The notes under the pieces are model-generated. The model had not been told where the DNA came from. It did no database searches and saw nothing but the letters and a program-made list of their open reading frames with translations. Positions 1 to 64,000 of a stretch of DNA of 64,000 nt are shown here, in pieces. Positions within the stretch are counted from its first letter, which is position 1, and each line of letters starts with the position of its first letter. The position numbers were made by a program, and so were the translations under genes. Location of the stretch: the sequence record NC_042128.1. The stretch is one strand, 5' to 3'. This stretch comes from Escherichia phage RCS47.

Positions 1-159
<159 letters not shown>

Positions 160-182
160 TATGCTCGCAATCGTAGTGATTA

Positions 183-722
183 CTACCACCAACTGCTAGC
201 TTTCTTCTCTCTAGCTTTTCCTTCGCTTTGCAGTAAATCTTTACTTCCTGTAGAAATATTTCTATTTGCATCAGCCTCAGACTGAATTACATCTGTCTTA
301 GCTGCTCTCTCCTTCAACTCCTGCTCTATAAAATCGTTTTCTCGCTGGACACGAGCCGCTTTTGCTTGCAGTTCGAGTTTCATGCTTTCGAGTTGCAGCT
401 TGCGAAGCTCATCCTCATAAGCTTGATCTCGCTTCTTGTCATTTGCTAGCTCGGCTTCTCGTTTTGCTCTACGTTCATTTTCTGCAGCAACACGCTGTTT
501 TTCGCGTGCAGCAGCGGCAGATGCTGCTTTTTCTCTTCTAATACGTTCAGCTTGTGCTTGTTGGCGAATAAGTTCTTTTCTGGCATCCTCAGCTTGCTGC
601 TCTTTAGCTCGCCCTTCATTTTCCGCTTGAGCAATAGCAGCAATTTGACTTTGCAACGAGTTAGCCAAGGCAGTGCCTACACTAAACGTAGAAAAGATTA
701 GAAATAAAATAATTTTATTCAT
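183..722 (-). CDS. secreted coiled-coil protein (signal peptide, A/E/R/K/Q-rich)
   Basis: 179-aa ORF; hydrophobic N-terminus then charged repetitive helix-forming sequence. Confidence 0.55.
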   Translation of the reverse strand: MNKIILFLIFSTFSVGTALANSLQSQIAAIAQAENEGRAKEQQAEDARKELIRQQAQAERIRREKAASAAAAREKQRVAAENERRAKREAELANDKKRDQAYEDELRKLQLESMKLELQAKAARVQRENDFIEQELKERAAKTDVIQSEADANRNISTGSKDLLQSEGKAREKKASSWW

Positions 723-725
723 AAA

Positions 726-1247
726 TTATTTCTTTTCTGGACAAGTAGCATTTGGCTGAATTCGAGTTTCATTATCTTTAGTTGAAATAAGCACAGCAAG
801 CCCCGTTGTAAACTGGCATGCTTTACCAACTTGAGTTGAAGTGAACACCTTAGTTCCTTCTTTATAAGTCAGTGAAACACCTTCAACAATTGTTTTATCA
901 CTAACCAAAGAACCAGCCGCTGCACCAAGAGCCGCACCACCAGTACCGCCAGCTACAGCACCCAGTGTCGATGTGCCTTTAACATTATAACCGGCAACGC
1001 CCCCAGCAACAGCTCCCAGTACCGCACCAAATGTCTGTGCCGCTTCTTTATTAGCTTTATTATCAACTTTCACTTTAGCTGGAAGCACAGAGATAATATT
1101 GACTGTCTTTGTTTCCTGCTTCGAATTCAATTGAGCGGTATCATAAACATCGGCAGCATAATCAGCACCGCTAGATTGACACCCAGAAAGAAGAATTGCA
1201 GATACAACAAGAGCGCATAAAGTATACTTTTTAGACATAAGAATCAT
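726..1247 (-). CDS. glycine-zipper lipoprotein
   Basis: lipobox LSGC after signal peptide; GAVxGAVAGG glycine-zipper repeats. Confidence 0.6.
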   Translation of the reverse strand: MILMSKKYTLCALVVSAILLSGCQSSGADYAADVYDTAQLNSKQETKTVNIISVLPAKVKVDNKANKEAAQTFGAVLGAVAGGVAGYNVKGTSTLGAVAGGTGGAALGAAAGSLVSDKTIVEGVSLTYKEGTKVFTSTQVGKACQFTTGLAVLISTKDNETRIQPNATCPEKK

Positions 1248-1528
1248 CCAAGAAAAACAAAAACCGGCGAGAAGTTACCACGAGAACGGAAAGTAAACAA
1301 GAATACTCCCATTGACTTATATCAATTAATCAACTTTTTATAAGCAACCCCTAACTTATTGTGTATAGCTGAAAAGTCAGAGACAAGTTCACCATCTGCA
1401 TTATTTCTTAAGTTAATAGTTTATTGCTAACTTAATTTATGTATCGACTATTGATATCCATCTTAAAGTAACAATATCCCTCTGCATTATTTTTCATCAC
1501 AAATAATACTTCTATTGCACGACACTCA

Positions 1529-1545
1529 TCTGCTCTAATAAATTT
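1529..1545 (+). promoter_or_regulatory. C1 repressor operator-like site (15/17 to ATTGCTCTAATAAATTT)
   Basis: TCTGCTCTAATAAATTT upstream of the icd-ant module. Confidence 0.55.
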
Positions 1546-1744
1546 GTATTTTTAAGTCGTGAATGCTATCTTTTCGCATCATATTGACCTTTTAATCGTT
1601 CAGGCTTATAGTTTCGCCGTCGTAGCAAATTCTGCGACCGGGTTTAGCAGCCTGAATGATTGTGCGGACAGCCGCAGATATCCGATATTGCGGTATTTTT
1701 GTGTCCGTAAAACCGCGTTACGCCCAAATTATGGTGGGGCGTGA

Positions 1745-1855
1745 TGGGGAGGCTTCGGCCTGCTGGTTTCACAATCGCCAGTCTGCTAACCCCGTCACGT
1801 CCTGCCACCTGTTTAGCAGCGGGTAGCAGGTTGTTAAACCTGATTGTGAGGCCGT
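1745..1855 (+). ncRNA. possible c4-like antisense regulatory RNA region of immI
   Basis: structured GC-rich non-coding stretch between operator and icd, the position where P1 encodes c4; boundaries not determinable. Confidence 0.25.
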
Positions 1856-1859
1856 AACT

Positions 1860-2081
1860 ATGGTTAATGCCAATCCTTGCGCACGCCAAGAATTCATCTG
1901 GCGTTTCTATTCCTGTAAAAAACACCACTATCACTTCGTTATCGCAGCAACAGAAGACGAAGCACGCTCTCAATTGCCTGATGGCCCCTGCATTTTTACT
2001 GCCCGTTTTTCAACTAACTCGCGCAATTCACTTAGTTACTGGAGCCTCCCCTTCTCTGCCGACGTTCAGGGGGGTTTATGA
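1860..2081 (+). CDS. icd: Icd-like cell-division inhibitor
   Basis: 73 aa; conserved EFIWRFYSC..HYHFVIA..TEDEARSQLPD motif shared with the second copy at 52517; ATGA-overlaps downstream ant. Confidence 0.7.
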   Translation: MVNANPCARQEFIWRFYSCKKHHYHFVIAATEDEARSQLPDGPCIFTARFSTNSRNSLSYWSLPFSADVQGGL

Positions 2082-3112
2082 AAACACCTCTCGTCACCCG
2101 TAATGAAATAGCCGAAGCGATCGCCTTGCATACAATCTGTATGCCGACACGGGAGATCCCCGGCGCAATTGCCAACTATTTCATGATAACCAGGCGTTTT
2201 TATACCCGAACAGATAAGGCTGTGATCAACAGGCTACTGATAGCCGAGATCAGGGATTATTTGATTGAACAAGGACGTCTACGTTACGCAACAGTGGCAG
2301 CAGAAATGAGAAAGGAGGCACATAGAATGACCGGTAATAATTTAAATGTTGAAAAACCAGCACCTGTTGCTTCAGCTACGCCAGCACCAGCCCTGAATGT
2401 CATCCCCAACACCGGAGACACAATCGACAGCCAAACATTGTTGAAGATGGTCAATGAGGCACGGAAATTATGTAGCGAAAAACCAGTTCGCAACAATGAT
2501 TTCATTGCCAGAGTTAAGGATGAGCTTGAAGGAGAAACCTACGAAATTTTCGTAGGTCAAAAAAACGGCGCAGAAATAGATATTATAACCATGACCTACA
2601 AACAAGCCCTGCGAGTTGCCGCGCGCGAGTCAAAAGCGGTCCGCCGTTCGCTGATCGACAAACTGGAAGAATTACAGCAGGCAAACTCCCCTACCCCATC
2701 GATCCCCCAGACATTACCAGAAGCCCTACGCCTGGCTGCCGAGTTAGCAGAACAGAAAATGCAGTTGGAACAACAGCTGGTGGCCGCAGCCCCTAAAGTC
2801 GATTTTGCCGACCGGGTATCAGTGGCCAATGGAATCCTGATCGGGAACTTTGCAAAGGTCGTTGGACTTAAGCAAAACGCCCTTTTCTCATGGTTGCGCC
2901 AGAATGGCATTCTCATGGCTTTTGGAGCGCGCAAAAACGTACCGCGCCAACAGTACATCAACGCCGGGTATTTCACGTTGAAAGAAGTGGTGCTGGATGA
3001 TGAAAATGGCTACCAGATACGGCTGACGCCCCAATTAACGGGTAAAGGCCAGCAGTGGTTAACTCGCAAGCTACTTGATGCTGGTTTGTTAAAACCAGTA
3101 GCAATAGGTTAA
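2078..3112 (+). CDS. ant: antirepressor Ant (KilAC C-terminal domain)
   Basis: C-terminal PQTLPEALRLAAELAEQK...GKGQQWLTRKLLDAGLL domain shared with KilA and Ant copy 2. Confidence 0.75.
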   Translation: MKTPLVTRNEIAEAIALHTICMPTREIPGAIANYFMITRRFYTRTDKAVINRLLIAEIRDYLIEQGRLRYATVAAEMRKEAHRMTGNNLNVEKPAPVASATPAPALNVIPNTGDTIDSQTLLKMVNEARKLCSEKPVRNNDFIARVKDELEGETYEIFVGQKNGAEIDIITMTYKQALRVAARESKAVRRSLIDKLEELQQANSPTPSIPQTLPEALRLAAELAEQKMQLEQQLVAAAPKVDFADRVSVANGILIGNFAKVVGLKQNALFSWLRQNGILMAFGARKNVPRQQYINAGYFTLKEVVLDDENGYQIRLTPQLTGKGQQWLTRKLLDAGLLKPVAIG

Positions 3113-3124
3113 CAAAAGAAAAAA

Positions 3125-3149
3125 CCTGCCAGCAAACTGGCAGGTTTCT
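3125..3149 (+). terminator. Rho-independent terminator
   Basis: hairpin CCTGCCAG-CAAA-CTGGCAGG followed by TTTCT. Confidence 0.55.
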
Positions 3150-3189
3150 GAGCAGATCGACCAACCCGATCTGGATCGAGTCAGAAAAA

Positions 3190-3206
3190 TTTGCTCTAAT
3201 AAATTT
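3190..3206 (+). promoter_or_regulatory. C1 operator-like site (16/17) upstream of kilA-repL
   Basis: TTTGCTCTAATAAATTT. Confidence 0.65.
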
Positions 3207-3275
3207 CGTTTTCTAAGTGCAAAGAATCACCATTTCGAGCTGGTGATTGAAGGTTGATGCAAATTTGGAGAAAAA

Positions 3276-4076
3276 ATGCAACAAACATTCAATGCGGATA
3301 TGAATATATCAAACCTTCATCAAAATGTCGATCCTTCAACCACTCTGCCCGTTATTTGTGGTGTTGAAATTACGACCGACCGCGCTGGCCGTTACAACCT
3401 TAATGCTCTACACAGAGCGAGCGGACTCGGTGCCCATAAAGCGCCAGCTCAATGGCTAAGAACGCTGTCAGCTAAACAGCTCATCGAAGAGCTTGAAAAA
3501 GAAACTATGCAGAATTGCATAGTTTCGTTCGAAGGCCGTGGCGGCGGCACTTTTGCCCATGAATTGCTCGCAGTGGAGTACGCTGGTTGGATTTCTCCCG
3601 CGTTTCGGCTGAAGGTAAACCAGACATTTATCGACTATCGAGCCGGAAGATTACAACCTGCTATTCCGCAGAGTCTCCCTGAAGCTCTCCGTTTGGCTGC
3701 CGACCTGGCAGAGCAAAAGCAACGGCTGGAACAAAAAATGCTTATGGATGCACCTAAAGTCGAATTCGCCGAACGCGTTGCTACCGCCAGCGGGGTTCTA
3801 ATCGGCAACTATGCCAAAGTGCTCGGTCTGGGCCAAAACTATCTCTTCACCTGGTTGCGTGATAACGGAATTCTGATCGCAACCGGTGAACGCAGGAACG
3901 TCCCCAAACAAGAATACATATCCCGTGGGTATTTCACCCTTAAAGAAACCGTGATCGATACAAGCAATGGAAGCAGGATTTCTTTCACGACTCGTATAAC
4001 CGGCAAAGGTCAGCAGTGGCTGATGAAGCGATTGCTTGATACTGGTGTGCTGGTACCTGTCGCGGCAACGCGCTAA
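3276..4076 (+). CDS. kilA: KilA (KilA-N domain plus KilAC domain)
   Basis: 266 aa; N-terminal KilA-N/APSES-like region and KilAC C-terminus; followed by repL as in the P1 lytic replicon. Confidence 0.7.
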   Translation: MQQTFNADMNISNLHQNVDPSTTLPVICGVEITTDRAGRYNLNALHRASGLGAHKAPAQWLRTLSAKQLIEELEKETMQNCIVSFEGRGGGTFAHELLAVEYAGWISPAFRLKVNQTFIDYRAGRLQPAIPQSLPEALRLAADLAEQKQRLEQKMLMDAPKVEFAERVATASGVLIGNYAKVLGLGQNYLFTWLRDNGILIATGERRNVPKQEYISRGYFTLKETVIDTSNGSRISFTTRITGKGQQWLMKRLLDTGVLVPVAATR

Positions 4077-4105
4077 CAGACGTAGTAAGAACCACCAGCA
4101 TTGTA

Positions 4106-4951
4106 ATGCTGGCTAAAGTCACTTTCCTGAGCTGTATAACGATGAGCGATTTTACTTTTTCTGGCTATGAATTGGCCTGCTTTGTAACACACTCCGGTCT
4201 ATCCCGTAGCGCCGGGCATATCCTGTCGCAATGTGCAAATCTCGCGGCAACAACCAGTGAATACTTCATTCACAAGCCTCACCGCCTGATCGCGGCAGAA
4301 ACTGGTTATAGCCAATCAACCGTCGTTCGTGCATTCCGTGAAGCTGTAAACAAAGGAATCCTGTCTGTAGAGATTGTTATCGGCGATCACCGTGAACGTC
4401 GCGCTAACCTGTACCGGTTTACACCATCCTTTTTGGCCTTCGCACAACAAGCCAAAAATGCGCTGATTGAAAGCAAATTAAAGATCTCTTCAGCGGCAAC
4501 CAAGGTTAAAGCTGTTCTCGCTAAGACATTGGCTTTATTTAATTTTTTATCCACATCCCCATGTCAAAATGATACCCCCTCCCCCTGTCAGGATGACGTG
4601 GCAATAAAGAATAAGAAGTCACAAGTTAAAAAAACAAAAAGATCAGTTTCCGACGGTGCCGGAACGTCCAGACTCAAAAAATTGACTTCGTGGATCGCTG
4701 AGGCAAAAGCAAAAGCTGACAATCTGCGGTTATCCAAAAAACGCGCTCAAAAACATGAGTTCAAGCAGAAAGTAGAGGCGGCAGCGCGGAAATATGCTTA
4801 CCTGAAGAACAAGCGTTCTCCTGATATTGGCGGGATATCAAACTTCGATAATCTGCCGCATTGCATGACGGTAAACGAAGCTCTTAATGCGGTTTTAGCC
4901 AAAAATAAAGATAACGAACAATGGGGTATACCGGCAGGATTCAGAGGGTGA
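4106..4951 (+). CDS. repL: lytic replication protein RepL
   Basis: 281 aa ORF directly downstream of kilA; size and position match P1 RepL. Confidence 0.6.
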   Translation: MLAKVTFLSCITMSDFTFSGYELACFVTHSGLSRSAGHILSQCANLAATTSEYFIHKPHRLIAAETGYSQSTVVRAFREAVNKGILSVEIVIGDHRERRANLYRFTPSFLAFAQQAKNALIESKLKISSAATKVKAVLAKTLALFNFLSTSPCQNDTPSPCQDDVAIKNKKSQVKKTKRSVSDGAGTSRLKKLTSWIAEAKAKADNLRLSKKRAQKHEFKQKVEAAARKYAYLKNKRSPDIGGISNFDNLPHCMTVNEALNAVLAKNKDNEQWGIPAGFRG

Positions 4952-4965
4952 TAGATTGCTCTAAT

Positions 4966-6330
4966 CTGGAGTCACCTGGCGTTTTCAGCGAAAAACCGCC
5001 GAGAACCCTCGCCCAATGCGGGCGGGGAGGAAAGGCGGAAAAGCCCGAAGGGCTTTAAAAATATTATTACGGTGTTAGCATAAAAACCTGTACCAATGAG
5101 CGGTGACTATGTTAAGAGCAACAAAAGTACGCATCTACCCGACACCAGAACAGGCTGAATTTATCAACGCCCAGTTCGGTGCAGTGCGTTTTGTGTACAA
5201 CAAAGCTCTGCATATCAAGAAACATTCTTACCAGCGGCACCGCGTAAATTTAAACCCGCGTAAAGACCTCAAACCACTGCTTGCAGTGGCGAAGAAATCC
5301 CGCCGGTATGGATGGCTTAAAGAATATGATTCTATTGCGTTGCAGCAGGCGGTAATTAACCTCGACGTGGCTTTTTCTAACTTTTTCAATCCGAAACTGA
5401 AAGCAGGTAAACCTACCTTTAAAAGTAAACACGGCAGACAATCTAGCTATCATTGTGTTGGCATAAAAGTCCTTGATGGTGCGATAAAAATACCGAAAAT
5501 CTTGCCGATTGAAGCGCGTTTACATCGTGAAATTACGGGAATGCTGAAAAGTATCACGTTGAGCCGCAGCGCAACCGGGAAATACTACGCGTCGTTACTC
5601 TGTGACGACGGGATGGAAGCGCCGGCAAAGCCCGCACTGATATCAAATGTGACAGGGCTGGATATGGGGCTGGCGCATTTTGTCATCAAATCGGACGGCA
5701 ATAAAATTGCCAGTCCCCGCCACCTAATCAATGCAAGTCGCAACCTGCGCCGGAAGCAGAAAGCACTGTCCCGTAAGAAAAAAGGGAGCGCAAACAGGCG
5801 CAAAGCCAGAATACAACTTGCAGCCGTTCACGAACGGGTAGCCAGTGCCCGTGCCGATTTCCAGCACAAGTTATCTCGCGCAATTGTTGACGAAAACCAA
5901 GCGGTAATTGTCGAAACATTGAAAACGGCAAATATGATGAAAAATCACCATCTGGCTCGTGCGATAGGCGATGCTGGATGGTCTGGATTCATCACAAAAC
6001 TGGAATACAAAGCAACAGAGAAAGGTGTGCATCTGGTGAAACTGGATCAATGGTTCGCCAGTTCGAAAACCTGCCACTGCTGCGGTCACAAAATGTCGGA
6101 GATGCCATTACATAAGCGCATCTGGCAGTGTCCAGAGTGTGGAGTTGAACATGACCGCGATATCAATGCGGCGCTCAACATCAAACGCAAGGGCATACTG
6201 GAATTACAAGCGGCGGGACTCGTCGTTTCTGCCCATGGAGGCCAGCGTAAATCCGTCACACAGACGGTTGCGGCTTAAGAAGTGGGAAGCCTCGCCCGAC
6301 AGGGCGGGGAGCAGTCACTATGGATTTTCT
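4966..6330 (+). mobile_element. solo TnpB element (IS200/IS605 family, no tnpA), approximate ends
   Basis: tnpB ORF flanked by related subterminal hairpins CCTCGCCC-N4-GGGCGGGGA at 5011-5032 and 6291-6311. Confidence 0.5.
5103..6278 (+). CDS. tnpB: TnpB (OrfB_IS605; RuvC-like nuclease with C-terminal zinc finger)
   Basis: 391 aa; zinc finger CHCCGH...CPECG near C-terminus; typical TnpB N-terminus MLRATKVRIYPT. Confidence 0.85.
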   Translation: MTMLRATKVRIYPTPEQAEFINAQFGAVRFVYNKALHIKKHSYQRHRVNLNPRKDLKPLLAVAKKSRRYGWLKEYDSIALQQAVINLDVAFSNFFNPKLKAGKPTFKSKHGRQSSYHCVGIKVLDGAIKIPKILPIEARLHREITGMLKSITLSRSATGKYYASLLCDDGMEAPAKPALISNVTGLDMGLAHFVIKSDGNKIASPRHLINASRNLRRKQKALSRKKKGSANRRKARIQLAAVHERVASARADFQHKLSRAIVDENQAVIVETLKTANMMKNHHLARAIGDAGWSGFITKLEYKATEKGVHLVKLDQWFASSKTCHCCGHKMSEMPLHKRIWQCPECGVEHDRDINAALNIKRKGILELQAAGLVVSAHGGQRKSVTQTVAA

Positions 6331-6616
6331 TTGGCGCGGTCTGGCCATTAGGGGTCATGTTTGCTGCAACGTTTCTTCTGATGTGGATATTCACCCTTCC
6401 AGGTGATTTCTATAGAAAAAAAGCCAGACATTGATACACCCGCTGCGGTGTGCTTGAGGCTATCTGCTTCAGGCATTCCCCGAAAAGCAGATAGAAGAAA
6501 GCCCCAGTAAACATTATGCGTCCCGCACAACGCTTAACATTAACCGGGGCCATACCTATGCTTAGCGTGCTTAGATTAATCCTCTCCTCTGTCAAGGAGC
6601 AAGGAATTTTTTACTG

Positions 6617-7249
6617 CTATGCCGCCTTTCCAGTTATGGATTCAGCGACCAGAACAACCCCATGCTTACTTCGATCTGGGTGTTCACTCCATATCTCGGA
6701 TTCAGGAATACTTACCCCGTCATAGCAAACACGTTCGCCGTCAAACGGGTAATACTGAGCGGCATCGGTGTCGAGGATAAACACTTTTAGCTCGGAAGAG
6801 CGACGGGCGATATGTTGCCAAAGAGCTTTTCCACCTTCGTATTGCTCATTATCACTGAGCAAAACAACACCAGCTTTTGAGGCTACGGTTTCGTAAACAA
6901 AAGTAGCTAAACCGACATCCCGGACAGTTCCATCAACCACGATACCTTCAATCTGGGCAACATCGCTATCCTCCCAGAACTTCCTTACCAGTACGCCTTC
7001 AAGCTGCGGGCGACGTTGAAGTTCAAGAGTAGCGACAACCTTATGCCGCATATCACCATCGATAACAGAAGGCGCAGCCTCTATTACAGCTGCAAATGGG
7101 GTTTTGGAATCCCATATAACCTGGTAAAGCACACCCTGGATGGTAACTCCGTCCAGGATCGAAAATCGACGAGCGACAGTACCCGGGGAGTACGACATTG
7201 GAATCACAGCCATTTTAGAGTCCCCCTTTAACAGTACAGGCACAAACAT
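6617..7249 (-). CDS. hypothetical late protein (alternative start at 7213)
   Basis: 210-aa ORF at the start of the minus-strand late block. Confidence 0.4.
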   Translation of the reverse strand: MFVPVLLKGDSKMAVIPMSYSPGTVARRFSILDGVTIQGVLYQVIWDSKTPFAAVIEAAPSVIDGDMRHKVVATLELQRRPQLEGVLVRKFWEDSDVAQIEGIVVDGTVRDVGLATFVYETVASKAGVVLLSDNEQYEGGKALWQHIARRSSELKVFILDTDAAQYYPFDGERVCYDGVSIPESEIWSEHPDRSKHGVVLVAESITGKAA

Positions 7250-7341
7250 CTACCTCAATAATTGTAGTTTATTAGAACATTAATAATCTAACATAAAACT
7301 CCAGACAATGTTATCGATGCATTTTTATATAAAATAGTTAT

Positions 7342-7363
7342 AAAAAAAGCTCCCGAAGGAGCT
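7342..7363 (-). terminator. Rho-independent terminator (minus strand)
   Basis: hairpin AGCTCC-TTCG-GGAGCT followed by T-run on minus strand. Confidence 0.5.
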
Positions 7364-7384
7364 TTAAAATACAAGGGATGACTC

Positions 7385-7894
7385 TTAATCCCACTCAATC
7401 CAGTTGTAGACGATACGAAGTGACGGGCGCACAGCGGCAGTCACATCTTCGGTACTAAAGTCGATTGCATCACTGTAGATTTTGCAGTCCAACATTTCAA
7501 TTGTTGTAGCAGCTTTTGTCACAGCGTTAACCCCGGAAGATTTGGATTCAGGGGTAGCAGCCATCGTGATATCAACATAGTCCTTCGCCGCAATGCGATC
7601 CTTAATGAACTGAAGAATATCGCCTTCGATAGTCTCCACGCACTGGACCTGGATTTCCCCAGAGTTTCGAATTGGTCCGTGCTGGTTGAACTTCACACCA
7701 TTCGGACCATAGTCCTCCACATCCTCGCGAGTCATTTCAGGGATTTGCGACGTACGAACAAGTACACTGATATCTTCATAGCCTGCAAAAGTGAGCTGGA
7801 ATTCAGAAGATACCAGTCGTTCGCCTTTGGCCGCGTTGGCAGTATAGCGGCCCTTAATAAATTTACGGTTTCCCTTAGTGTTATTGTGCCCCAT
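7385..7894 (-). CDS. virion morphogenesis protein (P1 late block)
   Basis: 169-aa ORF in co-directional late gene block; identity by context only. Confidence 0.4.
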   Translation of the reverse strand: MGHNNTKGNRKFIKGRYTANAAKGERLVSSEFQLTFAGYEDISVLVRTSQIPEMTREDVEDYGPNGVKFNQHGPIRNSGEIQVQCVETIEGDILQFIKDRIAAKDYVDITMAATPESKSSGVNAVTKAATTIEMLDCKIYSDAIDFSTEDVTAAVRPSLRIVYNWIEWD

Positions 7895-7905
7895 ATAAAA
7901 TCCTT

Positions 7906-8487
7906 TTACTGGAACGCCCGAACAATATCGGAGCTGTTATATATCGAAGAACCGGTCAACTGGAGGTTGACGGTGTTTTTCAGGAAATATCCATTACTGT
8001 CCCTTGGCGCATCGAGATCAAAACTTAAGTCCTGGATAGCGACATCGGTGATGTTGATCCGGCGACCAATGTTTAGCGTCACACGTTCCGGGATTCGACC
8101 ACCAACATTGGCCGCTTTTAGTTCCGGGCTAATCATGGCTGTCAACGCGGCGATAGCGCCTGAAACTTCAATGAATGGATTGTTCAAAGCAATGAAAGTT
8201 ACGGGCAGCGTGAACGTCGGCGGTGTCCCCCCTTCCCAAACCATTAAGCTGTTCCAACGGGCAACCGACGTTGTTTCAGTACCTACTTGCACAAACCCCC
8301 CCAGAGCGCCAGAAACAGACCCCATGGACATACCAGTAAACGGTGCTTCCCAATTCTGGGCCATGTTCATTGCCGCCCCCTGGCTGATATATCCGGTAAC
8401 CTGGTACTGAGAGTTCGTTAAAGTAACTTTCAGAAATGGCGATACACCATCAGCCTGGCTGTAAACCCCATAAGGTATAGGTGCCAT
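7906..8487 (-). CDS. virion morphogenesis protein (P1 late block)
   Basis: 193-aa ORF, context only. Confidence 0.4.
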   Translation of the reverse strand: MAPIPYGVYSQADGVSPFLKVTLTNSQYQVTGYISQGAAMNMAQNWEAPFTGMSMGSVSGALGGFVQVGTETTSVARWNSLMVWEGGTPPTFTLPVTFIALNNPFIEVSGAIAALTAMISPELKAANVGGRIPERVTLNIGRRINITDVAIQDLSFDLDAPRDSNGYFLKNTVNLQLTGSSIYNSSDIVRAFQ

Positions 8488-8522
8488 TCAAGTTAAAGGC
8501 CGGAGTTCTCCGGCCTCCTCCT

Positions 8523-9338
8523 TTAGCCAAGGCGCTTACGGCGCAGTTTCATTGACTTTTTGCGGGCAAGTTTTGCCGCACCGGTCTGGGCTTTTCGACG
8601 CGCTTTTTTCAGCGCCGATTTTTGAGCCGCAGTCAGACGTTTTTTACGCAGGCGTTTACGGATGAGTTTGATCTCACCGTTACGAACAACCTTCTTAAAT
8701 GCTTCAGTCAGCATTTCATCAGAAGTGCCAGCAACAACAAACGCCGCTTCCAGTTCGTCACGATCGTCGCTATCTAAACCAGCGATAGAGGCACCAACAT
8801 CAGCAGCTGCGTCGTCGTCTTCATCGTCAGCCAGTGCTTCGATCAGGTCATCATCTACACCGCATGCTGCGAGGAAGTCAGCAACATTTGCCCATGCTTC
8901 GTTATAGGCATCGTCCTGTTCTTCTGTAACTTCGGAGTCGTCGTCATCAGAGATACCAGCGATAGCCTGAACGAAACCATCAAGGGAGTCGAAAGTCAGA
9001 TCACCGCTATCAGCCCAGGCGAAAACGGCGTCGGCCGCATCACTCAACGCATTCTGCATAGCACTTCGATTTGCAGCTTCCAGAATCATCTGGTGCGCCT
9101 GTTCAACGGTCCATTCTTTACCTTCTTTCCCTTCCAGGATTTGCCCAGGAGCCTGGTCAGGTTGAACGTTCTCGTTAATCTGTGCCGCCGGTTCCGGATT
9201 ATTATTAATAACCGGATCTGTTGGCGGTTCGGCGCTTGCCCGGGCAGACTCCATCAGCTGCACAGGATCAGAATTCAAAGCGAAACGGGACAGTCCATTC
9301 CCCAAAAATGCCCCGGATTGAAAAAAGTTTTTGCTCAT
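8523..9338 (-). CDS. acidic virion/scaffold-like protein with basic C-terminal tail
   Basis: 271 aa; D/E-rich core, K/R-rich C-terminus. Confidence 0.45.
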   Translation of the reverse strand: MSKNFFQSGAFLGNGLSRFALNSDPVQLMESARASAEPPTDPVINNNPEPAAQINENVQPDQAPGQILEGKEGKEWTVEQAHQMILEAANRSAMQNALSDAADAVFAWADSGDLTFDSLDGFVQAIAGISDDDDSEVTEEQDDAYNEAWANVADFLAACGVDDDLIEALADDEDDDAAADVGASIAGLDSDDRDELEAAFVVAGTSDEMLTEAFKKVVRNGEIKLIRKRLRKKRLTAAQKSALKKARRKAQTGAAKLARKKSMKLRRKRLG

Positions 9339-9347
9339 TGTATTCCC

Positions 9348-10937
9348 TTACTTAATAAGCAGCGGTACGCCCTGGATACGACGGGCTACGCCAGTCGGGC
9401 AGCAGGCCCAGACTACTTCCCATTTATCGAATTCCGCCTGCGTAACTTTCAGCACATACGGTTCTGTACCGTCAGCATCAGGATCACGAGGAGCCACCAG
9501 AGCGCCGGAGGCGACAAAGCGATCTAAAAGTTTGGTCATCCCTTTAGTCAGGCCAGCCGCAGTAATACCGTCCGGGCTATGCTTCATCTGTCGGGCTAAC
9601 TGGACAAAGAAACGGCTGATTGCATTCATCAGGGATGGGACGTGCTGGAAGTGCAGATAGTTATCCTGCGTGCAGCAAGTTAAAGCATCGTCGATGATCA
9701 TCTGGCCAGAGGTGCCAACAGATACTTTATTGAGACGGCCCTTGACCATTGCTTCTTCGTCCGGGGTATCTTCCGGATACAGCGGTTGAATTGACGCACG
9801 AGCAATGACGGCACGTTCTTCACCAGCCGGTGAGTAATGCCAACCGCCGACATCAGAGTTTTTCTTGACGCCACGAGCTTTCGCCGCATACGCCACGCCA
9901 GACAGACCAAAGACCACACGGGATTGGGTCCATTTGTCTTTGCAGGAGAACGGGTAGTGATAGACAGCACAGCTTACATAATCGGTACCAAGTAAACCGG
10001 TATCTTCAACAGCAGAGATCGCTTCCGTGTACGTCAATGTCGGTTTGACATCAAAGAAGCCATCAATCAGGCGATCTGCACAGATTTTACCTAATGCGGT
10101 GATAGCCGCATTGTCATAGCAGCCCAGGCCAAGAACAGCGGTGTACATGTACGGCGCATTATTCAGCACTTTAACCGCACGCAGGTACGCAGCGGTTGAG
10201 ATTTTCGACTGATCGCCGTTGGTACCGCCAGTGAACGCCAACGATTTTTTGTTTGTTACTTTCGCTGTCGAAATCAGCTCTTCATTAACAACCGCGCGCA
10301 GATATTTAGAACGGGCTTCCAGAGCCGTAGGCAGATAACACAAGCGGCCCATGTCATCTTTCGCTTCTTCCGCCAAAGACACAGTGTGTGTCTCCAGGGT
10401 CGTTACCACGCCGAGCGAAGTCGTCTGGGTCAGTTTTAAGAGGAAGCGTTCATTACCCGCGCTGTCCGCTGTTGCCGTTTCGATGGTTAACTCACGGGTA
10501 GGTGAAATACACGGATCACCATCATCAACGTAGATAGCAAAGGCTTCGCCACTATCAAGTTCAATTTCAGAACCGTATGGCAACGCACTGTAAGCCGGTT
10601 CGCCTGATTCATCGAACATAATAATCGGGAACTTCGCATCATCCGGAACAGCGCGAACAACATAACCAGACGTTTGCTGAATAGCTTCGTATACATGGCG
10701 AATTGGTTCGAACTGTGAGCCGGAAGACGGCTTCAGCGGTTCGCCGAGAACATCTTCGTAATTGGACTCAGTAACCGCAAGAACAGTAAACGGCTTGCCA
10801 CGCGCAAATACGCCAATACCAGCCCATAAGCTGCTATTTAATGCAACACCGGTAGATAACGTCGCATCGGCATTGATCGGGCTAACCGCGACGCCGGATG
10901 CATTACCTAATGACTGTTGAATTGAATATTGAGACAT
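9348..10937 (-). CDS. putative tail sheath-like structural protein (gp22 position)
   Basis: 529-aa ORF adjacent to putative major head gene; by position in P1-like order. Confidence 0.4.
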   Translation of the reverse strand: MSQYSIQQSLGNASGVAVSPINADATLSTGVALNSSLWAGIGVFARGKPFTVLAVTESNYEDVLGEPLKPSSGSQFEPIRHVYEAIQQTSGYVVRAVPDDAKFPIIMFDESGEPAYSALPYGSEIELDSGEAFAIYVDDGDPCISPTRELTIETATADSAGNERFLLKLTQTTSLGVVTTLETHTVSLAEEAKDDMGRLCYLPTALEARSKYLRAVVNEELISTAKVTNKKSLAFTGGTNGDQSKISTAAYLRAVKVLNNAPYMYTAVLGLGCYDNAAITALGKICADRLIDGFFDVKPTLTYTEAISAVEDTGLLGTDYVSCAVYHYPFSCKDKWTQSRVVFGLSGVAYAAKARGVKKNSDVGGWHYSPAGEERAVIARASIQPLYPEDTPDEEAMVKGRLNKVSVGTSGQMIIDDALTCCTQDNYLHFQHVPSLMNAISRFFVQLARQMKHSPDGITAAGLTKGMTKLLDRFVASGALVAPRDPDADGTEPYVLKVTQAEFDKWEVVWACCPTGVARRIQGVPLLIK

Positions 10938-10997
10938 AACTTTCCCTGTTATGCGCCCCGCACGGGGGCGCTATGTTAAACGGAGAACTTCCCCTGA

Positions 10998-12725
10998 TTA
11001 CTCAGAGTCACCGGCATCAATCGTGTCGCCGCTAATGAAGTTAAGCCCGCCTTTTTTGGCCATTGTCAGCGTTACACGAGTGAAGTAATCAGCGCCGTTG
11101 CGTGGGTGCATATCGTTGATAGCCGAACCCCACAGCGTGGTACGGTTGACCAGCGCCGGAGTGGTCGGATGCTGGAACGGGATGGCCGGGACAGCATCAC
11201 CAGTCACGAAGCCTGCTTTACCCGGATTTTCATCACGGACGTAGCACAGCACATCCATCGAGCTGAACTGAATGTTCTCTGTCGTTAAGTTCTTACAAAT
11301 ACCAGCAGGTACTTCGTACACTTTCACGTTACCGAACAGGGTACCGATGTAGTGAACATACGGAGTCTGGATATAGTCTTCGGCTGGCTGGAAGAAATCC
11401 TTCGGCAACTGTTTGAAGAAAGATGCTGCATCAGCACCAGCAAACATCCCCATCGCACCAGAAGATTTAACGCGCTCAATAATGTCGCGATATACAGTCT
11501 GGAATTTGCCACGAATGATGGTTGCCCATACATCAAAGGACTGGTTAACCGGCAGAGCGATGTCAAAGGTGTCGGTCGCAAGAGTACGCCAGATCATGAT
11601 GCGAAGACGCAGCATATCCTGTTCATGAGACAGGTATTCCTTCAGGGTGCGGAACTGTAGGGAACCCAGGTCCAGACCAAATTCACGCTGTGCTTCATAC
11701 GCCGCCTGTACCGTGTGCTCAGCCGCGATAACGAACTGGCTTGGGAACAGGGTGTATTTCTTCATTTCGTGGTTGATCAGCGGGATCAGCTCAGGAGCGG
11801 CTTCAATATTGATTTCCGTCTCAATTGCGATCTCAGTGCCTTTATCCGGCGCTTTGGAGAACGACAGGGCAATCTGACCAATGTTGTAGTTCAGAGAGCA
11901 GGTAACAGTGATTTGCTCACCAGCAGCATTAGTAAACGAGTGAAGTAGGCTGCCGGAACCGTTATCAACAACAGACTTAATACGGTTAACGTAGATGTTA
12001 GTACGACCTTTTCGGATTGGTACATTCTGGCCTTCGAAGTCTTCCATCTTGAAGGTTGCGGTTTTGCTGGTGCCATCGGAGCTTGCCACCAGCACATAGC
12101 GGCGGCGTAACTGGCTGTACACACCGACGGATTGCATGTCCAGAACATCACCAGCAGCATAAGAACCAAAAGAGGAACCTGCCACGTTAAAGACTTCATA
12201 GATGTCGGACTGGTCACGCGTAACCGGAATGAAGGTACACGCATCAGCGGTAGCTGCCCCCAACTGAACAGGCAGGATCATCGCGAGGAATAAAGGCAGA
12301 CGCATAACACCGTCAGAAACGCTCATCATCTCTGCTGCGACGGATTCCAGCATCGCTTTATTAGTGGCATCCATGCTATTGCGGGTGGACTCAATCAGGC
12401 AGTTTTCCAGCGTCTGGTGGCAGGAGGCCAGAATTTCCGGACGCGGCATAGATTTATGTGCTGCGGCGTAGTCAGCCAGTGCACTTGCCCACGCTGTAGC
12501 GATTTGAGCGGTGGCATTATCAGAGATACCCGCAAAAACCGGGTCTTTACGTGCAGCTTCAAGGATAGATGCGGCACGCGCGGCATCATCTTTAATGAAT
12601 TGGTTATCAGTACCGAACTGCGCAGTGCTTGCCCAGCCAAGCACAGCTTTAGAGCGTTTTGCGATATCTGCAATACGATTCTGGTATTCGCGTAAGTTAC
12701 TCAATTTACTCTTCCTTAAACACAA
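10998..12725 (-). CDS. putative major head protein precursor (gp23 position)
   Basis: 575-aa ORF immediately upstream of parS/parB as in P1. Confidence 0.45.
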   Translation of the reverse strand: MCLRKSKLSNLREYQNRIADIAKRSKAVLGWASTAQFGTDNQFIKDDAARAASILEAARKDPVFAGISDNATAQIATAWASALADYAAAHKSMPRPEILASCHQTLENCLIESTRNSMDATNKAMLESVAAEMMSVSDGVMRLPLFLAMILPVQLGAATADACTFIPVTRDQSDIYEVFNVAGSSFGSYAAGDVLDMQSVGVYSQLRRRYVLVASSDGTSKTATFKMEDFEGQNVPIRKGRTNIYVNRIKSVVDNGSGSLLHSFTNAAGEQITVTCSLNYNIGQIALSFSKAPDKGTEIAIETEINIEAAPELIPLINHEMKKYTLFPSQFVIAAEHTVQAAYEAQREFGLDLGSLQFRTLKEYLSHEQDMLRLRIMIWRTLATDTFDIALPVNQSFDVWATIIRGKFQTVYRDIIERVKSSGAMGMFAGADAASFFKQLPKDFFQPAEDYIQTPYVHYIGTLFGNVKVYEVPAGICKNLTTENIQFSSMDVLCYVRDENPGKAGFVTGDAVPAIPFQHPTTPALVNRTTLWGSAINDMHPRNGADYFTRVTLTMAKKGGLNFISGDTIDAGDSE

Positions 12726-12840
12726 GGCACTTGTGTGAATCCCTTTTCGGAAGAGATTTTATTGAAAGTCACTTGTTGACTTTCTCGTGACAAGCAATTT
12801 TTTTATTTTTTCGGGAGGAGGGGAGGAAGGTAAAATCCAA

Positions 12841-12925
12841 GGTGAAATCGTGGCGATTTCACCTTGAAATTTTAGAGTAATTTACTTTAAAAACAGTCAG
12901 TTAATAGTGAAATTTGAATGGCGAA
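12841..12925. promoter_or_regulatory. parS: parS partition site
   Basis: heptamer ATTTCAC/GTGAAAT and hexamer TCGCCA/TGGCGA boxes flanking an AT-rich IHF-like spacer, directly downstream of parB. Confidence 0.75.
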
Positions 12926-12928
12926 AGT

Positions 12929-13930
12929 TTAAGGCTTCGGCTTTTTATCGAGGCTCTTTCTAAGGATATGCCCAATCATCCTGTCGAGTTCTTCCTGTAA
13001 CTCTTTTGAGAGTCGATTAAACTCATAAGAAAATGCACGGCCTTTCACGCGCTTCCTTGCAAAGCGATCCTTGTCCTCAAATTTCCATAATTCAGTAACT
13101 ACGGACTTATCTTTAGAACCTTTATCCGTGAGTAGTGAGGCTTCCTTTGTTATCAAGCGCAGGATTTTATTTTTAACTTCATCTTCGGCCATTTCTTCAA
13201 TGGATAAGATGTCGTTTATTTCCGGGGATATGTTTTGAATAAGCTGATCAAACTCTAAATTCTTGTTCCCCATTTCGTCGCCAACAGCACAAAGCGTTTT
13301 GTAGTCCGAAAAGGTTAATTCCGACTGCACAGGGAAAAGGGCGACTAATTCTTCCGGAGCACTCGCTGCCTGGAGAGCACGCGTGACCTTCGCCTGAGAC
13401 AGCCCTTCTTTGGCTGCAATATCCTTCTGACTCATCCCATCATTTTTCATTCGCATCAAACGCAGACCTATTTCTCGAATGCTGTGCTGCAATGCTGTCT
13501 GAACGTCTTTCGCTAAATTTTGCGCTTCCTGAACGCTGATCTCCTGGTCCGTGACTAAAACCCGCAACCCTACGTTCTCTAAGATGGCAGAAGCTCGACG
13601 CCGGGAACCATCCAAAATTTCAATTTTCCCTGTAGCCCGTCTGACACCTATTGCAGGGTAAAATTGCTGATGCTTAATAGTGCTTCGGATACTTTTTAAT
13701 GATTTTGGCGTAAGAGATGCCTGGTCACGCCCGTTGTTATGCTGATCAACAAAGGTATCGCTTTCTACCTGGTTCGGAGGTATTACCTCTTCAATAAATG
13801 TGGCCTGGCGACCAGTTGATAACTTGAATACCTGCTCGACTCGATCGCCAGAGGCTGAAGAACTATCAAATCCGCTTAATATTGAAGGATTAAGGGTTCG
13901 CCCAATTGTTGGTCTGTTTTTCTTTGACAT
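12929..13930 (-). CDS. parB: partition protein ParB
   Basis: 333 aa; P1-type ParB sequence; adjacent to parS and parA. Confidence 0.9.
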   Translation of the reverse strand: MSKKNRPTIGRTLNPSILSGFDSSSASGDRVEQVFKLSTGRQATFIEEVIPPNQVESDTFVDQHNNGRDQASLTPKSLKSIRSTIKHQQFYPAIGVRRATGKIEILDGSRRRASAILENVGLRVLVTDQEISVQEAQNLAKDVQTALQHSIREIGLRLMRMKNDGMSQKDIAAKEGLSQAKVTRALQAASAPEELVALFPVQSELTFSDYKTLCAVGDEMGNKNLEFDQLIQNISPEINDILSIEEMAEDEVKNKILRLITKEASLLTDKGSKDKSVVTELWKFEDKDRFARKRVKGRAFSYEFNRLSKELQEELDRMIGHILRKSLDKKPKP

Positions 13931-13946
13931 GGGGGTTTCTTACTCC

Positions 13947-15143
13947 TCAGTTAGATCTGATAAATTCAATACGGTCAAAAACTGCTTTAGCAAAATCTTC
14001 CGCGGCAATTCGCGCGTTCTTCAATGCATCAGCACTACCAACATACGTTGCCGGGTTAGCTGAAATAACAGTGTCAAAAGACTCGCCGCAGCGTTCAAAA
14101 CCGTCAAGGCGAGGGAGGACGACATCAAGCATATCCCCACCGAACACTTCTTTAGCCAGGCTATGGCAATACTTATGGTCTGCCTTGTTACTCAACTTGG
14201 ACATAAAACCAATGTTAGTCGCAAGCTGGCACTCGCAGCCTTCATCCGAAATGAGTTTTACCAACTCAGGAAGGCGGGCAACGTATTTAAGCGATGAGTG
14301 GAAATCAACCGTTGCAGGCGGCAGAGGTGTAAACAGTATATTGGCCGAGGCCAAAGCATTTTTCAGGAAGGCGTCAAGGTGAGGACCACTATCAACGAGG
14401 ATAAAGTCATAATCGCTCTTCAGCTTATCAATCACATTTTCTTTCAGGACTGCATGGATGTTTTGACCCGGTAGATGCTCATTGCACAGCTCTCTCCAAT
14501 CGGATGCAATAAAGGCATCGTCAATCGACGCAGGCATAACGTCAACCCCAGGTACAACAGAAGGAACAATAAACTCCTCTAACAGCTCTTCACGGCTTAC
14601 ATTCTGCAACATAGCCTGTGCAGATGTTGCGTTTACGATACCAATAGAGTGTTTATGGCTTAAAAACATCGTTGCTGAAGATTGCGGATCAAGGTCAATA
14701 ACCAGAATCCTTAAATCTTCCATCAGAAGATGAGGGTGAGCACGCATTGCATGCGCCAGAGAAACCGTCGATACAGTTTTTGACACACCGCCTTTAAGAT
14801 TGGAGATGAAAATCACATACGCTTCGCTGTAGCGATCCCGGTATTTTGGCACTCCGCGATGTTCATATATGTCAATGATGTTCTGAATTGACATCGCATA
14901 TTTCATTGAAGAGCCAGCAGGGCGTTTATCGAAAACATAACCCTTTTCTTCCATTTCACTCACGGCATAGTCAACGTTCGCTCGAGTCAGTAGAGGCAAT
15001 TTTGCCAGTGCCGCTTTCGCATAGACCTGGTAAAACTCGTTCGCGTGTAGCTCATCCTTTTGCAACTGTACTTGTTCAGTCAGAACATTGAGCATTCTGT
15101 TTGCTCTTTGAGCAACCTTGTGAAGCTGGCTGGAATCACTCAT
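13947..15143 (-). CDS. parA: partition ATPase ParA
   Basis: 398 aa; deviant Walker A KGGVSKT; N-terminal HTH extension typical of P1-type ParA. Confidence 0.9.
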   Translation of the reverse strand: MSDSSQLHKVAQRANRMLNVLTEQVQLQKDELHANEFYQVYAKAALAKLPLLTRANVDYAVSEMEEKGYVFDKRPAGSSMKYAMSIQNIIDIYEHRGVPKYRDRYSEAYVIFISNLKGGVSKTVSTVSLAHAMRAHPHLLMEDLRILVIDLDPQSSATMFLSHKHSIGIVNATSAQAMLQNVSREELLEEFIVPSVVPGVDVMPASIDDAFIASDWRELCNEHLPGQNIHAVLKENVIDKLKSDYDFILVDSGPHLDAFLKNALASANILFTPLPPATVDFHSSLKYVARLPELVKLISDEGCECQLATNIGFMSKLSNKADHKYCHSLAKEVFGGDMLDVVLPRLDGFERCGESFDTVISANPATYVGSADALKNARIAAEDFAKAVFDRIEFIRSN

Positions 15144-15283
15144 CGAAAGCCATCCTTTATGCTGTATTTTTGAATTTAATTAAAAATGCTGCATAAAATA
15201 ATAATGTATGCGTAGATGCTTGTACATAGCATTCTCTGCATGTTTGGTTCATTTTGCACGATTGAGAGTTACAAGGAGGGCAC

Positions 15284-15304
15284 AAAAAAGCCCCGTTCAG
15301 GGGC
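15284..15304 (-). terminator. Rho-independent terminator (minus strand)
   Basis: hairpin GCCCC-TGAAC-GGGGC followed by T6 on minus strand, right after the stop of the 15312-16121 gene. Confidence 0.55.
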
Positions 15305-15311
15305 ATCAGTG

Positions 15312-16121
15312 TTATTTGCTAAGAGCAGCGAATAATCGTTCGAAATCGATAGTATCTATGGCACGCGTAAGCGCCGGAAGTTCAGCCTCAAAGTACCCGT
15401 GTCGATCGTAAAAGAAGGGACCGAAGAGCGAGGCATGTTGGATTCTACTTCGCCCCAGCCCGGACACACAGTTAAGCCCATTACCGGCTAAAAGGCTAAA
15501 AAACTTCTCTGGATTATCGTGGTAAAGCTGGGAATCAATGGTGGCGGTTAACTCTTCCATAGGGAAGCACACCCGCCTTGTCTCCCAGGAATATTTAGTC
15601 CGAAGCATAAACATTGCTTTCAGCAATTCACATTGAGCGCGGATCGCGTCCGGTTCATAGCCAGATATGGAGACATAAGCCACGTCCCTCATTCCTGCGT
15701 CATCTTTGAAAGTCACGATAGAAGTAACATCCAGCTCTTTTTCGAAAGAGCGGGCAGCATCTACTGGACGCTGAAGTAAATCATTCGACTTAATGCGCTC
15801 GAGAATCCCTCCCCACATATCATTTAGATATTCGATATGAGCCAAAACCTTATCAAGACACTCTCGTGTAAACCATTCAGTATGCCCGCCACCAGCGCTT
15901 TTCTCCCACGGCGCATTCCAGGGGAAAAAGGTTGCGTGTAAAGCCCGCTCAAGATTAACTATTGCCAAACGCGTACCACGATAGACCCGTGAAAGCGCAA
16001 AATCGGGACTCACTTGTAGCCCTTTAAACCGTGCCAATGGACCACATGAAATGCCGATTTTAAAAGTATCTCCATTCTCCGGCACCAGAACGTAGAGGTA
16101 GTGTTGTTTCTCTTCTTGCAT
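15312..16121 (-). CDS. T5orf172 / GIY-YIG-like domain protein
   Basis: N-terminus YLYVLVPENGDTFKIGIS...RFKGLQ...LERALHATF...HTEWF matches the T5orf172 pattern; 269 aa. Confidence 0.55.
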   Translation of the reverse strand: MQEEKQHYLYVLVPENGDTFKIGISCGPLARFKGLQVSPDFALSRVYRGTRLAIVNLERALHATFFPWNAPWEKSAGGGHTEWFTRECLDKVLAHIEYLNDMWGGILERIKSNDLLQRPVDAARSFEKELDVTSIVTFKDDAGMRDVAYVSISGYEPDAIRAQCELLKAMFMLRTKYSWETRRVCFPMEELTATIDSQLYHDNPEKFFSLLAGNGLNCVSGLGRSRIQHASLFGPFFYDRHGYFEAELPALTRAIDTIDFERLFAALSK

Positions 16122-16154
16122 ATCAATACCACTGCTTGATGAGAACCGCGCAAA

Positions 16155-16413
16155 TGTTGACTATGCGCGAAAGTTAATGTGAATAGTTGACTATGCGCGA
16201 TGTGACTACAGTCAAAAGTTGACTGTAGTCGATTTAACTCCACCAAAGATCGACTATGTAAGATATTGTCGGGAGAAACGTTGACTATACGCGATGAAAT
16301 GACCCTAAAAGCCATCTCAATAGCAACTTGCAGAATATTGACGCCAGCAAAAATCCACCAGCGTCAACGAATGTCGCCTATAGTCAACTTCTCGCTATCG
16401 CATATAGTCAATA
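16155..16413. repeat. iteron cluster (incA-like), core GTTGACTATGCGCGA / CGCnTATAGTCAAC in both orientations
   Basis: at least seven copies read from sequence downstream of repA. Confidence 0.7.
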
Positions 16414-17298
16414 TTATGGATTGCGCTTATGGATCTGGAAGCCGATTTTCCTGCCGTTTTTTATTTCTGAAAATTTAAGATATTCAATAGCTTCCAAATC
16501 TTTCATGGCTTTTCTGATAACGCTATTTTGCACGCTAACGGATGATTTGAGATTAAGCCTTGCTCTAAGGCGCTCAATGCTGACAGGTGCCGGGTTGGCG
16601 GGTAGAGCCTCAAAGAATGTATACAGTACCTTGGCCGTCTCTTTGCGCCCGAGCTTATCCAGCATCTTCAGCTTCAGGATTCGCTTATAGTCAACATAGT
16701 AAAGTTCAGATAGCTGTTTCTGCGGCTGGATCTCGATAACATCAAGCTCAGTATTCAGGCTGCTATATGCCAACAAGTTGACGTTAATGTTATTGAGATG
16801 ACCTTTTGCCGCCGGGAAGCGGAATTTGACAACTGTCTGCTGAATGCGTGTCAGAGAGTCATCAATACTTTTACGGAACGCCTTTGAAAGGCGCTTACGT
16901 GGATAGCCGCATCGATCGGCAAACTCGGAGAATGGCAGGGTGATTATGCCGTCATCATCAGGAGCATAGTCAAACAACGCGGAGGTTATGCCCACCCACA
17001 CCTTAAAATCAGTATCCATATCCAGGCGTGGACCATGAATTTCAATTCCCTCATAGCCTTCCTGCTCAACAATTTTGAGGCTTGATAGTTCTTCGGTTGC
17101 GTTCGTTGTGTTTGTTGTAACTGACGATCCGCGACGTAGCGCCACATTGGTAGATTTTAAGGTTGGCACAAACACACCTAAGCGCAACAAAGCTATGGGT
17201 TGTATAGTGCTGTTGTTATTGGGCTTCAGGCTGTGGATTTCTCCTGTATTTCCTGCAACTTCTTCAACGCTAAGGAAGCCTTTACTTTCTTCCGGCAT
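16414..17298 (-). CDS. repA: iteron-binding replication initiator RepA
   Basis: 294-aa ORF bracketed by iteron arrays in P1 oriR-like arrangement; motif GPRLDMDTDFK. Confidence 0.7.
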   Translation of the reverse strand: MPEESKGFLSVEEVAGNTGEIHSLKPNNNSTIQPIALLRLGVFVPTLKSTNVALRRGSSVTTNTTNATEELSSLKIVEQEGYEGIEIHGPRLDMDTDFKVWVGITSALFDYAPDDDGIITLPFSEFADRCGYPRKRLSKAFRKSIDDSLTRIQQTVVKFRFPAAKGHLNNINVNLLAYSSLNTELDVIEIQPQKQLSELYYVDYKRILKLKMLDKLGRKETAKVLYTFFEALPANPAPVSIERLRARLNLKSSVSVQNSVIRKAMKDLEAIEYLKFSEIKNGRKIGFQIHKRNP

Positions 17299-17375
17299 CG
17301 TGGTTTCTCCATGTGTGGCGCGGCCTGGCGTTAATTTAGATGACTGTTATCAACAGCTGTGAATATTCAGGCTCT

Positions 17376-17481
17376 AAAATCGCGTACAGTCAACGTTTCT
17401 GTCGCGTATAGTCAACAATAAATCGCGTGCAGTCAACATAAAATCGCACACAGTCAACATAAAATCGCGTATAGTCAATGT
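17376..17481. repeat. five direct iterons (CGCGTATAGTCAAC-like) spaced about 22 bp: replication origin core
   Basis: copies at 17376, 17401, 17424, 17446, 17468. Confidence 0.7.
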
Positions 17482-17482
17482 T

Positions 17483-17590
17483 GATCCCGTTTCAGGCCAT
17501 GAACGGCGCGGCTTACAGCGATCCGGGATCTTCTTTGGATCTTCCTAGGTTCTCTTTGGGATCTGTTTATTGGATCTATGCTGTGGATAA
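17483..17590. promoter_or_regulatory. origin-associated GATC cluster (six Dam sites) and DnaA box TGTGGATAA (17582-17590)
   Basis: GATC at 17483, 17519, 17526, 17538, 17559, 17572; exact DnaA-box match. Confidence 0.6.
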
Positions 17591-17632
17591 GTTGAATAAA
17601 CCGGCCAACATAGCCGGTTGGAAGGAAGGGTA

Positions 17633-18025
17633 TTATTCTACGCTTTCGATAAGAAGACCATGTTCATAACATTTAAGCTCATCGCCTTCGTACAGGAATT
17701 GGTATCCAATACCACCATTTTCATGGACATTAGGGAATAACTCATAACTCACTGAAGAGCAAATCACACCAATGCAGCGATCAACGCCTTCTCGTTCTTC
17801 AGTGCTGAAAAAATCCTCTTCGGTAAGAACATGAGTACATTGCTCATCAGCATAGGTCGGAAATACATGCTCAATGCAATCCGGGTGTTTTAAACCAAGC
17901 TGAGCGGCAAGCTCGAAAGCATGACGGTATTGTTCAGATCCTGGCTTGCCAACAGTGATGTGCTCAATTTTGTAGATTGAAGTCGCTTTGTTGATAGTTT
18001 GCTTTACTGTTACTTTATCAGACAT
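17633..18025 (-). CDS. hypothetical protein
   Basis: 130-aa ORF. Confidence 0.45.
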   Translation of the reverse strand: MSDKVTVKQTINKATSIYKIEHITVGKPGSEQYRHAFELAAQLGLKHPDCIEHVFPTYADEQCTHVLTEEDFFSTEEREGVDRCIGVICSSVSYELFPNVHENGGIGYQFLYEGDELKCYEHGLLIESVE

Positions 18026-18036
18026 AAAAATCCCTT

Positions 18037-18369
18037 TTAGTTACCGCTGATAGCGCGGTTGTAATCATTAACGTTGCGATTCTTCCTGTTAATCCCCATC
18101 AGCATCGTTTCTGTATCGAGGATATACGCTGGCAGATCATCGAAATATTCACTGCTAAACTCTGGCATTCTGCACATAAATGCACTTTTGGGGGCAGGGT
18201 GGTTAACCTTTGTCGGCGTCGGCGTTAAATTCGCTGATCGACTCCCGGAGCAACCGCTGAGTGTCAGCAGGAATGCGCTGGCGAACATTACCCGCCGCAA
18301 CCAGTTGTTTCTGAACTTCAGCTTTTCGTTCCATTTGCCTGTCAGCATATTTGGCTTGTTCTGATTCAT
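18037..18369 (-). CDS. lipoprotein, o-spanin-like (true start likely internal)
   Basis: lipobox LSGC, proline-rich mature region; out-of-frame overlap with upstream membrane protein gene. Confidence 0.45.
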   Translation of the reverse strand: MNQNKPNMLTGKWNEKLKFRNNWLRRVMFASAFLLTLSGCSGSRSANLTPTPTKVNHPAPKSAFMCRMPEFSSEYFDDLPAYILDTETMLMGINRKNRNVNDYNRAISGN

Positions 18370-18625
18370 TTTTCACTTCCTGGCTGTGAAAATGTTGCTC
18401 TGCTTTGTTCATCGTCTCAATGGTCTGGTTAAGATCCATTATTGACTTATCACGTTCCTTAACAGCCTGATCAAGACTGCCAATTTTCTCGATGGCTTGC
18501 TTTAGCTGATGACGTTCCCATGCAAACCCAGCACCAACAAGTGCGCAAATCAGAACAAGAACACCAGTAGCAGCAAGTTTCTCCTTCAAAGACAAAGCTG
18601 TTTTTAACGTAGAAAAGAATGACAT
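18203..18625 (-). CDS. type II membrane coiled-coil protein, i-spanin-like
   Basis: start at 18625 with AGGAGG SD; N-terminal TM segment LAATGVLVLICALVGAGFAW then coiled coil. Confidence 0.45.
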   Translation of the reverse strand: MSFFSTLKTALSLKEKLAATGVLVLICALVGAGFAWERHQLKQAIEKIGSLDQAVKERDKSIMDLNQTIETMNKAEQHFHSQEVKNESEQAKYADRQMERKAEVQKQLVAAGNVRQRIPADTQRLLRESISEFNADADKG

Positions 18626-18664
18626 GTCTTCCTCCTGAAGAAAAATTATCAATGAAGTCCTTTG

Positions 18665-42768: not shown

Positions 42769-43626
42769 ATGACCACTATAACCAAAGAGCGACTGCTGAC
42801 AATCAAGCAGTGGCGCGAAACATACGGACCTGATAGCAACGTTGTACTGCCAGCAGAAGAAGCGGAAGAACTGGCGCGTATCGTGCTGGCATCGCTGGAA
42901 GCAGAGCCTGTTCTGTATCAGTCCTGCACTCGCCCCACCTGGAATAGCGGTGTTCCGTGGACGGAATGGAAAGAACGTAGTCGTGAGTGCTACGAAGACG
43001 ATTTGCGTTTTACAGACACGCCTGACCATGCCGGTTGGATATACAAATGTCGAAAACTATATACCACTCCGCCAGCGCCGATAGCGTTAGAGGCCATTGA
43101 AAACGCAATTGAATACATTCGTAGTATCGCTTTTCACATCGATGAAGACGATTACCACGGCAAACATATTGCGTATTTCATGCGACAAGCATTGGCCTGG
43201 CTGGAAGGGCATTCATGCAGCGACGACAGACTGGGTAAAGCCGACAATCAACCAGTACGCGGCAACCAGGCTGCCGAATCCAATCGCGGTAATGAGTGGA
43301 CCGGCAATCCTGATATTGATAACGCAATCATCATGCTCGACCGCATAGATACGGCGGAAAGTTACGATGATGACCGTATTGAGGCTGTTAAGGCTGTTTT
43401 GCGTAGACTGGCAGGCAACTCTCCGGTAACTCCGGATGGTTGGATAAGCTGTAGTGAGCGAATGCCCCCTCAAGATGATTGGATTTTAATTTATTCAAAG
43501 CACGGCGAGTATATGGCAGGACAGGTACAAGGGGAATACGTGGAGTTGAGCGACGGCACTTTATCGTGGTTAGGGAACGCCTTGTTCTGGATGCCGCTAC
43601 CAGAACCGCCGCAGGAGGCGAAATGA
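42769..43626 (+). CDS. hypothetical protein
   Basis: 285-aa ORF ending WMPLPEPPQEAK. Confidence 0.45.
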   Translation: MTTITKERLLTIKQWRETYGPDSNVVLPAEEAEELARIVLASLEAEPVLYQSCTRPTWNSGVPWTEWKERSRECYEDDLRFTDTPDHAGWIYKCRKLYTTPPAPIALEAIENAIEYIRSIAFHIDEDDYHGKHIAYFMRQALAWLEGHSCSDDRLGKADNQPVRGNQAAESNRGNEWTGNPDIDNAIIMLDRIDTAESYDDDRIEAVKAVLRRLAGNSPVTPDGWISCSERMPPQDDWILIYSKHGEYMAGQVQGEYVELSDGTLSWLGNALFWMPLPEPPQEAK

Positions 43627-43883
43627 TGGATGTAAAAGAGAAGGTTTTGCAGGTGATGCGTTCCCGGGCTGCCCTGCAAGATAAAGCTCTCGGCGGGGAA
43701 TATCCATTCAGGATGGCAACCTGGAATCTGCGGTTGGCAATGGAGAAGGCATTTCCTGATGAAGAATGGCGTTCGGCAGATTTGCGCAAAATTCTTATGG
43801 AGCTGGCTAAAGACGGAACAGTATCCAAAGATACCCATGCCAGCCGGATTGGTCAGGCGGTATGGAGACTGGAGGTGAGGTAA
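43623..43883 (+). CDS. hypothetical protein
   Basis: ATGA overlap with upstream stop; 86 aa. Confidence 0.4.
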   Translation: MMDVKEKVLQVMRSRAALQDKALGGEYPFRMATWNLRLAMEKAFPDEEWRSADLRKILMELAKDGTVSKDTHASRIGQAVWRLEVR

Positions 43884-44164
43884 TGGCTAACCTGCAACTT
43901 GCCGTTAAAGGTGAATACTTCGATGCCATGATTCGCGGGGAGAAAACGGAAGAGTATCGCCTGTGTAATGACTACTGGAATAAGCGCCTCGTTAACCGTA
44001 AGTATTACCGCCTGATTATCACAAAGGGATATCCGAAGCGCGAAGACTTCAGTCGCAGAATTGACGTCCCGTATAACGGATATGAAATAAAAACAATCAC
44101 ACATCCACACTTCGGTGATAAACCGGTAAAGGTGTTCGCGATAAAAGTGAAGATTAATAGCTAA
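43883..44164 (+). CDS. ASCH-like small protein
   Basis: TAATG overlap; motif GEKTEEYR; 93 aa. Confidence 0.4.
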   Translation: MANLQLAVKGEYFDAMIRGEKTEEYRLCNDYWNKRLVNRKYYRLIITKGYPKREDFSRRIDVPYNGYEIKTITHPHFGDKPVKVFAIKVKINS

Positions 44165-44187
44165 ATTTCAATTAACACGGAGTAATT

Positions 44188-44481
44188 ATGTGGCGCGGTA
44201 ATAATCATGGCGGAAGTCAGATGATACTTACCGAATATACGTTCGACCACAAAACCAATAAATCACGTTCAGTATATTTGCTTCGGCACAATAGCCGCGT
44301 AAGAAATACCGTTCTGGAGCAAAATCTGATCGTTGAAATGGATAATTTGGGAAACTTCAAGCCAACAATATCGCTTGATGATTTTCCGTGTGGTTTAAGC
44401 GAAAGAGAAGCAATGCTGAAATTAGCAGAATGGCTACAAAGATTAAGCATTGCTATTGAAGATAACTGGTCTGAACCTTAA
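44188..44481 (+). CDS. hypothetical protein
   Basis: 97-aa ORF. Confidence 0.35.
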   Translation: MWRGNNHGGSQMILTEYTFDHKTNKSRSVYLLRHNSRVRNTVLEQNLIVEMDNLGNFKPTISLDDFPCGLSEREAMLKLAEWLQRLSIAIEDNWSEP

Positions 44482-44487
44482 ATTAAT

Positions 44488-44862
44488 ATGATGACACTAA
44501 AACATTTTCTTGACCGCCCATTATGGGCGGCAGCCGCAGGCTATGACTTTAATTATATGGATTGCATGTCTTATACTGCCAATGCATACGACCATTCGTT
44601 CAGCCTGCTGTTTAATTCTTTAAGAATATTGCCGGAAACAGAAGTTGGAGAGCTTCATTTATGGATATTGGGCTTTATCGCGGCTGGAGTTGGTATTGCC
44701 GTATGGCCTTTTATTTTCTGGCTGGTGGCTGTTGTAGTGTGGTTTAAGTGCAAGACGTACCGGAAAAAGTATTTCTTAGGTGATGGAATGACTGATATTG
44801 CCAAAATGAACATTGAAAAATGGACTAAGGAATGTGAAAAGAAATGGCGCAAAAAGAAATGA
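44488..44862 (+). CDS. membrane protein
   Basis: 124 aa with two hydrophobic segments. Confidence 0.4.
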   Translation: MMTLKHFLDRPLWAAAAGYDFNYMDCMSYTANAYDHSFSLLFNSLRILPETEVGELHLWILGFIAAGVGIAVWPFIFWLVAVVVWFKCKTYRKKYFLGDGMTDIAKMNIEKWTKECEKKWRKKK

Positions 44863-45524
44863 CTACTCTAACGACAGCATACTTACAGCAATTGGTATTT
44901 TTTGCAGGCGAGGCTACTTGTCATCCTGACGCAAACTATTTATTGGAATTTGAGAGGTTAGCGTCACCCGGTATCGTTCTGGAACTGGCCCAACAGGTGC
45001 TGGCCTTGAGACAAAAAGAGCAACATGAAAGTAATACGTGTAGATTGAATTTTGAGCAGTGGCTGGAACAGCAACGCGGAAAAATCGATGTGGACTGCGG
45101 TTGTGTGTCCACTGAAACATTCATGCACTGGCTGTGGGTAGCTTACGAGGCTGGCAACTATCCGGATATTCCGGATAGTTCGGTGCCAGCGCCAGGAAAG
45201 GGCGTCACCGGTGAACGTATCCGCATTAAGCCGCATGTTTATCGCGAACTGGTTAACCGTCTCCACGATACAGCGATCAAGTGTGCTGGCACCCAGCAAT
45301 TACGAGAAAGAATTAGCCGTGTTTTGGGCGACGTTATTACACCAGATCATCATAAACAAGCCGAGAAAAGTGACCTGGAAAGGTGTCACCTTGAGGCGGC
45401 ATTAAACATTAAGCCGGGGCATACGCTTGGCATTATTGATGCACTATTGGTTCATAAGATGGCCAGGGCTTTATTGCCGCTGGTGGCTGAAAAGCATGAG
45501 GTGGACCATGCCAACGAAAGCTGA
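44844..45524 (+). CDS. hypothetical protein
   Basis: 226-aa ORF. Confidence 0.4.
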   Translation: MAQKEMTTLTTAYLQQLVFFAGEATCHPDANYLLEFERLASPGIVLELAQQVLALRQKEQHESNTCRLNFEQWLEQQRGKIDVDCGCVSTETFMHWLWVAYEAGNYPDIPDSSVPAPGKGVTGERIRIKPHVYRELVNRLHDTAIKCAGTQQLRERISRVLGDVITPDHHKQAEKSDLERCHLEAALNIKPGHTLGIIDALLVHKMARALLPLVAEKHEVDHANES

Positions 45525-45792
45525 ATTACAGGTGCGCGTAGATGAGCTTGAAAAAGAGAACGCGAGCCTCAAAAAAATGCTGTCGCGGGCGGAAAGGGAA
45601 TTATCAGGCAAATTATTGCCAGAAGAACTGCCACCAGCAGATATACCTGATCGAGTGTCCTGGTGGATGAAGTATTTCCGTGCACCGTGGGAGGCGTTTT
45701 GGTGCTACGACCATCGCAGATGGTGTGATGAACTTGATAGCAATTTTCCCTACTTTGCGGAAGGGAACACCTGCCCTCAATGCAGGGGATAG
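45508..45792 (+). CDS. hypothetical protein with C-terminal CPQC motif
   Basis: ATG 45508 with GGTGG SD; 94 aa. Confidence 0.4.
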   Translation: MPTKAELQVRVDELEKENASLKKMLSRAERELSGKLLPEELPPADIPDRVSWWMKYFRAPWEAFWCYDHRRWCDELDSNFPYFAEGNTCPQCRG

Positions 45793-46159
45793 CATTTGAC
45801 GAAATCGATCACCCTATCCTGAACTTCAGAAAGAAGGTCTTTTTCACGCGCCAGGACGTCAGGATATTGACGTTCTGGCCTTACCAGATGCCGGAGCTTC
45901 CCATTAAGCAGAATGGCCTCAGAAAACACTTTTACGCTGTGCTTTATCCCCTCTGTTTCACTTTTCAGCGTCAAAATAAAGCGCAATTGCTTATTAGCCT
46001 GATTCGGATTCAATACACGAATTTGCAGTTCGTCTATGCTGTTCCGCAATGGGATTGATGCCACCACACTGGTGCAGTCTCTGATTGTCTGAATTGAACG
46101 GCTAACATTGAGAACGTTATTGTGCATGTGCCTGATCCACTAACTCCTGGAGGTTTCTT

Positions 46160-46411
46160 GTGTCAGATCGAAATATAGCAGCTAAAAGCCAGGAAGAGCG
46201 AGACAAGGTGAACGTAGACCTTGCCGCCAGCGGCGTTGCTTACAAAGAACGGCTGAATATACCTGTGATTGCAGAGCAGGTGGCCCGTGAGCAACCGGAA
46301 AACCTGCGCGCCTATTTCATGGAACGGCTACGGCACTACCGGCAGTTAAGCCTCCAGTTGCCAAAAGGGAGCGATCCGGTGTATCAGAACGAGGATGCAC
46401 CAAAAAAATAA
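46160..46411 (+). CDS. hot: DNA polymerase III theta-subunit homolog (HolE-like)
   Basis: GTG start with GGAGG SD; motif [33 protein letters not shown] resembles theta. Confidence 0.75.
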
Positions 46412-46496
46412 CGGCAAGATGGGGGAGAAATGTGATTAGCCCCCAGCGTGGCGCGCCTACAAACCCCGCTTTCACAAACTATGCCTTTTCAATGTA

Positions 46497-46516
46497 TACT
46501 GTATGAATAAACAGTA
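46497..46516 (+). promoter_or_regulatory. LexA (SOS) box TACTGTATGAATAAACAGTA upstream of humD
   Basis: CTGT-N8-ACAG consensus match. Confidence 0.8.
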
Positions 46517-46534
46517 TCATTGAGGTAAAACGCT

Positions 46535-46924
46535 ATGGGCTTCCCTTCTCCTGCGGCGGATTATGTTGAAAGCCGAATTTCTCTTGATCAGCAGATAATT
46601 AGACATCCTTCAGCGACCTACTTCATGCGGGCAGCTGATAGCCATCACCGTGAGGGAATATTGCAGGGTGCTTTGCTGGTGGTTGATTCCTCGCTTACTC
46701 CAGTTGATGGTTCGCTGCTTGTGTGCGCTATGGAGGGTGAATATCGCATAAAGAGATACCGAAAGTATCCGCGCCAGCACCTGGAGGATTTAAGCACCGG
46801 GAAGAAAGAGGCGTTACCAGTAGATGACGATGGATGCACGGGCAGTAATGCTATTTTTGGTGTGATCACTCATGTCATCAATGATGCCCGAAGTGGGGAA
46901 TTTGATGATTGTCCGGTTATTTAA
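46535..46924 (+). CDS. humD: UmuD homolog (SOS mutagenesis accessory)
   Basis: 129 aa; UmuD'-like peptidase S24 core; LexA box upstream. Confidence 0.8.
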   Translation: MGFPSPAADYVESRISLDQQIIRHPSATYFMRAADSHHREGILQGALLVVDSSLTPVDGSLLVCAMEGEYRIKRYRKYPRQHLEDLSTGKKEALPVDDDGCTGSNAIFGVITHVINDARSGEFDDCPVI

Positions 46925-46996
46925 GCTGCAAAGGGCTGGTGCTTTATGCCTGTGAGGTTTATAATTGTGTACACATAACGAGTACACGAGGTGTTT

Positions 46997-47218
46997 ATGC
47001 AATCCATTAACTTCCGTACCGCGCGCGGCAACCTTTCTGAAGTGCTCAACAATGTTGAAGCCGGGGAAGAAGTTGAAATCACCCGCAGAGGCCGTGAGCC
47101 AGCAGTAATTGTCAGCAAGGCTACTTTCGAAGCCTACAAAAAAGCGGCGCTGGATGCTGAATTTGCATCCCTGTTTGACACCCTGGACTCCACCAACAAG
47201 GAACTGGTTAACCGATAA
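46997..47218 (+). CDS. phd: antitoxin Phd
   Basis: 73 aa [39 protein letters not shown]; TAATGA overlap with doc. Confidence 0.85.
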
Positions 47219-47598
47219 TGAGGCATATATCACCGGAAGAACTTATTGCGCTTCATGATGCGAATATAAACCGCTACGGCGGCCTGCCGGGAATGTCAGA
47301 TCCGGGTAGGGCAGAGGCCATTATCGGGAGAGTTCAGGCCAGAGTTGCCTACGAAGAGATCACCGACCTTTTCGAAGTCTCCGCCACCTACCTGGTGGCT
47401 ACAGCGAGAGGGCATATATTCAATGATGCCAATAAGCGTACCGCGCTAAACAGTGCGCTGTTATTTCTACGCCGTAACGGGGTGCAGGTATTTGATTCAC
47501 CTGAACTGGCAGACCTTACTGTAGGCGCTGCGACTGGCGAGATATCTGTATCTTCTGTCGCCGACACGTTACGTAGATTGTATGGTTCTGCGGAGTAG
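47218..47598 (+). CDS. doc: toxin Doc (Fic-fold kinase)
   Basis: 126 aa with Fic-like motif [11 protein letters not shown]. Confidence 0.9.
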
Positions 47599-47602
47599 AT
47601 TA

Positions 47603-47782
47603 ATGGCACGCAAATACAACAAATTGTCCCGTGAAGCGTTAAAGATGCTTCTTGATGGCGTGAGTCGCCGCGAGGTAAAGCAATACCTGGTTGGTAAGCA
47701 AGTTGGTGTCAGGACCGCTATTGCTGTGTTATGCCGTCAGGAAATGGTTGTGCTTAAACAGAGAATGCCGGGCAGCAGATAA
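47603..47782 (+). CDS. small protein downstream of doc
   Basis: 59-aa ORF from ATG 47603. Confidence 0.35.
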   Translation: MARKYNKLSREALKMLLDGVSRREVKQYLVGKQVGVRTAIAVLCRQEMVVLKQRMPGSR

Positions 47783-47809
47783 AGCCCAATCAGTGATGAA
47801 AGGTGTGAT

Positions 47810-48853
47810 GTGAAAGCCGTAATTACTCCCTTTGTACAAAAAGAGCTTGGCGTCGCCACATTCAAAGTGGATCAGGAAGTCAGAAAGCTGGTGGAGGCTG
47901 GCCGTAAATTTATTATGGAGCCAGTGCCGCGTGAGTTAATCGAGCACATGGACGACGGCCTCGTTGTTTCCGAGCAAACTATGGCAACAAATGAGGCGTT
48001 GCAGCCGTTTTTTAACAGCGATGAACTGTTTCGCCGTATTGGTGGAATTGACGCGCTGGTGGCGTGGTTGCGCAGGAAAGAGGGGCAATGCCAGGCCGCA
48101 GATCGTAGCTGGTGTGACAACCATATTGTCCACGCAGAACGAGACAATAGCGCGGTGTTGTTGTGCTGGCATCACGATAACCATTACCGGATGCGTGGTT
48201 TTAATGAGCTGAAAGAAACGCTGCATAATAATCGCGTTAACTGGATACTGGATGTCGCCCGTCAGGAAATGGGGCTTTCAGATGGCCATGATTTAAGTAT
48301 TCAGGAACTGTGCTGGTGGGCTTTCATGCGCAACATGATGCACCTGATGCCGGAAGAAGTTTACCGTATATCAATAAATAAGATGAAAGCCGCAACGCAG
48401 GATAGCGGACCTCTGAAAGAGGCGGATATTCGCCCGTATGACGATCGCGCTACAGCATATGTCCAGATGATGGAAGAACGCGCCGCGCCGATGCGTGCAA
48501 AAGTATGCCCTGTGGATGTTGACTCCGACCCTGGCATGGCGCATTTCAAAATACCAAAACTGCAATCGCTAAAATTACCTGAGTACATGGACTTTGTTGC
48601 TTCCCGTCCATGCTGTGGGTGTGGAGCGGCGGGAGCTGGCGCTCACATTACGCCTTATATCGTTCGTCATAGTCGATTATGCGCGCATGACATTTACGCA
48701 ATTCCTCTGTGCCAGTCATGCCAGCGTGATATTGAGCGTGACCGCGATAATTGGGAGAAGACGCACGGTAGGCTGGCGATGCATCAACGATTGTTCTTTG
48801 ATTACGCGCTTGGAGTCGGCGCTATCACAAGTCACTCGTCGAGTGTTAGATAA
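47810..48853 (+). CDS. hypothetical protein, Cys-rich C-terminus
   Basis: 347-aa ORF; RPCCGCG...CQSCQ motifs. Confidence 0.45.
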
Positions 48854-48854
48854 A

Positions 48855-48871
48855 ATTGCTCTAATGTATTG
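48855..48871 (+). promoter_or_regulatory. C1 operator-like site (14/17) upstream of lpa
   Basis: ATTGCTCTAATGTATTG. Confidence 0.5.
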
Positions 48872-48941
48872 CTATTTCATTAATCGAGAGTATTATATTC
48901 CACGTTGATTAGTTGACATGGGCTAATCAGTAGGTGACAGG

Positions 48942-49394
48942 ATGTTACTTAACTGGCAGGGACGCCACTTCATGGAAATAAATCACTCACGAATAACATC
49001 GTACGAGATTGCGGATTACATGATCCGCACTAAATCTCTTCTATCAGCGAAAGAACTCGCAGCAATTCTTGAAAAGGAATACCCGCATCTGGATGTCGAT
49101 AAGCGCGATGTTTATCTGCGCTTAAAAGCTATCGCTGTGTCTAAGTATTCGTCTGTTTTGATTGATGACAGTACACGCCCACGTAGATTTCAGATCCACT
49201 CTCTGAATCCTGAATTCTTTCGCCGTAGCCGCGCTCCGCGCCGGTTTGATGAAAAACTCCAGAACGAACTCTATATGACGCAGGACGAAAAGGAACGCCG
49301 GGAGCACCAGCCTTGGGTAATGGCGCGTCAACTTTTCAATAAGGTGGCCCGTCAGCACCGTCATTACGGTAATGCCACATCCGCACGTATCTGA
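48942..49394 (+). CDS. lpa: putative late promoter activator Lpa
   Basis: 150-aa basic protein immediately upstream of pacA and downstream of a C1 operator, as in P1. Confidence 0.55.
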   Translation: MLLNWQGRHFMEINHSRITSYEIADYMIRTKSLLSAKELAAILEKEYPHLDVDKRDVYLRLKAIAVSKYSSVLIDDSTRPRRFQIHSLNPEFFRRSRAPRRFDEKLQNELYMTQDEKERREHQPWVMARQLFNKVARQHRHYGNATSARI

Positions 49395-49479
49395 TTGATT
49401 GCTTGCCCGTTCCGGGCCTTTTGACATGTGACTTTCGTTACCCTCGCGTCAAAAAGAGTTTTTACGAAAGGAAGCATAA

Positions 49480-50673
49480 GTGACCTGGGACGATCACAAG
49501 AAGAATTTTGCTCGCCTGGCGCGAGATGGTGGTTACACCATCGCACAGTATGCCGCCGAGTTTAATCTTAACCCTAATACCGCACGTCGTTATCTCCGTG
49601 CCTTCAAAGAAGACACCAGGACTGTGGACAGCCGCAAGCCAAATAAGCCAGTCAGGAAGCCACTAAAAAGCATGATCATTGATCACTCTAATGATCAACA
49701 TGCAGGTGATCATATTGCGGCTGAAATGGCAGAAAAACAAAGAGTTAATGCTGTTGTCAGTGCCGCAGTCGAGAACGCGAAGCGCCAAAATAAGCGCATA
49801 AATGATCGTTCAGATGATCATGACGTGATCACCCGCGCCCACCGGACCTTACGTGATCGCCTGGAACGCGACACCCTGGATGATGATGGTGAACGCTTTG
49901 AATTCGAAGCTGGCGATTACCTGATAGATAACGTTGAAGCGCGGAAGGCCGCGCGCGCTATGTTGCGTCGTTCCGGAGCTGATGTTCTGGAAACCACTCT
50001 TCTGGAAAAGTCTCTTTCTCATCTCCTTATGCTGGAGAACGCCAGGGATACGTGTATTCGCCTGGTGCAGGAAATGCGCGATCAGCAAAAAGACGATGAT
50101 GAAGGTACTCCGCCTGAATACCGTATCGCGAGCATGCTAAACAGCTGTTCCGCGCAGATAAGCAGCCTGATCAACACCATTTACAGCATCCGGAATAACT
50201 ATCGAAAAGAAAGCCGGGAGGCGGAAAAGCACGCTTTGTCTATGGGGCAAGCTGGCATTGTTAAGCTGGCATACGAACGAAAGCGTGAAAATAACTGGTC
50301 AGTGCTGGAAGCAGCTGAATTCATCGAGGCGCATGGCGGGAAAGTGCCGCCCCTGATGCTGGAGCAAATCAAAGCCGATCTGCGTGCTCCTAAGACCAAT
50401 ACCGATGATGAGGAAAGGCAAACTGCCGTCGGTGGCCCTTCTCTTGAAGATCTGGACAAAGTTGCGCGAGAACGGGCCGCCAACCGCCGCGCCGATGCCG
50501 CATTGTGGATTGAGCAACGTAGGGAAGAAATCGCCGATATCGTTGATACAGGCGGTTATGGAGATGTTGATACTGAAGGTGTATCAAACGACCCATGGCT
50601 GGAACAAGACCTGGACGAAGACGAGGAGGAAGACGAAGAAGTTACCCGCAAGCTATACGGGGATGATGATTAA
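49480..50673 (+). CDS. pacA: terminase small subunit PacA
   Basis: GTG start with AAGGAAG SD; contains the pac hexamer cluster; 397 aa; followed by PacB. Confidence 0.8.
49673..49860. promoter_or_regulatory. pac packaging site (clusters of TGATCA/G hexamers with Dam GATC sites)
   Basis: four hexamers at 49673-49715 and three to four at 49803-49858 inside pacA. Confidence 0.7.
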
Positions 50674-52157
50674 TGGCCAGAAGTTGCGTAACGGATCCAC
50701 GTTGGCGCGAGCTGGTGGCGCTATATCGTTATGACTGGATTGCGGCCGCTGATGTTTTGTTCGGCAAAACACCTACCTGGCAGCAGGATCTGATTATTGA
50801 GTCTGTGCAGGAACAGGGTAGCAAGACATCTGTTTCGTCTGGTCACGGTACCGGGAAATCAGACATGACTTCTATCATGATCATGTTGTTCATAATCATG
50901 TATCCCGGTGCCCGAGCCATTATCGTTGCGAACAAAATTCAGCAGGTAATGACCGGTATATTCAAGTACATCAAGATAAACTGGGCTACTGCCACCAGCC
51001 GTTTTCCATGGCTTGCTGATTATTTTGTTCTGACAGAAACCGCTTTCTATGAGGTTACTGGTAAAGGTGTATGGACTGTAGTACCGAAGGGCTTTCGTCT
51101 GGGAAGTGAAGAAGCTCTCGCCGGTGAACACGCAGATCATCTTCTGTATATTATCGATGAAGCCTCCGGTGTCAGTGATAGAGCTTTCGGTATCATCACC
51201 GGTGCTCTTACCGGACAGGATAACCGCATCTTATTGCTGTCACAGCCTACACGCCCAAGCGGCTATTTCTACGATACTCACCATAAACTGGCCAAGCGTC
51301 CTGGTAACCCTGATGGCGTTTATACGGCGATCACGCTTAACAGTGAGGAATCACCGCTGGTAACGCCAGCATTTATCAAAATGAAGCTGGCGGAGTACGG
51401 CGGGCGTGATAACCCTATGTACATGATTAAGGTACGCGGGCTATTCCCTAAATCACAGGACGGCTTCCTTCTTGGACGTGATGAGGTTGAACGTGCGACG
51501 CGGCGGAAAGTCAAGATTGCCAAAGGATGGGGCTGGCTTGCATGTGTGGACGTTGCTGGTGGTACAGGACGGGATAAGTCCGTTATCAATATCATGATGG
51601 TGTCCGGCCAGCGAAATAAACGCCGTGTAATCAACTATCGAATGCTGGAATACACAGACGTTACAGAAACGCAGCTTGCCGCCAAAATTTTCGCAGAATG
51701 TAATCCTGAGCGATTCCCCAATATCACCATAGCGATAGACGGCGATGGCCTGGGTAAAGCAACGGCGGATCTGATGTACGAGTATTATGGTATTACCGTA
51801 CAGCGTATACGCTGGGGTAAAAAGATGCATAGCCGTGAAGATAAGAGCCTGTACTTTGATAAACGTGCTTATGCCAATGTTCAAGCCGCAGAGGCCGTAA
51901 AATCTGGTCGTATGAGACTGGATAAGGGTAATGAAACTATTGAGGAAGCGTCGAAAATCCCTGTAGGGATTAACTCCGCAGGTCAATGGAAGGTGATGAG
52001 TAAGGAGGATATGAAGAAAAAACTCAACCTGCACTCACCAGACCATTGGGATACATATTGTTTCGCTATGCTGGCGGATTATGTTCCCCAGGATGAAGTG
52101 CTTAGCGTCGAAGACGAAGCGCAGGTTGATGAAGCTCTGTCATGGCTTAATGAATGA
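50673..52157 (+). CDS. pacB: terminase large subunit PacB
   Basis: 494 aa; TAATG overlap with pacA; terminase ATPase/nuclease architecture. Confidence 0.8.
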
Positions 52158-52160
52158 ATA

Positions 52161-52177
52161 TTTGCTCTAATAAATTG
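52161..52177 (+). promoter_or_regulatory. C1 operator-like site (15/17)
   Basis: TTTGCTCTAATAAATTG immediately after pacB. Confidence 0.6.
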
Positions 52178-52379
52178 TGTTTTTTAGCTACCGATGTTAC
52201 ATTGAACCTGACCTCTTGCGCCTTGAGGCATTTTCGGTTTATGCTTATCAGGCACCTCATTAAAACGGGTGCCGGGATTGAGACCCCGGATAATGTCAAA
52301 GGCGACACAGACGCCGAAAGCGTCTTTTTTTGTGTCATGCCATCGCACAGCCATACGTAGCGTTTAGCTCCGAAATCAA

Positions 52380-52500
52380 TGGTAGTGCTGGCTGGGCTGC
52401 CGAAAGGCAGGCCGGTTCCCTTTGACGCCGGTAGTCTCAACCCAGTCAGTGCTACCGCCATTGAGATTGAGACCTCACGCGGTAGCTCCTTAACTTAGTC
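52380..52500 (+). ncRNA. possible c4-like antisense RNA region of the second icd/ant module
   Basis: structured non-coding region with 8-bp stem GCTACCGC...GCGGTAGC between operator and icd-like gene. Confidence 0.25.
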
Positions 52501-52516
52501 AAAGGAGGCTGCCATT

Positions 52517-52738
52517 ATGGCTACTGTCCCTACCCCAACTCATCCTGAATTCATCTGGCGCTTCTATTCCTGCCAGAAACGTCACTATCACTTCGTTATT
52601 GCACCGACAGAAGATGAGGCCCGTTCTCAGCTTCCTGACGCTCCCTGCATTTTCTCTGCCCGCTTTTCCACTGATTCGCGCAACTCTCTCAGTTACTGGT
52701 GCCTCCCTGTTAACGCTTCTGCTCAGGAGGGACTATGA
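52517..52738 (+). CDS. icd: Icd-like cell-division inhibitor, second copy
   Basis: 73 aa; same conserved motifs as the 1860 copy. Confidence 0.7.
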   Translation: MATVPTPTHPEFIWRFYSCQKRHYHFVIAPTEDEARSQLPDAPCIFSARFSTDSRNSLSYWCLPVNASAQEGL

Positions 52739-53850
52739 GAACGTCATTAGTCACCCGTGAAGAAATGATTGAGGCAATTGAACAGCACACATCCTGTATC
52801 AGTACCAGGGATATACCGGGCGTTATTGCCAACTACTTCATGATCACCAAACAACTTTACCGGAGAAAGGACAAGAACGCTGTTCACCGCATTCTGTTGT
52901 CTGATATCCGCGAATACCTGCTCGAACAGGGGCATCTGAATTACGCAACCGTCGCAGCCGAAACACGCAAGGAGGCACACAGAATGAAAGCAACTAACGT
53001 TAAATCAGAAAAAACTCATGCACCTTCAGTTCAGGAATCGGAGCTGGTGGTTGTTCAGAATCAGTCTGATGAAATTCCCGTTCTGGAATGGCTGGGAGTG
53101 CGTGTAGTGACAACTAAGATCCTTGCTAAGGGGTATGGGACAGATGCGGATAACATCAAGAAGAACTTTTCCCGTAATGCTGAACGTTTTTGTGAAGGCA
53201 AGCATTTCTATAAAGTTATTGGAGATGATTTGAACAATTTGCGAGTGACTTTAAGTAACTCACAAAATCCTATCTCTCCTAAAGCCCGCTCACTCATCCT
53301 CTGGACGGAACGCGGCGCAGCCCGCCACGCTAAAATGATCGAAACCGATCAGGCATGGGCATTCTTTGAAAAACTGGAAGACAGCTACTTCCGACAAAAA
53401 GAACAGCAACCGGTTGCAATCCCCCAAACATTACCAGAAGCCCTACGCCTGGCTGCCGAACTGGCTGAACAAAAGCAGCTTCTGGAACAGAAAGCCCACC
53501 AGCTAAATCAGCAGCTGGTGGCCGCCGCTCCTAAAGTCGATTTTGCCGACCGGGTATCAGTAGCTAAAGGGATCCTGATTGGGAATTTTGCAAAGGTTGT
53601 TGGACTTAAGCAAAACGCGCTGTTTGCCTGGTTACGGGAGAACGGCATCCTGATAGCGTCCGGTGGACGTAAAAATGTGCCGTTCCAGCAGTACATCAAC
53701 GCGGGGTATTTCACGGTGAAAGAAGTGGTGCTGGATGATGAAGATGGCTACCAGATACGGTTGACGCCTCAATTAACGGGTAAAGGCCAGCAGTGGTTGA
53801 CGCGTAAACTGCTCGATGCTGGCTTGTTAAAACCGGTGGCGGCTGAATAA
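52735..53850 (+). CDS. ant: antirepressor Ant, second copy, divergent central domain
   Basis: 371 aa; N-terminus and KilAC C-terminus conserved with Ant 2078-3112; central region differs. Confidence 0.75.
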   Translation: MRTSLVTREEMIEAIEQHTSCISTRDIPGVIANYFMITKQLYRRKDKNAVHRILLSDIREYLLEQGHLNYATVAAETRKEAHRMKATNVKSEKTHAPSVQESELVVVQNQSDEIPVLEWLGVRVVTTKILAKGYGTDADNIKKNFSRNAERFCEGKHFYKVIGDDLNNLRVTLSNSQNPISPKARSLILWTERGAARHAKMIETDQAWAFFEKLEDSYFRQKEQQPVAIPQTLPEALRLAAELAEQKQLLEQKAHQLNQQLVAAAPKVDFADRVSVAKGILIGNFAKVVGLKQNALFAWLRENGILIASGGRKNVPFQQYINAGYFTVKEVVLDDEDGYQIRLTPQLTGKGQQWLTRKLLDAGLLKPVAAE

Positions 53851-53857
53851 TGGAAGA

Positions 53858-53879
53858 ATGCCCGGTTGATGCCGGGCAT
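53858..53879. terminator. bidirectional terminator between ant copy 2 and c1
   Basis: hairpin ATGCCCGG-TTGAT-GCCGGGCAT. Confidence 0.55.
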
Positions 53880-53882
53880 AAT

Positions 53883-54734
53883 TTATTGCGCGCTTTCGGG
53901 GTTGTCGTTTACTGGCTGCCCCTTCTTGGTTTTACGGCTGCGCGTAACTGATGCGGCTGACTTAACCTTTTTCTCTTCGCGAGTGATGGCAATTTGTTTT
54001 TTTACATTTTCAATATCTGCCAGGCGATATATTTTTGCTTGCGGCCAGCGGTCGCAGATGATCGGTTCTATGGAGTCATAAAGGCTAAATTTTGCTTTTT
54101 CGAATTCACCGTTGATGATAATTCCATCACGGAGAGTTTCATCGCAGATAAACACGCCACACAGTGGCACATGGTAACTAACTGATTTACCATCATTGTA
54201 GTTAGGGCTACTGGAAATGTAGTGGACGCGCAGCATTGTTTCGCTAAAGCCGTGTACGCGCATACGGAATTTTTCATCCTCCGGGTACTGCTTCATTAGC
54301 TCTTTTGTTGCTTCAAGGTTCTCTATGTATTTCGCACTGTGCTCATTGATCCCTGCGCTTTTTTGGATGCGAATGTCCTTATCAATCAGATGAATAATGC
54401 GGCCAGCGGTCATGTTGACGCTGTTCACAGCTTCTGTCTGATAAGTCGTAACCTTACGCACACCGCGAAGGATGTTAGGCACAGGATATAAAATAGTCTT
54501 TGGGATATTGAGGTCTGGGTACTGTTCCAGTTCCCGCGCCATTAAAGTCCATTTATCAATTTCAGCCTGAATGCTGTCTGTTTCTTTGAACGGTAGAACG
54601 ACAACCGGGCGTACAGGACGACCGTCGCTGGCTGTATCAACGTGTTGGGCGCGTGCAACAGCTTTTTTCAGAAAGAGATCCCTGAAGCTGACGAACTCCT
54701 GGTACAGTTGTTCGCCGTAGACATAATTTATCAT
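53883..54734 (-). CDS. c1: C1 repressor of lysis
   Basis: 283 aa; operator sites matching ATTGCTCTAATAAATTT throughout the window; position next to coi and lox. Confidence 0.8.
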   Translation of the reverse strand: MINYVYGEQLYQEFVSFRDLFLKKAVARAQHVDTASDGRPVRPVVVLPFKETDSIQAEIDKWTLMARELEQYPDLNIPKTILYPVPNILRGVRKVTTYQTEAVNSVNMTAGRIIHLIDKDIRIQKSAGINEHSAKYIENLEATKELMKQYPEDEKFRMRVHGFSETMLRVHYISSSPNYNDGKSVSYHVPLCGVFICDETLRDGIIINGEFEKAKFSLYDSIEPIICDRWPQAKIYRLADIENVKKQIAITREEKKVKSAASVTRSRKTKKGQPVNDNPESAQ

Positions 54735-54828
54735 TGATCCTCCTCCAGAATTGACATGGTCAATAACGCCCGGCTGAGAAAACCGGTCATTACTGACCTA
54801 TATTATAGAGGGATCAAACGAAAATAAT

Positions 54829-54845
54829 AGATTTATTAGTGCATT
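54829..54845 (-). promoter_or_regulatory. C1 operator-like site (14/17, inverted) between coi and c1
   Basis: AGATTTATTAGTGCATT. Confidence 0.5.
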
Positions 54846-55054
54846 TATTGTGAGTCTAACTGGTTAGTTGCCATGAGATATTCGATTGTGTCAGTGAGGT
54901 CATCCAGGTCATCTTGGGTGATGCGGTACTCCTGATTGGATATCTTTGAGTAGTGTTCAGCAATGGCGCGGGCTGCGTCGGTTTCGGCAGGGTCTACAGA
55001 TAAAGCGTTAGAGCAATGTCTAACGTCGTCGATGGTTGGTTGAATGAAAGCCAT
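54845..55054 (-). CDS. coi: C1 inactivator Coi
   Basis: 69-aa acidic ORF immediately upstream of c1. Confidence 0.65.
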   Translation of the reverse strand: MAFIQPTIDDVRHCSNALSVDPAETDAARAIAEHYSKISNQEYRITQDDLDDLTDTIEYLMATNQLDSQ

Positions 55055-55196
55055 AATTATGCCTCACTGTATTGACAACACAGAGCCTGAAGCTCTGACC
55101 TACTGTTTCACCCATGATCCATGCTGGGGTAATCTAACAACATTGCGCTGTGTGTAAGATGAGCAATGCATAGGGAAGGTGCGAACAAGTTCCTGA

Positions 55197-56222
<1,026 letters not shown>

Positions 56223-56321
56223 AAACCGGAAATAACGCCAGAAATGGTGGAAAAAATAGCCTAAACAGGCTGATTCGATGTGTTTGCGGGAAAAAAATCG
56301 GCCCAGCTCCGCGAAATTTTA

Positions 56322-57090
56322 GGTAATGACTCCAACTTATTGATAGTGTTTTATGTTCAGATAATGCCCGATGACTTTGTCATGCAGCTCCACCGATTTT
56401 GAGAACGACAGCGACTTCCGTCCCAGCCGTGCCAGGTGCTGCCTCAGATTCAGGTTATGCCGCTCAATTCGCTGCGTATATCGCTTGCTGATTACGTGCA
56501 GCTTTCCCTTCAGGCGGGATTCATACAGCGGCCAGCCATCCGTCATCCATATCACCACGTCAAAGGGTGACAGCAGGCTCATAAGACGCCCCAGCGTCGC
56601 CATAGTGCGTTCACCGAATACGTGCGCAACAACCGTCTTCCGGAGCCTGTCATACGCGTAAAACAGCCAGCGCTGGCGCGATTTAGCCCCGACGTATCCC
56701 CACTGTTCGTCCATTTCCGCGCAGACGATGACGTCACTGCCCGGCTGTATGCGCGAGGTTACCGACTGCGGCCTGAGTTTTTTTAAATGGCGGAAAATCG
56801 TGTTGAGGCCAACGCCCATAATGCGGGCGGTTGCCCGGCATCCAACGCCATTCATGGCCATATCAATGATTTTCTGGTGCGTACCGGGTTGAGAAGCGGT
56901 GTAAGTGAACTGCAGTTGCCATGTTTTACGGCAGTGAGAGCAGAGATAGCGCTGATGTCCGGCGGTGCTTTTGCCGTTACGCACCACCCCGTCAGTAGCT
57001 GAACAGGAGGGACAGCTGATAGAAACAGAAGCCACTGGAGCACCTCAAAAACACCATCATACACTAAATCAGTAAGTTGGCATCATCACC
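56322..57090 (-). mobile_element. IS1 element (769 bp) nested in the right end of IS5 copy 1
   Basis: IS1 terminal IRs GGTAATGACTCCAACTTATTGAT...ATCAGTAAGTTGGCATCATCACC; 8-bp target duplication AAATTTTA (56314-56321 and 57091-57098). Confidence 0.9.
56337..57035 (-). CDS. insAB: IS1 transposase, fused InsAB' encoded without frameshift
   Basis: continuous 232-aa ORF; A-run is A7 (plus-strand T7 at 56778-56784) where I recall A6C in canonical IS1. Confidence 0.85.
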
Positions 57091-57209
57091 AAATTTTAAT
57101 CAGCGAGTCAACTTGGGAAGAAATGACCTGCTTATTCGCACCTTCCTTAGATTAACGCTGCGTGATATTTAATCTCAAATGATAATAAAGATGCGTTATC
57201 ATTTACATT

Positions 57210-57223
57210 TTGATAATGATCAC
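57210..57223 (+). promoter_or_regulatory. FNR-like box TTGATAATGATCAC upstream of the reductase operon
   Basis: 9/10 match to TTGAT-N4-ATCAA in AT-rich promoter region. Confidence 0.45.
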
Positions 57224-57352
57224 AAATATTTATATTTGTGCTAAGCACCAAATCTCACTTGATCATAATCAATAATGATGAATTACTAATTCTTTATGAT
57301 TACCTCATATGTCGTATTAATAATAATTATGAAAACAATGTGAGAAAATAAA

Positions 57353-59788
57353 ATGAAAGAGTTGTTAAATACAACAATCTCTCGACGTGATGCGGTGACT
57401 ACAACTGCAAAATTGGGAGCTGCCGTTGCACTAAGCAACGCCATCACTTTGCCTTTTTCCACAACCGTCAGGGCCGAAACATCGGATACCGGTAAAACCA
57501 ACGAAAATGCTGAAACCGTCAGGCATAGTGCTTGCCTGGTGAATTGCGGAAGTCGTTGTCCATTAAAAGTTATCGTAAAAGACGGACGCATTGTTCGTAT
57601 TGAAGCCGAGGACGCGAAGGACGACTCTGTTTTTGGTGAACATCAGATTCGACCTTGCCTACGTGGTCGTTCCAGCCGCTGGCGTGTTTATAGCCCTGAC
57701 CGGATTAAATATCCGATGAAACGTGTTGGTAAACGCGGAGAAGGGAAATTTAAACGTATTTCATGGGATGAGGCCACAGCCTTTATTGCCGCTGAATTAA
57801 AGCGCGTTTCTGAAAAATATGGAAATGAAGCAATCTATTTTAATTATCAATCTGGCGCGTATTATCATAACCAAGGAACACCCGCATGGAAAAGGTTATT
57901 GAACCTGAATGGCGGTTTTCTGCAGTATTACAATAATTACTCAAACGCTCAAAACTTTACCGCCACATCTTACACGTATGGTGCTACAGGAGTACAGTTT
58001 GCCAGTCATTTTAGCCAGATTGCGCATTCTGATCTTGTGGTTTTTTTTGGTCTGAATTTATCTGAGACTCGGATGTCCGGTGGTGGGCAAGTTGAAGAAC
58101 TGCGCCGTGCGCTGGAAATATCAGGCGCCCGGGTGATTATCATCGATCCGCGCTATACAGACTCTGTTGTTACAGAACATGCTGAATGGTTACCAATTCG
58201 CCCTACAACCGATGCTGCACTGGTAGCAGCTATTGCACACACGTTGATAAAAGAAAATCTGATCGACGAAGAACGAGTCAATACTTATTGTGTCGGTTAT
58301 GATCGTAGCACCCTTCCGGAAACGGCGAAACCAAATGCCAGTTATAAAGACTATGTTCTGGGTAACGGTGATGACGGCGTCGAAAAAACACCTGAATGGG
58401 CGGCAGATATCTGTGGCATCCCGGCTATTCGTATTCGCCAGTTGGCACGTGAAATGGCCGAAGCTCGGGCCTGTTTCATTGCCCAGGGATGGGGGCCACA
58501 GCGTCATGCAAATGGTGAACAGACTTCCAGAGCGGTTCAGATACTTCCTGCCCTGACGGGTCATTTTGGATTGCCAGGAACCAACAATGGGAACTGGACA
58601 TACGGAACACCTTATGGTGTTCCTGCTCTGCCGATTGGTGAAAATCCCGTTAAGGTGTCAATCCCCTGCTATCTGTGGACAGATGCGATTCAAAGTCCGG
58701 AAAAAATGACAGCCACCACTATGGGGGTTAAAGGCGCGGATAAACTGAAAACCGGTATTAAACTGTTCTTCAACCAGGCCGGGAATGCACTTCTGAATCA
58801 ACATGGAAATATCAATCGTACACGCAAAATACTTGAAGATGACAGCCTGTGCGAAACTATCGTGGTTATTGATAATCATATGACTGCCAGTGCCCGCTTT
58901 GCCGATATCCTTCTTCCAGAAACTAGCTACTTAGAAGCCGAGGATCTGGTGGACAGTTCCTATGCAGCCGGTTCTCACCATTACATGATTGCAATGCAAA
59001 AAACGATCACACCGATGTGGGAAGTACGCAGTACCTATGATATCTGTGCAGATATTGCGGGGCATCTTGGGGTAAGAGAGCGTTTTACTGAGGGGCGTAC
59101 TCAGGCAGAGTGGATGGCGAAGCATTACGGACAAGTTAAAGAGAAGCGATCATATCTGCCTGAATGGGAAGTTGCAATGAATATGGGGGTTATCGATCAG
59201 CAAGGTACTCGTGATGAGGACAGTATTATCCTTGCTGATTTCCGCCATGATCCGGTTGCCAGTCCACTGACGACACCTTCCGGGAAGATTGAGATTTACT
59301 CGCACACTCTGGCGGAACTGGCTAAAGCCTGGACACTACCGGAAGGAGATCGCATTCCGGCTGTTCCTGAATTTTGTATAGTGACAGAGTCCCATCTGAA
59401 CAAGAGTCTGACAGCAAAGTATCCGCTACAGATGAGCGGTTTTCACACCAAAGGTCACACGCACTCAACATATGCCAGTGTGCTGATGCTGCATGAAGCG
59501 GTACCGGATGAAGTCTGGATCAACCCGATAGACGCCAGCGTGCGTCAGTTGAAATCAGGCGATATGGTCCATGTATTCAACGATCGCGGTGTGGTGGAGA
59601 TCCCCTGCAAGGTGACACAGCGCATCCTGCCGGGCGTGGTGGCAATGCCGCAAGGCGCGTGGACCCGACTGGACAGCAACGGTGTGGACGTGGGTGGATG
59701 TATTAACACATTGACCAGCCACCTGCCGTCGCCGCTGGCGAAAGGGAACCCGCAACATACCAACCTGGTTGAAATCAAACGCGCTTAG
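57353..59788 (+). CDS. DMSO-reductase-family molybdoenzyme catalytic subunit (DmsA/YnfE-like)
   Basis: 811 aa; RR signal region; Fe-S motif CLVNCGSRCP; conserved MGD-enzyme blocks and C-terminal LAKGNPQHTNLVEI. Confidence 0.9.
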   Translation: MKELLNTTISRRDAVTTTAKLGAAVALSNAITLPFSTTVRAETSDTGKTNENAETVRHSACLVNCGSRCPLKVIVKDGRIVRIEAEDAKDDSVFGEHQIRPCLRGRSSRWRVYSPDRIKYPMKRVGKRGEGKFKRISWDEATAFIAAELKRVSEKYGNEAIYFNYQSGAYYHNQGTPAWKRLLNLNGGFLQYYNNYSNAQNFTATSYTYGATGVQFASHFSQIAHSDLVVFFGLNLSETRMSGGGQVEELRRALEISGARVIIIDPRYTDSVVTEHAEWLPIRPTTDAALVAAIAHTLIKENLIDEERVNTYCVGYDRSTLPETAKPNASYKDYVLGNGDDGVEKTPEWAADICGIPAIRIRQLAREMAEARACFIAQGWGPQRHANGEQTSRAVQILPALTGHFGLPGTNNGNWTYGTPYGVPALPIGENPVKVSIPCYLWTDAIQSPEKMTATTMGVKGADKLKTGIKLFFNQAGNALLNQHGNINRTRKILEDDSLCETIVVIDNHMTASARFADILLPETSYLEAEDLVDSSYAAGSHHYMIAMQKTITPMWEVRSTYDICADIAGHLGVRERFTEGRTQAEWMAKHYGQVKEKRSYLPEWEVAMNMGVIDQQGTRDEDSIILADFRHDPVASPLTTPSGKIEIYSHTLAELAKAWTLPEGDRIPAVPEFCIVTESHLNKSLTAKYPLQMSGFHTKGHTHSTYASVLMLHEAVPDEVWINPIDASVRQLKSGDMVHVFNDRGVVEIPCKVTQRILPGVVAMPQGAWTRLDSNGVDVGGCINTLTSHLPSPLAKGNPQHTNLVEIKRA

Positions 59789-59801
59789 GGAGTGATCCGC
59801 A

Positions 59802-60428
59802 ATGAAACAGTATGGTTTTTACGTTGACTCCTCGCGTTGCTCTGGCTGCAAAACCTGCCAGGTAAGCTGCAAGGATAATAAAGATTTGGATGTCGGACCG
59901 AAGCTGCGCCGCGTGTATGAATATGGTGGCGGTAGCTGGGTGAAAGAAGGTGAAAGCTGGCACAACAATACCTTCACTTACTATTTGTCGATTGCCTGCA
60001 ATCACTGCGATGAACCGACCTGTGTGGCAGGTTGCCCAACCGGCGCGATGCACAAACGCGAAGAAGATGGCCTGGTGCTGGTGGATGACAGTGTTTGTGT
60101 GGGCTGTCGTTACTGCGAAATGCGCTGCCCTTATGGTGCACCGCAGTTTGATACACAAGCTAAAGTGATGCGTAAGTGTGATGGTTGCCTTGACCGACTG
60201 GAGAAAAATCTCCCGCCTATTTGTGTTGAGTCCTGTCCACAGCGAGCTTTGGATTTTGGTCCTATCGACGAATTGCGGGCGAAATATGGCAGTGAAAATG
60301 AAATCGCACCGTTACCTGCCGCTTCGTTTACGCATCCTAACCTGATAATTAAACCGCATCCGCTGGCGCGACCTACGGGCGACAAAGAAGGGGCGATCAT
60401 GAACATTCGGGAGGTGCGCCATGCATGA
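59802..60428 (+). CDS. DMSO-reductase-family Fe-S subunit (DmsB-like)
   Basis: four Cys clusters; N-terminus MKQYGFYVDSSRCSGCKTCQVSCKD typical of DmsB. Confidence 0.9.
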   Translation: MKQYGFYVDSSRCSGCKTCQVSCKDNKDLDVGPKLRRVYEYGGGSWVKEGESWHNNTFTYYLSIACNHCDEPTCVAGCPTGAMHKREEDGLVLVDDSVCVGCRYCEMRCPYGAPQFDTQAKVMRKCDGCLDRLEKNLPPICVESCPQRALDFGPIDELRAKYGSENEIAPLPAASFTHPNLIIKPHPLARPTGDKEGAIMNIREVRHA

Positions 60429-61197
60429 GTTACCACTGGTCTTTTTCACCGTATTTACCCAGAGCGCAGTGGGGGCGTTTATTCTGCTGCTGATTGGCGG
60501 TGCCATGGGATTAATTGAGCCACGTCGTATGGCGATTGGTCTCTTTTCGGTGATGTGCTTGTTTGGTGTGGGTGTTGTGCTTGGCACCATTCATGTCGGG
60601 CAGCCGCTGCGAGCGCTGAATATGCTATTCCGTGTCGGCAGTTCTCCTATGAGTAACGAAATCGTGCTTTCGGCATGTTTTGCCGCAGCCGGAGGACTGG
60701 GATCTCTCGGTTTGCTGTTAAATCGCGGTGGTGCAATGCTTTGTAAAGTACTGGTATGGCTGGCCGCTGCGATTGGAGTCGTGTTTATCTTTGCCATCCC
60801 GCGTATTTACCAGTTGGCAACGGTAGCGACCTGGAGTACCTCTTACACCACCATGATGATGGTGCTAACTGCACTTATCGGTGGCGGCATGTTGGCGGCG
60901 TTGTTTGGCGTTCGTCGTCTGGGGCTGCTGGTAAGTGTACTGGCGATTCTGGCGAGTTTCTGTTTGCGTCCGGGTTATATTTCCACGCTAATGAGTGCTG
61001 ATGGCGTTATTACCGCTGCGCAGTCCACCTGGTTTACCGCTCAGGCCATTCTGTTGGCGCTGGGTGTTATTGGGGCACTGCTCTATGCACGCATGAAAAG
61101 TGGGCAAGCTGTGCTGGCGATGACTGCACTGGTGGTTATTGCTGCTGAACTGGTTGGTCGGATCGGTTTCTACAACCTCTGGACCATCCCTATGTAA
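60421..61197 (+). CDS. DMSO-reductase-family membrane anchor subunit (DmsC-like)
   Basis: 258 aa polytopic membrane protein, overlapping B subunit stop. Confidence 0.8.
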   Translation: MHELPLVFFTVFTQSAVGAFILLLIGGAMGLIEPRRMAIGLFSVMCLFGVGVVLGTIHVGQPLRALNMLFRVGSSPMSNEIVLSACFAAAGGLGSLGLLLNRGGAMLCKVLVWLAAAIGVVFIFAIPRIYQLATVATWSTSYTTMMMVLTALIGGGMLAALFGVRRLGLLVSVLAILASFCLRPGYISTLMSADGVITAAQSTWFTAQAILLALGVIGALLYARMKSGQAVLAMTALVVIAAELVGRIGFYNLWTIPM

Positions 61198-61251
61198 CCT
61201 GTGAGTGGCCGGTGTTTGCCCGGCCACCTCTGCTTTCAGGAGTGTTTAATC

Positions 61252-61848
61252 ATGCCTTCCCCAGCCGTACTGGTGCGTATTCTTGGTGCCCTGTTTTACT
61301 ATTCTCCCACGCGTCCTGAAGTTCGGGCACTGTTTGACTGTCTGCCGACATTGGATGAGATATACCCCTGGCGCGATCCCCGCCAGGTGGCTGAATTATG
61401 CTCTGACTGGTCAATCCCGGATGAGGAGCAGCATCTCTGGCAATTTTCTGTTCTTTTTGAAGGACAGGGTGAAATGCCAGCACCACCCTGGGGTTCGGTA
61501 TATCTCGAAAAAGATAATCTGTTGATGGGGGACAGCACTGCCGAGTACCGGAAGTTCCTTCGTGATCAGGGAATGACGTTTGATTCCTGTATAAATGAAC
61601 CGGAAGATCAGTTTGGCCTGATGCTGCTTGCCTGTAGCGCCTTGCTGGCAGAGGGGAAAGAACGCGCAGCGAATCAATTGCTGGAAACGCATTTGCTGCC
61701 GTGGGGATATCGTTATCTGGAGTTATTACAGCGCAACCCTGTCAGTGCGTTTTACGCGAAGTTGGCGCAGATTGCGACACTGTTTCTGCAGGATTATCAG
61801 CAGCAACAGGCACTAAATCCTCCAACCAAACGGCTCTTTCTTGGATGA
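61252..61848 (+). CDS. dmsD: Tat proofreading chaperone DmsD/TorD family
   Basis: ATG 61252 with AGGAG SD; motifs LGALFYY and PPWGSVYL. Confidence 0.8.
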   Translation: MPSPAVLVRILGALFYYSPTRPEVRALFDCLPTLDEIYPWRDPRQVAELCSDWSIPDEEQHLWQFSVLFEGQGEMPAPPWGSVYLEKDNLLMGDSTAEYRKFLRDQGMTFDSCINEPEDQFGLMLLACSALLAEGKERAANQLLETHLLPWGYRYLELLQRNPVSAFYAKLAQIATLFLQDYQQQQALNPPTKRLFLG

Positions 61849-62375
61849 GTAAGTCAGAAAATTATTATCAGGAGTTAATGTCTCATCGGTATGTTAGCCG
61901 ACGTGGGCTATTTCGGGCCTTTGTCAGCGCGGCACGCCCGGTAACAACACCGATATTACCTGTGCACTCCTTACCTCCCGGCGCGTTACCTGATGCGCAG
62001 TTTCGTGTGCAGTGCACGCAGTGTGATTTGTGTATTAATGCCTGTCCCATGGGCATTCTCAACCGGCATGAAGATGGCTATCCGCAATTGGTGATTGAAT
62101 TTGCCAGTTGTGACGGCTGCGGCTTATGTATAGCTGCATGTTCCACTGAGGCATTACGTCCGCAGGCTCGTTTCGACACCGGATTGCGTCCCGTTTTTAA
62201 AGCAAATTGTGTTAATCCGGTGCGCAGTTGCAAACAGTGTGTCGATCTATGCCCACTTCAGGCATGCTCAATCAACGAAAGCGGAATGCCTGTAATCGAT
62301 GCTGCAATATGTAATGGTTGCGGTGAATGTTTGGTTCAGTGTGGTTATGACGCGGTAAAACTTGAGATGGTGTGA
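61845..62375 (+). CDS. ferredoxin-type protein with four 4Fe-4S motifs (NapF-like)
   Basis: ATGA overlap with dmsD; four C-x2-C-x2-C-x3-CP-type clusters. Confidence 0.75.
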   Translation: MSKSENYYQELMSHRYVSRRGLFRAFVSAARPVTTPILPVHSLPPGALPDAQFRVQCTQCDLCINACPMGILNRHEDGYPQLVIEFASCDGCGLCIAACSTEALRPQARFDTGLRPVFKANCVNPVRSCKQCVDLCPLQACSINESGMPVIDAAICNGCGECLVQCGYDAVKLEMV

Positions 62376-62521
62376 GGGGCAGGGTGGAACACTCTTTGCG
62401 TTAACAGATTTCACTTGATGACCTGGAAATTATTATTTCCATGAATAAGTATTCTTATCCGCATGGAAAATATGCGCACAATTATCCTGCGATAATAATG
62501 AAAATCATCTGCTTTTTTTAG

Positions 62522-63717
<1,196 letters not shown>

Positions 63718-63840
63718 ATAGCTGTAATGCCGTTGTATAAGGTTTCCCTGTTTGCTCATTTCCTTCTGAGCCGCTCTACAACGCTGAAGACACATTAAAT
63801 AGTGAATCCAAAGTCGTATTACGTAACGGCGGCAAAACTA

Positions 63841-63857
63841 TAATTTATTAGAGCAAT
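63841..63857 (-). promoter_or_regulatory. C1 operator-like site (16/17, inverted)
   Basis: TAATTTATTAGAGCAAT. Confidence 0.6.
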
Positions 63858-63923
63858 TGTCAAACAACTATGAAAAACAATCCAGTTTTTGGCTGGTGGA
63901 GTGGGATTTTTCTCTCAAAATTT

Positions 63924-63940
63924 ATTGCTCTAATAATTCT
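63924..63940 (+). promoter_or_regulatory. C1 operator-like site (15/17)
   Basis: ATTGCTCTAATAATTCT. Confidence 0.55.
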
Positions 63941-63983
63941 TGATTTTTATGCGCAGCTGGACGTAAACTCCTCTTCGGGCCTA

Positions 63984-64000
63984 ATAACTTCGTATAGCAT
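63984..64000 (+). other. loxP recombination site, truncated by window end (left arm plus 4 bp of spacer)
   Basis: ATAACTTCGTATA-GCAT matches loxP ATAACTTCGTATA-GCATACAT-TATACGAAGTTAT. Confidence 0.85.

Follow-up and report, generated by a model that had tools for sequence, protein, structure and literature searches.

A solo TnpB element downstream of repL in the P1-like Escherichia phage RCS47, probably a chimeric ISEc46 derivative with a predicted omega-RNA

Escherichia phage RCS47 is a P1-like phage-plasmid, and the stretch of its sequence analyzed here (the window; 64,000 nucleotides of record NC_042128.1) contains kilA (3276-4076) and repL (4106-4951, with the stop codon at 4949-4951), each 98-99% identical to P1/P7, while the tail and baseplate genes follow the repL region on the minus strand. 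A TnpB element of 1,330 bp (4989-6318) is placed after repL and before an ORF for a small membrane protein (Table 1). It immediately follows the C1-controlled kilA-repL operon, in the same orientation, and read-through from the operon into the element upon induction is conceivable.

The element contains the only tnpB copy of the window. The 391-aa TnpB described in the initial annotation is confirmed as the ORF 5103-6278 from GTG, and its product carries three Pfam domains (HTH_OrfB_IS605, OrfB_IS605 and Cas12f1-like_TNB; E 1e-20 to 1e-25). The ISDra2 TnpB structures 8bf8, 8exa and 8h1j match residues 4-380 at E=1e-74 (phmmer), the RuvC triad D185/E269/D351 aligns to D191/E278/D361 of ISDra2, and both zinc-ribbon CxxC pairs (322-325 and 341-344) are present, so that the TnpB architecture of HTH/WED-REC, RuvC with its D-E-D triad and zinc ribbon TNB is intact. 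Inactivating mutations of the RuvC-like residues, which had been named as a possible objection to an active nuclease, are absent. Copies with 99.4-99.7% identity are labeled in RefSeq as RNA-guided endonuclease, InsQ/TnpB family.

Table 1. Positions of the features of the TnpB element and its flanks in the window.
Feature	Position	Strand	Remark
TCAG	4985-4988	+	TAM and TnpA left cleavage site, directly 5' of the left end
Left end (LE)	4989-5059	+	Guide-like segment GCCGAGAAC at 4998-5006; two hairpins
LE imperfect hairpin	5007-5014/5020-5027	+	T.G mismatch; 5-nt loop AATGC
LE second hairpin	5040-5046/5050-5056	+	Probable relic tnpA terminator
tnpA-deletion junction and tnpB upstream region	5060-5108	+	442 bp at this place in full ISEc46, with all of tnpA
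Crossover interval, plasmid solo-tnpB lineage (left) to ISEc46 lineage (right)	~5106-5126	+	Putative; at the tnpB start
tnpB	5109-6278	+	ATG start, 389 aa; alternative GTG at 5103, 391 aa; uninterrupted ORF
Predicted omega-RNA scaffold	6208-6318	+	111 nt; covariation in 57 non-redundant relatives
Scaffold stem	6208-6215/6221-6228	+	Consensus fold
Scaffold stem	6232-6236/6282-6286	+	Consensus fold
Scaffold stem, nested	6240-6246/6270-6275	+	Consensus fold
Scaffold stem, nested	6253-6257/6263-6267	+	Consensus fold
Scaffold RE hairpin	6290-6297/6302-6309	+	Followed by the tail AGCAGTCAC, 6310-6318
Candidate pseudoknot	6217-6219 with 6314-6316	+	96% paired, invariant
Right end (RE)	6290-6318	+	Subterminal hairpin 6290-6297/6302-6309 (4-nt loop GACA), terminal ...GCAGTCAC
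Predicted guide	6319-6334	+	16 nt, TATGGATTTTCTTTGG, read from the flanking P1-like backbone

The left boundary of the element is marked by the start of the match to the ISEc46 left end at 4989, 37 nt past the repL stop codon. On the right, conservation among 57 non-redundant relatives (from Photorhabdus, Serratia, Aeromonas, Vibrio, Halomonas and others) halts exactly after GTCAC (6318), with the next base being unrelated, and homology to the insertion-free phage 673R5 restarts at 6319. The exact empty site is present in the P1-like plasmid pTetA_020022 (L094), where the sequence reads GGCGTTTTCAG/TATGGATTTTC (also given as TTTTCAG/TATGGATT; the slash marks the junction), such that TTTTCAG/TATGG of the plasmid corresponds to TTTTCAG-element-TATGG of the window, with no target duplication. 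Since this empty site equals the window minus 4989-6318, the element comprises 1,330 bp and is inserted 3' of TCAG. An insertion accompanied by a 142-bp flanking deletion, as suggested by the comparison with 673R5, is superseded by the exact empty site in pTetA_020022. The comparison with other P1-like genomes that the initial annotation had proposed thus defines the insertion and its TCAG motif, and also provides the sibling empty site, which had been missed there.

The sequence immediately downstream of repL was read differently in the initial annotation, namely as an element that starts at ~4966, only 15 bp after the repL stop codon, that cut a C1-operator-like sequence upon insertion, that replaces rlfA/rlfB and whose scaffold is confined to 6279-6318. 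Two of the underlying observations hold: ATTGCTCTAAT at 4955-4965 is identical to nt 1-11 of the 17-nt P1 operator Orlf/Op55, within which the P1 homology of the window ends (at 4965), and P1 indeed has rlfA and rlfB between repL and pmgF, at the position of the element. However, the same operator break (4965/4966) is found in 673R5 (L001) and pTetA_020022, both of which lack the element and are homologous to the window through 4988, so that the insertion is not the cause of the half-operator. In addition, the left-end match begins only at 4989, and the covarying stems of the scaffold reach back to 6208, inside tnpB. The span of 4952/4966-6330 is therefore replaced by 4989-6318 on the basis of the left-end match, the family conservation and the empty site, the alignment of which refutes the earlier anatomy and leaves it very improbable. 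The half-operator itself is a polymorphism that distinguishes a P1-type backbone, with rlfA/rlfB, from a 673R5-type backbone. The rlfA/rlfB region of P1 and the element share the same slot, between repL and the baseplate and tail genes, but the window has the 673R5-like variant of the backbone without rlfA and rlfB. P1 RlfA (DUF3800) and RlfB were also considered as TnpB homologues, which for RlfB had been raised as an argument against an inserted element, and were rejected, as neither protein is similar to TnpB (best E 1.5 and 0.13, respectively).

Both ends of the element have the organization of the IS200/IS605 family, with subterminal imperfect hairpins, no terminal inverted repeats, and insertion 3' of a fixed tetranucleotide in the absence of a target-site duplication. 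The end hairpins (5007-5027 and 6290-6309) are in direct orientation and contain a T.G mismatch each, and the 8-mers CCTCGCCC and GGGCGGGG occur exactly twice each within the 64 kb, only at the element ends. The initial annotation had correctly seen that matching hairpins flank the gene, but its coordinates (5011-5032 and 6291-6311) need revision, in that the left hairpin has a 5-nt loop and had been placed 4 nt off. Since GC-rich hairpins are located downstream of the stop codons of both repL and tnpB, they could in principle be ordinary terminators of these genes instead of transposon ends. Neither hairpin was called as a terminator, however, and neither is followed by a T-run; the same hairpins are kept at every family copy, at unrelated loci and with compensatory changes, and homology ends 9 nt past the right hairpin, so that the terminator reading is contradicted by the family alignment and is hardly credible.

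What is missing from a complete IS is the Y1 (HUH) transposase: no tnpA was detected by tblastn with ISEc46 TnpA in the whole 64-kb window (best E 1.9), which extends the earlier observation that none is located nearby. The ISEc46 homology of the window jumps from position 1058 to position 1501 of a full ISEc46 copy (L003), in which the tnpA CDS occupies 1061-1486 on the minus strand. Because these 442 bp are absent, the element is a non-autonomous derivative and not a complete IS. The lack of tnpA, together with the position adjoining the C1-controlled lytic replicon, would also be compatible with a TldR-like protein, i.e., a nuclease-dead TnpB domesticated as an RNA-guided repressor for the phage-plasmid. 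Such proteins are recognized by having lost their RuvC catalytic residues as well as the transposon ends, whereas here the RuvC triad and the zinc ribbon are intact, both ends are kept and the element is near-identical to mobile ISEc46 copies, making domestication of this kind extremely unlikely.

In a comparison of 4966-6330 with complete E. coli genomes, 890 places in 807 genomes were found, and the chromosomal copies match 5068/5072-6318 at 98.7% identity, each with a divergent upstream tnpA that RefSeq annotates as "IS200/IS605-like element ISEc46 family transposase", from which the name ISEc46 is taken. In full ISEc46 copies (L003-L005) the left end is located beyond tnpA and is 88% identical to 4989-5059 of the window. 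By contrast, the LE of the window is 98-100% identical to that of solo-tnpB elements on plasmids (L006, L010). Such tnpA-less elements reside in the IncI1 leading region (pNF1358, between psiA and ardA), on another plasmid adjacent to an antirestriction gene, in a different P1-like plasmid between the tail-fibre genes and a holin gene, and in a further phage-plasmid beside hicA. They share 90-99% identity among themselves, whereas their overall identity to the window element is only ~80%, as is that of their tnpB body. The sliding identity resolves this discrepancy: over 4989-5109, the window matches the IncI1 copy at 98-100% and ISEc46 at 64-76% (for 5066-5109, 100% to L006 versus 64% to ISEc46), whereas from 5110 onward the identity is 96-100% to ISEc46 (~99% over 5110-6318) versus 68-92% to the plasmid type (L006). 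Together with the pairwise matrix, this indicates that the element is a tnpA-deleted chimera, with the LE and the tnpB upstream region derived from the plasmid solo-tnpB lineage, and the tnpB body and the RE from ISEc46. The initial annotation was right about a solo TnpB, the catalytic residues of which are intact, but missed that two related IS lineages are combined in it; relative to ISEc46, the element is best described, on these alignments, as a chimeric derivative.

The hybrid is rare, being present in only seven E. coli plasmids, p08_4358-1 among them, in every case at the site seen in the window, and none was seen at a second site. The tnpB part is found in no record of the INPHARED phage collection, where only the flanks match. 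Intermediates were likewise not found: neither a full ISEc46 nor a pure plasmid-type element occupies this site in any P1-like plasmid. As to how the chimera arose, both it and the 142-bp indel could be accounted for by recombination in situ, with a solo element at TCAG/ and an ISEc46 copy located 142 bp further downstream at TTAG/ as the partners; an equally possible source is gene conversion by a chromosomal ISEc46.

The tetranucleotide preceding the element covaries with the guide-like segment of the left end across ~35 insertions. When the LE reads GCCGTAAAC just before the hairpin, the insertion is preceded by TTAG (~30 copies, with TTCG as the one exception), while TCAG precedes all five copies that read GCCGAGAAC, including the window. 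The TnpA of IS608 locates its cleavage site by base pairing with the bases just 5' of the hairpin, and the A-to-G change of the LE along with the T-to-C change of the motif would fit this pairing rule. The TCAG-linked and TTAG-linked copies differ in TnpB residues such as 73 (F/Y) and 76 (M/I), the latter of which aligns with F77 of ISDra2, a TAM contact. The window TnpB has the TTAG-type residues (Y73, I76) despite the TCAG-type LE, but with four versus two sequences, which are moreover non-independent, a link between these residues and the TAM type is a lead rather than a result. This combination of a TCAG-type LE with TTAG-type TnpB residues makes it uncertain that TnpB would cut the excision scar of its own element (TCAG), and the chimera may cut competitors with TTAG sites better than this scar. 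The covariation of LE type and TAM, and the chimera that breaks this linkage, amount to a small natural experiment on how the target specificities of TnpA and TnpB are matched.

The 3' end of the element is predicted to encode an omega-RNA that is larger than initially proposed. When the 3'-terminal 200 nt of the element and 16 nt of flank were aligned for the 57 relatives, RNAalifold gave a consensus with five helices, which, counted from the right end, are located at -111 to -91, -87 to -33 (with two nested stems) and -29 to -10. Standard pairs are formed in 97.3% of the cells, compared with 35-56% when the partners are slid by 1-3 columns; compensatory changes on both sides are found in 19 of the 31 pairs (229 cells), and none of 500 shuffles reached any of the observed measures. 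The candidate pseudoknot, being invariant, shows no covariation. All helices are intact in the window copy, and owing to the frequent G-U pairs the structure fits the sense (+) strand of tnpB only. The conserved structure extends from the RE into tnpB and overlaps the last 71 nt of the gene. To our knowledge, TnpA has no need for structure within the tnpB coding region, and since four of the five helices lie in or span this region, an RNA is the best explanation for them. Furthermore, the identity between the two IS lineages rises from ~70-80% mid-gene to 92-94% over 6204-6303, which fits a constraint that probably goes beyond coding. Folding of the single sequence 6160-6318 gives a z-score of only -1.6, so that the structure is supported by covariation and not by folding energy. 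No omega-RNA family reached the threshold in an Rfam scan of 4800-6600, and the sole match over the scaffold was a sub-threshold HgcC on the RE hairpin (17 bits, E=0.38). The only above-threshold match in the scanned interval is a sok-like RNA, which is located downstream and unrelated. In promoter and terminator scans the counts were within the shuffled background and thus permit no statement on promoters of the omega-RNA or tnpB. The initial proposal of a scaffold and guide at 6279-6330 was correct in placing an omega-RNA at the 3' end, but this interval covers no more than the final hairpin, the tail and 12 guide nucleotides.

Based on the mechanism of TnpB, the guide is expected directly beyond the right end (PMC10097598; 10.1101/2025.02.20.638934), and the alignment of the 57 copies places the boundary there, although it shows this boundary alone and not the 3' end of the transcript. 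The predicted 16-nt guide has a single occurrence in the window, directly after GTCAC rather than after a TAM. At the homologous place of phage 673R5, the sequence is TCTTAG/TATGGATTTTCTTTGG, with 142 extra bp between the TCAG of the window and this TTAG. This 673R5-type junction region was found in P1-like plasmids in 309 of 5,426 complete E. coli genomes, and the TCAG/TATGG form in about 36 further genomes, as estimated by proportion among the matches listed. Exact targets are also present in 65 IMG/VR contigs (TTAG plus the 16-mer in 55 and TCAG plus the 16-mer in 10), compared with three contigs in which the junction is filled. The guide is therefore, as far as it can be read from these genomes, matched to the unoccupied insertion site of most sibling P1-like plasmids. 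The element itself is intact at this site in seven of the 5,426 genomes, while in 108 genomes the same insertion is truncated by an IS3-family element that leaves 38 bp of the RE, and is thus evidently dispensable and often lost.

Taken together, the element is very probably a non-autonomous ISEc46-group IS200/IS605 chimera with an intact tnpB and a predicted omega-RNA aimed at the empty site. By analogy with the mechanism of the family, transcription of tnpB would yield an RNA whose 3' portion (~6208-6334) becomes the omega-RNA, and the TnpB-RNA complex would cut DNA that contains TYAG followed by TATGGATTTTCTTTGG. This target is the insertion site in its empty state. Its cleavage would allow homologous recombination to restore the element or copy it, or, alternatively, would destroy sibling P1-like plasmids that lack it, whereas movement to new sites would require TnpA supplied in trans from a full ISEc46 copy. 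A less eventful history would be that of an inert relic, in which the recent date of the insertion alone explains the intact gene, no functional TnpB-RNA complex is formed and the plasmid is not affected. The few intact copies relative to the 108 truncated ones, the confinement of the hybrid to a single site and the apparent mismatch between the TAM type of the LE and the TnpB residues are consistent with such a relic. On the other hand, the ORF is full-length with all catalytic and zinc-binding residues, its sequence is 98.7% identical to ISEc46 copies that are present in multiple copies on chromosomes, and the scaffold helices have been preserved, so that inertness appears improbable. A role of TnpB and its omega-RNA as a natural gene drive, or as a weapon by which mutually incompatible P1-like elements are excluded, is rather improbable as well. 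The element may nevertheless be regarded, from its sequence, as a concrete natural candidate for such behavior among P1-like phage-plasmids. Its kind and mechanism are already well established, RefSeq labels identical copies as TnpB, and the element opens no new question. Its value is modest and lies in being a worked natural example, in which the ends, the TAM, the guide and the exact empty site can all be read from the sequence. With the predicted target present in hundreds of sibling phage-plasmids, the TnpB gene-drive/exclusion model becomes directly testable in P1-like elements.

This model derives from the experiments of Mears et al., which showed that IS605 TnpB biases inheritance of plasmids that carry the IS and shields conjugative plasmids from siblings without it (10.1101/2025.02.20.638934). 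As in their model, an IS with TnpB occupies a conserved part of a low-copy plasmid, and the guide corresponds to the unoccupied site of the siblings; however, Mears et al. used engineered IS605 constructs and stated that natural guides had not been identified (10.1101/2025.02.20.638934), whereas here a natural guide and its targets are predicted. With ISEc46, the element shares the tnpB and RE (5068-6318), the hairpins and the terminal GCAGTCAC, as well as insertion 3' of TYAG that leaves no target duplication, but it differs in lacking tnpA and in an LE of the TCAG-linked rather than the TTAG-linked type. The tnpA-less architecture, the TCAG TAM and the near-identical LE and tnpB upstream region are instead shared with the solo-tnpB elements of Enterobacteriaceae plasmids (IncI1 pNF1358 and the P1-like pHNBY4G-2), from which the window copy is set apart by its tnpB body and its recombination with ISEc46. 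ISDra2 of Deinococcus radiodurans, finally, has a TnpB with the same domain order and with a D-E-D triad and zinc ribbon that align to those of the window, and an omega-RNA scaffold of 116 nt, with four stems and a pseudoknot, in which stem 1 spans -116 to -86, stem 2 pairs -84 to -81 with -35 to -32, stem 3 is nested, a stem 4 is present and the pseudoknot pairs -105 to -103 with -5 to -3 (PMC10097598). The predicted scaffold of the window (111 nt) resembles it in length and stem layout and in the guide directly after the right end, whereas the TAM differs (TTGAT in ISDra2 versus TYAG), as do the TAM-contact residues, K76, F77, T123 and N124 of ISDra2 being replaced by S75, I76, H115 and C116 in the window TnpB.

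The chimeric tnpA-less TnpB element is found far more often as a truncated remnant than intact. In 108 E. coli genomes and in p2_050613 (L093 2467-2501), the element is reduced to the last 38 bp of its right end (window 6281-6318). This remnant abuts the terminus of an IS3-family element on one side and TATGG, as in the window, on the other, and such truncated copies outnumber intact elements about 15-fold. A different junction is seen in Kluyvera cryocrescens (around position 2317 of its locus), where a copy that is 100% identical over TnpB residues 132-389 has a right end running into GGATCATGTTTGCTGC, equivalent to window position ~6353, so that it lacks 34 bp of the flank normally seen there, among them the guide region. 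Moreover, Providencia phage PSTNGR2lys (37417-37448; hit H20 in the phage collection) contains an exact 32-bp match to the right-end hairpin and tail at window 6290-6321, which suggests that this unrelated phage carries a related IS end. A longer stretch (window 6219-6329, plus strand) also matches the archaeal HgcC RNA below the Rfam threshold (17 bits, E=0.38), with near-identity across the hairpin-plus-tail motif CCUCGCCC...GGGCGGGGAGCAGUCA, and this likeness may reflect either common ancestry of TnpB-associated RNAs or chance.

Comparison of the P1-like backbones revealed a 142-bp indel with exact edges, TCAG| at the left and TTAG| at the right. TCAG and TTAG are the cleavage motifs of the element's IS family, and edges of this kind hint that the indel was produced by TnpA or IS recombination. 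In 673R5-type plasmids the upstream part of a small hydrophobic ORF falls inside the 142-bp segment, while in the window the start of this ORF coincides with the insertion site and its frame is open backwards into the right end of the element, as far as a GTG at 6282. PGAP names the ORF "membrane domain protein, missing N-terminus" in one sibling plasmid. Further downstream, no hok gene follows the sok-like RNA match of the window. By contrast, sibling plasmids have hokD directly downstream of this RNA, and since an opposite-strand 210-aa ORF occupies that place in the window, as it does in phage 673R5, only the hok leader region is left.

Features of the window and of related loci
Feature	Location	Strand	Remarks
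ant1-like ORF	window 2078-3112	+	KilAC/antirepressor-type; consecutive with kilA
kilA	window 3276-4076	+	KilAC/antirepressor-type
Small hydrophobic ORF	window 6282-6434	+	
sok-like RNA	window 6448-6596	+	Rfam RF01794; 61.4 bits (gathering score 59)
210-aa ORF	window 6617-7249	-	phrog_7522
142-bp indel	phage 673R5 (L001) 2489-2630		versus window 4988|6319 and pTetA_020022 (L094) 2503|2504
tnpA-less TnpB element	IncI1 plasmid pNF1358 (L006) 3005-4340		further copies in L007, L010, L011

Other tnpA-less TnpB elements on plasmids share 90-99% pairwise identity, and E. coli records with such copies number roughly a hundred when scaled up by the proportion of sampled rows. On IncI1 plasmids the element lies in the leading region between psiA and ardA, another copy adjoins an antirestriction gene, a further one adjoins hicA, and in another P1-like plasmid a copy is located between the tail-fibre genes and the holin gene. 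As for the genes upstream of the element, the ant1-like ORF and kilA have a near-identical C-terminal motif, which is likewise common to both in P1 and is ordinary for the family.

Follow-up and report, generated by a model that had tools for sequence, protein, structure and literature searches.

The Seg proteins of phage T4 and I-TevI are free-standing GIY-YIG-type homing endonucleases of phages, and in I-TevI the catalytic domain is N-terminal. T5orf172/GIY-YIG domains also occur in defence proteins, and phage-plasmids carry defence cargo. The T5orf172 nuclease Gp88 of phage ICP1 has been named origin-directed nuclease (Odn); its N-terminal domain is 42% identical to PLE RepA_N and similar to the domain with which PLE RepA binds DNA, which points to binding at PLE origins (PMC8263062). 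Odn is a weapon of one mobile element directed at the replication origin of another, with a specificity domain related to the iteron-binding domain of an initiator. The "endonucleases" of ICP1, other vibriophages and Kuttervirus in which a CapR-homology domain is joined to T5orf172 have been discussed as homing endonucleases, and the CapR of PLE, a DNA-binding domain derived from this family, offers a precedent for domestication (PMC8096241).

P1-like phage-plasmids are common in Escherichia coli and Salmonella, and ESBL and mcr-1 resistance genes have been reported on them. Two replicon types, IncY and p0111, alternate on nearly identical P1-like backbones, the p0111 cassette standing in place of repA-incA in about half of these elements (24 versus 31 of 55; PMC9603915). 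A nuclease hard-wired into one replicon cassette is an obvious candidate for biasing competition or recombination between the two. The gene described here is itself not new, since PGAP/RefSeq annotates it and it is mentioned in papers, as a "GIY-YIG nuclease" in a p0111 replication region (PMC9037040) and as "gp57, unknown protein", which co-replaces repA in JL22 (PMC9603915).

RESULTS

The p0111 cassette takes the place of the P1 replicon

The window, that is, the whole stretch of DNA that we analyzed, comprises 64,000 nucleotides from Escherichia phage RCS47 (NC_042128.1). It represents a P1-like phage-plasmid in which repA-incA is swapped for a RepFIB-like Rep_3 replicon and which has no P1 (IncY) replicon. 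P1 aligns at 99.4% over positions 12000-15245 and at 97.0% over 17505-19500. The features of the replicon and partition region are:

12929..15226, minus strand: Ppar, parA and parB, P1's own partition operon, 99.4% identical and outside the cassette
15226-15198, minus strand: parA promoter-like site (Ppar), inside the region that matches P1 at 99.4% and in which P1 has its annotated Ppar
15246..17504, no strand: p0111 cassette, 2259 bp, replacing 1500 bp of P1
15280..15304, minus strand: intrinsic terminator, stem-loop GCCCCTGAACGGGGC (15304-15290) with a T-run behind it
15312..16121, minus strand: T5orf172/GIY-YIG-family coding sequence, 269 aa, ATG start, stop codon included
16152..16414, no strand: post-rep (incA-like) iteron array with core TTGACTATRCGCGA, in a layout conserved in the diverged locus L002
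16414..17298, minus strand: rep, 294-aa Rep_3 initiator (RepFIB-like, "p0111") with Pfam Rep3_C and Rep3_N
17375..17482, no strand: origin iterons, five tandem copies of core TTGACTATRCGCGA at a spacing of 21-22 bp
17505..17700, no strand: GATC-rich/DnaA-box part of oriR, P1-homologous with ~12% divergence, always passed on together with the cassette

The cassette thus delimited holds the origin iterons, the Rep_3 rep gene, the second set of iterons, the nuclease gene and the terminator, and replaces the P1 segment with the Ppar-upstream spacer, incA, repA and the incC iterons. Homology to P1 within it is confined to a 59-bp, 76%-identical patch inside rep. RCS47 Rep is 45-48% identical to RepFIB-type initiators and 41% identical to P1 RepA. 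The general layout is shared with P1, which also has five origin iterons beside a GATC/DnaA-box region, a Rep_3-type initiator, a post-rep array and Ppar-parA-parB. In contrast, the iteron sequence differs, the RCS47 post-rep array has iterons in both orientations (copies at 16374 and 16398 in the orientation of the origin; those at 16156, 16186, 16218 and 16280 and one degenerate copy inverted), and an extra 810-bp nuclease gene with its terminator lies between the array and Ppar. In P1, incA iteron 1 and Ppar are separated by a spacer of ~190 bp without a coding sequence, in line with the contrast to P1 drawn in an earlier note on this DNA, and Cronobacter phage JK004 likewise has no coding sequence between the iterons and Ppar.

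On the other side of the cassette, the oriR flank has 25 mismatches to P1 over its first 200 bp and fewer with distance. In nearly all of 44 p0111 loci the SNPs of this flank (17505..17700) are of the cassette type, and P1-type alleles take over beyond it, at breakpoints that differ between loci. Ordinary homologous recombination between P1-like elements would account for these mosaics equally well.

The gene lies behind inverted iterons and has its own terminator

The 269-aa reading frame is in the program-made ORF list and is a real gene rather than a chance ORF, because a diverged P1-like element has a 44%-identical homologue at the corresponding site and the pN/pS of the gene is less than 1. 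The earlier note had placed it between the post-rep iterons and the parA promoter and had given it a terminator of its own, and both claims hold: the iterons and the promoter-like site flank it at 16152-16414 and 15226-15198, and a stem-loop with a 5-bp all-GC stem, a 5-nt loop and a T-run starts 8 nt past the stop codon. Of three stem-loops called on the minus strand from the start of rep to parA, it alone combines a G+C-rich stem with a T-run, the others being weak stems that lack one; it closes the 269-aa gene and possibly a rep-gene operon.

The ATG is located ~35 bp beyond the end of the last post-rep iteron, and the abutment of iterons and start codon is conserved in L002. Since the ATG lies right behind inverted iterons, a consensus scan of the minus strand from rep to the ATG called neither a promoter nor a terminator, and a single strong terminator lies downstream, the arrangement suggests that the gene is probably expressed by read-through from Prep or gated by iteron-bound Rep. 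Expression of either kind would be highest before Rep accumulates, i.e., upon entering a new cell. Promoter candidates picked by eye inside the iterons had spacers of 19-20 bp and were not accepted. The base composition of the region is unremarkable, and a search for structured RNA in Rfam gave as sole match DUF2800, at chance level (E 0.58; 21.9 bits versus a threshold of 60.2 bits).

A T5orf172 domain is joined to a lineage-specific C-terminal domain

In the two-domain product of the gene, a T5orf172 domain is followed by a poorly conserved linker and a lineage-specific C-terminal domain:

15807..16121, minus strand: N-terminal nuclease domain, aa 1-105, with the motif residues and 65% identity to the diverged homologue
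15690..15806, minus strand: proposed linker, about aa 106-144, with no confident fold in either structural model and low conservation with L002
15315..15689, minus strand: C-terminal orphan domain, about aa 145-269, predicted to be winged-helix-like and presumed to bind DNA

The assignment of the N terminus to the T5orf172/GIY-YIG group, proposed earlier from sequence patterns, is borne out by a match to PF10544 (aa 8-85; profile positions 2-87 of 101; 26.8 bits, E 7.6e-6) above the Pfam gathering cut-off of 20 bits. MUG113 and Tox-URI2 gave weak, sub-threshold matches on the same stretch, phrog_2876 matched along the full length, and RefSeq labels the protein "GIY-YIG nuclease family protein". 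The motif residues are kept (Y8/Y10, K21-I22-G23, R31, E58, H62 and E82-W83-F84); of the aligned positions, Y8, Y10, K21, G23, P28, R31, E58, H62, G79 and E82 are invariant across the RCS47 protein, the 44%-identical homologue and three phage T5orf172 "endonucleases". By alignment, the domain keeps the Arg and Glu conserved in related nucleases, and by analogy R31 and E82 are the putative catalytic residues. No His/Tyr follows the Arg, as in ICP1 Gp88 (PMC8263062).

The last ~170 aa, which the earlier note had left unassigned, stay so: they have no match in Pfam, NCBIfam or PADLOC, and an exhaustive HMMER search of the C-terminal domain against 1.84 billion representative proteins returned only fragments and homologues of the same protein. 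A PDB sequence search gave no match. The structure prediction suggested for this domain in the earlier note yielded a winged-helix-like resemblance, of low confidence and without a significant Foldseek match. AlphaFold models of the full-length protein and of the C-terminal domain alone each had a pLDDT of ~50; the linker scored 23-43 and 26-45, respectively, and the nuclease domain 48-67 in the full-length model. Foldseek searches with the models against PDB and BFVD gave nothing significant, also for the nuclease domain against PDB. The weak structural matches of the C-terminal model were to the winged-helix domains of RepE, pPS10 RepA, MSBI1.176 Rep and RctB, and from this model we infer that the domain may be a winged-helix-like DNA-binding module.

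An Odn-like chimera, in which the C-terminal domain would be a Rep DNA-binding domain, was rejected at the sequence level, leaving a weak hint at the fold level: comparisons of this domain with RCS47 Rep and P1 RepA (BLASTP) and with a five-Rep profile (hhalign) were all negative.

The gene is fixed in the p0111 cassette

Relatives were searched for in a 5.8-billion-protein index (with the full-length protein and with an N-terminal profile), in PLSDB by tblastn, in GTDB genomes and in IMG/VR. The searches gave a near-identical family and one 44%-identical homologue, so that no deep alignment was possible. The SJ46-, JL22- and Ro157c2YLVW-type P1-like phage-plasmids, which make up the phrog_2876/RefSeq family, have the same protein at 97-100% identity. 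The diverged homologue (P0004) is syntenic, being encoded in L002, and also matches PF10544; it is 44% identical overall, compared with 84% for Rep and 89% for ParA of the same locus. Motif residues, start region and position are all kept in it. One chimeric product (P0005) has a foreign N terminus without a Pfam match.

The p0111 cassette is present in 419 of 5426 complete E. coli genomes (7.7%), and in collinear P1-like genomes it alternates as a whole with the IncY replicon. Among PLSDB records, the nuclease gene is never found away from the p0111 rep cassette, and the two co-occur at a ratio close to 1:1 (401 versus 399 plasmid records). Outright deletion is rare, at least 80% of the gene being retained in 391 of the 401 records. 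By presence alone, the gene therefore comes close to being a core gene common to all relatives with this replicon type, an outcome that the earlier note had named as speaking against its reading; yet it is absent from CP042620.1, whose Rep is 85% identical, and is often disrupted.

The gene is weakly constrained and often broken

Of 44 usable loci, 36 have an intact gene and 8 (about 18%) a gene disrupted by independent events: S112* in five loci, W68*, Q228* in SJ46, and one IS200/IS605 insertion. Apart from these nonsense mutations and the IS insertion, the elements concerned are intact, and SJ46 was deposited as a phage genome. The protein-index search revealed large clusters of truncated products, and frameshifted ones are common too. 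The pN/pS of the gene is 0.33, clearly below 1 and 6-160 times that of its neighbors (rep, 0.02; parA, 0.002; parB, 0.055). Protein identity of at least 99% is retained in 23 of 401 records, versus 392 of ~399 for Rep. The amino acid changes are scattered singletons, some of them at conserved residues, in addition to the stop codons.

The gene is thus dispensable and weakly constrained, a constant passenger of the p0111 cassette that the element can do without. It is not essential to the p0111 replicon and not a component of replication or partition, since it is absent beside an 85%-identical Rep, broken in intact elements and far less constrained than rep. The description [quoted passage not shown] accordingly stands as far as "accessory" is concerned; the gene is a fixed component of the p0111 cassette and no independently mobile insert at that junction. 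The roles put forward in the earlier note, in plasmid incompatibility, exclusion or defence, are conjectural.

DISCUSSION

A gene that is always found with the p0111 cassette and yet is often broken most likely encodes a selfish or competitive nuclease and not replication machinery. Our preferred reading, to which we assign a probability of roughly 0.4, is that of a free-standing homing-endonuclease-like or inter-element competition nuclease that is carried by the replicon cassette. Acting like a free-standing homing endonuclease or like Odn, it would cleave a defined target sequence in related elements without the cassette, for instance in IncY-type P1 replicon regions. After co-infection or during co-residence, the competitor would be either destroyed or repaired from the cassette-bearing genome, and either outcome would spread the cassette, by marker exclusion or co-conversion. 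The element itself would escape cleavage, since its genome has no copy of the target. In a lineage where the cassette has become fixed, the nuclease would serve no further purpose and would decay, as in the usual life cycle of homing endonucleases. Dispensability and degeneration are hallmarks by which such genes are recognized, and both are found here (8/44 loci disrupted; pN/pS 0.33 versus at most 0.055 in the neighbors).

The closest relatives found for the nuclease domain are free-standing "endonuclease" genes between structural genes of lytic Vibrio phages and Kuttervirus phages, in which CapR-homology DNA-binding domains are joined to T5orf172. With phage GIY-YIG/T5orf172 homing endonucleases in general, the RCS47 protein has in common the motif residues and a small catalytic domain next to a separate, here predicted, DNA-binding part, and its gene is a self-contained intergenic unit that ends in a terminator of its own. 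The order of the domains, nuclease first, is that of I-TevI; it is opposite to that in Odn and the CapR-type phage endonucleases, which counts against the preferred reading. Identity to the latter is 31-36% over ~85 aa (E 1e-4 to 1), the RCS47 protein has no CapR, Bro-N, KilA-N or zinc-finger domain, and its gene resides in a plasmid replicon cassette instead of among lytic-phage genes. With Odn it shares a two-domain T5orf172 architecture, the conserved Arg/Glu and the lack of the His/Tyr of the first helix, and in part also the context, since its gene forms part of an iteron replicon and its C-terminal model bears a weak likeness to the winged-helix domains of initiators. In contrast to the N-terminal DNA-binding domain of Odn, however, the non-nuclease domain is C-terminal and has no sequence or profile similarity to the own Rep, P1 RepA or related Reps, so that at this level the initiator-homologous DNA-binding domain that typifies Odn was not found. 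This, together with the low confidence of the structural model, also counts against the preferred reading.

A more specific form of the competition scenario would be that a highly diverged Rep-like winged-helix domain steers the nuclease to the iterons or origin of rival IncY (P1/P7-type) replicons, with the own Rep-iteron array gating expression so that it fires on cell entry. We consider this "incompatibility weapon" very unlikely. If true, it would actively drive the swap of one replicon type for the other in P1-like phage-plasmids and would give ICP1 Odn a counterpart encoded on a plasmid, a case of nuclease-based plasmid incompatibility.

Could the gene instead serve its host? As an anti-phage or anti-plasmid defence gene, it would encode a single-protein nuclease that degrades the DNA of unrelated invaders or triggers abortive infection, to the benefit of the lysogen. 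Its accessory nature is in line with this, and its fast evolution (44% identity versus 84-89% for the neighbors) and raised pN/pS would fit an arms race. However, scattered singleton changes that include conserved residues and stops look like relaxed constraint rather than diversifying selection, about 18% of the copies are broken, and the gene is tied to one replicon type instead of residing in a variable cargo hotspot. Moreover, a search for membership in a defence system gave no match of the protein in PADLOC or NCBIfam, and no PADLOC-DB v2.0 model matches it even at E ≤ 1. We regard defence as unlikely. The same relaxed constraint might point to a passenger that has lost its function, an old endonuclease gene captured beside the replicon and surviving through its linkage to rep and its low cost. 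Nonsense alleles, frameshifted products and an IS insertion are what such decay would leave, as are the 6- to 160-fold excess in pN/pS and the Q228* allele of SJ46. On the other hand, 36 of 44 copies are intact with a pN/pS still clearly below 1, the motif residues, start region and position have persisted in a homologue that is only 44% identical, and most of the gene is still there in 391 of 401 records, which makes complete loss of function an unlikely explanation.

The location of the gene between the iteron array and Ppar, within the replicon cassette, raises yet another scenario, in which a domesticated regulator uses its winged-helix domain on the iterons or Ppar to tune copy number, handcuffing or par expression, the nuclease domain being inactive or nicking. 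The weak structural matches to initiator winged-helix domains and the domestication precedent in the T5orf172 family (PMC8096241) are consistent with such a role. A regulator of this kind would hardly be expected to be dispensable in nature and weakly constrained next to very strongly constrained rep, parA and parB, or to be missing from a plasmid with an 85%-identical Rep; also, the putative catalytic residues are retained and similarity to Rep at the sequence or profile level is lacking. We consider this role improbable.

Should the nuclease cut a rival replicon, it would provide a simple, testable case of nuclease-mediated replicon displacement. Should it have no function, it would clearly illustrate how a homing-endonuclease-like gene decays where it stands, and would be a caution that "always present with the replicon" does not equal "needed by the replicon". 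Of note with respect to the preferred reading, retention of the gene in the same place in two lineages between which its product has diverged to 44% identity suggests some lasting benefit and argues against a purely selfish cycle.

Results

The T5orf172 gene is listed among the ORFs of the window as an ATG-started frame of 269 aa at 15312-16121 (minus strand). All its neighbours lie on the same strand, here in order of transcription:

17633-18025, minus strand: upfA-like orf130
17375-17482: five tandem iterons of 21-22 bp, between orf130 and rep
16414-17298, minus strand: Rep_3 initiator, 294 aa
16152-16414: second (post-rep) iteron array, between rep and the T5orf172 gene
15312-16121, minus strand: T5orf172 gene
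15304-15290, minus strand: stem of a clean intrinsic terminator, followed by a T-run
15226-15198, minus strand: promoter-like site between the terminator and parA
13947-15143, minus strand: parA
12929-13930, minus strand: parB

The earlier note had described the ORF, its terminator, its placement and a T5orf172-like N terminus, a description that holds in every particular. The post-rep array comprises two iterons in the origin orientation immediately past the rep stop, and four inverted iterons plus one degenerate copy, the final one ending ~35 bp 5' of the T5orf172 ATG. A further iteron copy, TCGCTTATAGTCAACAT, lies inside the rep coding sequence (16681-16697) and at the same place in L002 (7610-7630), the diverged P1-like locus of the homologue P0004 described below; possible functions are internal Rep binding and autoregulation. 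Likewise, the spacer that separates the direct from the inverted post-rep iterons contains an 18-bp box (minus strand TTGACGCTGGTGGATTTT; window 16335-16365) that is identical in L002 (7916-7933), where the rest of the spacer differs. The box contributes to an imperfect hairpin in the window but not in L002, and may serve as a -35 element or bind a protein.

On the minus strand, neither a sigma-70-like promoter nor a terminator was called between the rep stop and the T5orf172 ATG, and the sole G+C-rich stem with a T-run is the one 3' of the T5orf172 gene. In the simplest reading, transcription of the gene would start at Prep and traverse the iteron array, or start at a weak promoter within the array, and in both cases would depend on how far Rep occupies the iterons. 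An AGTGGT motif 6-7 nt upstream of the ATG, and the ATG itself, are kept in P0004.

The window is a P1-like phage-plasmid without the P1 replicon. It aligns with P1 (NC_005856) at 99.4% over 12000-15245 and at 97.0% over 17505-19500, while the 2259 bp in between (15246-17504) take the place of 1500 bp of P1, with a 59-bp patch within rep as the sole homology. In terms of the P1 map, what has been replaced begins immediately upstream of the -35 element of Ppar, the par operon promoter, takes in incA and repA, and ends shortly beyond the last incC iteron; the GATC-rich/DnaA-box half of oriR is retained. The 2259-bp segment, which is the p0111 replicon of elements of the SJ46, JL22 and Ro157c2YLVW types, includes the T5orf172 gene and its terminator, and encodes a Rep with 41% identity to P1 RepA and 45-48% to RepFIB-type initiators. 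The contrast with P1 drawn in the earlier note holds in that no gene separates incA from Ppar in P1 (nor is there one in Cronobacter phage JK004), but the swap of the whole replicon had gone unrecognised. The left flank is uniformly ~99.4% identical to P1 up to the junction. In the right flank (window 17505-17900), mismatches to P1 number 25, 8, 4, 4, 2 and 0 per successive 200 bp outward from the cassette. The ~200 bp of shared oriR next to the cassette, 12% diverged from P1, is inherited with the cassette in nearly all 44 p0111 loci, which farther out switch to P1-type alleles at differing points.

Among PLSDB plasmids, the T5orf172 gene is present in 401 and rep in 399, and tblastn against PLSDB returned no copy at <90% identity. 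The whole cassette occurs, with nearly always identical ends, in 419 of 5426 complete E. coli genomes. Eight of its 474 occurrences in these genomes are on chromosome-labelled records (e.g., NZ_CP007394.1, 2171295-2173549), which suggests integrated P1-like elements or assembly joins. Relatives were sought in a 5.8-billion-protein index, in GTDB genomes and in IMG/VR; the C-terminal 170 aa was also compared exhaustively, by HMMER, with 1.84 billion representatives. These searches yielded only near-identical copies, their fragments and one real homologue, P0004 (44% identity), on a 95.7-kb Logan contig. The element on this contig is P1-like but diverged: rep, gene, parA and parB follow in the order seen in the window, the iteron core is shared, and the four inverted iterons recur immediately before the ATG; its Rep, ParA and ParB are 84%, 89% and 67% identical to those of the window. 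Within the nuclease protein, the N-terminal domain is 65% identical and the C-terminal part 32%. At locus L003 of the 93.7-kb phage-plasmid pNCYU-26-73-5 (CP042620.1), a Rep 85% identical to that of p0111 (4248-5132) adjoins an annotated phage tail protein gene; the genes near rep gave no match to parA, parB or the T5orf172 gene, of which there is no trace downstream of rep. The initiator has thus moved between phage-plasmid backbones.

The T5orf172 gene is dispensable and weakly constrained. IMG/VR and GTDB supplied 45 loci, 44 of them usable (a contig end truncates the other); the gene is intact in 36 (82%). Disruptions comprise S112* (common to five loci), W68* (one locus), Q228* (the SJ46 genome itself) and, at locus L045 (6295-8057) from IMGVR_UViG_2645727563_000002, an IS200/IS605-type insertion with ORFs for a 389-aa TnpB-like and a 141-aa TnpA-like protein, accompanied by loss of 230 bp of the gene. 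In the protein database, correspondingly truncated products form large clusters of 111 aa (151 and 43 members) and 168 aa (229), next to 1241 members of the full-length form. Mean pairwise pN/pS is 0.33 for the T5orf172 gene, 0.02 for rep, 0.002 for parA and 0.055 for parB. Its variable codons (35 non-synonymous, 29 synonymous) are spread across both domains, many being singletons at residues kept in the distant homologue. At least 99% identity to the window's protein is found in PLSDB for 392 of ~399 Rep sequences and 23 of 401 T5orf172 proteins. Given the disruptions and the comparatively high pN/pS, presence alongside the replicon does not equal need by the replicon. Nevertheless, a pN/pS well below 1, the intact state of most copies, and the retention of motif residues and position across a divergence to 44% identity argue that the gene has been functional over evolutionary time.

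The Pfam search proposed in the earlier note matched T5orf172 (PF10544) at aa 8-85 with 26.8 bits, above the gathering score of 20 bits. NCBIfam and PADLOC gave no match for the protein; PHROGs matched it over its full length to phrog_2876 (unknown function) and weakly to phrog_681, annotated "endonuclease", at the C-terminal end of the latter. In an alignment of the N-terminal domain with its T5orf172 counterparts in three phage "endonucleases" and in the distant homologue, Y8, Y10, K21, G23, P28, R31, E58, H62, G79 and E82 are invariant. By analogy, this set would include the Arg and Glu of GIY-YIG catalysis, a pair that ICP1 Gp88 also retains (PMC8263062). The closest detectable relatives of the domain (31-36% identity, E 1e-4 to 1) belong to marine vibriophages (211 records), Kuttervirus and Klebsiella phages; they are free-standing endonuclease genes, flanked by structural genes in the examples inspected (a Kuttervirus and vibriophage K459). 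In two of three relatives inspected, CapR-homology DNA-binding domains precede a C-terminal T5orf172 domain, a family treated as homing endonucleases (PMC8096241). In contrast, the window protein begins with the nuclease domain, followed by ~40 poorly conserved and poorly predicted residues and an orphan C-terminal domain. P0005, a 197-aa E. coli plasmid protein, is a chimera in which an unrelated 79-aa N terminus without a Pfam match is fused at the domain boundary (~residue 106) to this C-terminal domain.

With only two sequences as input, AlphaFold gave models of low confidence (pLDDT 51 at full length, 50 for the isolated C-terminal domain), although a core at ~aa 150-215 scored better (60-79). 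Foldseek searches with the models found nothing significant in PDB or BFVD. Weak structural matches pointed to the cyclic-nucleotide-binding transcription factor Bd2879 (5.7), the oriT-binding TcpK (5.0), ORC/Cdc6 winged-helix domains (~4.8), MSBI1.176 Rep WH1 (4.8), RepE (4.5), RctB (4.2) and pPS10 RepA (3.7), lending modest support to a predicted winged-helix DNA-binding domain. A specific kinship to initiators was unsupported. BLASTP and profile-profile comparisons with Rep proteins were entirely negative.

Discussion

The best fit, to which we assign a probability of about 40%, is a site-specific nuclease acting as a selfish or competitive passenger. A homing endonuclease of the free-standing kind cleaves the allele from which it is missing, whereupon repair copies the gene and its flanks; in the present case, it is the replicon cassette that would be co-converted. 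Such a role would suit a GIY-YIG-type catalytic domain putatively tethered to a DNA-binding domain, a rapidly diverging specificity domain, and a self-contained intergenic gene that is dispensable and recurrently decaying. It would also suit the strict linkage to a cassette that alternates with IncY, the P1-type replicon, at one locus of otherwise near-identical genomes (24 p0111 versus 31 IncY among 55 elements [PMC9603915]). The flank pattern is compatible with homing but is no test of it, because ordinary recombination would look alike. A T5orf172 nuclease can target the origin of a rival element, as does Odn of ICP1 (PMC8263062). That the present protein is an iteron- or origin-directed incompatibility nuclease is nonetheless a long shot.

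A defence nuclease seems rather unlikely, as the protein has no PADLOC match, its location is fixed and its substitutions are decay-like. Decay could also mean a passenger without function, but retention of the gene and its conservation in a distant lineage make this unlikely, too. A domesticated regulator of replication or partition is quite improbable for a gene so dispensable and weakly constrained.

As a sequence, the gene was already known: PGAP names it "GIY-YIG nuclease family protein", one phage record "T5orf172 domain-containing protein", and it is mentioned in passing as "GIY-YIG nuclease" (PMC9037040) and as "unknown gene gp57", co-replacing repA (PMC9603915); a full-text literature search found no functional study. 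New here are the exact cassette borders, the near one-to-one linkage to rep yet clear dispensability and relaxed constraint, the conserved placement immediately behind inverted iterons, a concrete, testable competition/homing hypothesis and an orphan C-terminal domain that, judging from the models, is probably of winged-helix type. A homing-endonuclease-like gene in a phage genome will hardly surprise a specialist; the interest rests on its position within a plasmid replicon found in ~8% of sequenced E. coli. Public annotation of the gene is inconsistent, that of phage phi456 ("terminase small subunit") being clearly wrong. Similarly, MH422554, MH445380 and MH445381, titled "Escherichia phage P1" or "Punavirus P1", carry the p0111 cassette instead of the P1 replicon.

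Follow-up and report, generated by a model that had tools for sequence, protein, structure and literature searches.

The immunity of phage P1 was worked out on laboratory strains that carry one immI region. In the immI of P1 and P7, the antisense RNA C4 is released by RNase P, and binding of C4 leads to Rho-dependent termination before ant, the antirepressor gene. The immI of P22 is a second immunity region with an antirepressor (sar RNA and ant); sar, however, is a true cis-antisense transcript without the C4 fold.

A related arrangement is the isrK-orf45-anrP region of Gifsy-1 in Salmonella, for which the mechanism of IsrK has been shown experimentally (Hershko-Shalev et al. 2016, PMC4825925). 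Read-through of isrK yields a translationally silent mRNA in which a small ORF is coupled to an antirepressor-like gene, and short IsrK activates translation of this read-through mRNA in trans, an activity shown for Gifsy-1 only (PMC4825925). Two c4-icd regions were remarked on in a D6-like plasmid (PMC6799933), and the cassette described here has been mentioned only as "two hypothetical orfs plus ant" (Venturini et al. 2019, PMC6906374). Beyond these two remarks, no analysis of a second cassette was found in a literature search that covered subscription journals thinly.

The DNA analysed is a stretch of 64,000 nucleotides from Escherichia phage RCS47 (NC_042128.1), referred to as the window. 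It contains the classical immI (module 1, positions 1529-3112) and, at positions 52161-53850, a further module of the immI type (module 2). Module 2 is an intact cassette, and we put the probability at about three in four that it works as an antirepressor operon which C1 and an antisense RNA together keep silent. Its most likely function is that of a second, orthogonal RNA lock on an antirepressor of C1.

Anatomy and position of module 2

An earlier note on this DNA had described an operator, a structured leader, an icd-like gene and ant as occurring twice, and all of these are found in both places. Module 1, on the + strand, comprises an operator-like site (1529-1545), a c4-a1b1 element (1606-1658), C4 (1727-1812), icd (1860-2081) and ant (2078-3112). 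In module 2 every part is likewise present: a site resembling the C1 operator, a leader of the IsrK family, C4, the sites a2 and b2, an icd-like gene and ant. Sites were assigned with the P1 annotation of Oc4, a1, b1, c4, a2 and b2 as a guide. According to the P1 reference annotation, P1 has a single immI adjoining kilA-repL, and c1 directly follows pacB with the two stops 24 bp apart, in agreement with what the note had stated; nor do the reference annotations of P1 and P7 show an icd/ant pair between pacB and c1. It is exactly this stop-to-stop spacer of P1 which is replaced by module 2 in RCS47.

Module 1 is 93–96% identical to the immI of P1 and P7 over 95–100% of its length, and a megablast comparison of P1 and P7 with module 2 returns a match only at the 3′ end of ant (~86% over ~330 nt). 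The possibility that module 2 is a recent copy of immI was considered and rejected, as the note had argued: the sequences of C4, icd and ant diverge, with C4 genes that differ in the stem and in both recognition elements, Icd proteins at 71% identity, Ant centres at 15% identity, and no near-identical DNA.

The operator-like site of module 2, TTTGCTCTAATAAATTG (52161–52177, + strand), begins 4 nt past the stop of pacB and matches the P1 operator consensus ATTGCTCTAATAAATTT at 15 of 17 positions; the site of module 1 also has two mismatches to this consensus. In the whole window, 14 operator-like sites are observed versus 0.35 expected by chance. The position of the module 2 site relative to the promoter is that of Oc4/Op51 in P1. 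Two candidate promoters on the + strand were read by eye. The first (52175–52203) consists of a −35 element TTGTGT (52175–52180), a 17-nt spacer and a TG-extended −10 element TACATT (52198–52203), and its −35 element overlaps the operator, like P2c4/P51a of P1. The second (52216–52245) consists of TTGCGC, an 18-nt spacer and TATGCT; its predicted start at ~52252 falls where the match to the IsrK family begins (model position 1), and we infer that it is the analogue of P1c4/P51b of P1. Both assignments are putative, since a consensus promoter scan gave nothing above threshold in the module 2 leader.

Downstream of the module, a GC-rich hairpin (53858–53879) between the stops of ant and c1 is probably a bidirectional terminator. 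The repressor gene c1 (53883–54734, − strand; NCBIfam phage_rep_C1, 611.6 bits) encodes a protein with 99.3% identity to C1 of P1, and C1 is nearly invariant among the P1-like elements compared. This C1 is presumed to be the target of the module 2 Ant as well as the regulator at the module 2 operator.

Leader RNAs and their pairing specificity

The upstream target element, which is c4-a1b1 (1606–1658) in module 1, is an IsrK-family leader RNA in module 2 (52252–52330, + strand; Rfam RF01394, 60.2 bits versus a gathering score of 50). It contains a1 in a hairpin loop (52278–52284, an exact 7-nt complement of a′), b1 (52295–52302, an exact 8-nt complement of b′) and an intrinsic terminator hairpin (52309–52325) with a T run directly after it. 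The antisense RNA C4 follows at 52375–52462 on the same strand (Rfam RF01695, 75.4 bits versus a gathering score of 45, model positions 1–87 of 87); the C4 of module 1 reaches 69.6 bits with the same model. The recognition elements of the module 2 C4 are b′ (CCUUUGAC, 52419–52426), placed in a hairpin loop, and a′ (GUCUCAA, 52434–52440), placed in the junction. Their exact complements lie just downstream on the + strand as a2 (TTGAGAC, 52467–52473) and b2 (GTCAAAGG, 52498–52505), the latter overlapping the Shine-Dalgarno sequence AAGGAGG (52502–52508) of the icd-like gene. Comparison of the leaders with c4 of P1 and P7, which the earlier note had proposed together with a search for complementarity to the ribosome-binding regions of ant, hence finds C4 in both modules and, in module 2, b2 on the Shine-Dalgarno sequence of icd.

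The predicted fold of the module 2 C4 has −46.5 kcal/mol (z = −5.5), with agreement between the minimum free energy and centroid structures. As the C4 family (RF01695) requires, a long closing stem surrounds two hairpins; the junction with a′ is predicted to be single-stranded, and most of the b′ hairpin loop to be open. In the covariance-model alignment, the stem changes relative to c4 of P1 and P7 are compensatory. The annotation pipeline PGAP lists this stretch, erroneously, as a CDS for an 'ash family protein'.

The c4 sequence of module 1 is identical to that of P7. The a′ and b′ elements of module 2 are fully complementary to each of their own four targets and not to those of module 1. 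Element-level duplexes have about −7.5 and −9.8 kcal/mol for the cognate pairs of module 2 and −0.3 to +1.2 kcal/mol across modules. For P1 against P7, whose heteroimmunity is known from experiment, the duplexes are stronger than the latter (−1.2 to −3.6 kcal/mol). At the level of sequence, the hetero-immune control suggested by the earlier note is thereby supported. Judged by complementarity, the C4 and targets of module 2 form a set orthogonal to that of module 1 with its P7-type c4, and two orthogonal sets in one genome would constitute two independent RNA locks. Element-level duplexes and a position-based pairing count replaced the folding of whole C4 against whole targets, which is uninformative because C4 unfolds and the energies are similar for all pairs.

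Among 62 distinct related leaders of 16 specificity classes, the C4 elements pair with their targets except at one constant b1 column. In the 24 distinct leaders of the module 2 type (five classes), 720 of 720 tested positions pair (21 as G-U) and none is mismatched; in the 38 leaders of the P1 type (11 classes), the constant b1 column is the sole non-pair. Non-cognate pairs of classes have a median of three mismatches. These counts are position-based on fixed columns, with each backbone subset aligned in its own register and analysed separately, because a MAFFT alignment of all 62 sequences shifts the register of a′ between backbone types. A complement search tolerant of G-U pairs was discarded because false sites turned up upstream, for instance TTGAGGC in the promoter region; we rely on the results from exact matches and fixed columns. 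Complementarity at four sites without a mismatch in five classes at the pacB-c1 locus implies selection on RNA pairing. From a reading of the leaders, a third C4 backbone also exists at this locus.

The Icd-like and Ant proteins

The icd-like gene (52517–52738, + strand) encodes 73 amino acids recognized by NCBIfam NF033153 (phage_ICD_like, 49.8 bits versus 25). Its product is 71–74% identical to Icd of module 1, P7 and P1, the value against module 1 being 71%, and the conserved core to which the earlier note had drawn attention is invariant between the two modules (EFIWRFYSC...ARF). Stop of icd and start of ant overlap by ATGA (52735–52738). The ant gene (52735–53850, + strand) encodes 371 amino acids, in which Pfam domains and alignment distinguish an N-terminus of the P1 Ant1 type (residues 1 to ~90), an ORF6N domain (117–201) and a KilAC domain (259–360; PF03374, 109.1 bits versus a cut-off of 25.3). 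Between the Ant proteins of the two modules, identity is 61% for the first ~90 residues, drops to 15% in the centre and reaches 85% towards the C-terminus, which fits the description of related ends around unrelated centres in the note. As was also noted there, three proteins carry KilAC, namely both Ants and KilA (3276–4076, + strand); by Pfam, ORF6N is confined to the module 2 Ant and KilA-N to KilA. An internal start of the Ant2 type is probable at position 52984, preceded by the Shine-Dalgarno sequence AAGGAGG (52969–52975); its context closely resembles that of P1 ant2, with the same AAGGAGG and the same spacing to ATG, and the short form made from it would have 288 amino acids. A sequence search of the PDB with the module 2 Ant found no solved relative.

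Based on this dataset, we hypothesize the following mechanism. Transcription would begin just past pacB at a promoter overlapped by the C1 operator, and a further promoter ~50 nt downstream is probably used too. The IsrK-like element would form first, offering a1 and b1 as decoy sites and ending in the intrinsic terminator. Read-through transcripts would contain C4, which, by analogy with P1, may be cut out as a stable RNA of ~77 nt. With GUCUCAA (a′) and CCUUUGAC (b′), this RNA would pair with a2 and b2 of the leader, covering the ribosome binding site of the icd-like gene at b2. The block of icd translation would keep the coupled ant off, and premature termination probably contributes, as in P1. 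Where cognate C4 is lacking or has been titrated away, both Icd and Ant would be made, Ant likely in a long and a short form, and inactivation of C1 by Ant would favour lytic growth. If so, a lysogen would be immune to relatives of either specificity, and RCS47 would be expected to produce Ant in lysogens without the second C4.

The last step depends on the target of Ant. The ORF6N centre is absent from Ant of P1 and P7, and the target of the module 2 Ant could therefore differ: ORF6N may direct the protein to another repressor, e.g. that of a co-resident prophage, or to DNA, so that a working RNA gate would serve cross-talk between elements and not P1 immunity. The antirepressors of Gifsy and Fels act in trans, and an IsrK-type leader is common to module 2 and Gifsy-1, where the antirepressor-like AnrP raises the expression of antQ. 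Moreover, the Ant centre is swapped freely among relatives (62–100% identity), with a P1-type centre sometimes found at the pacB-c1 locus. We nevertheless consider an Ant that leaves P1-type C1 alone unlikely, given that the N-terminal ~90 residues and KilAC are P1-like (61% and 85%), that the nested Ant2 start is the same, and that the module stands behind a C1 operator and adjoins the gene of a nearly invariant C1.

The Icd-like protein raises the question of a plasmid-maintenance or abortive device, in which C4 would hold back a growth-inhibiting Icd (together with Ant) and either plasmid loss or a competitor that titrates C4 would lead to division arrest. Icd of P1 is annotated as an inhibitor of cell division, yet the P7 record annotates this inhibition as reversible; growth arrest follows IsrK-driven expression in Salmonella (PMC4825925), and plasmid prophages hold multiple cassettes at several sites. 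A long-lived C4 would be poorly suited to post-segregational killing, and the fact that the cassette is always linked to an antirepressor and to a C1 operator speaks for control of lysis and lysogeny. A maintenance device appears quite improbable, and a second lock on a C1 antirepressor is preferred.

Distribution, possible role and known relatives

The pacB-c1 cassette is present in 302 plasmids of PLSDB, compared with 317 empty junctions; of 5,426 complete E. coli genomes, 288 contain it. In all, PLSDB has about 700 P1-like plasmids, and there are 771 matching E. coli genomes; pLH10-b-1-B (NZ_CP190037.1) is a close relative of RCS47. About half of the natural P1-like plasmids thus carry it, and laboratory P1 and P7 do not. 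The gene order, which the earlier note had proposed to compare with other P1-like genomes, is therefore not unusual among them, and with this prevalence the cassette is real and probably functional. Both ORFs of module 2 are intact in RCS47 and in hundreds of records. Truncated versions are known, in phi456, where IS1 removed all but the 3′ end of ant, and in 673R5, where a shortened ant is annotated. These remnants, and the fact that laboratory P1 and P7 manage without the cassette, would suit a cassette that no longer has a function, either inserted as a neutral hitch-hiker or in the course of decay; the intact ORFs and the mismatch-free pairing at four sites in five classes make this very improbable indeed.

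Natural P1-like and D6-like phage-plasmids contain one to four C4/IsrK-icd-ant cassettes per genome. At least three sites were mapped (the classical immI, pacB-c1, and a site equivalent to position 29926/29984 of the window), and further cassettes in relatives have flanks that find no match in the RCS47 window. Related cassettes display at least 16 a′/b′ specificities. In 38 genomes, co-resident cassettes at different sites never share a specificity, partly because each site has its own lineage of RNA backbone; one tandem duplicate pair does share it.

It is nearly as likely as not that immunity in natural P1-like and D6-like phage-plasmids follows a combinatorial code of RNAs, with module 2 as both an offensive and a defensive weapon, a possibility that goes beyond our main reading. 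Recombination, both from locus to locus and between the a′ and b′ halves, would reshuffle the specificities; the C4 set of a lysogen would decide which relatives are excluded, and incoming Ant cassettes which residents can be displaced. Module 2 would then serve competition among phage-plasmids with the same C1. Provided that the cassettes function as their sequences suggest, combinations of small RNAs, and not the nearly invariant C1, would define the immunity groups of these elements, with an effect on which phage-plasmids coexist, displace or induce one another. Many cassette-bearing P1-like plasmids carry resistance genes, and some plasmids have three or four cassettes. Genome annotation misses the RNA genes of these cassettes, C4 being called "ash family protein".

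Among known systems, the immI of P1 and P7 shares with module 2 the C1 operator, a1/b1, a C4 of the same Rfam family, a2/b2 on the ribosome binding site of icd, the icd-ant coupling and the nested Ant2, together with homologous Icd core, Ant N-terminus and KilAC C-terminus. It differs in its position (between sim and kilA instead of pacB and c1), in the C4 stem sequence and a′/b′ code, in the Ant centre, which is ORF6N in module 2, and in the upstream target element, which is of the c4-a1b1 type in P1 and P7 and in module 2 scores 60 bits as isrK versus 22 bits as c4-a1b1. The orf83/orf82 module of phage D6 displays 94% DNA identity to window positions 52251–52579 (leader, C4 and start of icd) and has the same a′ (GUCUCAA), but its b′ is CCUUUUGC and not CCUUUGAC. 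Its antirepressor, annotated as Rha/Roi/KilA-like, is 19% identical to the module 2 Ant, and its genomic position is a different one; plasmid prophages of the D6 type have a second c4-icd region besides this module. As cited in PMC4825925, the CI RNA of P4 (targets seqA and seqC) is an antisense RNA that gives phage immunity and comes from the leader of its own target operon, as C4 of module 2 would. CI terminates transcription of replication genes, whereas C4 of module 2 would, by analogy, act on an antirepressor operon. Gifsy-1 shares with module 2 an IsrK-family RNA with an intrinsic terminator at its end, and IsrK is followed there by a stable RNA that arises by processing, as C4 lies downstream of the IsrK-family leader here. 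Its output, in contrast, is expression of the antiterminator AntQ, and it has neither the C1 operator nor the P1-type C1 that accompany module 2.

The cassette between pacB and c1

The element in the window is a phage-plasmid of the P1-like type (Punavirus). The classical immI (module 1, 1529–3112) is followed by kilA (3276–4076) and repL (4106–4951), and matches the immI of P7 (95.6%) and phage phi456 (98.9%) over its full length. A second cassette (module 2, 52161–53850) lies between pacB (50673–52157) and c1 (53883–54734, minus strand). The pacB and c1 stops are 24 bp apart in P1, and SJ46 is arranged likewise; in the window, about 1.72 kb stands exactly in place of this spacer, with the operator starting 4 nt past the pacB stop and, just before the c1 stop, a GC-rich hairpin (53858–53879). 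The annotations of P1 and P7 list one immI each (Oc4, a1, b1, c4, a2, b2, icd, ant1/ant2), which agrees with the statement in the earlier note that P1 has a single immI, and c1 directly after pacB.

Both modules begin with a C1 operator-like site (1529–1545 and 52161–52177), each with two mismatches to the P1 consensus, for which the window holds 14 sites versus 0.35 expected; its C1 protein is 99.3% identical to that of P1. Rfam detects a C4 antisense RNA in each module (1727–1812, 69.6 bits; 52375–52462, 75.4 bits; gathering score 45) and, upstream of it, a c4-a1b1 target element in module 1 (1606–1658) and an isrK target element in module 2 (52252–52330). The icd-like ORF of module 2 (52517–52738, 73 aa) matches NCBIfam phage_ICD_like and shares an ATGA overlap with the ant ORF (52735–53850, 371 aa).

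Between the Icd-like proteins identity is 71%, with an invariant core in both. Identity of the Ant proteins amounts to 61% across residues 1 to ~90 and 85% in the C-terminal part, but falls to 15% in the centre, and BLASTP comparison of the central segments gave no meaningful similarity except nearing the shared C-terminus. KilAC (Pfam) is present in both Ant proteins and in KilA. The earlier note had described a twofold operator, structured leader, icd-like gene and ant, a conserved Icd core, Ant proteins alike at both ends with unrelated centres, and a third KilAC copy; given the operator sites, Rfam matches and protein comparisons, this description is confirmed in every particular. Pfam further assigns ORF6N to the second Ant only and KilA-N to KilA only; the Ant with ORF6N may alternatively have a target other than C1, which we consider the most plausible one. 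The module 2 Ant is likely made in a long and a short form, because the context of Met84 (AAGGAGG, seven nucleotides, ATG) is very close to that of the P1 ant2 start, whose Shine-Dalgarno and spacing it shares.

On the c1 side of the cassette, an IS5-bounded insertion of about 8.5 kb (55174–63717) lies within imcA; P1 homology ends at 55173 and restarts at 63718, and the two ends overlap by 4 bp in what resembles a target duplication. Within the insertion are two IS5 transposase genes (55242–56222 and 62590–63570), an IS1 on the minus strand (56337–57035) and a DMSO-reductase-like operon for a molybdopterin oxidoreductase, a 4Fe-4S subunit, a DmsC-like anchor, a chaperone and a ferredoxin. The insertion stands between imcB-coi-c1 and the distal coi promoter with its C1 operator (63841–63857), and could alter immC regulation. 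On the immI side, an IS200/IS605-type TnpB-like ORF (5103–6278) directly follows repL; the near-identical plasmid pLH10-b-1-B has a TnpB-family CDS annotated elsewhere, upstream of terminase genes. This ORF is followed by a sok antitoxin RNA (6448–6621; Rfam, 68.5 bits), and a hok/sok-type locus is therefore present in the window.

Leader RNAs and their pairing

The c4 of module 1 equals that of P7 in sequence (a' CUGCUAA, b' UCACAAUC); the P1 elements are a' CUGUCAA and b' UCACUAAC. Compared with the P7 form, the module 2 C4 differs in stem sequence and has the same architecture. In its predicted fold (-46.5 kcal/mol, z = -5.5), the recognition element b' CCUUUGAC (52419–52426) is exposed in the second hairpin loop and a' GUCUCAA (52434–52440) in the 3' junction. 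Exact complements of these elements are found upstream of C4, with a1 (52278–52284) in the loop of an IsrK hairpin and b1 at 52295–52302, and downstream, with a2 at 52467–52473 and b2 at 52498–52505. The latter overlaps the Shine-Dalgarno AAGGAGG of the icd-like gene (52502–52508).

A terminator-like hairpin (52309–52325) with a subsequent T run lies between b1 and C4 and closes the IsrK-family match on its 3' side. Two candidate promoters were picked by eye: TTGTGT-17-TACATT with an upstream TG, where operator and -35 overlap as at P1 P2c4, and TTGCGC-18-TATGCT, with its predicted start at IsrK model position 1 (52252). Both are putative, since neither reached threshold in a consensus promoter scan of the module 2 leader. 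The C4 RNA gene is overlain in RefSeq (PGAP) records by a 39-aa 'ash family protein' CDS (52379–52498; Pfam Phage_ASH, 28.3 bits), and translated C4/CI-type RNA genes may account for most of the Phage_ASH family.

Element-level duplexes with their own a2 and b2 amount to -7.4 and -8.6 kcal/mol in module 1 and -7.6 and -9.8 kcal/mol in module 2; cross-module duplexes lie between -0.3 and +1.2 kcal/mol, and those of P1 against P7 at -1.2 to -3.6 kcal/mol. These few c4 differences reportedly make P1 and P7 heteroimmune (Citron and Schuster, 1990; Heinrich, Velleman and Schuster, 1995). Since the cross-module duplexes are weaker than those of this pair, already known as functionally distinct, modules 1 and 2 are further apart by predicted pairing than P1 and P7. 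The proposed dual or hetero-immune antirepressor control is supported at the sequence level.

With both Icd proteins as queries, 159 related loci were fetched from IMG/VR, comprising 62 distinct leader sequences in 16 a'/b' classes; pairing sites were read by fixed alignment column, not via complement search. In module-2-type backbones (24 leaders, 5 classes), 720 of 720 tested positions pair, 21 as G-U, with 0 mismatches. P1-type leaders (38, 11 classes) show no mismatch except in one constant b1 column, and the median for non-cognate class pairs is 3 mismatches. Five specificities occur at the pacB-c1 locus alone: four combine a' GUCUCAA or GUUCCAA with b' CCUUUGAC or CCUUUUGC, and the fifth, on a third backbone, has a' AGGCCAA and b' CCUUGGAC. 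Across pacB-c1 cassettes the promoter-operator segment is nearly constant and the a1-to-b2 segment is swapped as a block. The aligned leaders thus provide evidence that C4 element/target pairing is under selection. As an alternative, the cassette may be a functionless passenger, with which this covariation is hard to reconcile.

Distribution and cassette sites

The full cassette is found in 302 PLSDB plasmids (at least 80% query coverage) and in 288 of 5,426 complete E. coli genomes; the empty junction, as in P1, occurs in 317 PLSDB plasmids (probe: both flanks joined). Matches include the plasmids NZ_CP190037.1 (100%) and pTZ20_1P (MN510447; 96.2%, PLSDB) and the deposited phages JL22 and vB_EcoM-673R5; in phi456 only the ant 3' end is left, behind an IS1. 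At the c1 3' end (53883–54182), cassette-bearing records match at ~99–99.7%, whereas empty-junction records match the flanks at just 88–95%. Given this higher match, the cassette and the c1 allele next to it seem to spread together, as a single haplotype block.

Two IMG/VR loci (L087, L088) hold a further c4-icd-ant cassette beside sequence matching 27336–29926, its other flank in L088 matching 29984–31875; this third site, the equivalent of 29926/29984, is unoccupied in the window. Further cassettes of some relatives have flanks not present in the window. In L039 and L046, a leader and C4 of the module 2 type (b' CCUUUUGC, a' GUUCCAA) occupy the place of the classical immI, upstream of kilA-repL, and RNA specificity blocks therefore move between both loci. 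L012 (IMGVR_UViG_2698536372_000019) is a tandem duplicate at pacB-c1 with shared specificity, on a contig with at least four cassettes (its own two, L082 and L087); L074 has a head-to-head pair of cassettes that differ in b', and L139 has two C4 genes 1 kb apart. Of the 38 isolate genomes that carry between two and four cassettes, none has cassettes at different sites with both a' and b' in common; the sole tandem pair shares both. As backbone lineages tend to be specific to a site, this may be read as no more than weak evidence of selection against redundancy.

Proposed role and related systems

The second cassette is most likely a second immI, an icd-ant operon that would be silenced by C1 at the operator and by its own C4. 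C4 would be the main silencer, acting at the ribosome-binding site of icd, with the IsrK-like a1/b1 RNA as a possible anti-antisense element; upon release, Icd and Ant would be made, and Ant would inactivate C1. A plasmid-addiction or abortive role is an alternative. The C4 system of module 2 does not cross-pair with that of module 1, and the genome would therefore hold two independent locks, predicting broader lysogen immunity and an element able to derepress residents without the second C4.

The cassette is common in nature and partly noted in print, and all of its parts are known; interest would grow if a combinatorial RNA code across the population governs competition among P1-like plasmids. 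Our literature search found no paper on the RNA genes, specificity or function of the second cassette. Venturini et al. (2019; PMC6906374) mention the cassette, as ant together with two hypothetical orfs, and describe homologues of icd-ant at another site in pSvP1. A D6-like plasmid was reported with two c4-icd regions (PMC6799933), as are present in phage D6 itself. Processing of C4 from the module 2 leader is putative. The leader type as such has experimental support at the Gifsy-1 IsrK locus (PMC4825925). There, the terminator is the end of short IsrK, a stable processed RNA lies downstream, and the read-through mRNA, in which a small ORF is coupled to an antirepressor-like gene, is translationally silent and is activated in trans by short IsrK (PMC4825925).

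Follow-up and report, generated by a model that had tools for sequence, protein, structure and literature searches.

A seven-adenine run places insA and insB' of an IS1 copy in one reading frame in the phage-plasmid record RCS47

The stretch of DNA analysed here, referred to below as the window, covers 64,000 nucleotides of Escherichia phage RCS47 (NC_042128.1) and belongs to a P1-like phage-plasmid. A P1-type c1 repressor gene on the minus strand (53883..54734) marks the replicon as such, and it is accompanied by coi, by terminase genes and by three plus-strand tRNA genes located between 25056 and 27285, which are of the Asn-GTT (25056-25131), Thr-TGT (25134-25209) and Met/Ile-CAT (27210-27285) types. 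The set resembles the tRNA genes of phage P1. The c1 gene contains five single-nucleotide differences (54315, 54354, 54447, 54483 and 54579), all of them synonymous, that fall within 265 bp and are private to the RCS47 record when six sister plasmids are compared; the cluster has the appearance of a short patch acquired by recombination or of a separate c1 allele. Two segments of the window, 20743-35391 and 40758-46915, have no counterpart in CP098963.1, the closest plasmid examined. In CP098963.1, the gap that corresponds to 40758-46915 is occupied by a type I restriction-modification system (hsdRSM), so the accessory content of the window differs there.

Beyond c1, at higher coordinates, two directly repeated copies of ISKpn26, an insertion sequence of the IS5 family, are found on the plus strand at 55174..57146 and 62522..63717. 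Between them lies a DMSO/selenate-reductase-type operon (57353..62375, plus strand), assigned from its ORFs and from the annotation of the homologous region of CP098963.1, and the two copies flank this dms-type operon in the fashion of a composite transposon. The 4-bp flanks of the pair match outer to outer (ATAG/ATAG) and inner to inner (TTAG/TTAG; 55170-55173, 57147-57150, 62518-62521 and 63718-63721), but the two flanks of any single copy differ. Such an arrangement would be expected if a unit of IS plus cargo had become linked, through recombination or cointegration, to an ISKpn26 that was already resident, and it does not fit two independent ISKpn26 insertions.

The first ISKpn26 copy is interrupted, 48 bp from its right end, by an IS1 of 769 bp on the minus strand (56322..57090), which is the only IS1 in the window, and the second, of 1196 bp, is uninterrupted and provides an empty-site reference. 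The IS1 lies downstream of the ISKpn26 transposase ORF (55242-56222, plus strand, 326 aa), which remains intact, and it is bordered by an 8-bp target-site duplication, AAATTTTA, with one copy on the left (56314..56321) and another on the right (57091..57098). The same octamer is present once in the second ISKpn26, at 63662, and when the IS1 and one duplicate are taken out of the first, 1196 bp are left, of which 1195 match the second. The original prediction, made from the letters of the window, had described a 769-bp IS1 in the right end of the first IS5 copy, with an 8-bp duplication of a site that is single in the second copy, and this arrangement is confirmed. The host element was correctly placed in the IS5 family, but its precise isoform is ISKpn26, according to the RefSeq annotation of the matching copies in sister plasmids. 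A search of the region 55000-57500 against Rfam gave no match at E-values up to 1.

Members of the IS1 family can be recognised by imperfect terminal repeats of about 23 bp that start with GGT(G/A)ATG, by a length of about 768 bp together with near-identity to reference IS1 DNA, by a transposase that combines an InsA-type zinc ribbon with an HTH and the IS1 DDE domain, and by a target-site duplication of 8 or 9 bp (PMC12903888). All of these features are found at 56322-57090. The left, insA-proximal inverted repeat, GGTGATGATGCCAACTTACTGAT, is located at 57068..57090 on the minus strand, and the right one, GGTAATGACTCCAACTTATTGAT, at 56322..56344 on the plus strand. The element begins with GGTAATGACTCC... 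at 56322 and ends with the reverse complement of GGTGATGATGCC... at 57090, and its two ends agree at 19 of their first 23 positions. Common E. coli IS1B copies match 768 of the 769 positions, the sole difference being one extra A, and the element can be described as an IS1 of the IS1B/IS1R type with one additional base. With that base removed, the resulting A6 form differs from R100 IS1 at only 1 of 768 positions (position 8 of the left repeat, C in R100 and A here) and from K-12 IS1A and IS1E at eight. Copies of the A6 form that are otherwise identical are present in many E. coli chromosomes and plasmids, where RefSeq labels them "IS1-like element IS1B" with a programmed frameshift. The variant at position 8 of the left repeat (57083 in the window; GGTGATGATGCC here and GGTGATGCTGCC in R100 and K-12 IS1) is common to all the sister copies and to many E. 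coli IS1B copies. Outside the A run, the element is unremarkable.

The extra base lies in the slippery site, where a run of seven adenines (56778..56784, minus strand, T7 on the plus strand) replaces the canonical A6 of the A6C motif and the coding strand reads CAT TTA AAA AAA CTC. An uninterrupted ORF of 232 aa with a GTG start (56337..57035, minus strand) runs across this site as an in-frame insA-B'-insB fusion, i.e., as the transposase InsAB'. The ORF scores 243.8 bits against the NCBIfam profile NF033558 "IS1 family transposase", for which the cut-off is 100, and its zinc domain is detected by NF050000; for the identical protein, Pfam domains PF03811, PF12759 and PF03400 are on record. In the normal A6 layout, the 232-aa InsAB' results from slippage by -1 at A AAA AAC, and the ORF of the A7 copy equals, residue for residue, the -1 frameshift product computed for the A6 form. 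Deletion of one A in silico restores the classical layout, in which insA stops after 91 codons (...FRHLKNSGRSR*), and the computed A5 and A8 versions of the run lead to dead-end proteins of 99 and 100 aa, respectively.

Because the extra A puts insA and insB' in one frame, ordinary translation of the sequence as recorded yields InsAB', and the InsA frame is not the default product. The two-ORF organisation of the family, in which insA and insB' are joined by a -1 frameshift at A6C, is absent from the A7 copy, and the property that characterises the high-activity mutants, namely a continuous reading frame for InsAB' whose product equals the frameshift protein, is present in it. On the letters of the record, the A7 copy still belongs to the IS1 family and departs from it by one base, through mutation or miscall. 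Nor is it a new kind of IS1, as the same 232-aa protein already has a RefSeq entry, WP_001390281.1. A T7 tract at 56778-56784, a continuous minus-strand ORF of 232 aa and a fusion made by ordinary translation had all been predicted, together with a canonical A6C site in IS1, and each of these points proved correct: the reference is not naturally fused, and R100, K-12 IS1A and IS1E, and the orthologous copies at this locus are all A6. The further claim that the InsA-only inhibitor is lost stands in part; the 91-aa InsA frame is not normally read from this copy, but this holds only in cis, as other IS1 copies could supply InsA.

The A7 reading frame places the heptamer A_AAA_AAA at the run, and this heptamer is a known -1 slippery motif that is used in IS elements (PMC4066793). 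For this reason, it is conceivable that a minor product of 100 aa, keeping InsA residues 1-85, could still arise from the A7 copy. Seven-A runs are under-represented in E. coli genes, with transcriptional slippage or high indel rates as a possible cause (PMC4066793), and the A_AAA_AAA of RCS47 may be subject to slippage in translation, transcription or replication.

Several known IS1 copies can be set beside this one. R100 IS1 (IS1R) and IS1B have the same inverted repeats, 8-bp duplication, InsA zinc-finger/HTH and DDE domains, and the A7 copy differs from R100 in its extra A, in the fusion of its ORFs without the need for a frameshift and in position 8 of the left repeat. The K-12 copies IS1A and IS1E, described as "consensus" transposition-competent copies (PMC12428005), share its architecture at about 99% identity; they are distinguished from it by the extra A and by eight substitutions, of which three lie just upstream of the run (CGTCACTTA vs. 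CGCCATTTA). The closest functional counterparts are engineered mutants, i.e., the in-frame IS1 of Sekine and Ohtsubo 1989 as cited in PMC12065110, IS1E.fs GA2GA3C (PMC12428005, PMC12903888) and inPOSE (PMC8875745), for which the consequence is the same, namely the production of InsAB' by ordinary translation, with InsA no longer the main product. The construct of the Saier laboratory breaks up the A run (GAAGAAAC) and cannot slip, whereas in RCS47 the run is lengthened to A7. In addition, the laboratory mutants were engineered, while the A7 copy, natural or artefact, sits on a phage-plasmid.

These mutants give an indication of what an in-frame IS1 can do. An engineered in-frame copy in the chromosome increases transposition about 900- to 1000-fold, a gain that is mostly undone when InsA is provided in trans (PMC12428005, PMC12903888). 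The IS1 transposase acts mainly in cis, although it mobilises other copies when it is abundant (PMC12903888). In-frame IS1 has been used as "a high-activity mutant" (PMC12065110, which cites Sekine and Ohtsubo 1989), and the single-frame insAB' serves as a tool in inPOSE (PMC8875745). Moreover, a negative correlation has been reported between the resident IS1 copy number and new transpositions of the IS1 of an incoming plasmid (bioRxiv 10.1101/2024.03.01.582297). Most E. coli carry IS1, and in the IS1-bearing genomes, we found a median of about 10 to 11 matching places, so the A7 copy would usually meet InsA from other copies. The prediction of a potentially hyperactive variant is reasonable in the light of the engineered in-frame IS1, but the effect itself is already known, and the extra base is private and may be a miscall. 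In the literature searched, we found no description of a natural hyperactive IS1 or of a natural A7 IS1.

The history of the insertion can be followed in related plasmids. Other plasmids share the nest of IS1 in ISKpn26 down to its junctions; we found at least 20, in E. coli and E. fergusonii, with origins in Laos, Ecuador, France, the UK and the USA. Their full-length matches are 4999-5000 nt long, compared with 5001 nt in RCS47, and a programmed frameshift is annotated for their IS1. When six of these sister plasmids were aligned with RCS47, all six had A6, and the extra T at 56778 was the sole indel; compared with the two closest aligned sisters, it is the sole difference of any kind within the 1,973-bp nest. 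The same is seen with CP098963.1 (99.77% identity), in which the IS1 run is the sole indel over 10.5 kb. Another plasmid, pLR-64-1, is matched over 85% of the query and has no IS1 listed, and it would fit an empty-site relative. The nest is old and shared across the plasmid lineage, and the extra A is private to the RCS47 record. As it is common in this lineage, we do not regard the nest as unusual in its own right. The region is colinear with its relatives, and compared with the sisters, no IS1-mediated deletion or rearrangement was found beside the A7 copy.

To place the run in a wider context, we carried out a census of run lengths in public databases using probes of 79-81 nt around the run, the A7 probe being 81 nt long and centred on it. 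With the 81-nt probe, about 70,000 places were found in about 9,170 (9,174) IS1-bearing complete E. coli genome records. Exact A7 was present in 6 of these records, and eight records fell in the band of at least 99% identity, while the A5 control probe found 69 E. coli records, which makes A5 about ten times commoner than A7 (69 vs. 6-8 records). At least one E. coli record, SCU-482 (NZ_CP053247.1), has an A8 run. Among plasmids, PLSDB contains seven with exact A7 and six with A8, and this similar frequency would not be expected if both arose by slippage in a single step. Noisy assemblies could account for it, or A7 could be removed by selection or by slipping again. Neither the GTDB species representatives (one genome per species, with 42 A6 stretches) nor IMG/VR nor the JGI metagenomes yielded any A7. 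The run-length variants A5, A7 and A8 occur at about 1e-4 to 1e-3 per copy in "complete" genomes.

The six E. coli records with A7 correspond to unrelated loci, on the chromosomes of L37, SC516 and SCU-313 and on the plasmids pKY1497_3, p50EVA-1 and pR2-2L. The A7 copies recorded under WP_001390281.1 (L37, SC516, pKY1497_3 and p50EVA-1) share with RCS47 the 81-nt context, the A7 run and the protein, but they occupy different insertion sites, represent independent events, and none has the ISKpn26 nest. In the flanks of the A7 loci examined, there is no second A7 copy, and the neighbouring IS1 copies are A5 or A6. The lineage of pKY1497_3, which comprises IS1-blaCMY plasmids, has A7 in one record compared with at least 24 sisters that are A6 and otherwise identical. 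In the two lineages checked, that of RCS47 and that of pKY1497_3, we found no case of inherited A7.

Annotation is a poor guide to the length of the run. For instance, PGAP labels some A5 copies (four loci) as "programmed frameshift" with a joined CDS of 697 nt, and some A5 copies share the protein accession WP_169062229.1 with the A7 copy of SCU-313; with A5 and A7 copies under one accession, annotation alone hides the run length. A related effect is seen with the protein. A large protein collection lists the exact 232-aa sequence on 294 contigs, and RefSeq holds a MULTISPECIES entry for it, but among the 10 contigs inspected, 7 are A6 DNA with an annotated slippage product and 3 are true A7, so the figure of 294 overstates the number of A7 copies. 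At least one of these three has a name prefix that we take to be that of the NCTC long-read assemblies. Separately, assemblies of Streptomyces, Nocardia, Rhodococcus, Kocuria, Mycolicibacterium, Metabacillus and others contain very small contigs with exact 35-mers of IS1 (15 loci). The names of several of these contigs give a coverage of only about 0.4-0.95x, and in such species-representative genomes, they are almost certainly contamination with E. coli or cloning-host DNA.

We consider it most likely, at roughly an even chance, that RCS47 carries a standard IS1 in which a real and recent extra A, arising by replication slippage, leads to the constitutive production of InsAB'. The quality of the surrounding sequence speaks for this reading. 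Among the homopolymers of the window, none of the 87 runs of at least 6 nt gains a longer ORF when its length is changed by one base in either direction, and 33 of the 34 runs aligned to CP098963.1 have equal length, with the IS1 run as the sole exception. The other differences between RCS47 and its relatives also look biological; in particular, all five private SNPs in c1 are synonymous, which indicates true divergence. Furthermore, by a rough estimate based on E. coli mutation-accumulation rates, real terminal-branch indels in a 6-nt run would be expected at a frequency near the observed 1e-4 per copy. Less favourable to this reading are the lack of any inherited A7 in the two lineages checked and the colinearity of the region with its relatives, which shows no trace of IS1-mediated rearrangement.

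Almost as probable is the explanation that the extra A is a homopolymer error of sequencing or assembly in a repeated element and that the real plasmid has an A6C IS1 with a programmed frameshift. A one-base homopolymer difference in a multi-copy repeat is a classic residue of long-read sequencing that short-read polishing misses, and the extra A has just this form, i.e., a private single-base indel in comparison with the six aligned sisters, with the other full-length matches also shorter than the 5001-nt query. Public assemblies show run-length variants in both directions (A5, A7 and A8, at the counts given above), and different lengths are mixed in a single assembly or study, such as A5 and A7 in L37, A5 and A8 in SCU-482, and A7, A7 and A8 in MN86865x. 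Some carriers of A7 are noisy: L37 has A5, A6-type frameshifted and A7 IS1 copies together, and pR2-2L has many frameshifted genes, including repA, pemK and IS26. The A7 of pKY1497_3 is also unique among its sisters, and the absence of A7 from the GTDB species representatives, IMG/VR and the JGI metagenomes points in the same direction. Against an error stands the lack of other homopolymer damage in the window described above.

A more speculative proposal, to which we would give only a small chance, is that the A6C run also acts as a mutational switch at the level of DNA, with rare replication slips from A6 to A7 generating short-lived "jackpot" IS1 copies that produce transposase constitutively and start bursts of transposition. 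Under such a scheme, A7 copies would then disappear, revert or fall silent after another slip, to A8 or A5, and a phage-plasmid could deliver an A7 copy to hosts without resident InsA, where derepression would be full. The sporadic and always private A7 records, as well as the plasmid A8 count (6) that nearly equals that of A7 (7), would in that case be traces of the process and not noise. Finally, a distinct natural isoform or lineage of IS1 with a permanently fused ORF and a normal, tolerated activity, like the single-ORF members of the family, might be suggested by the 294 contigs and the MULTISPECIES entry for the exact protein, but it is very improbable and largely refuted, as most of the contigs inspected are A6 DNA, the orthologous copies of the same insertion are A6, the six E. 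coli A7 copies lie at unrelated loci with A5 or A6 neighbours in the flanks examined, the DNA is otherwise identical to common A6 copies, and the fused ORF is not conserved among copies or relatives.

Returning to a real and recent mutation, the events would be as follows. A standard IS1 of the IS1B/IS1R type would have been inherited within the older IS1-in-ISKpn26 nest on a P1-like phage-plasmid, and recent replication slippage would have added one A to its A6C run in the RCS47 record alone. With insA and insB' fused, ordinary translation would produce the InsAB' that the wild type makes through a rare -1 frameshift, and the 91-aa InsA, a repressor and inhibitor, would no longer be the main product of this copy. 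The A7 copy would then be the natural equivalent of the "high-activity" IS1 mutants made in the laboratory. We infer from those mutants that transposition should be raised, mainly in cis, and damped by InsA from other IS1 copies in the host. Thus, a moderate rise would be expected in a typical host, and the strongest one after transfer to a host free of IS1.

The consequence of an in-frame IS1 has been understood since the discovery of the frameshift and is routinely exploited in engineered strains, and the present finding adds an instance and not a principle. Annotations of unframeshifted 232-aa IS1 transposases should be checked against the reads before they are interpreted. Should the extra A be real, the IS1 of this phage-plasmid is self-activated and could give rise to more insertions, deletions and composite transposons in its host, above all where other IS1 copies are missing, and it would provide a natural example of how one homopolymer slip may remove both layers of IS1 control.
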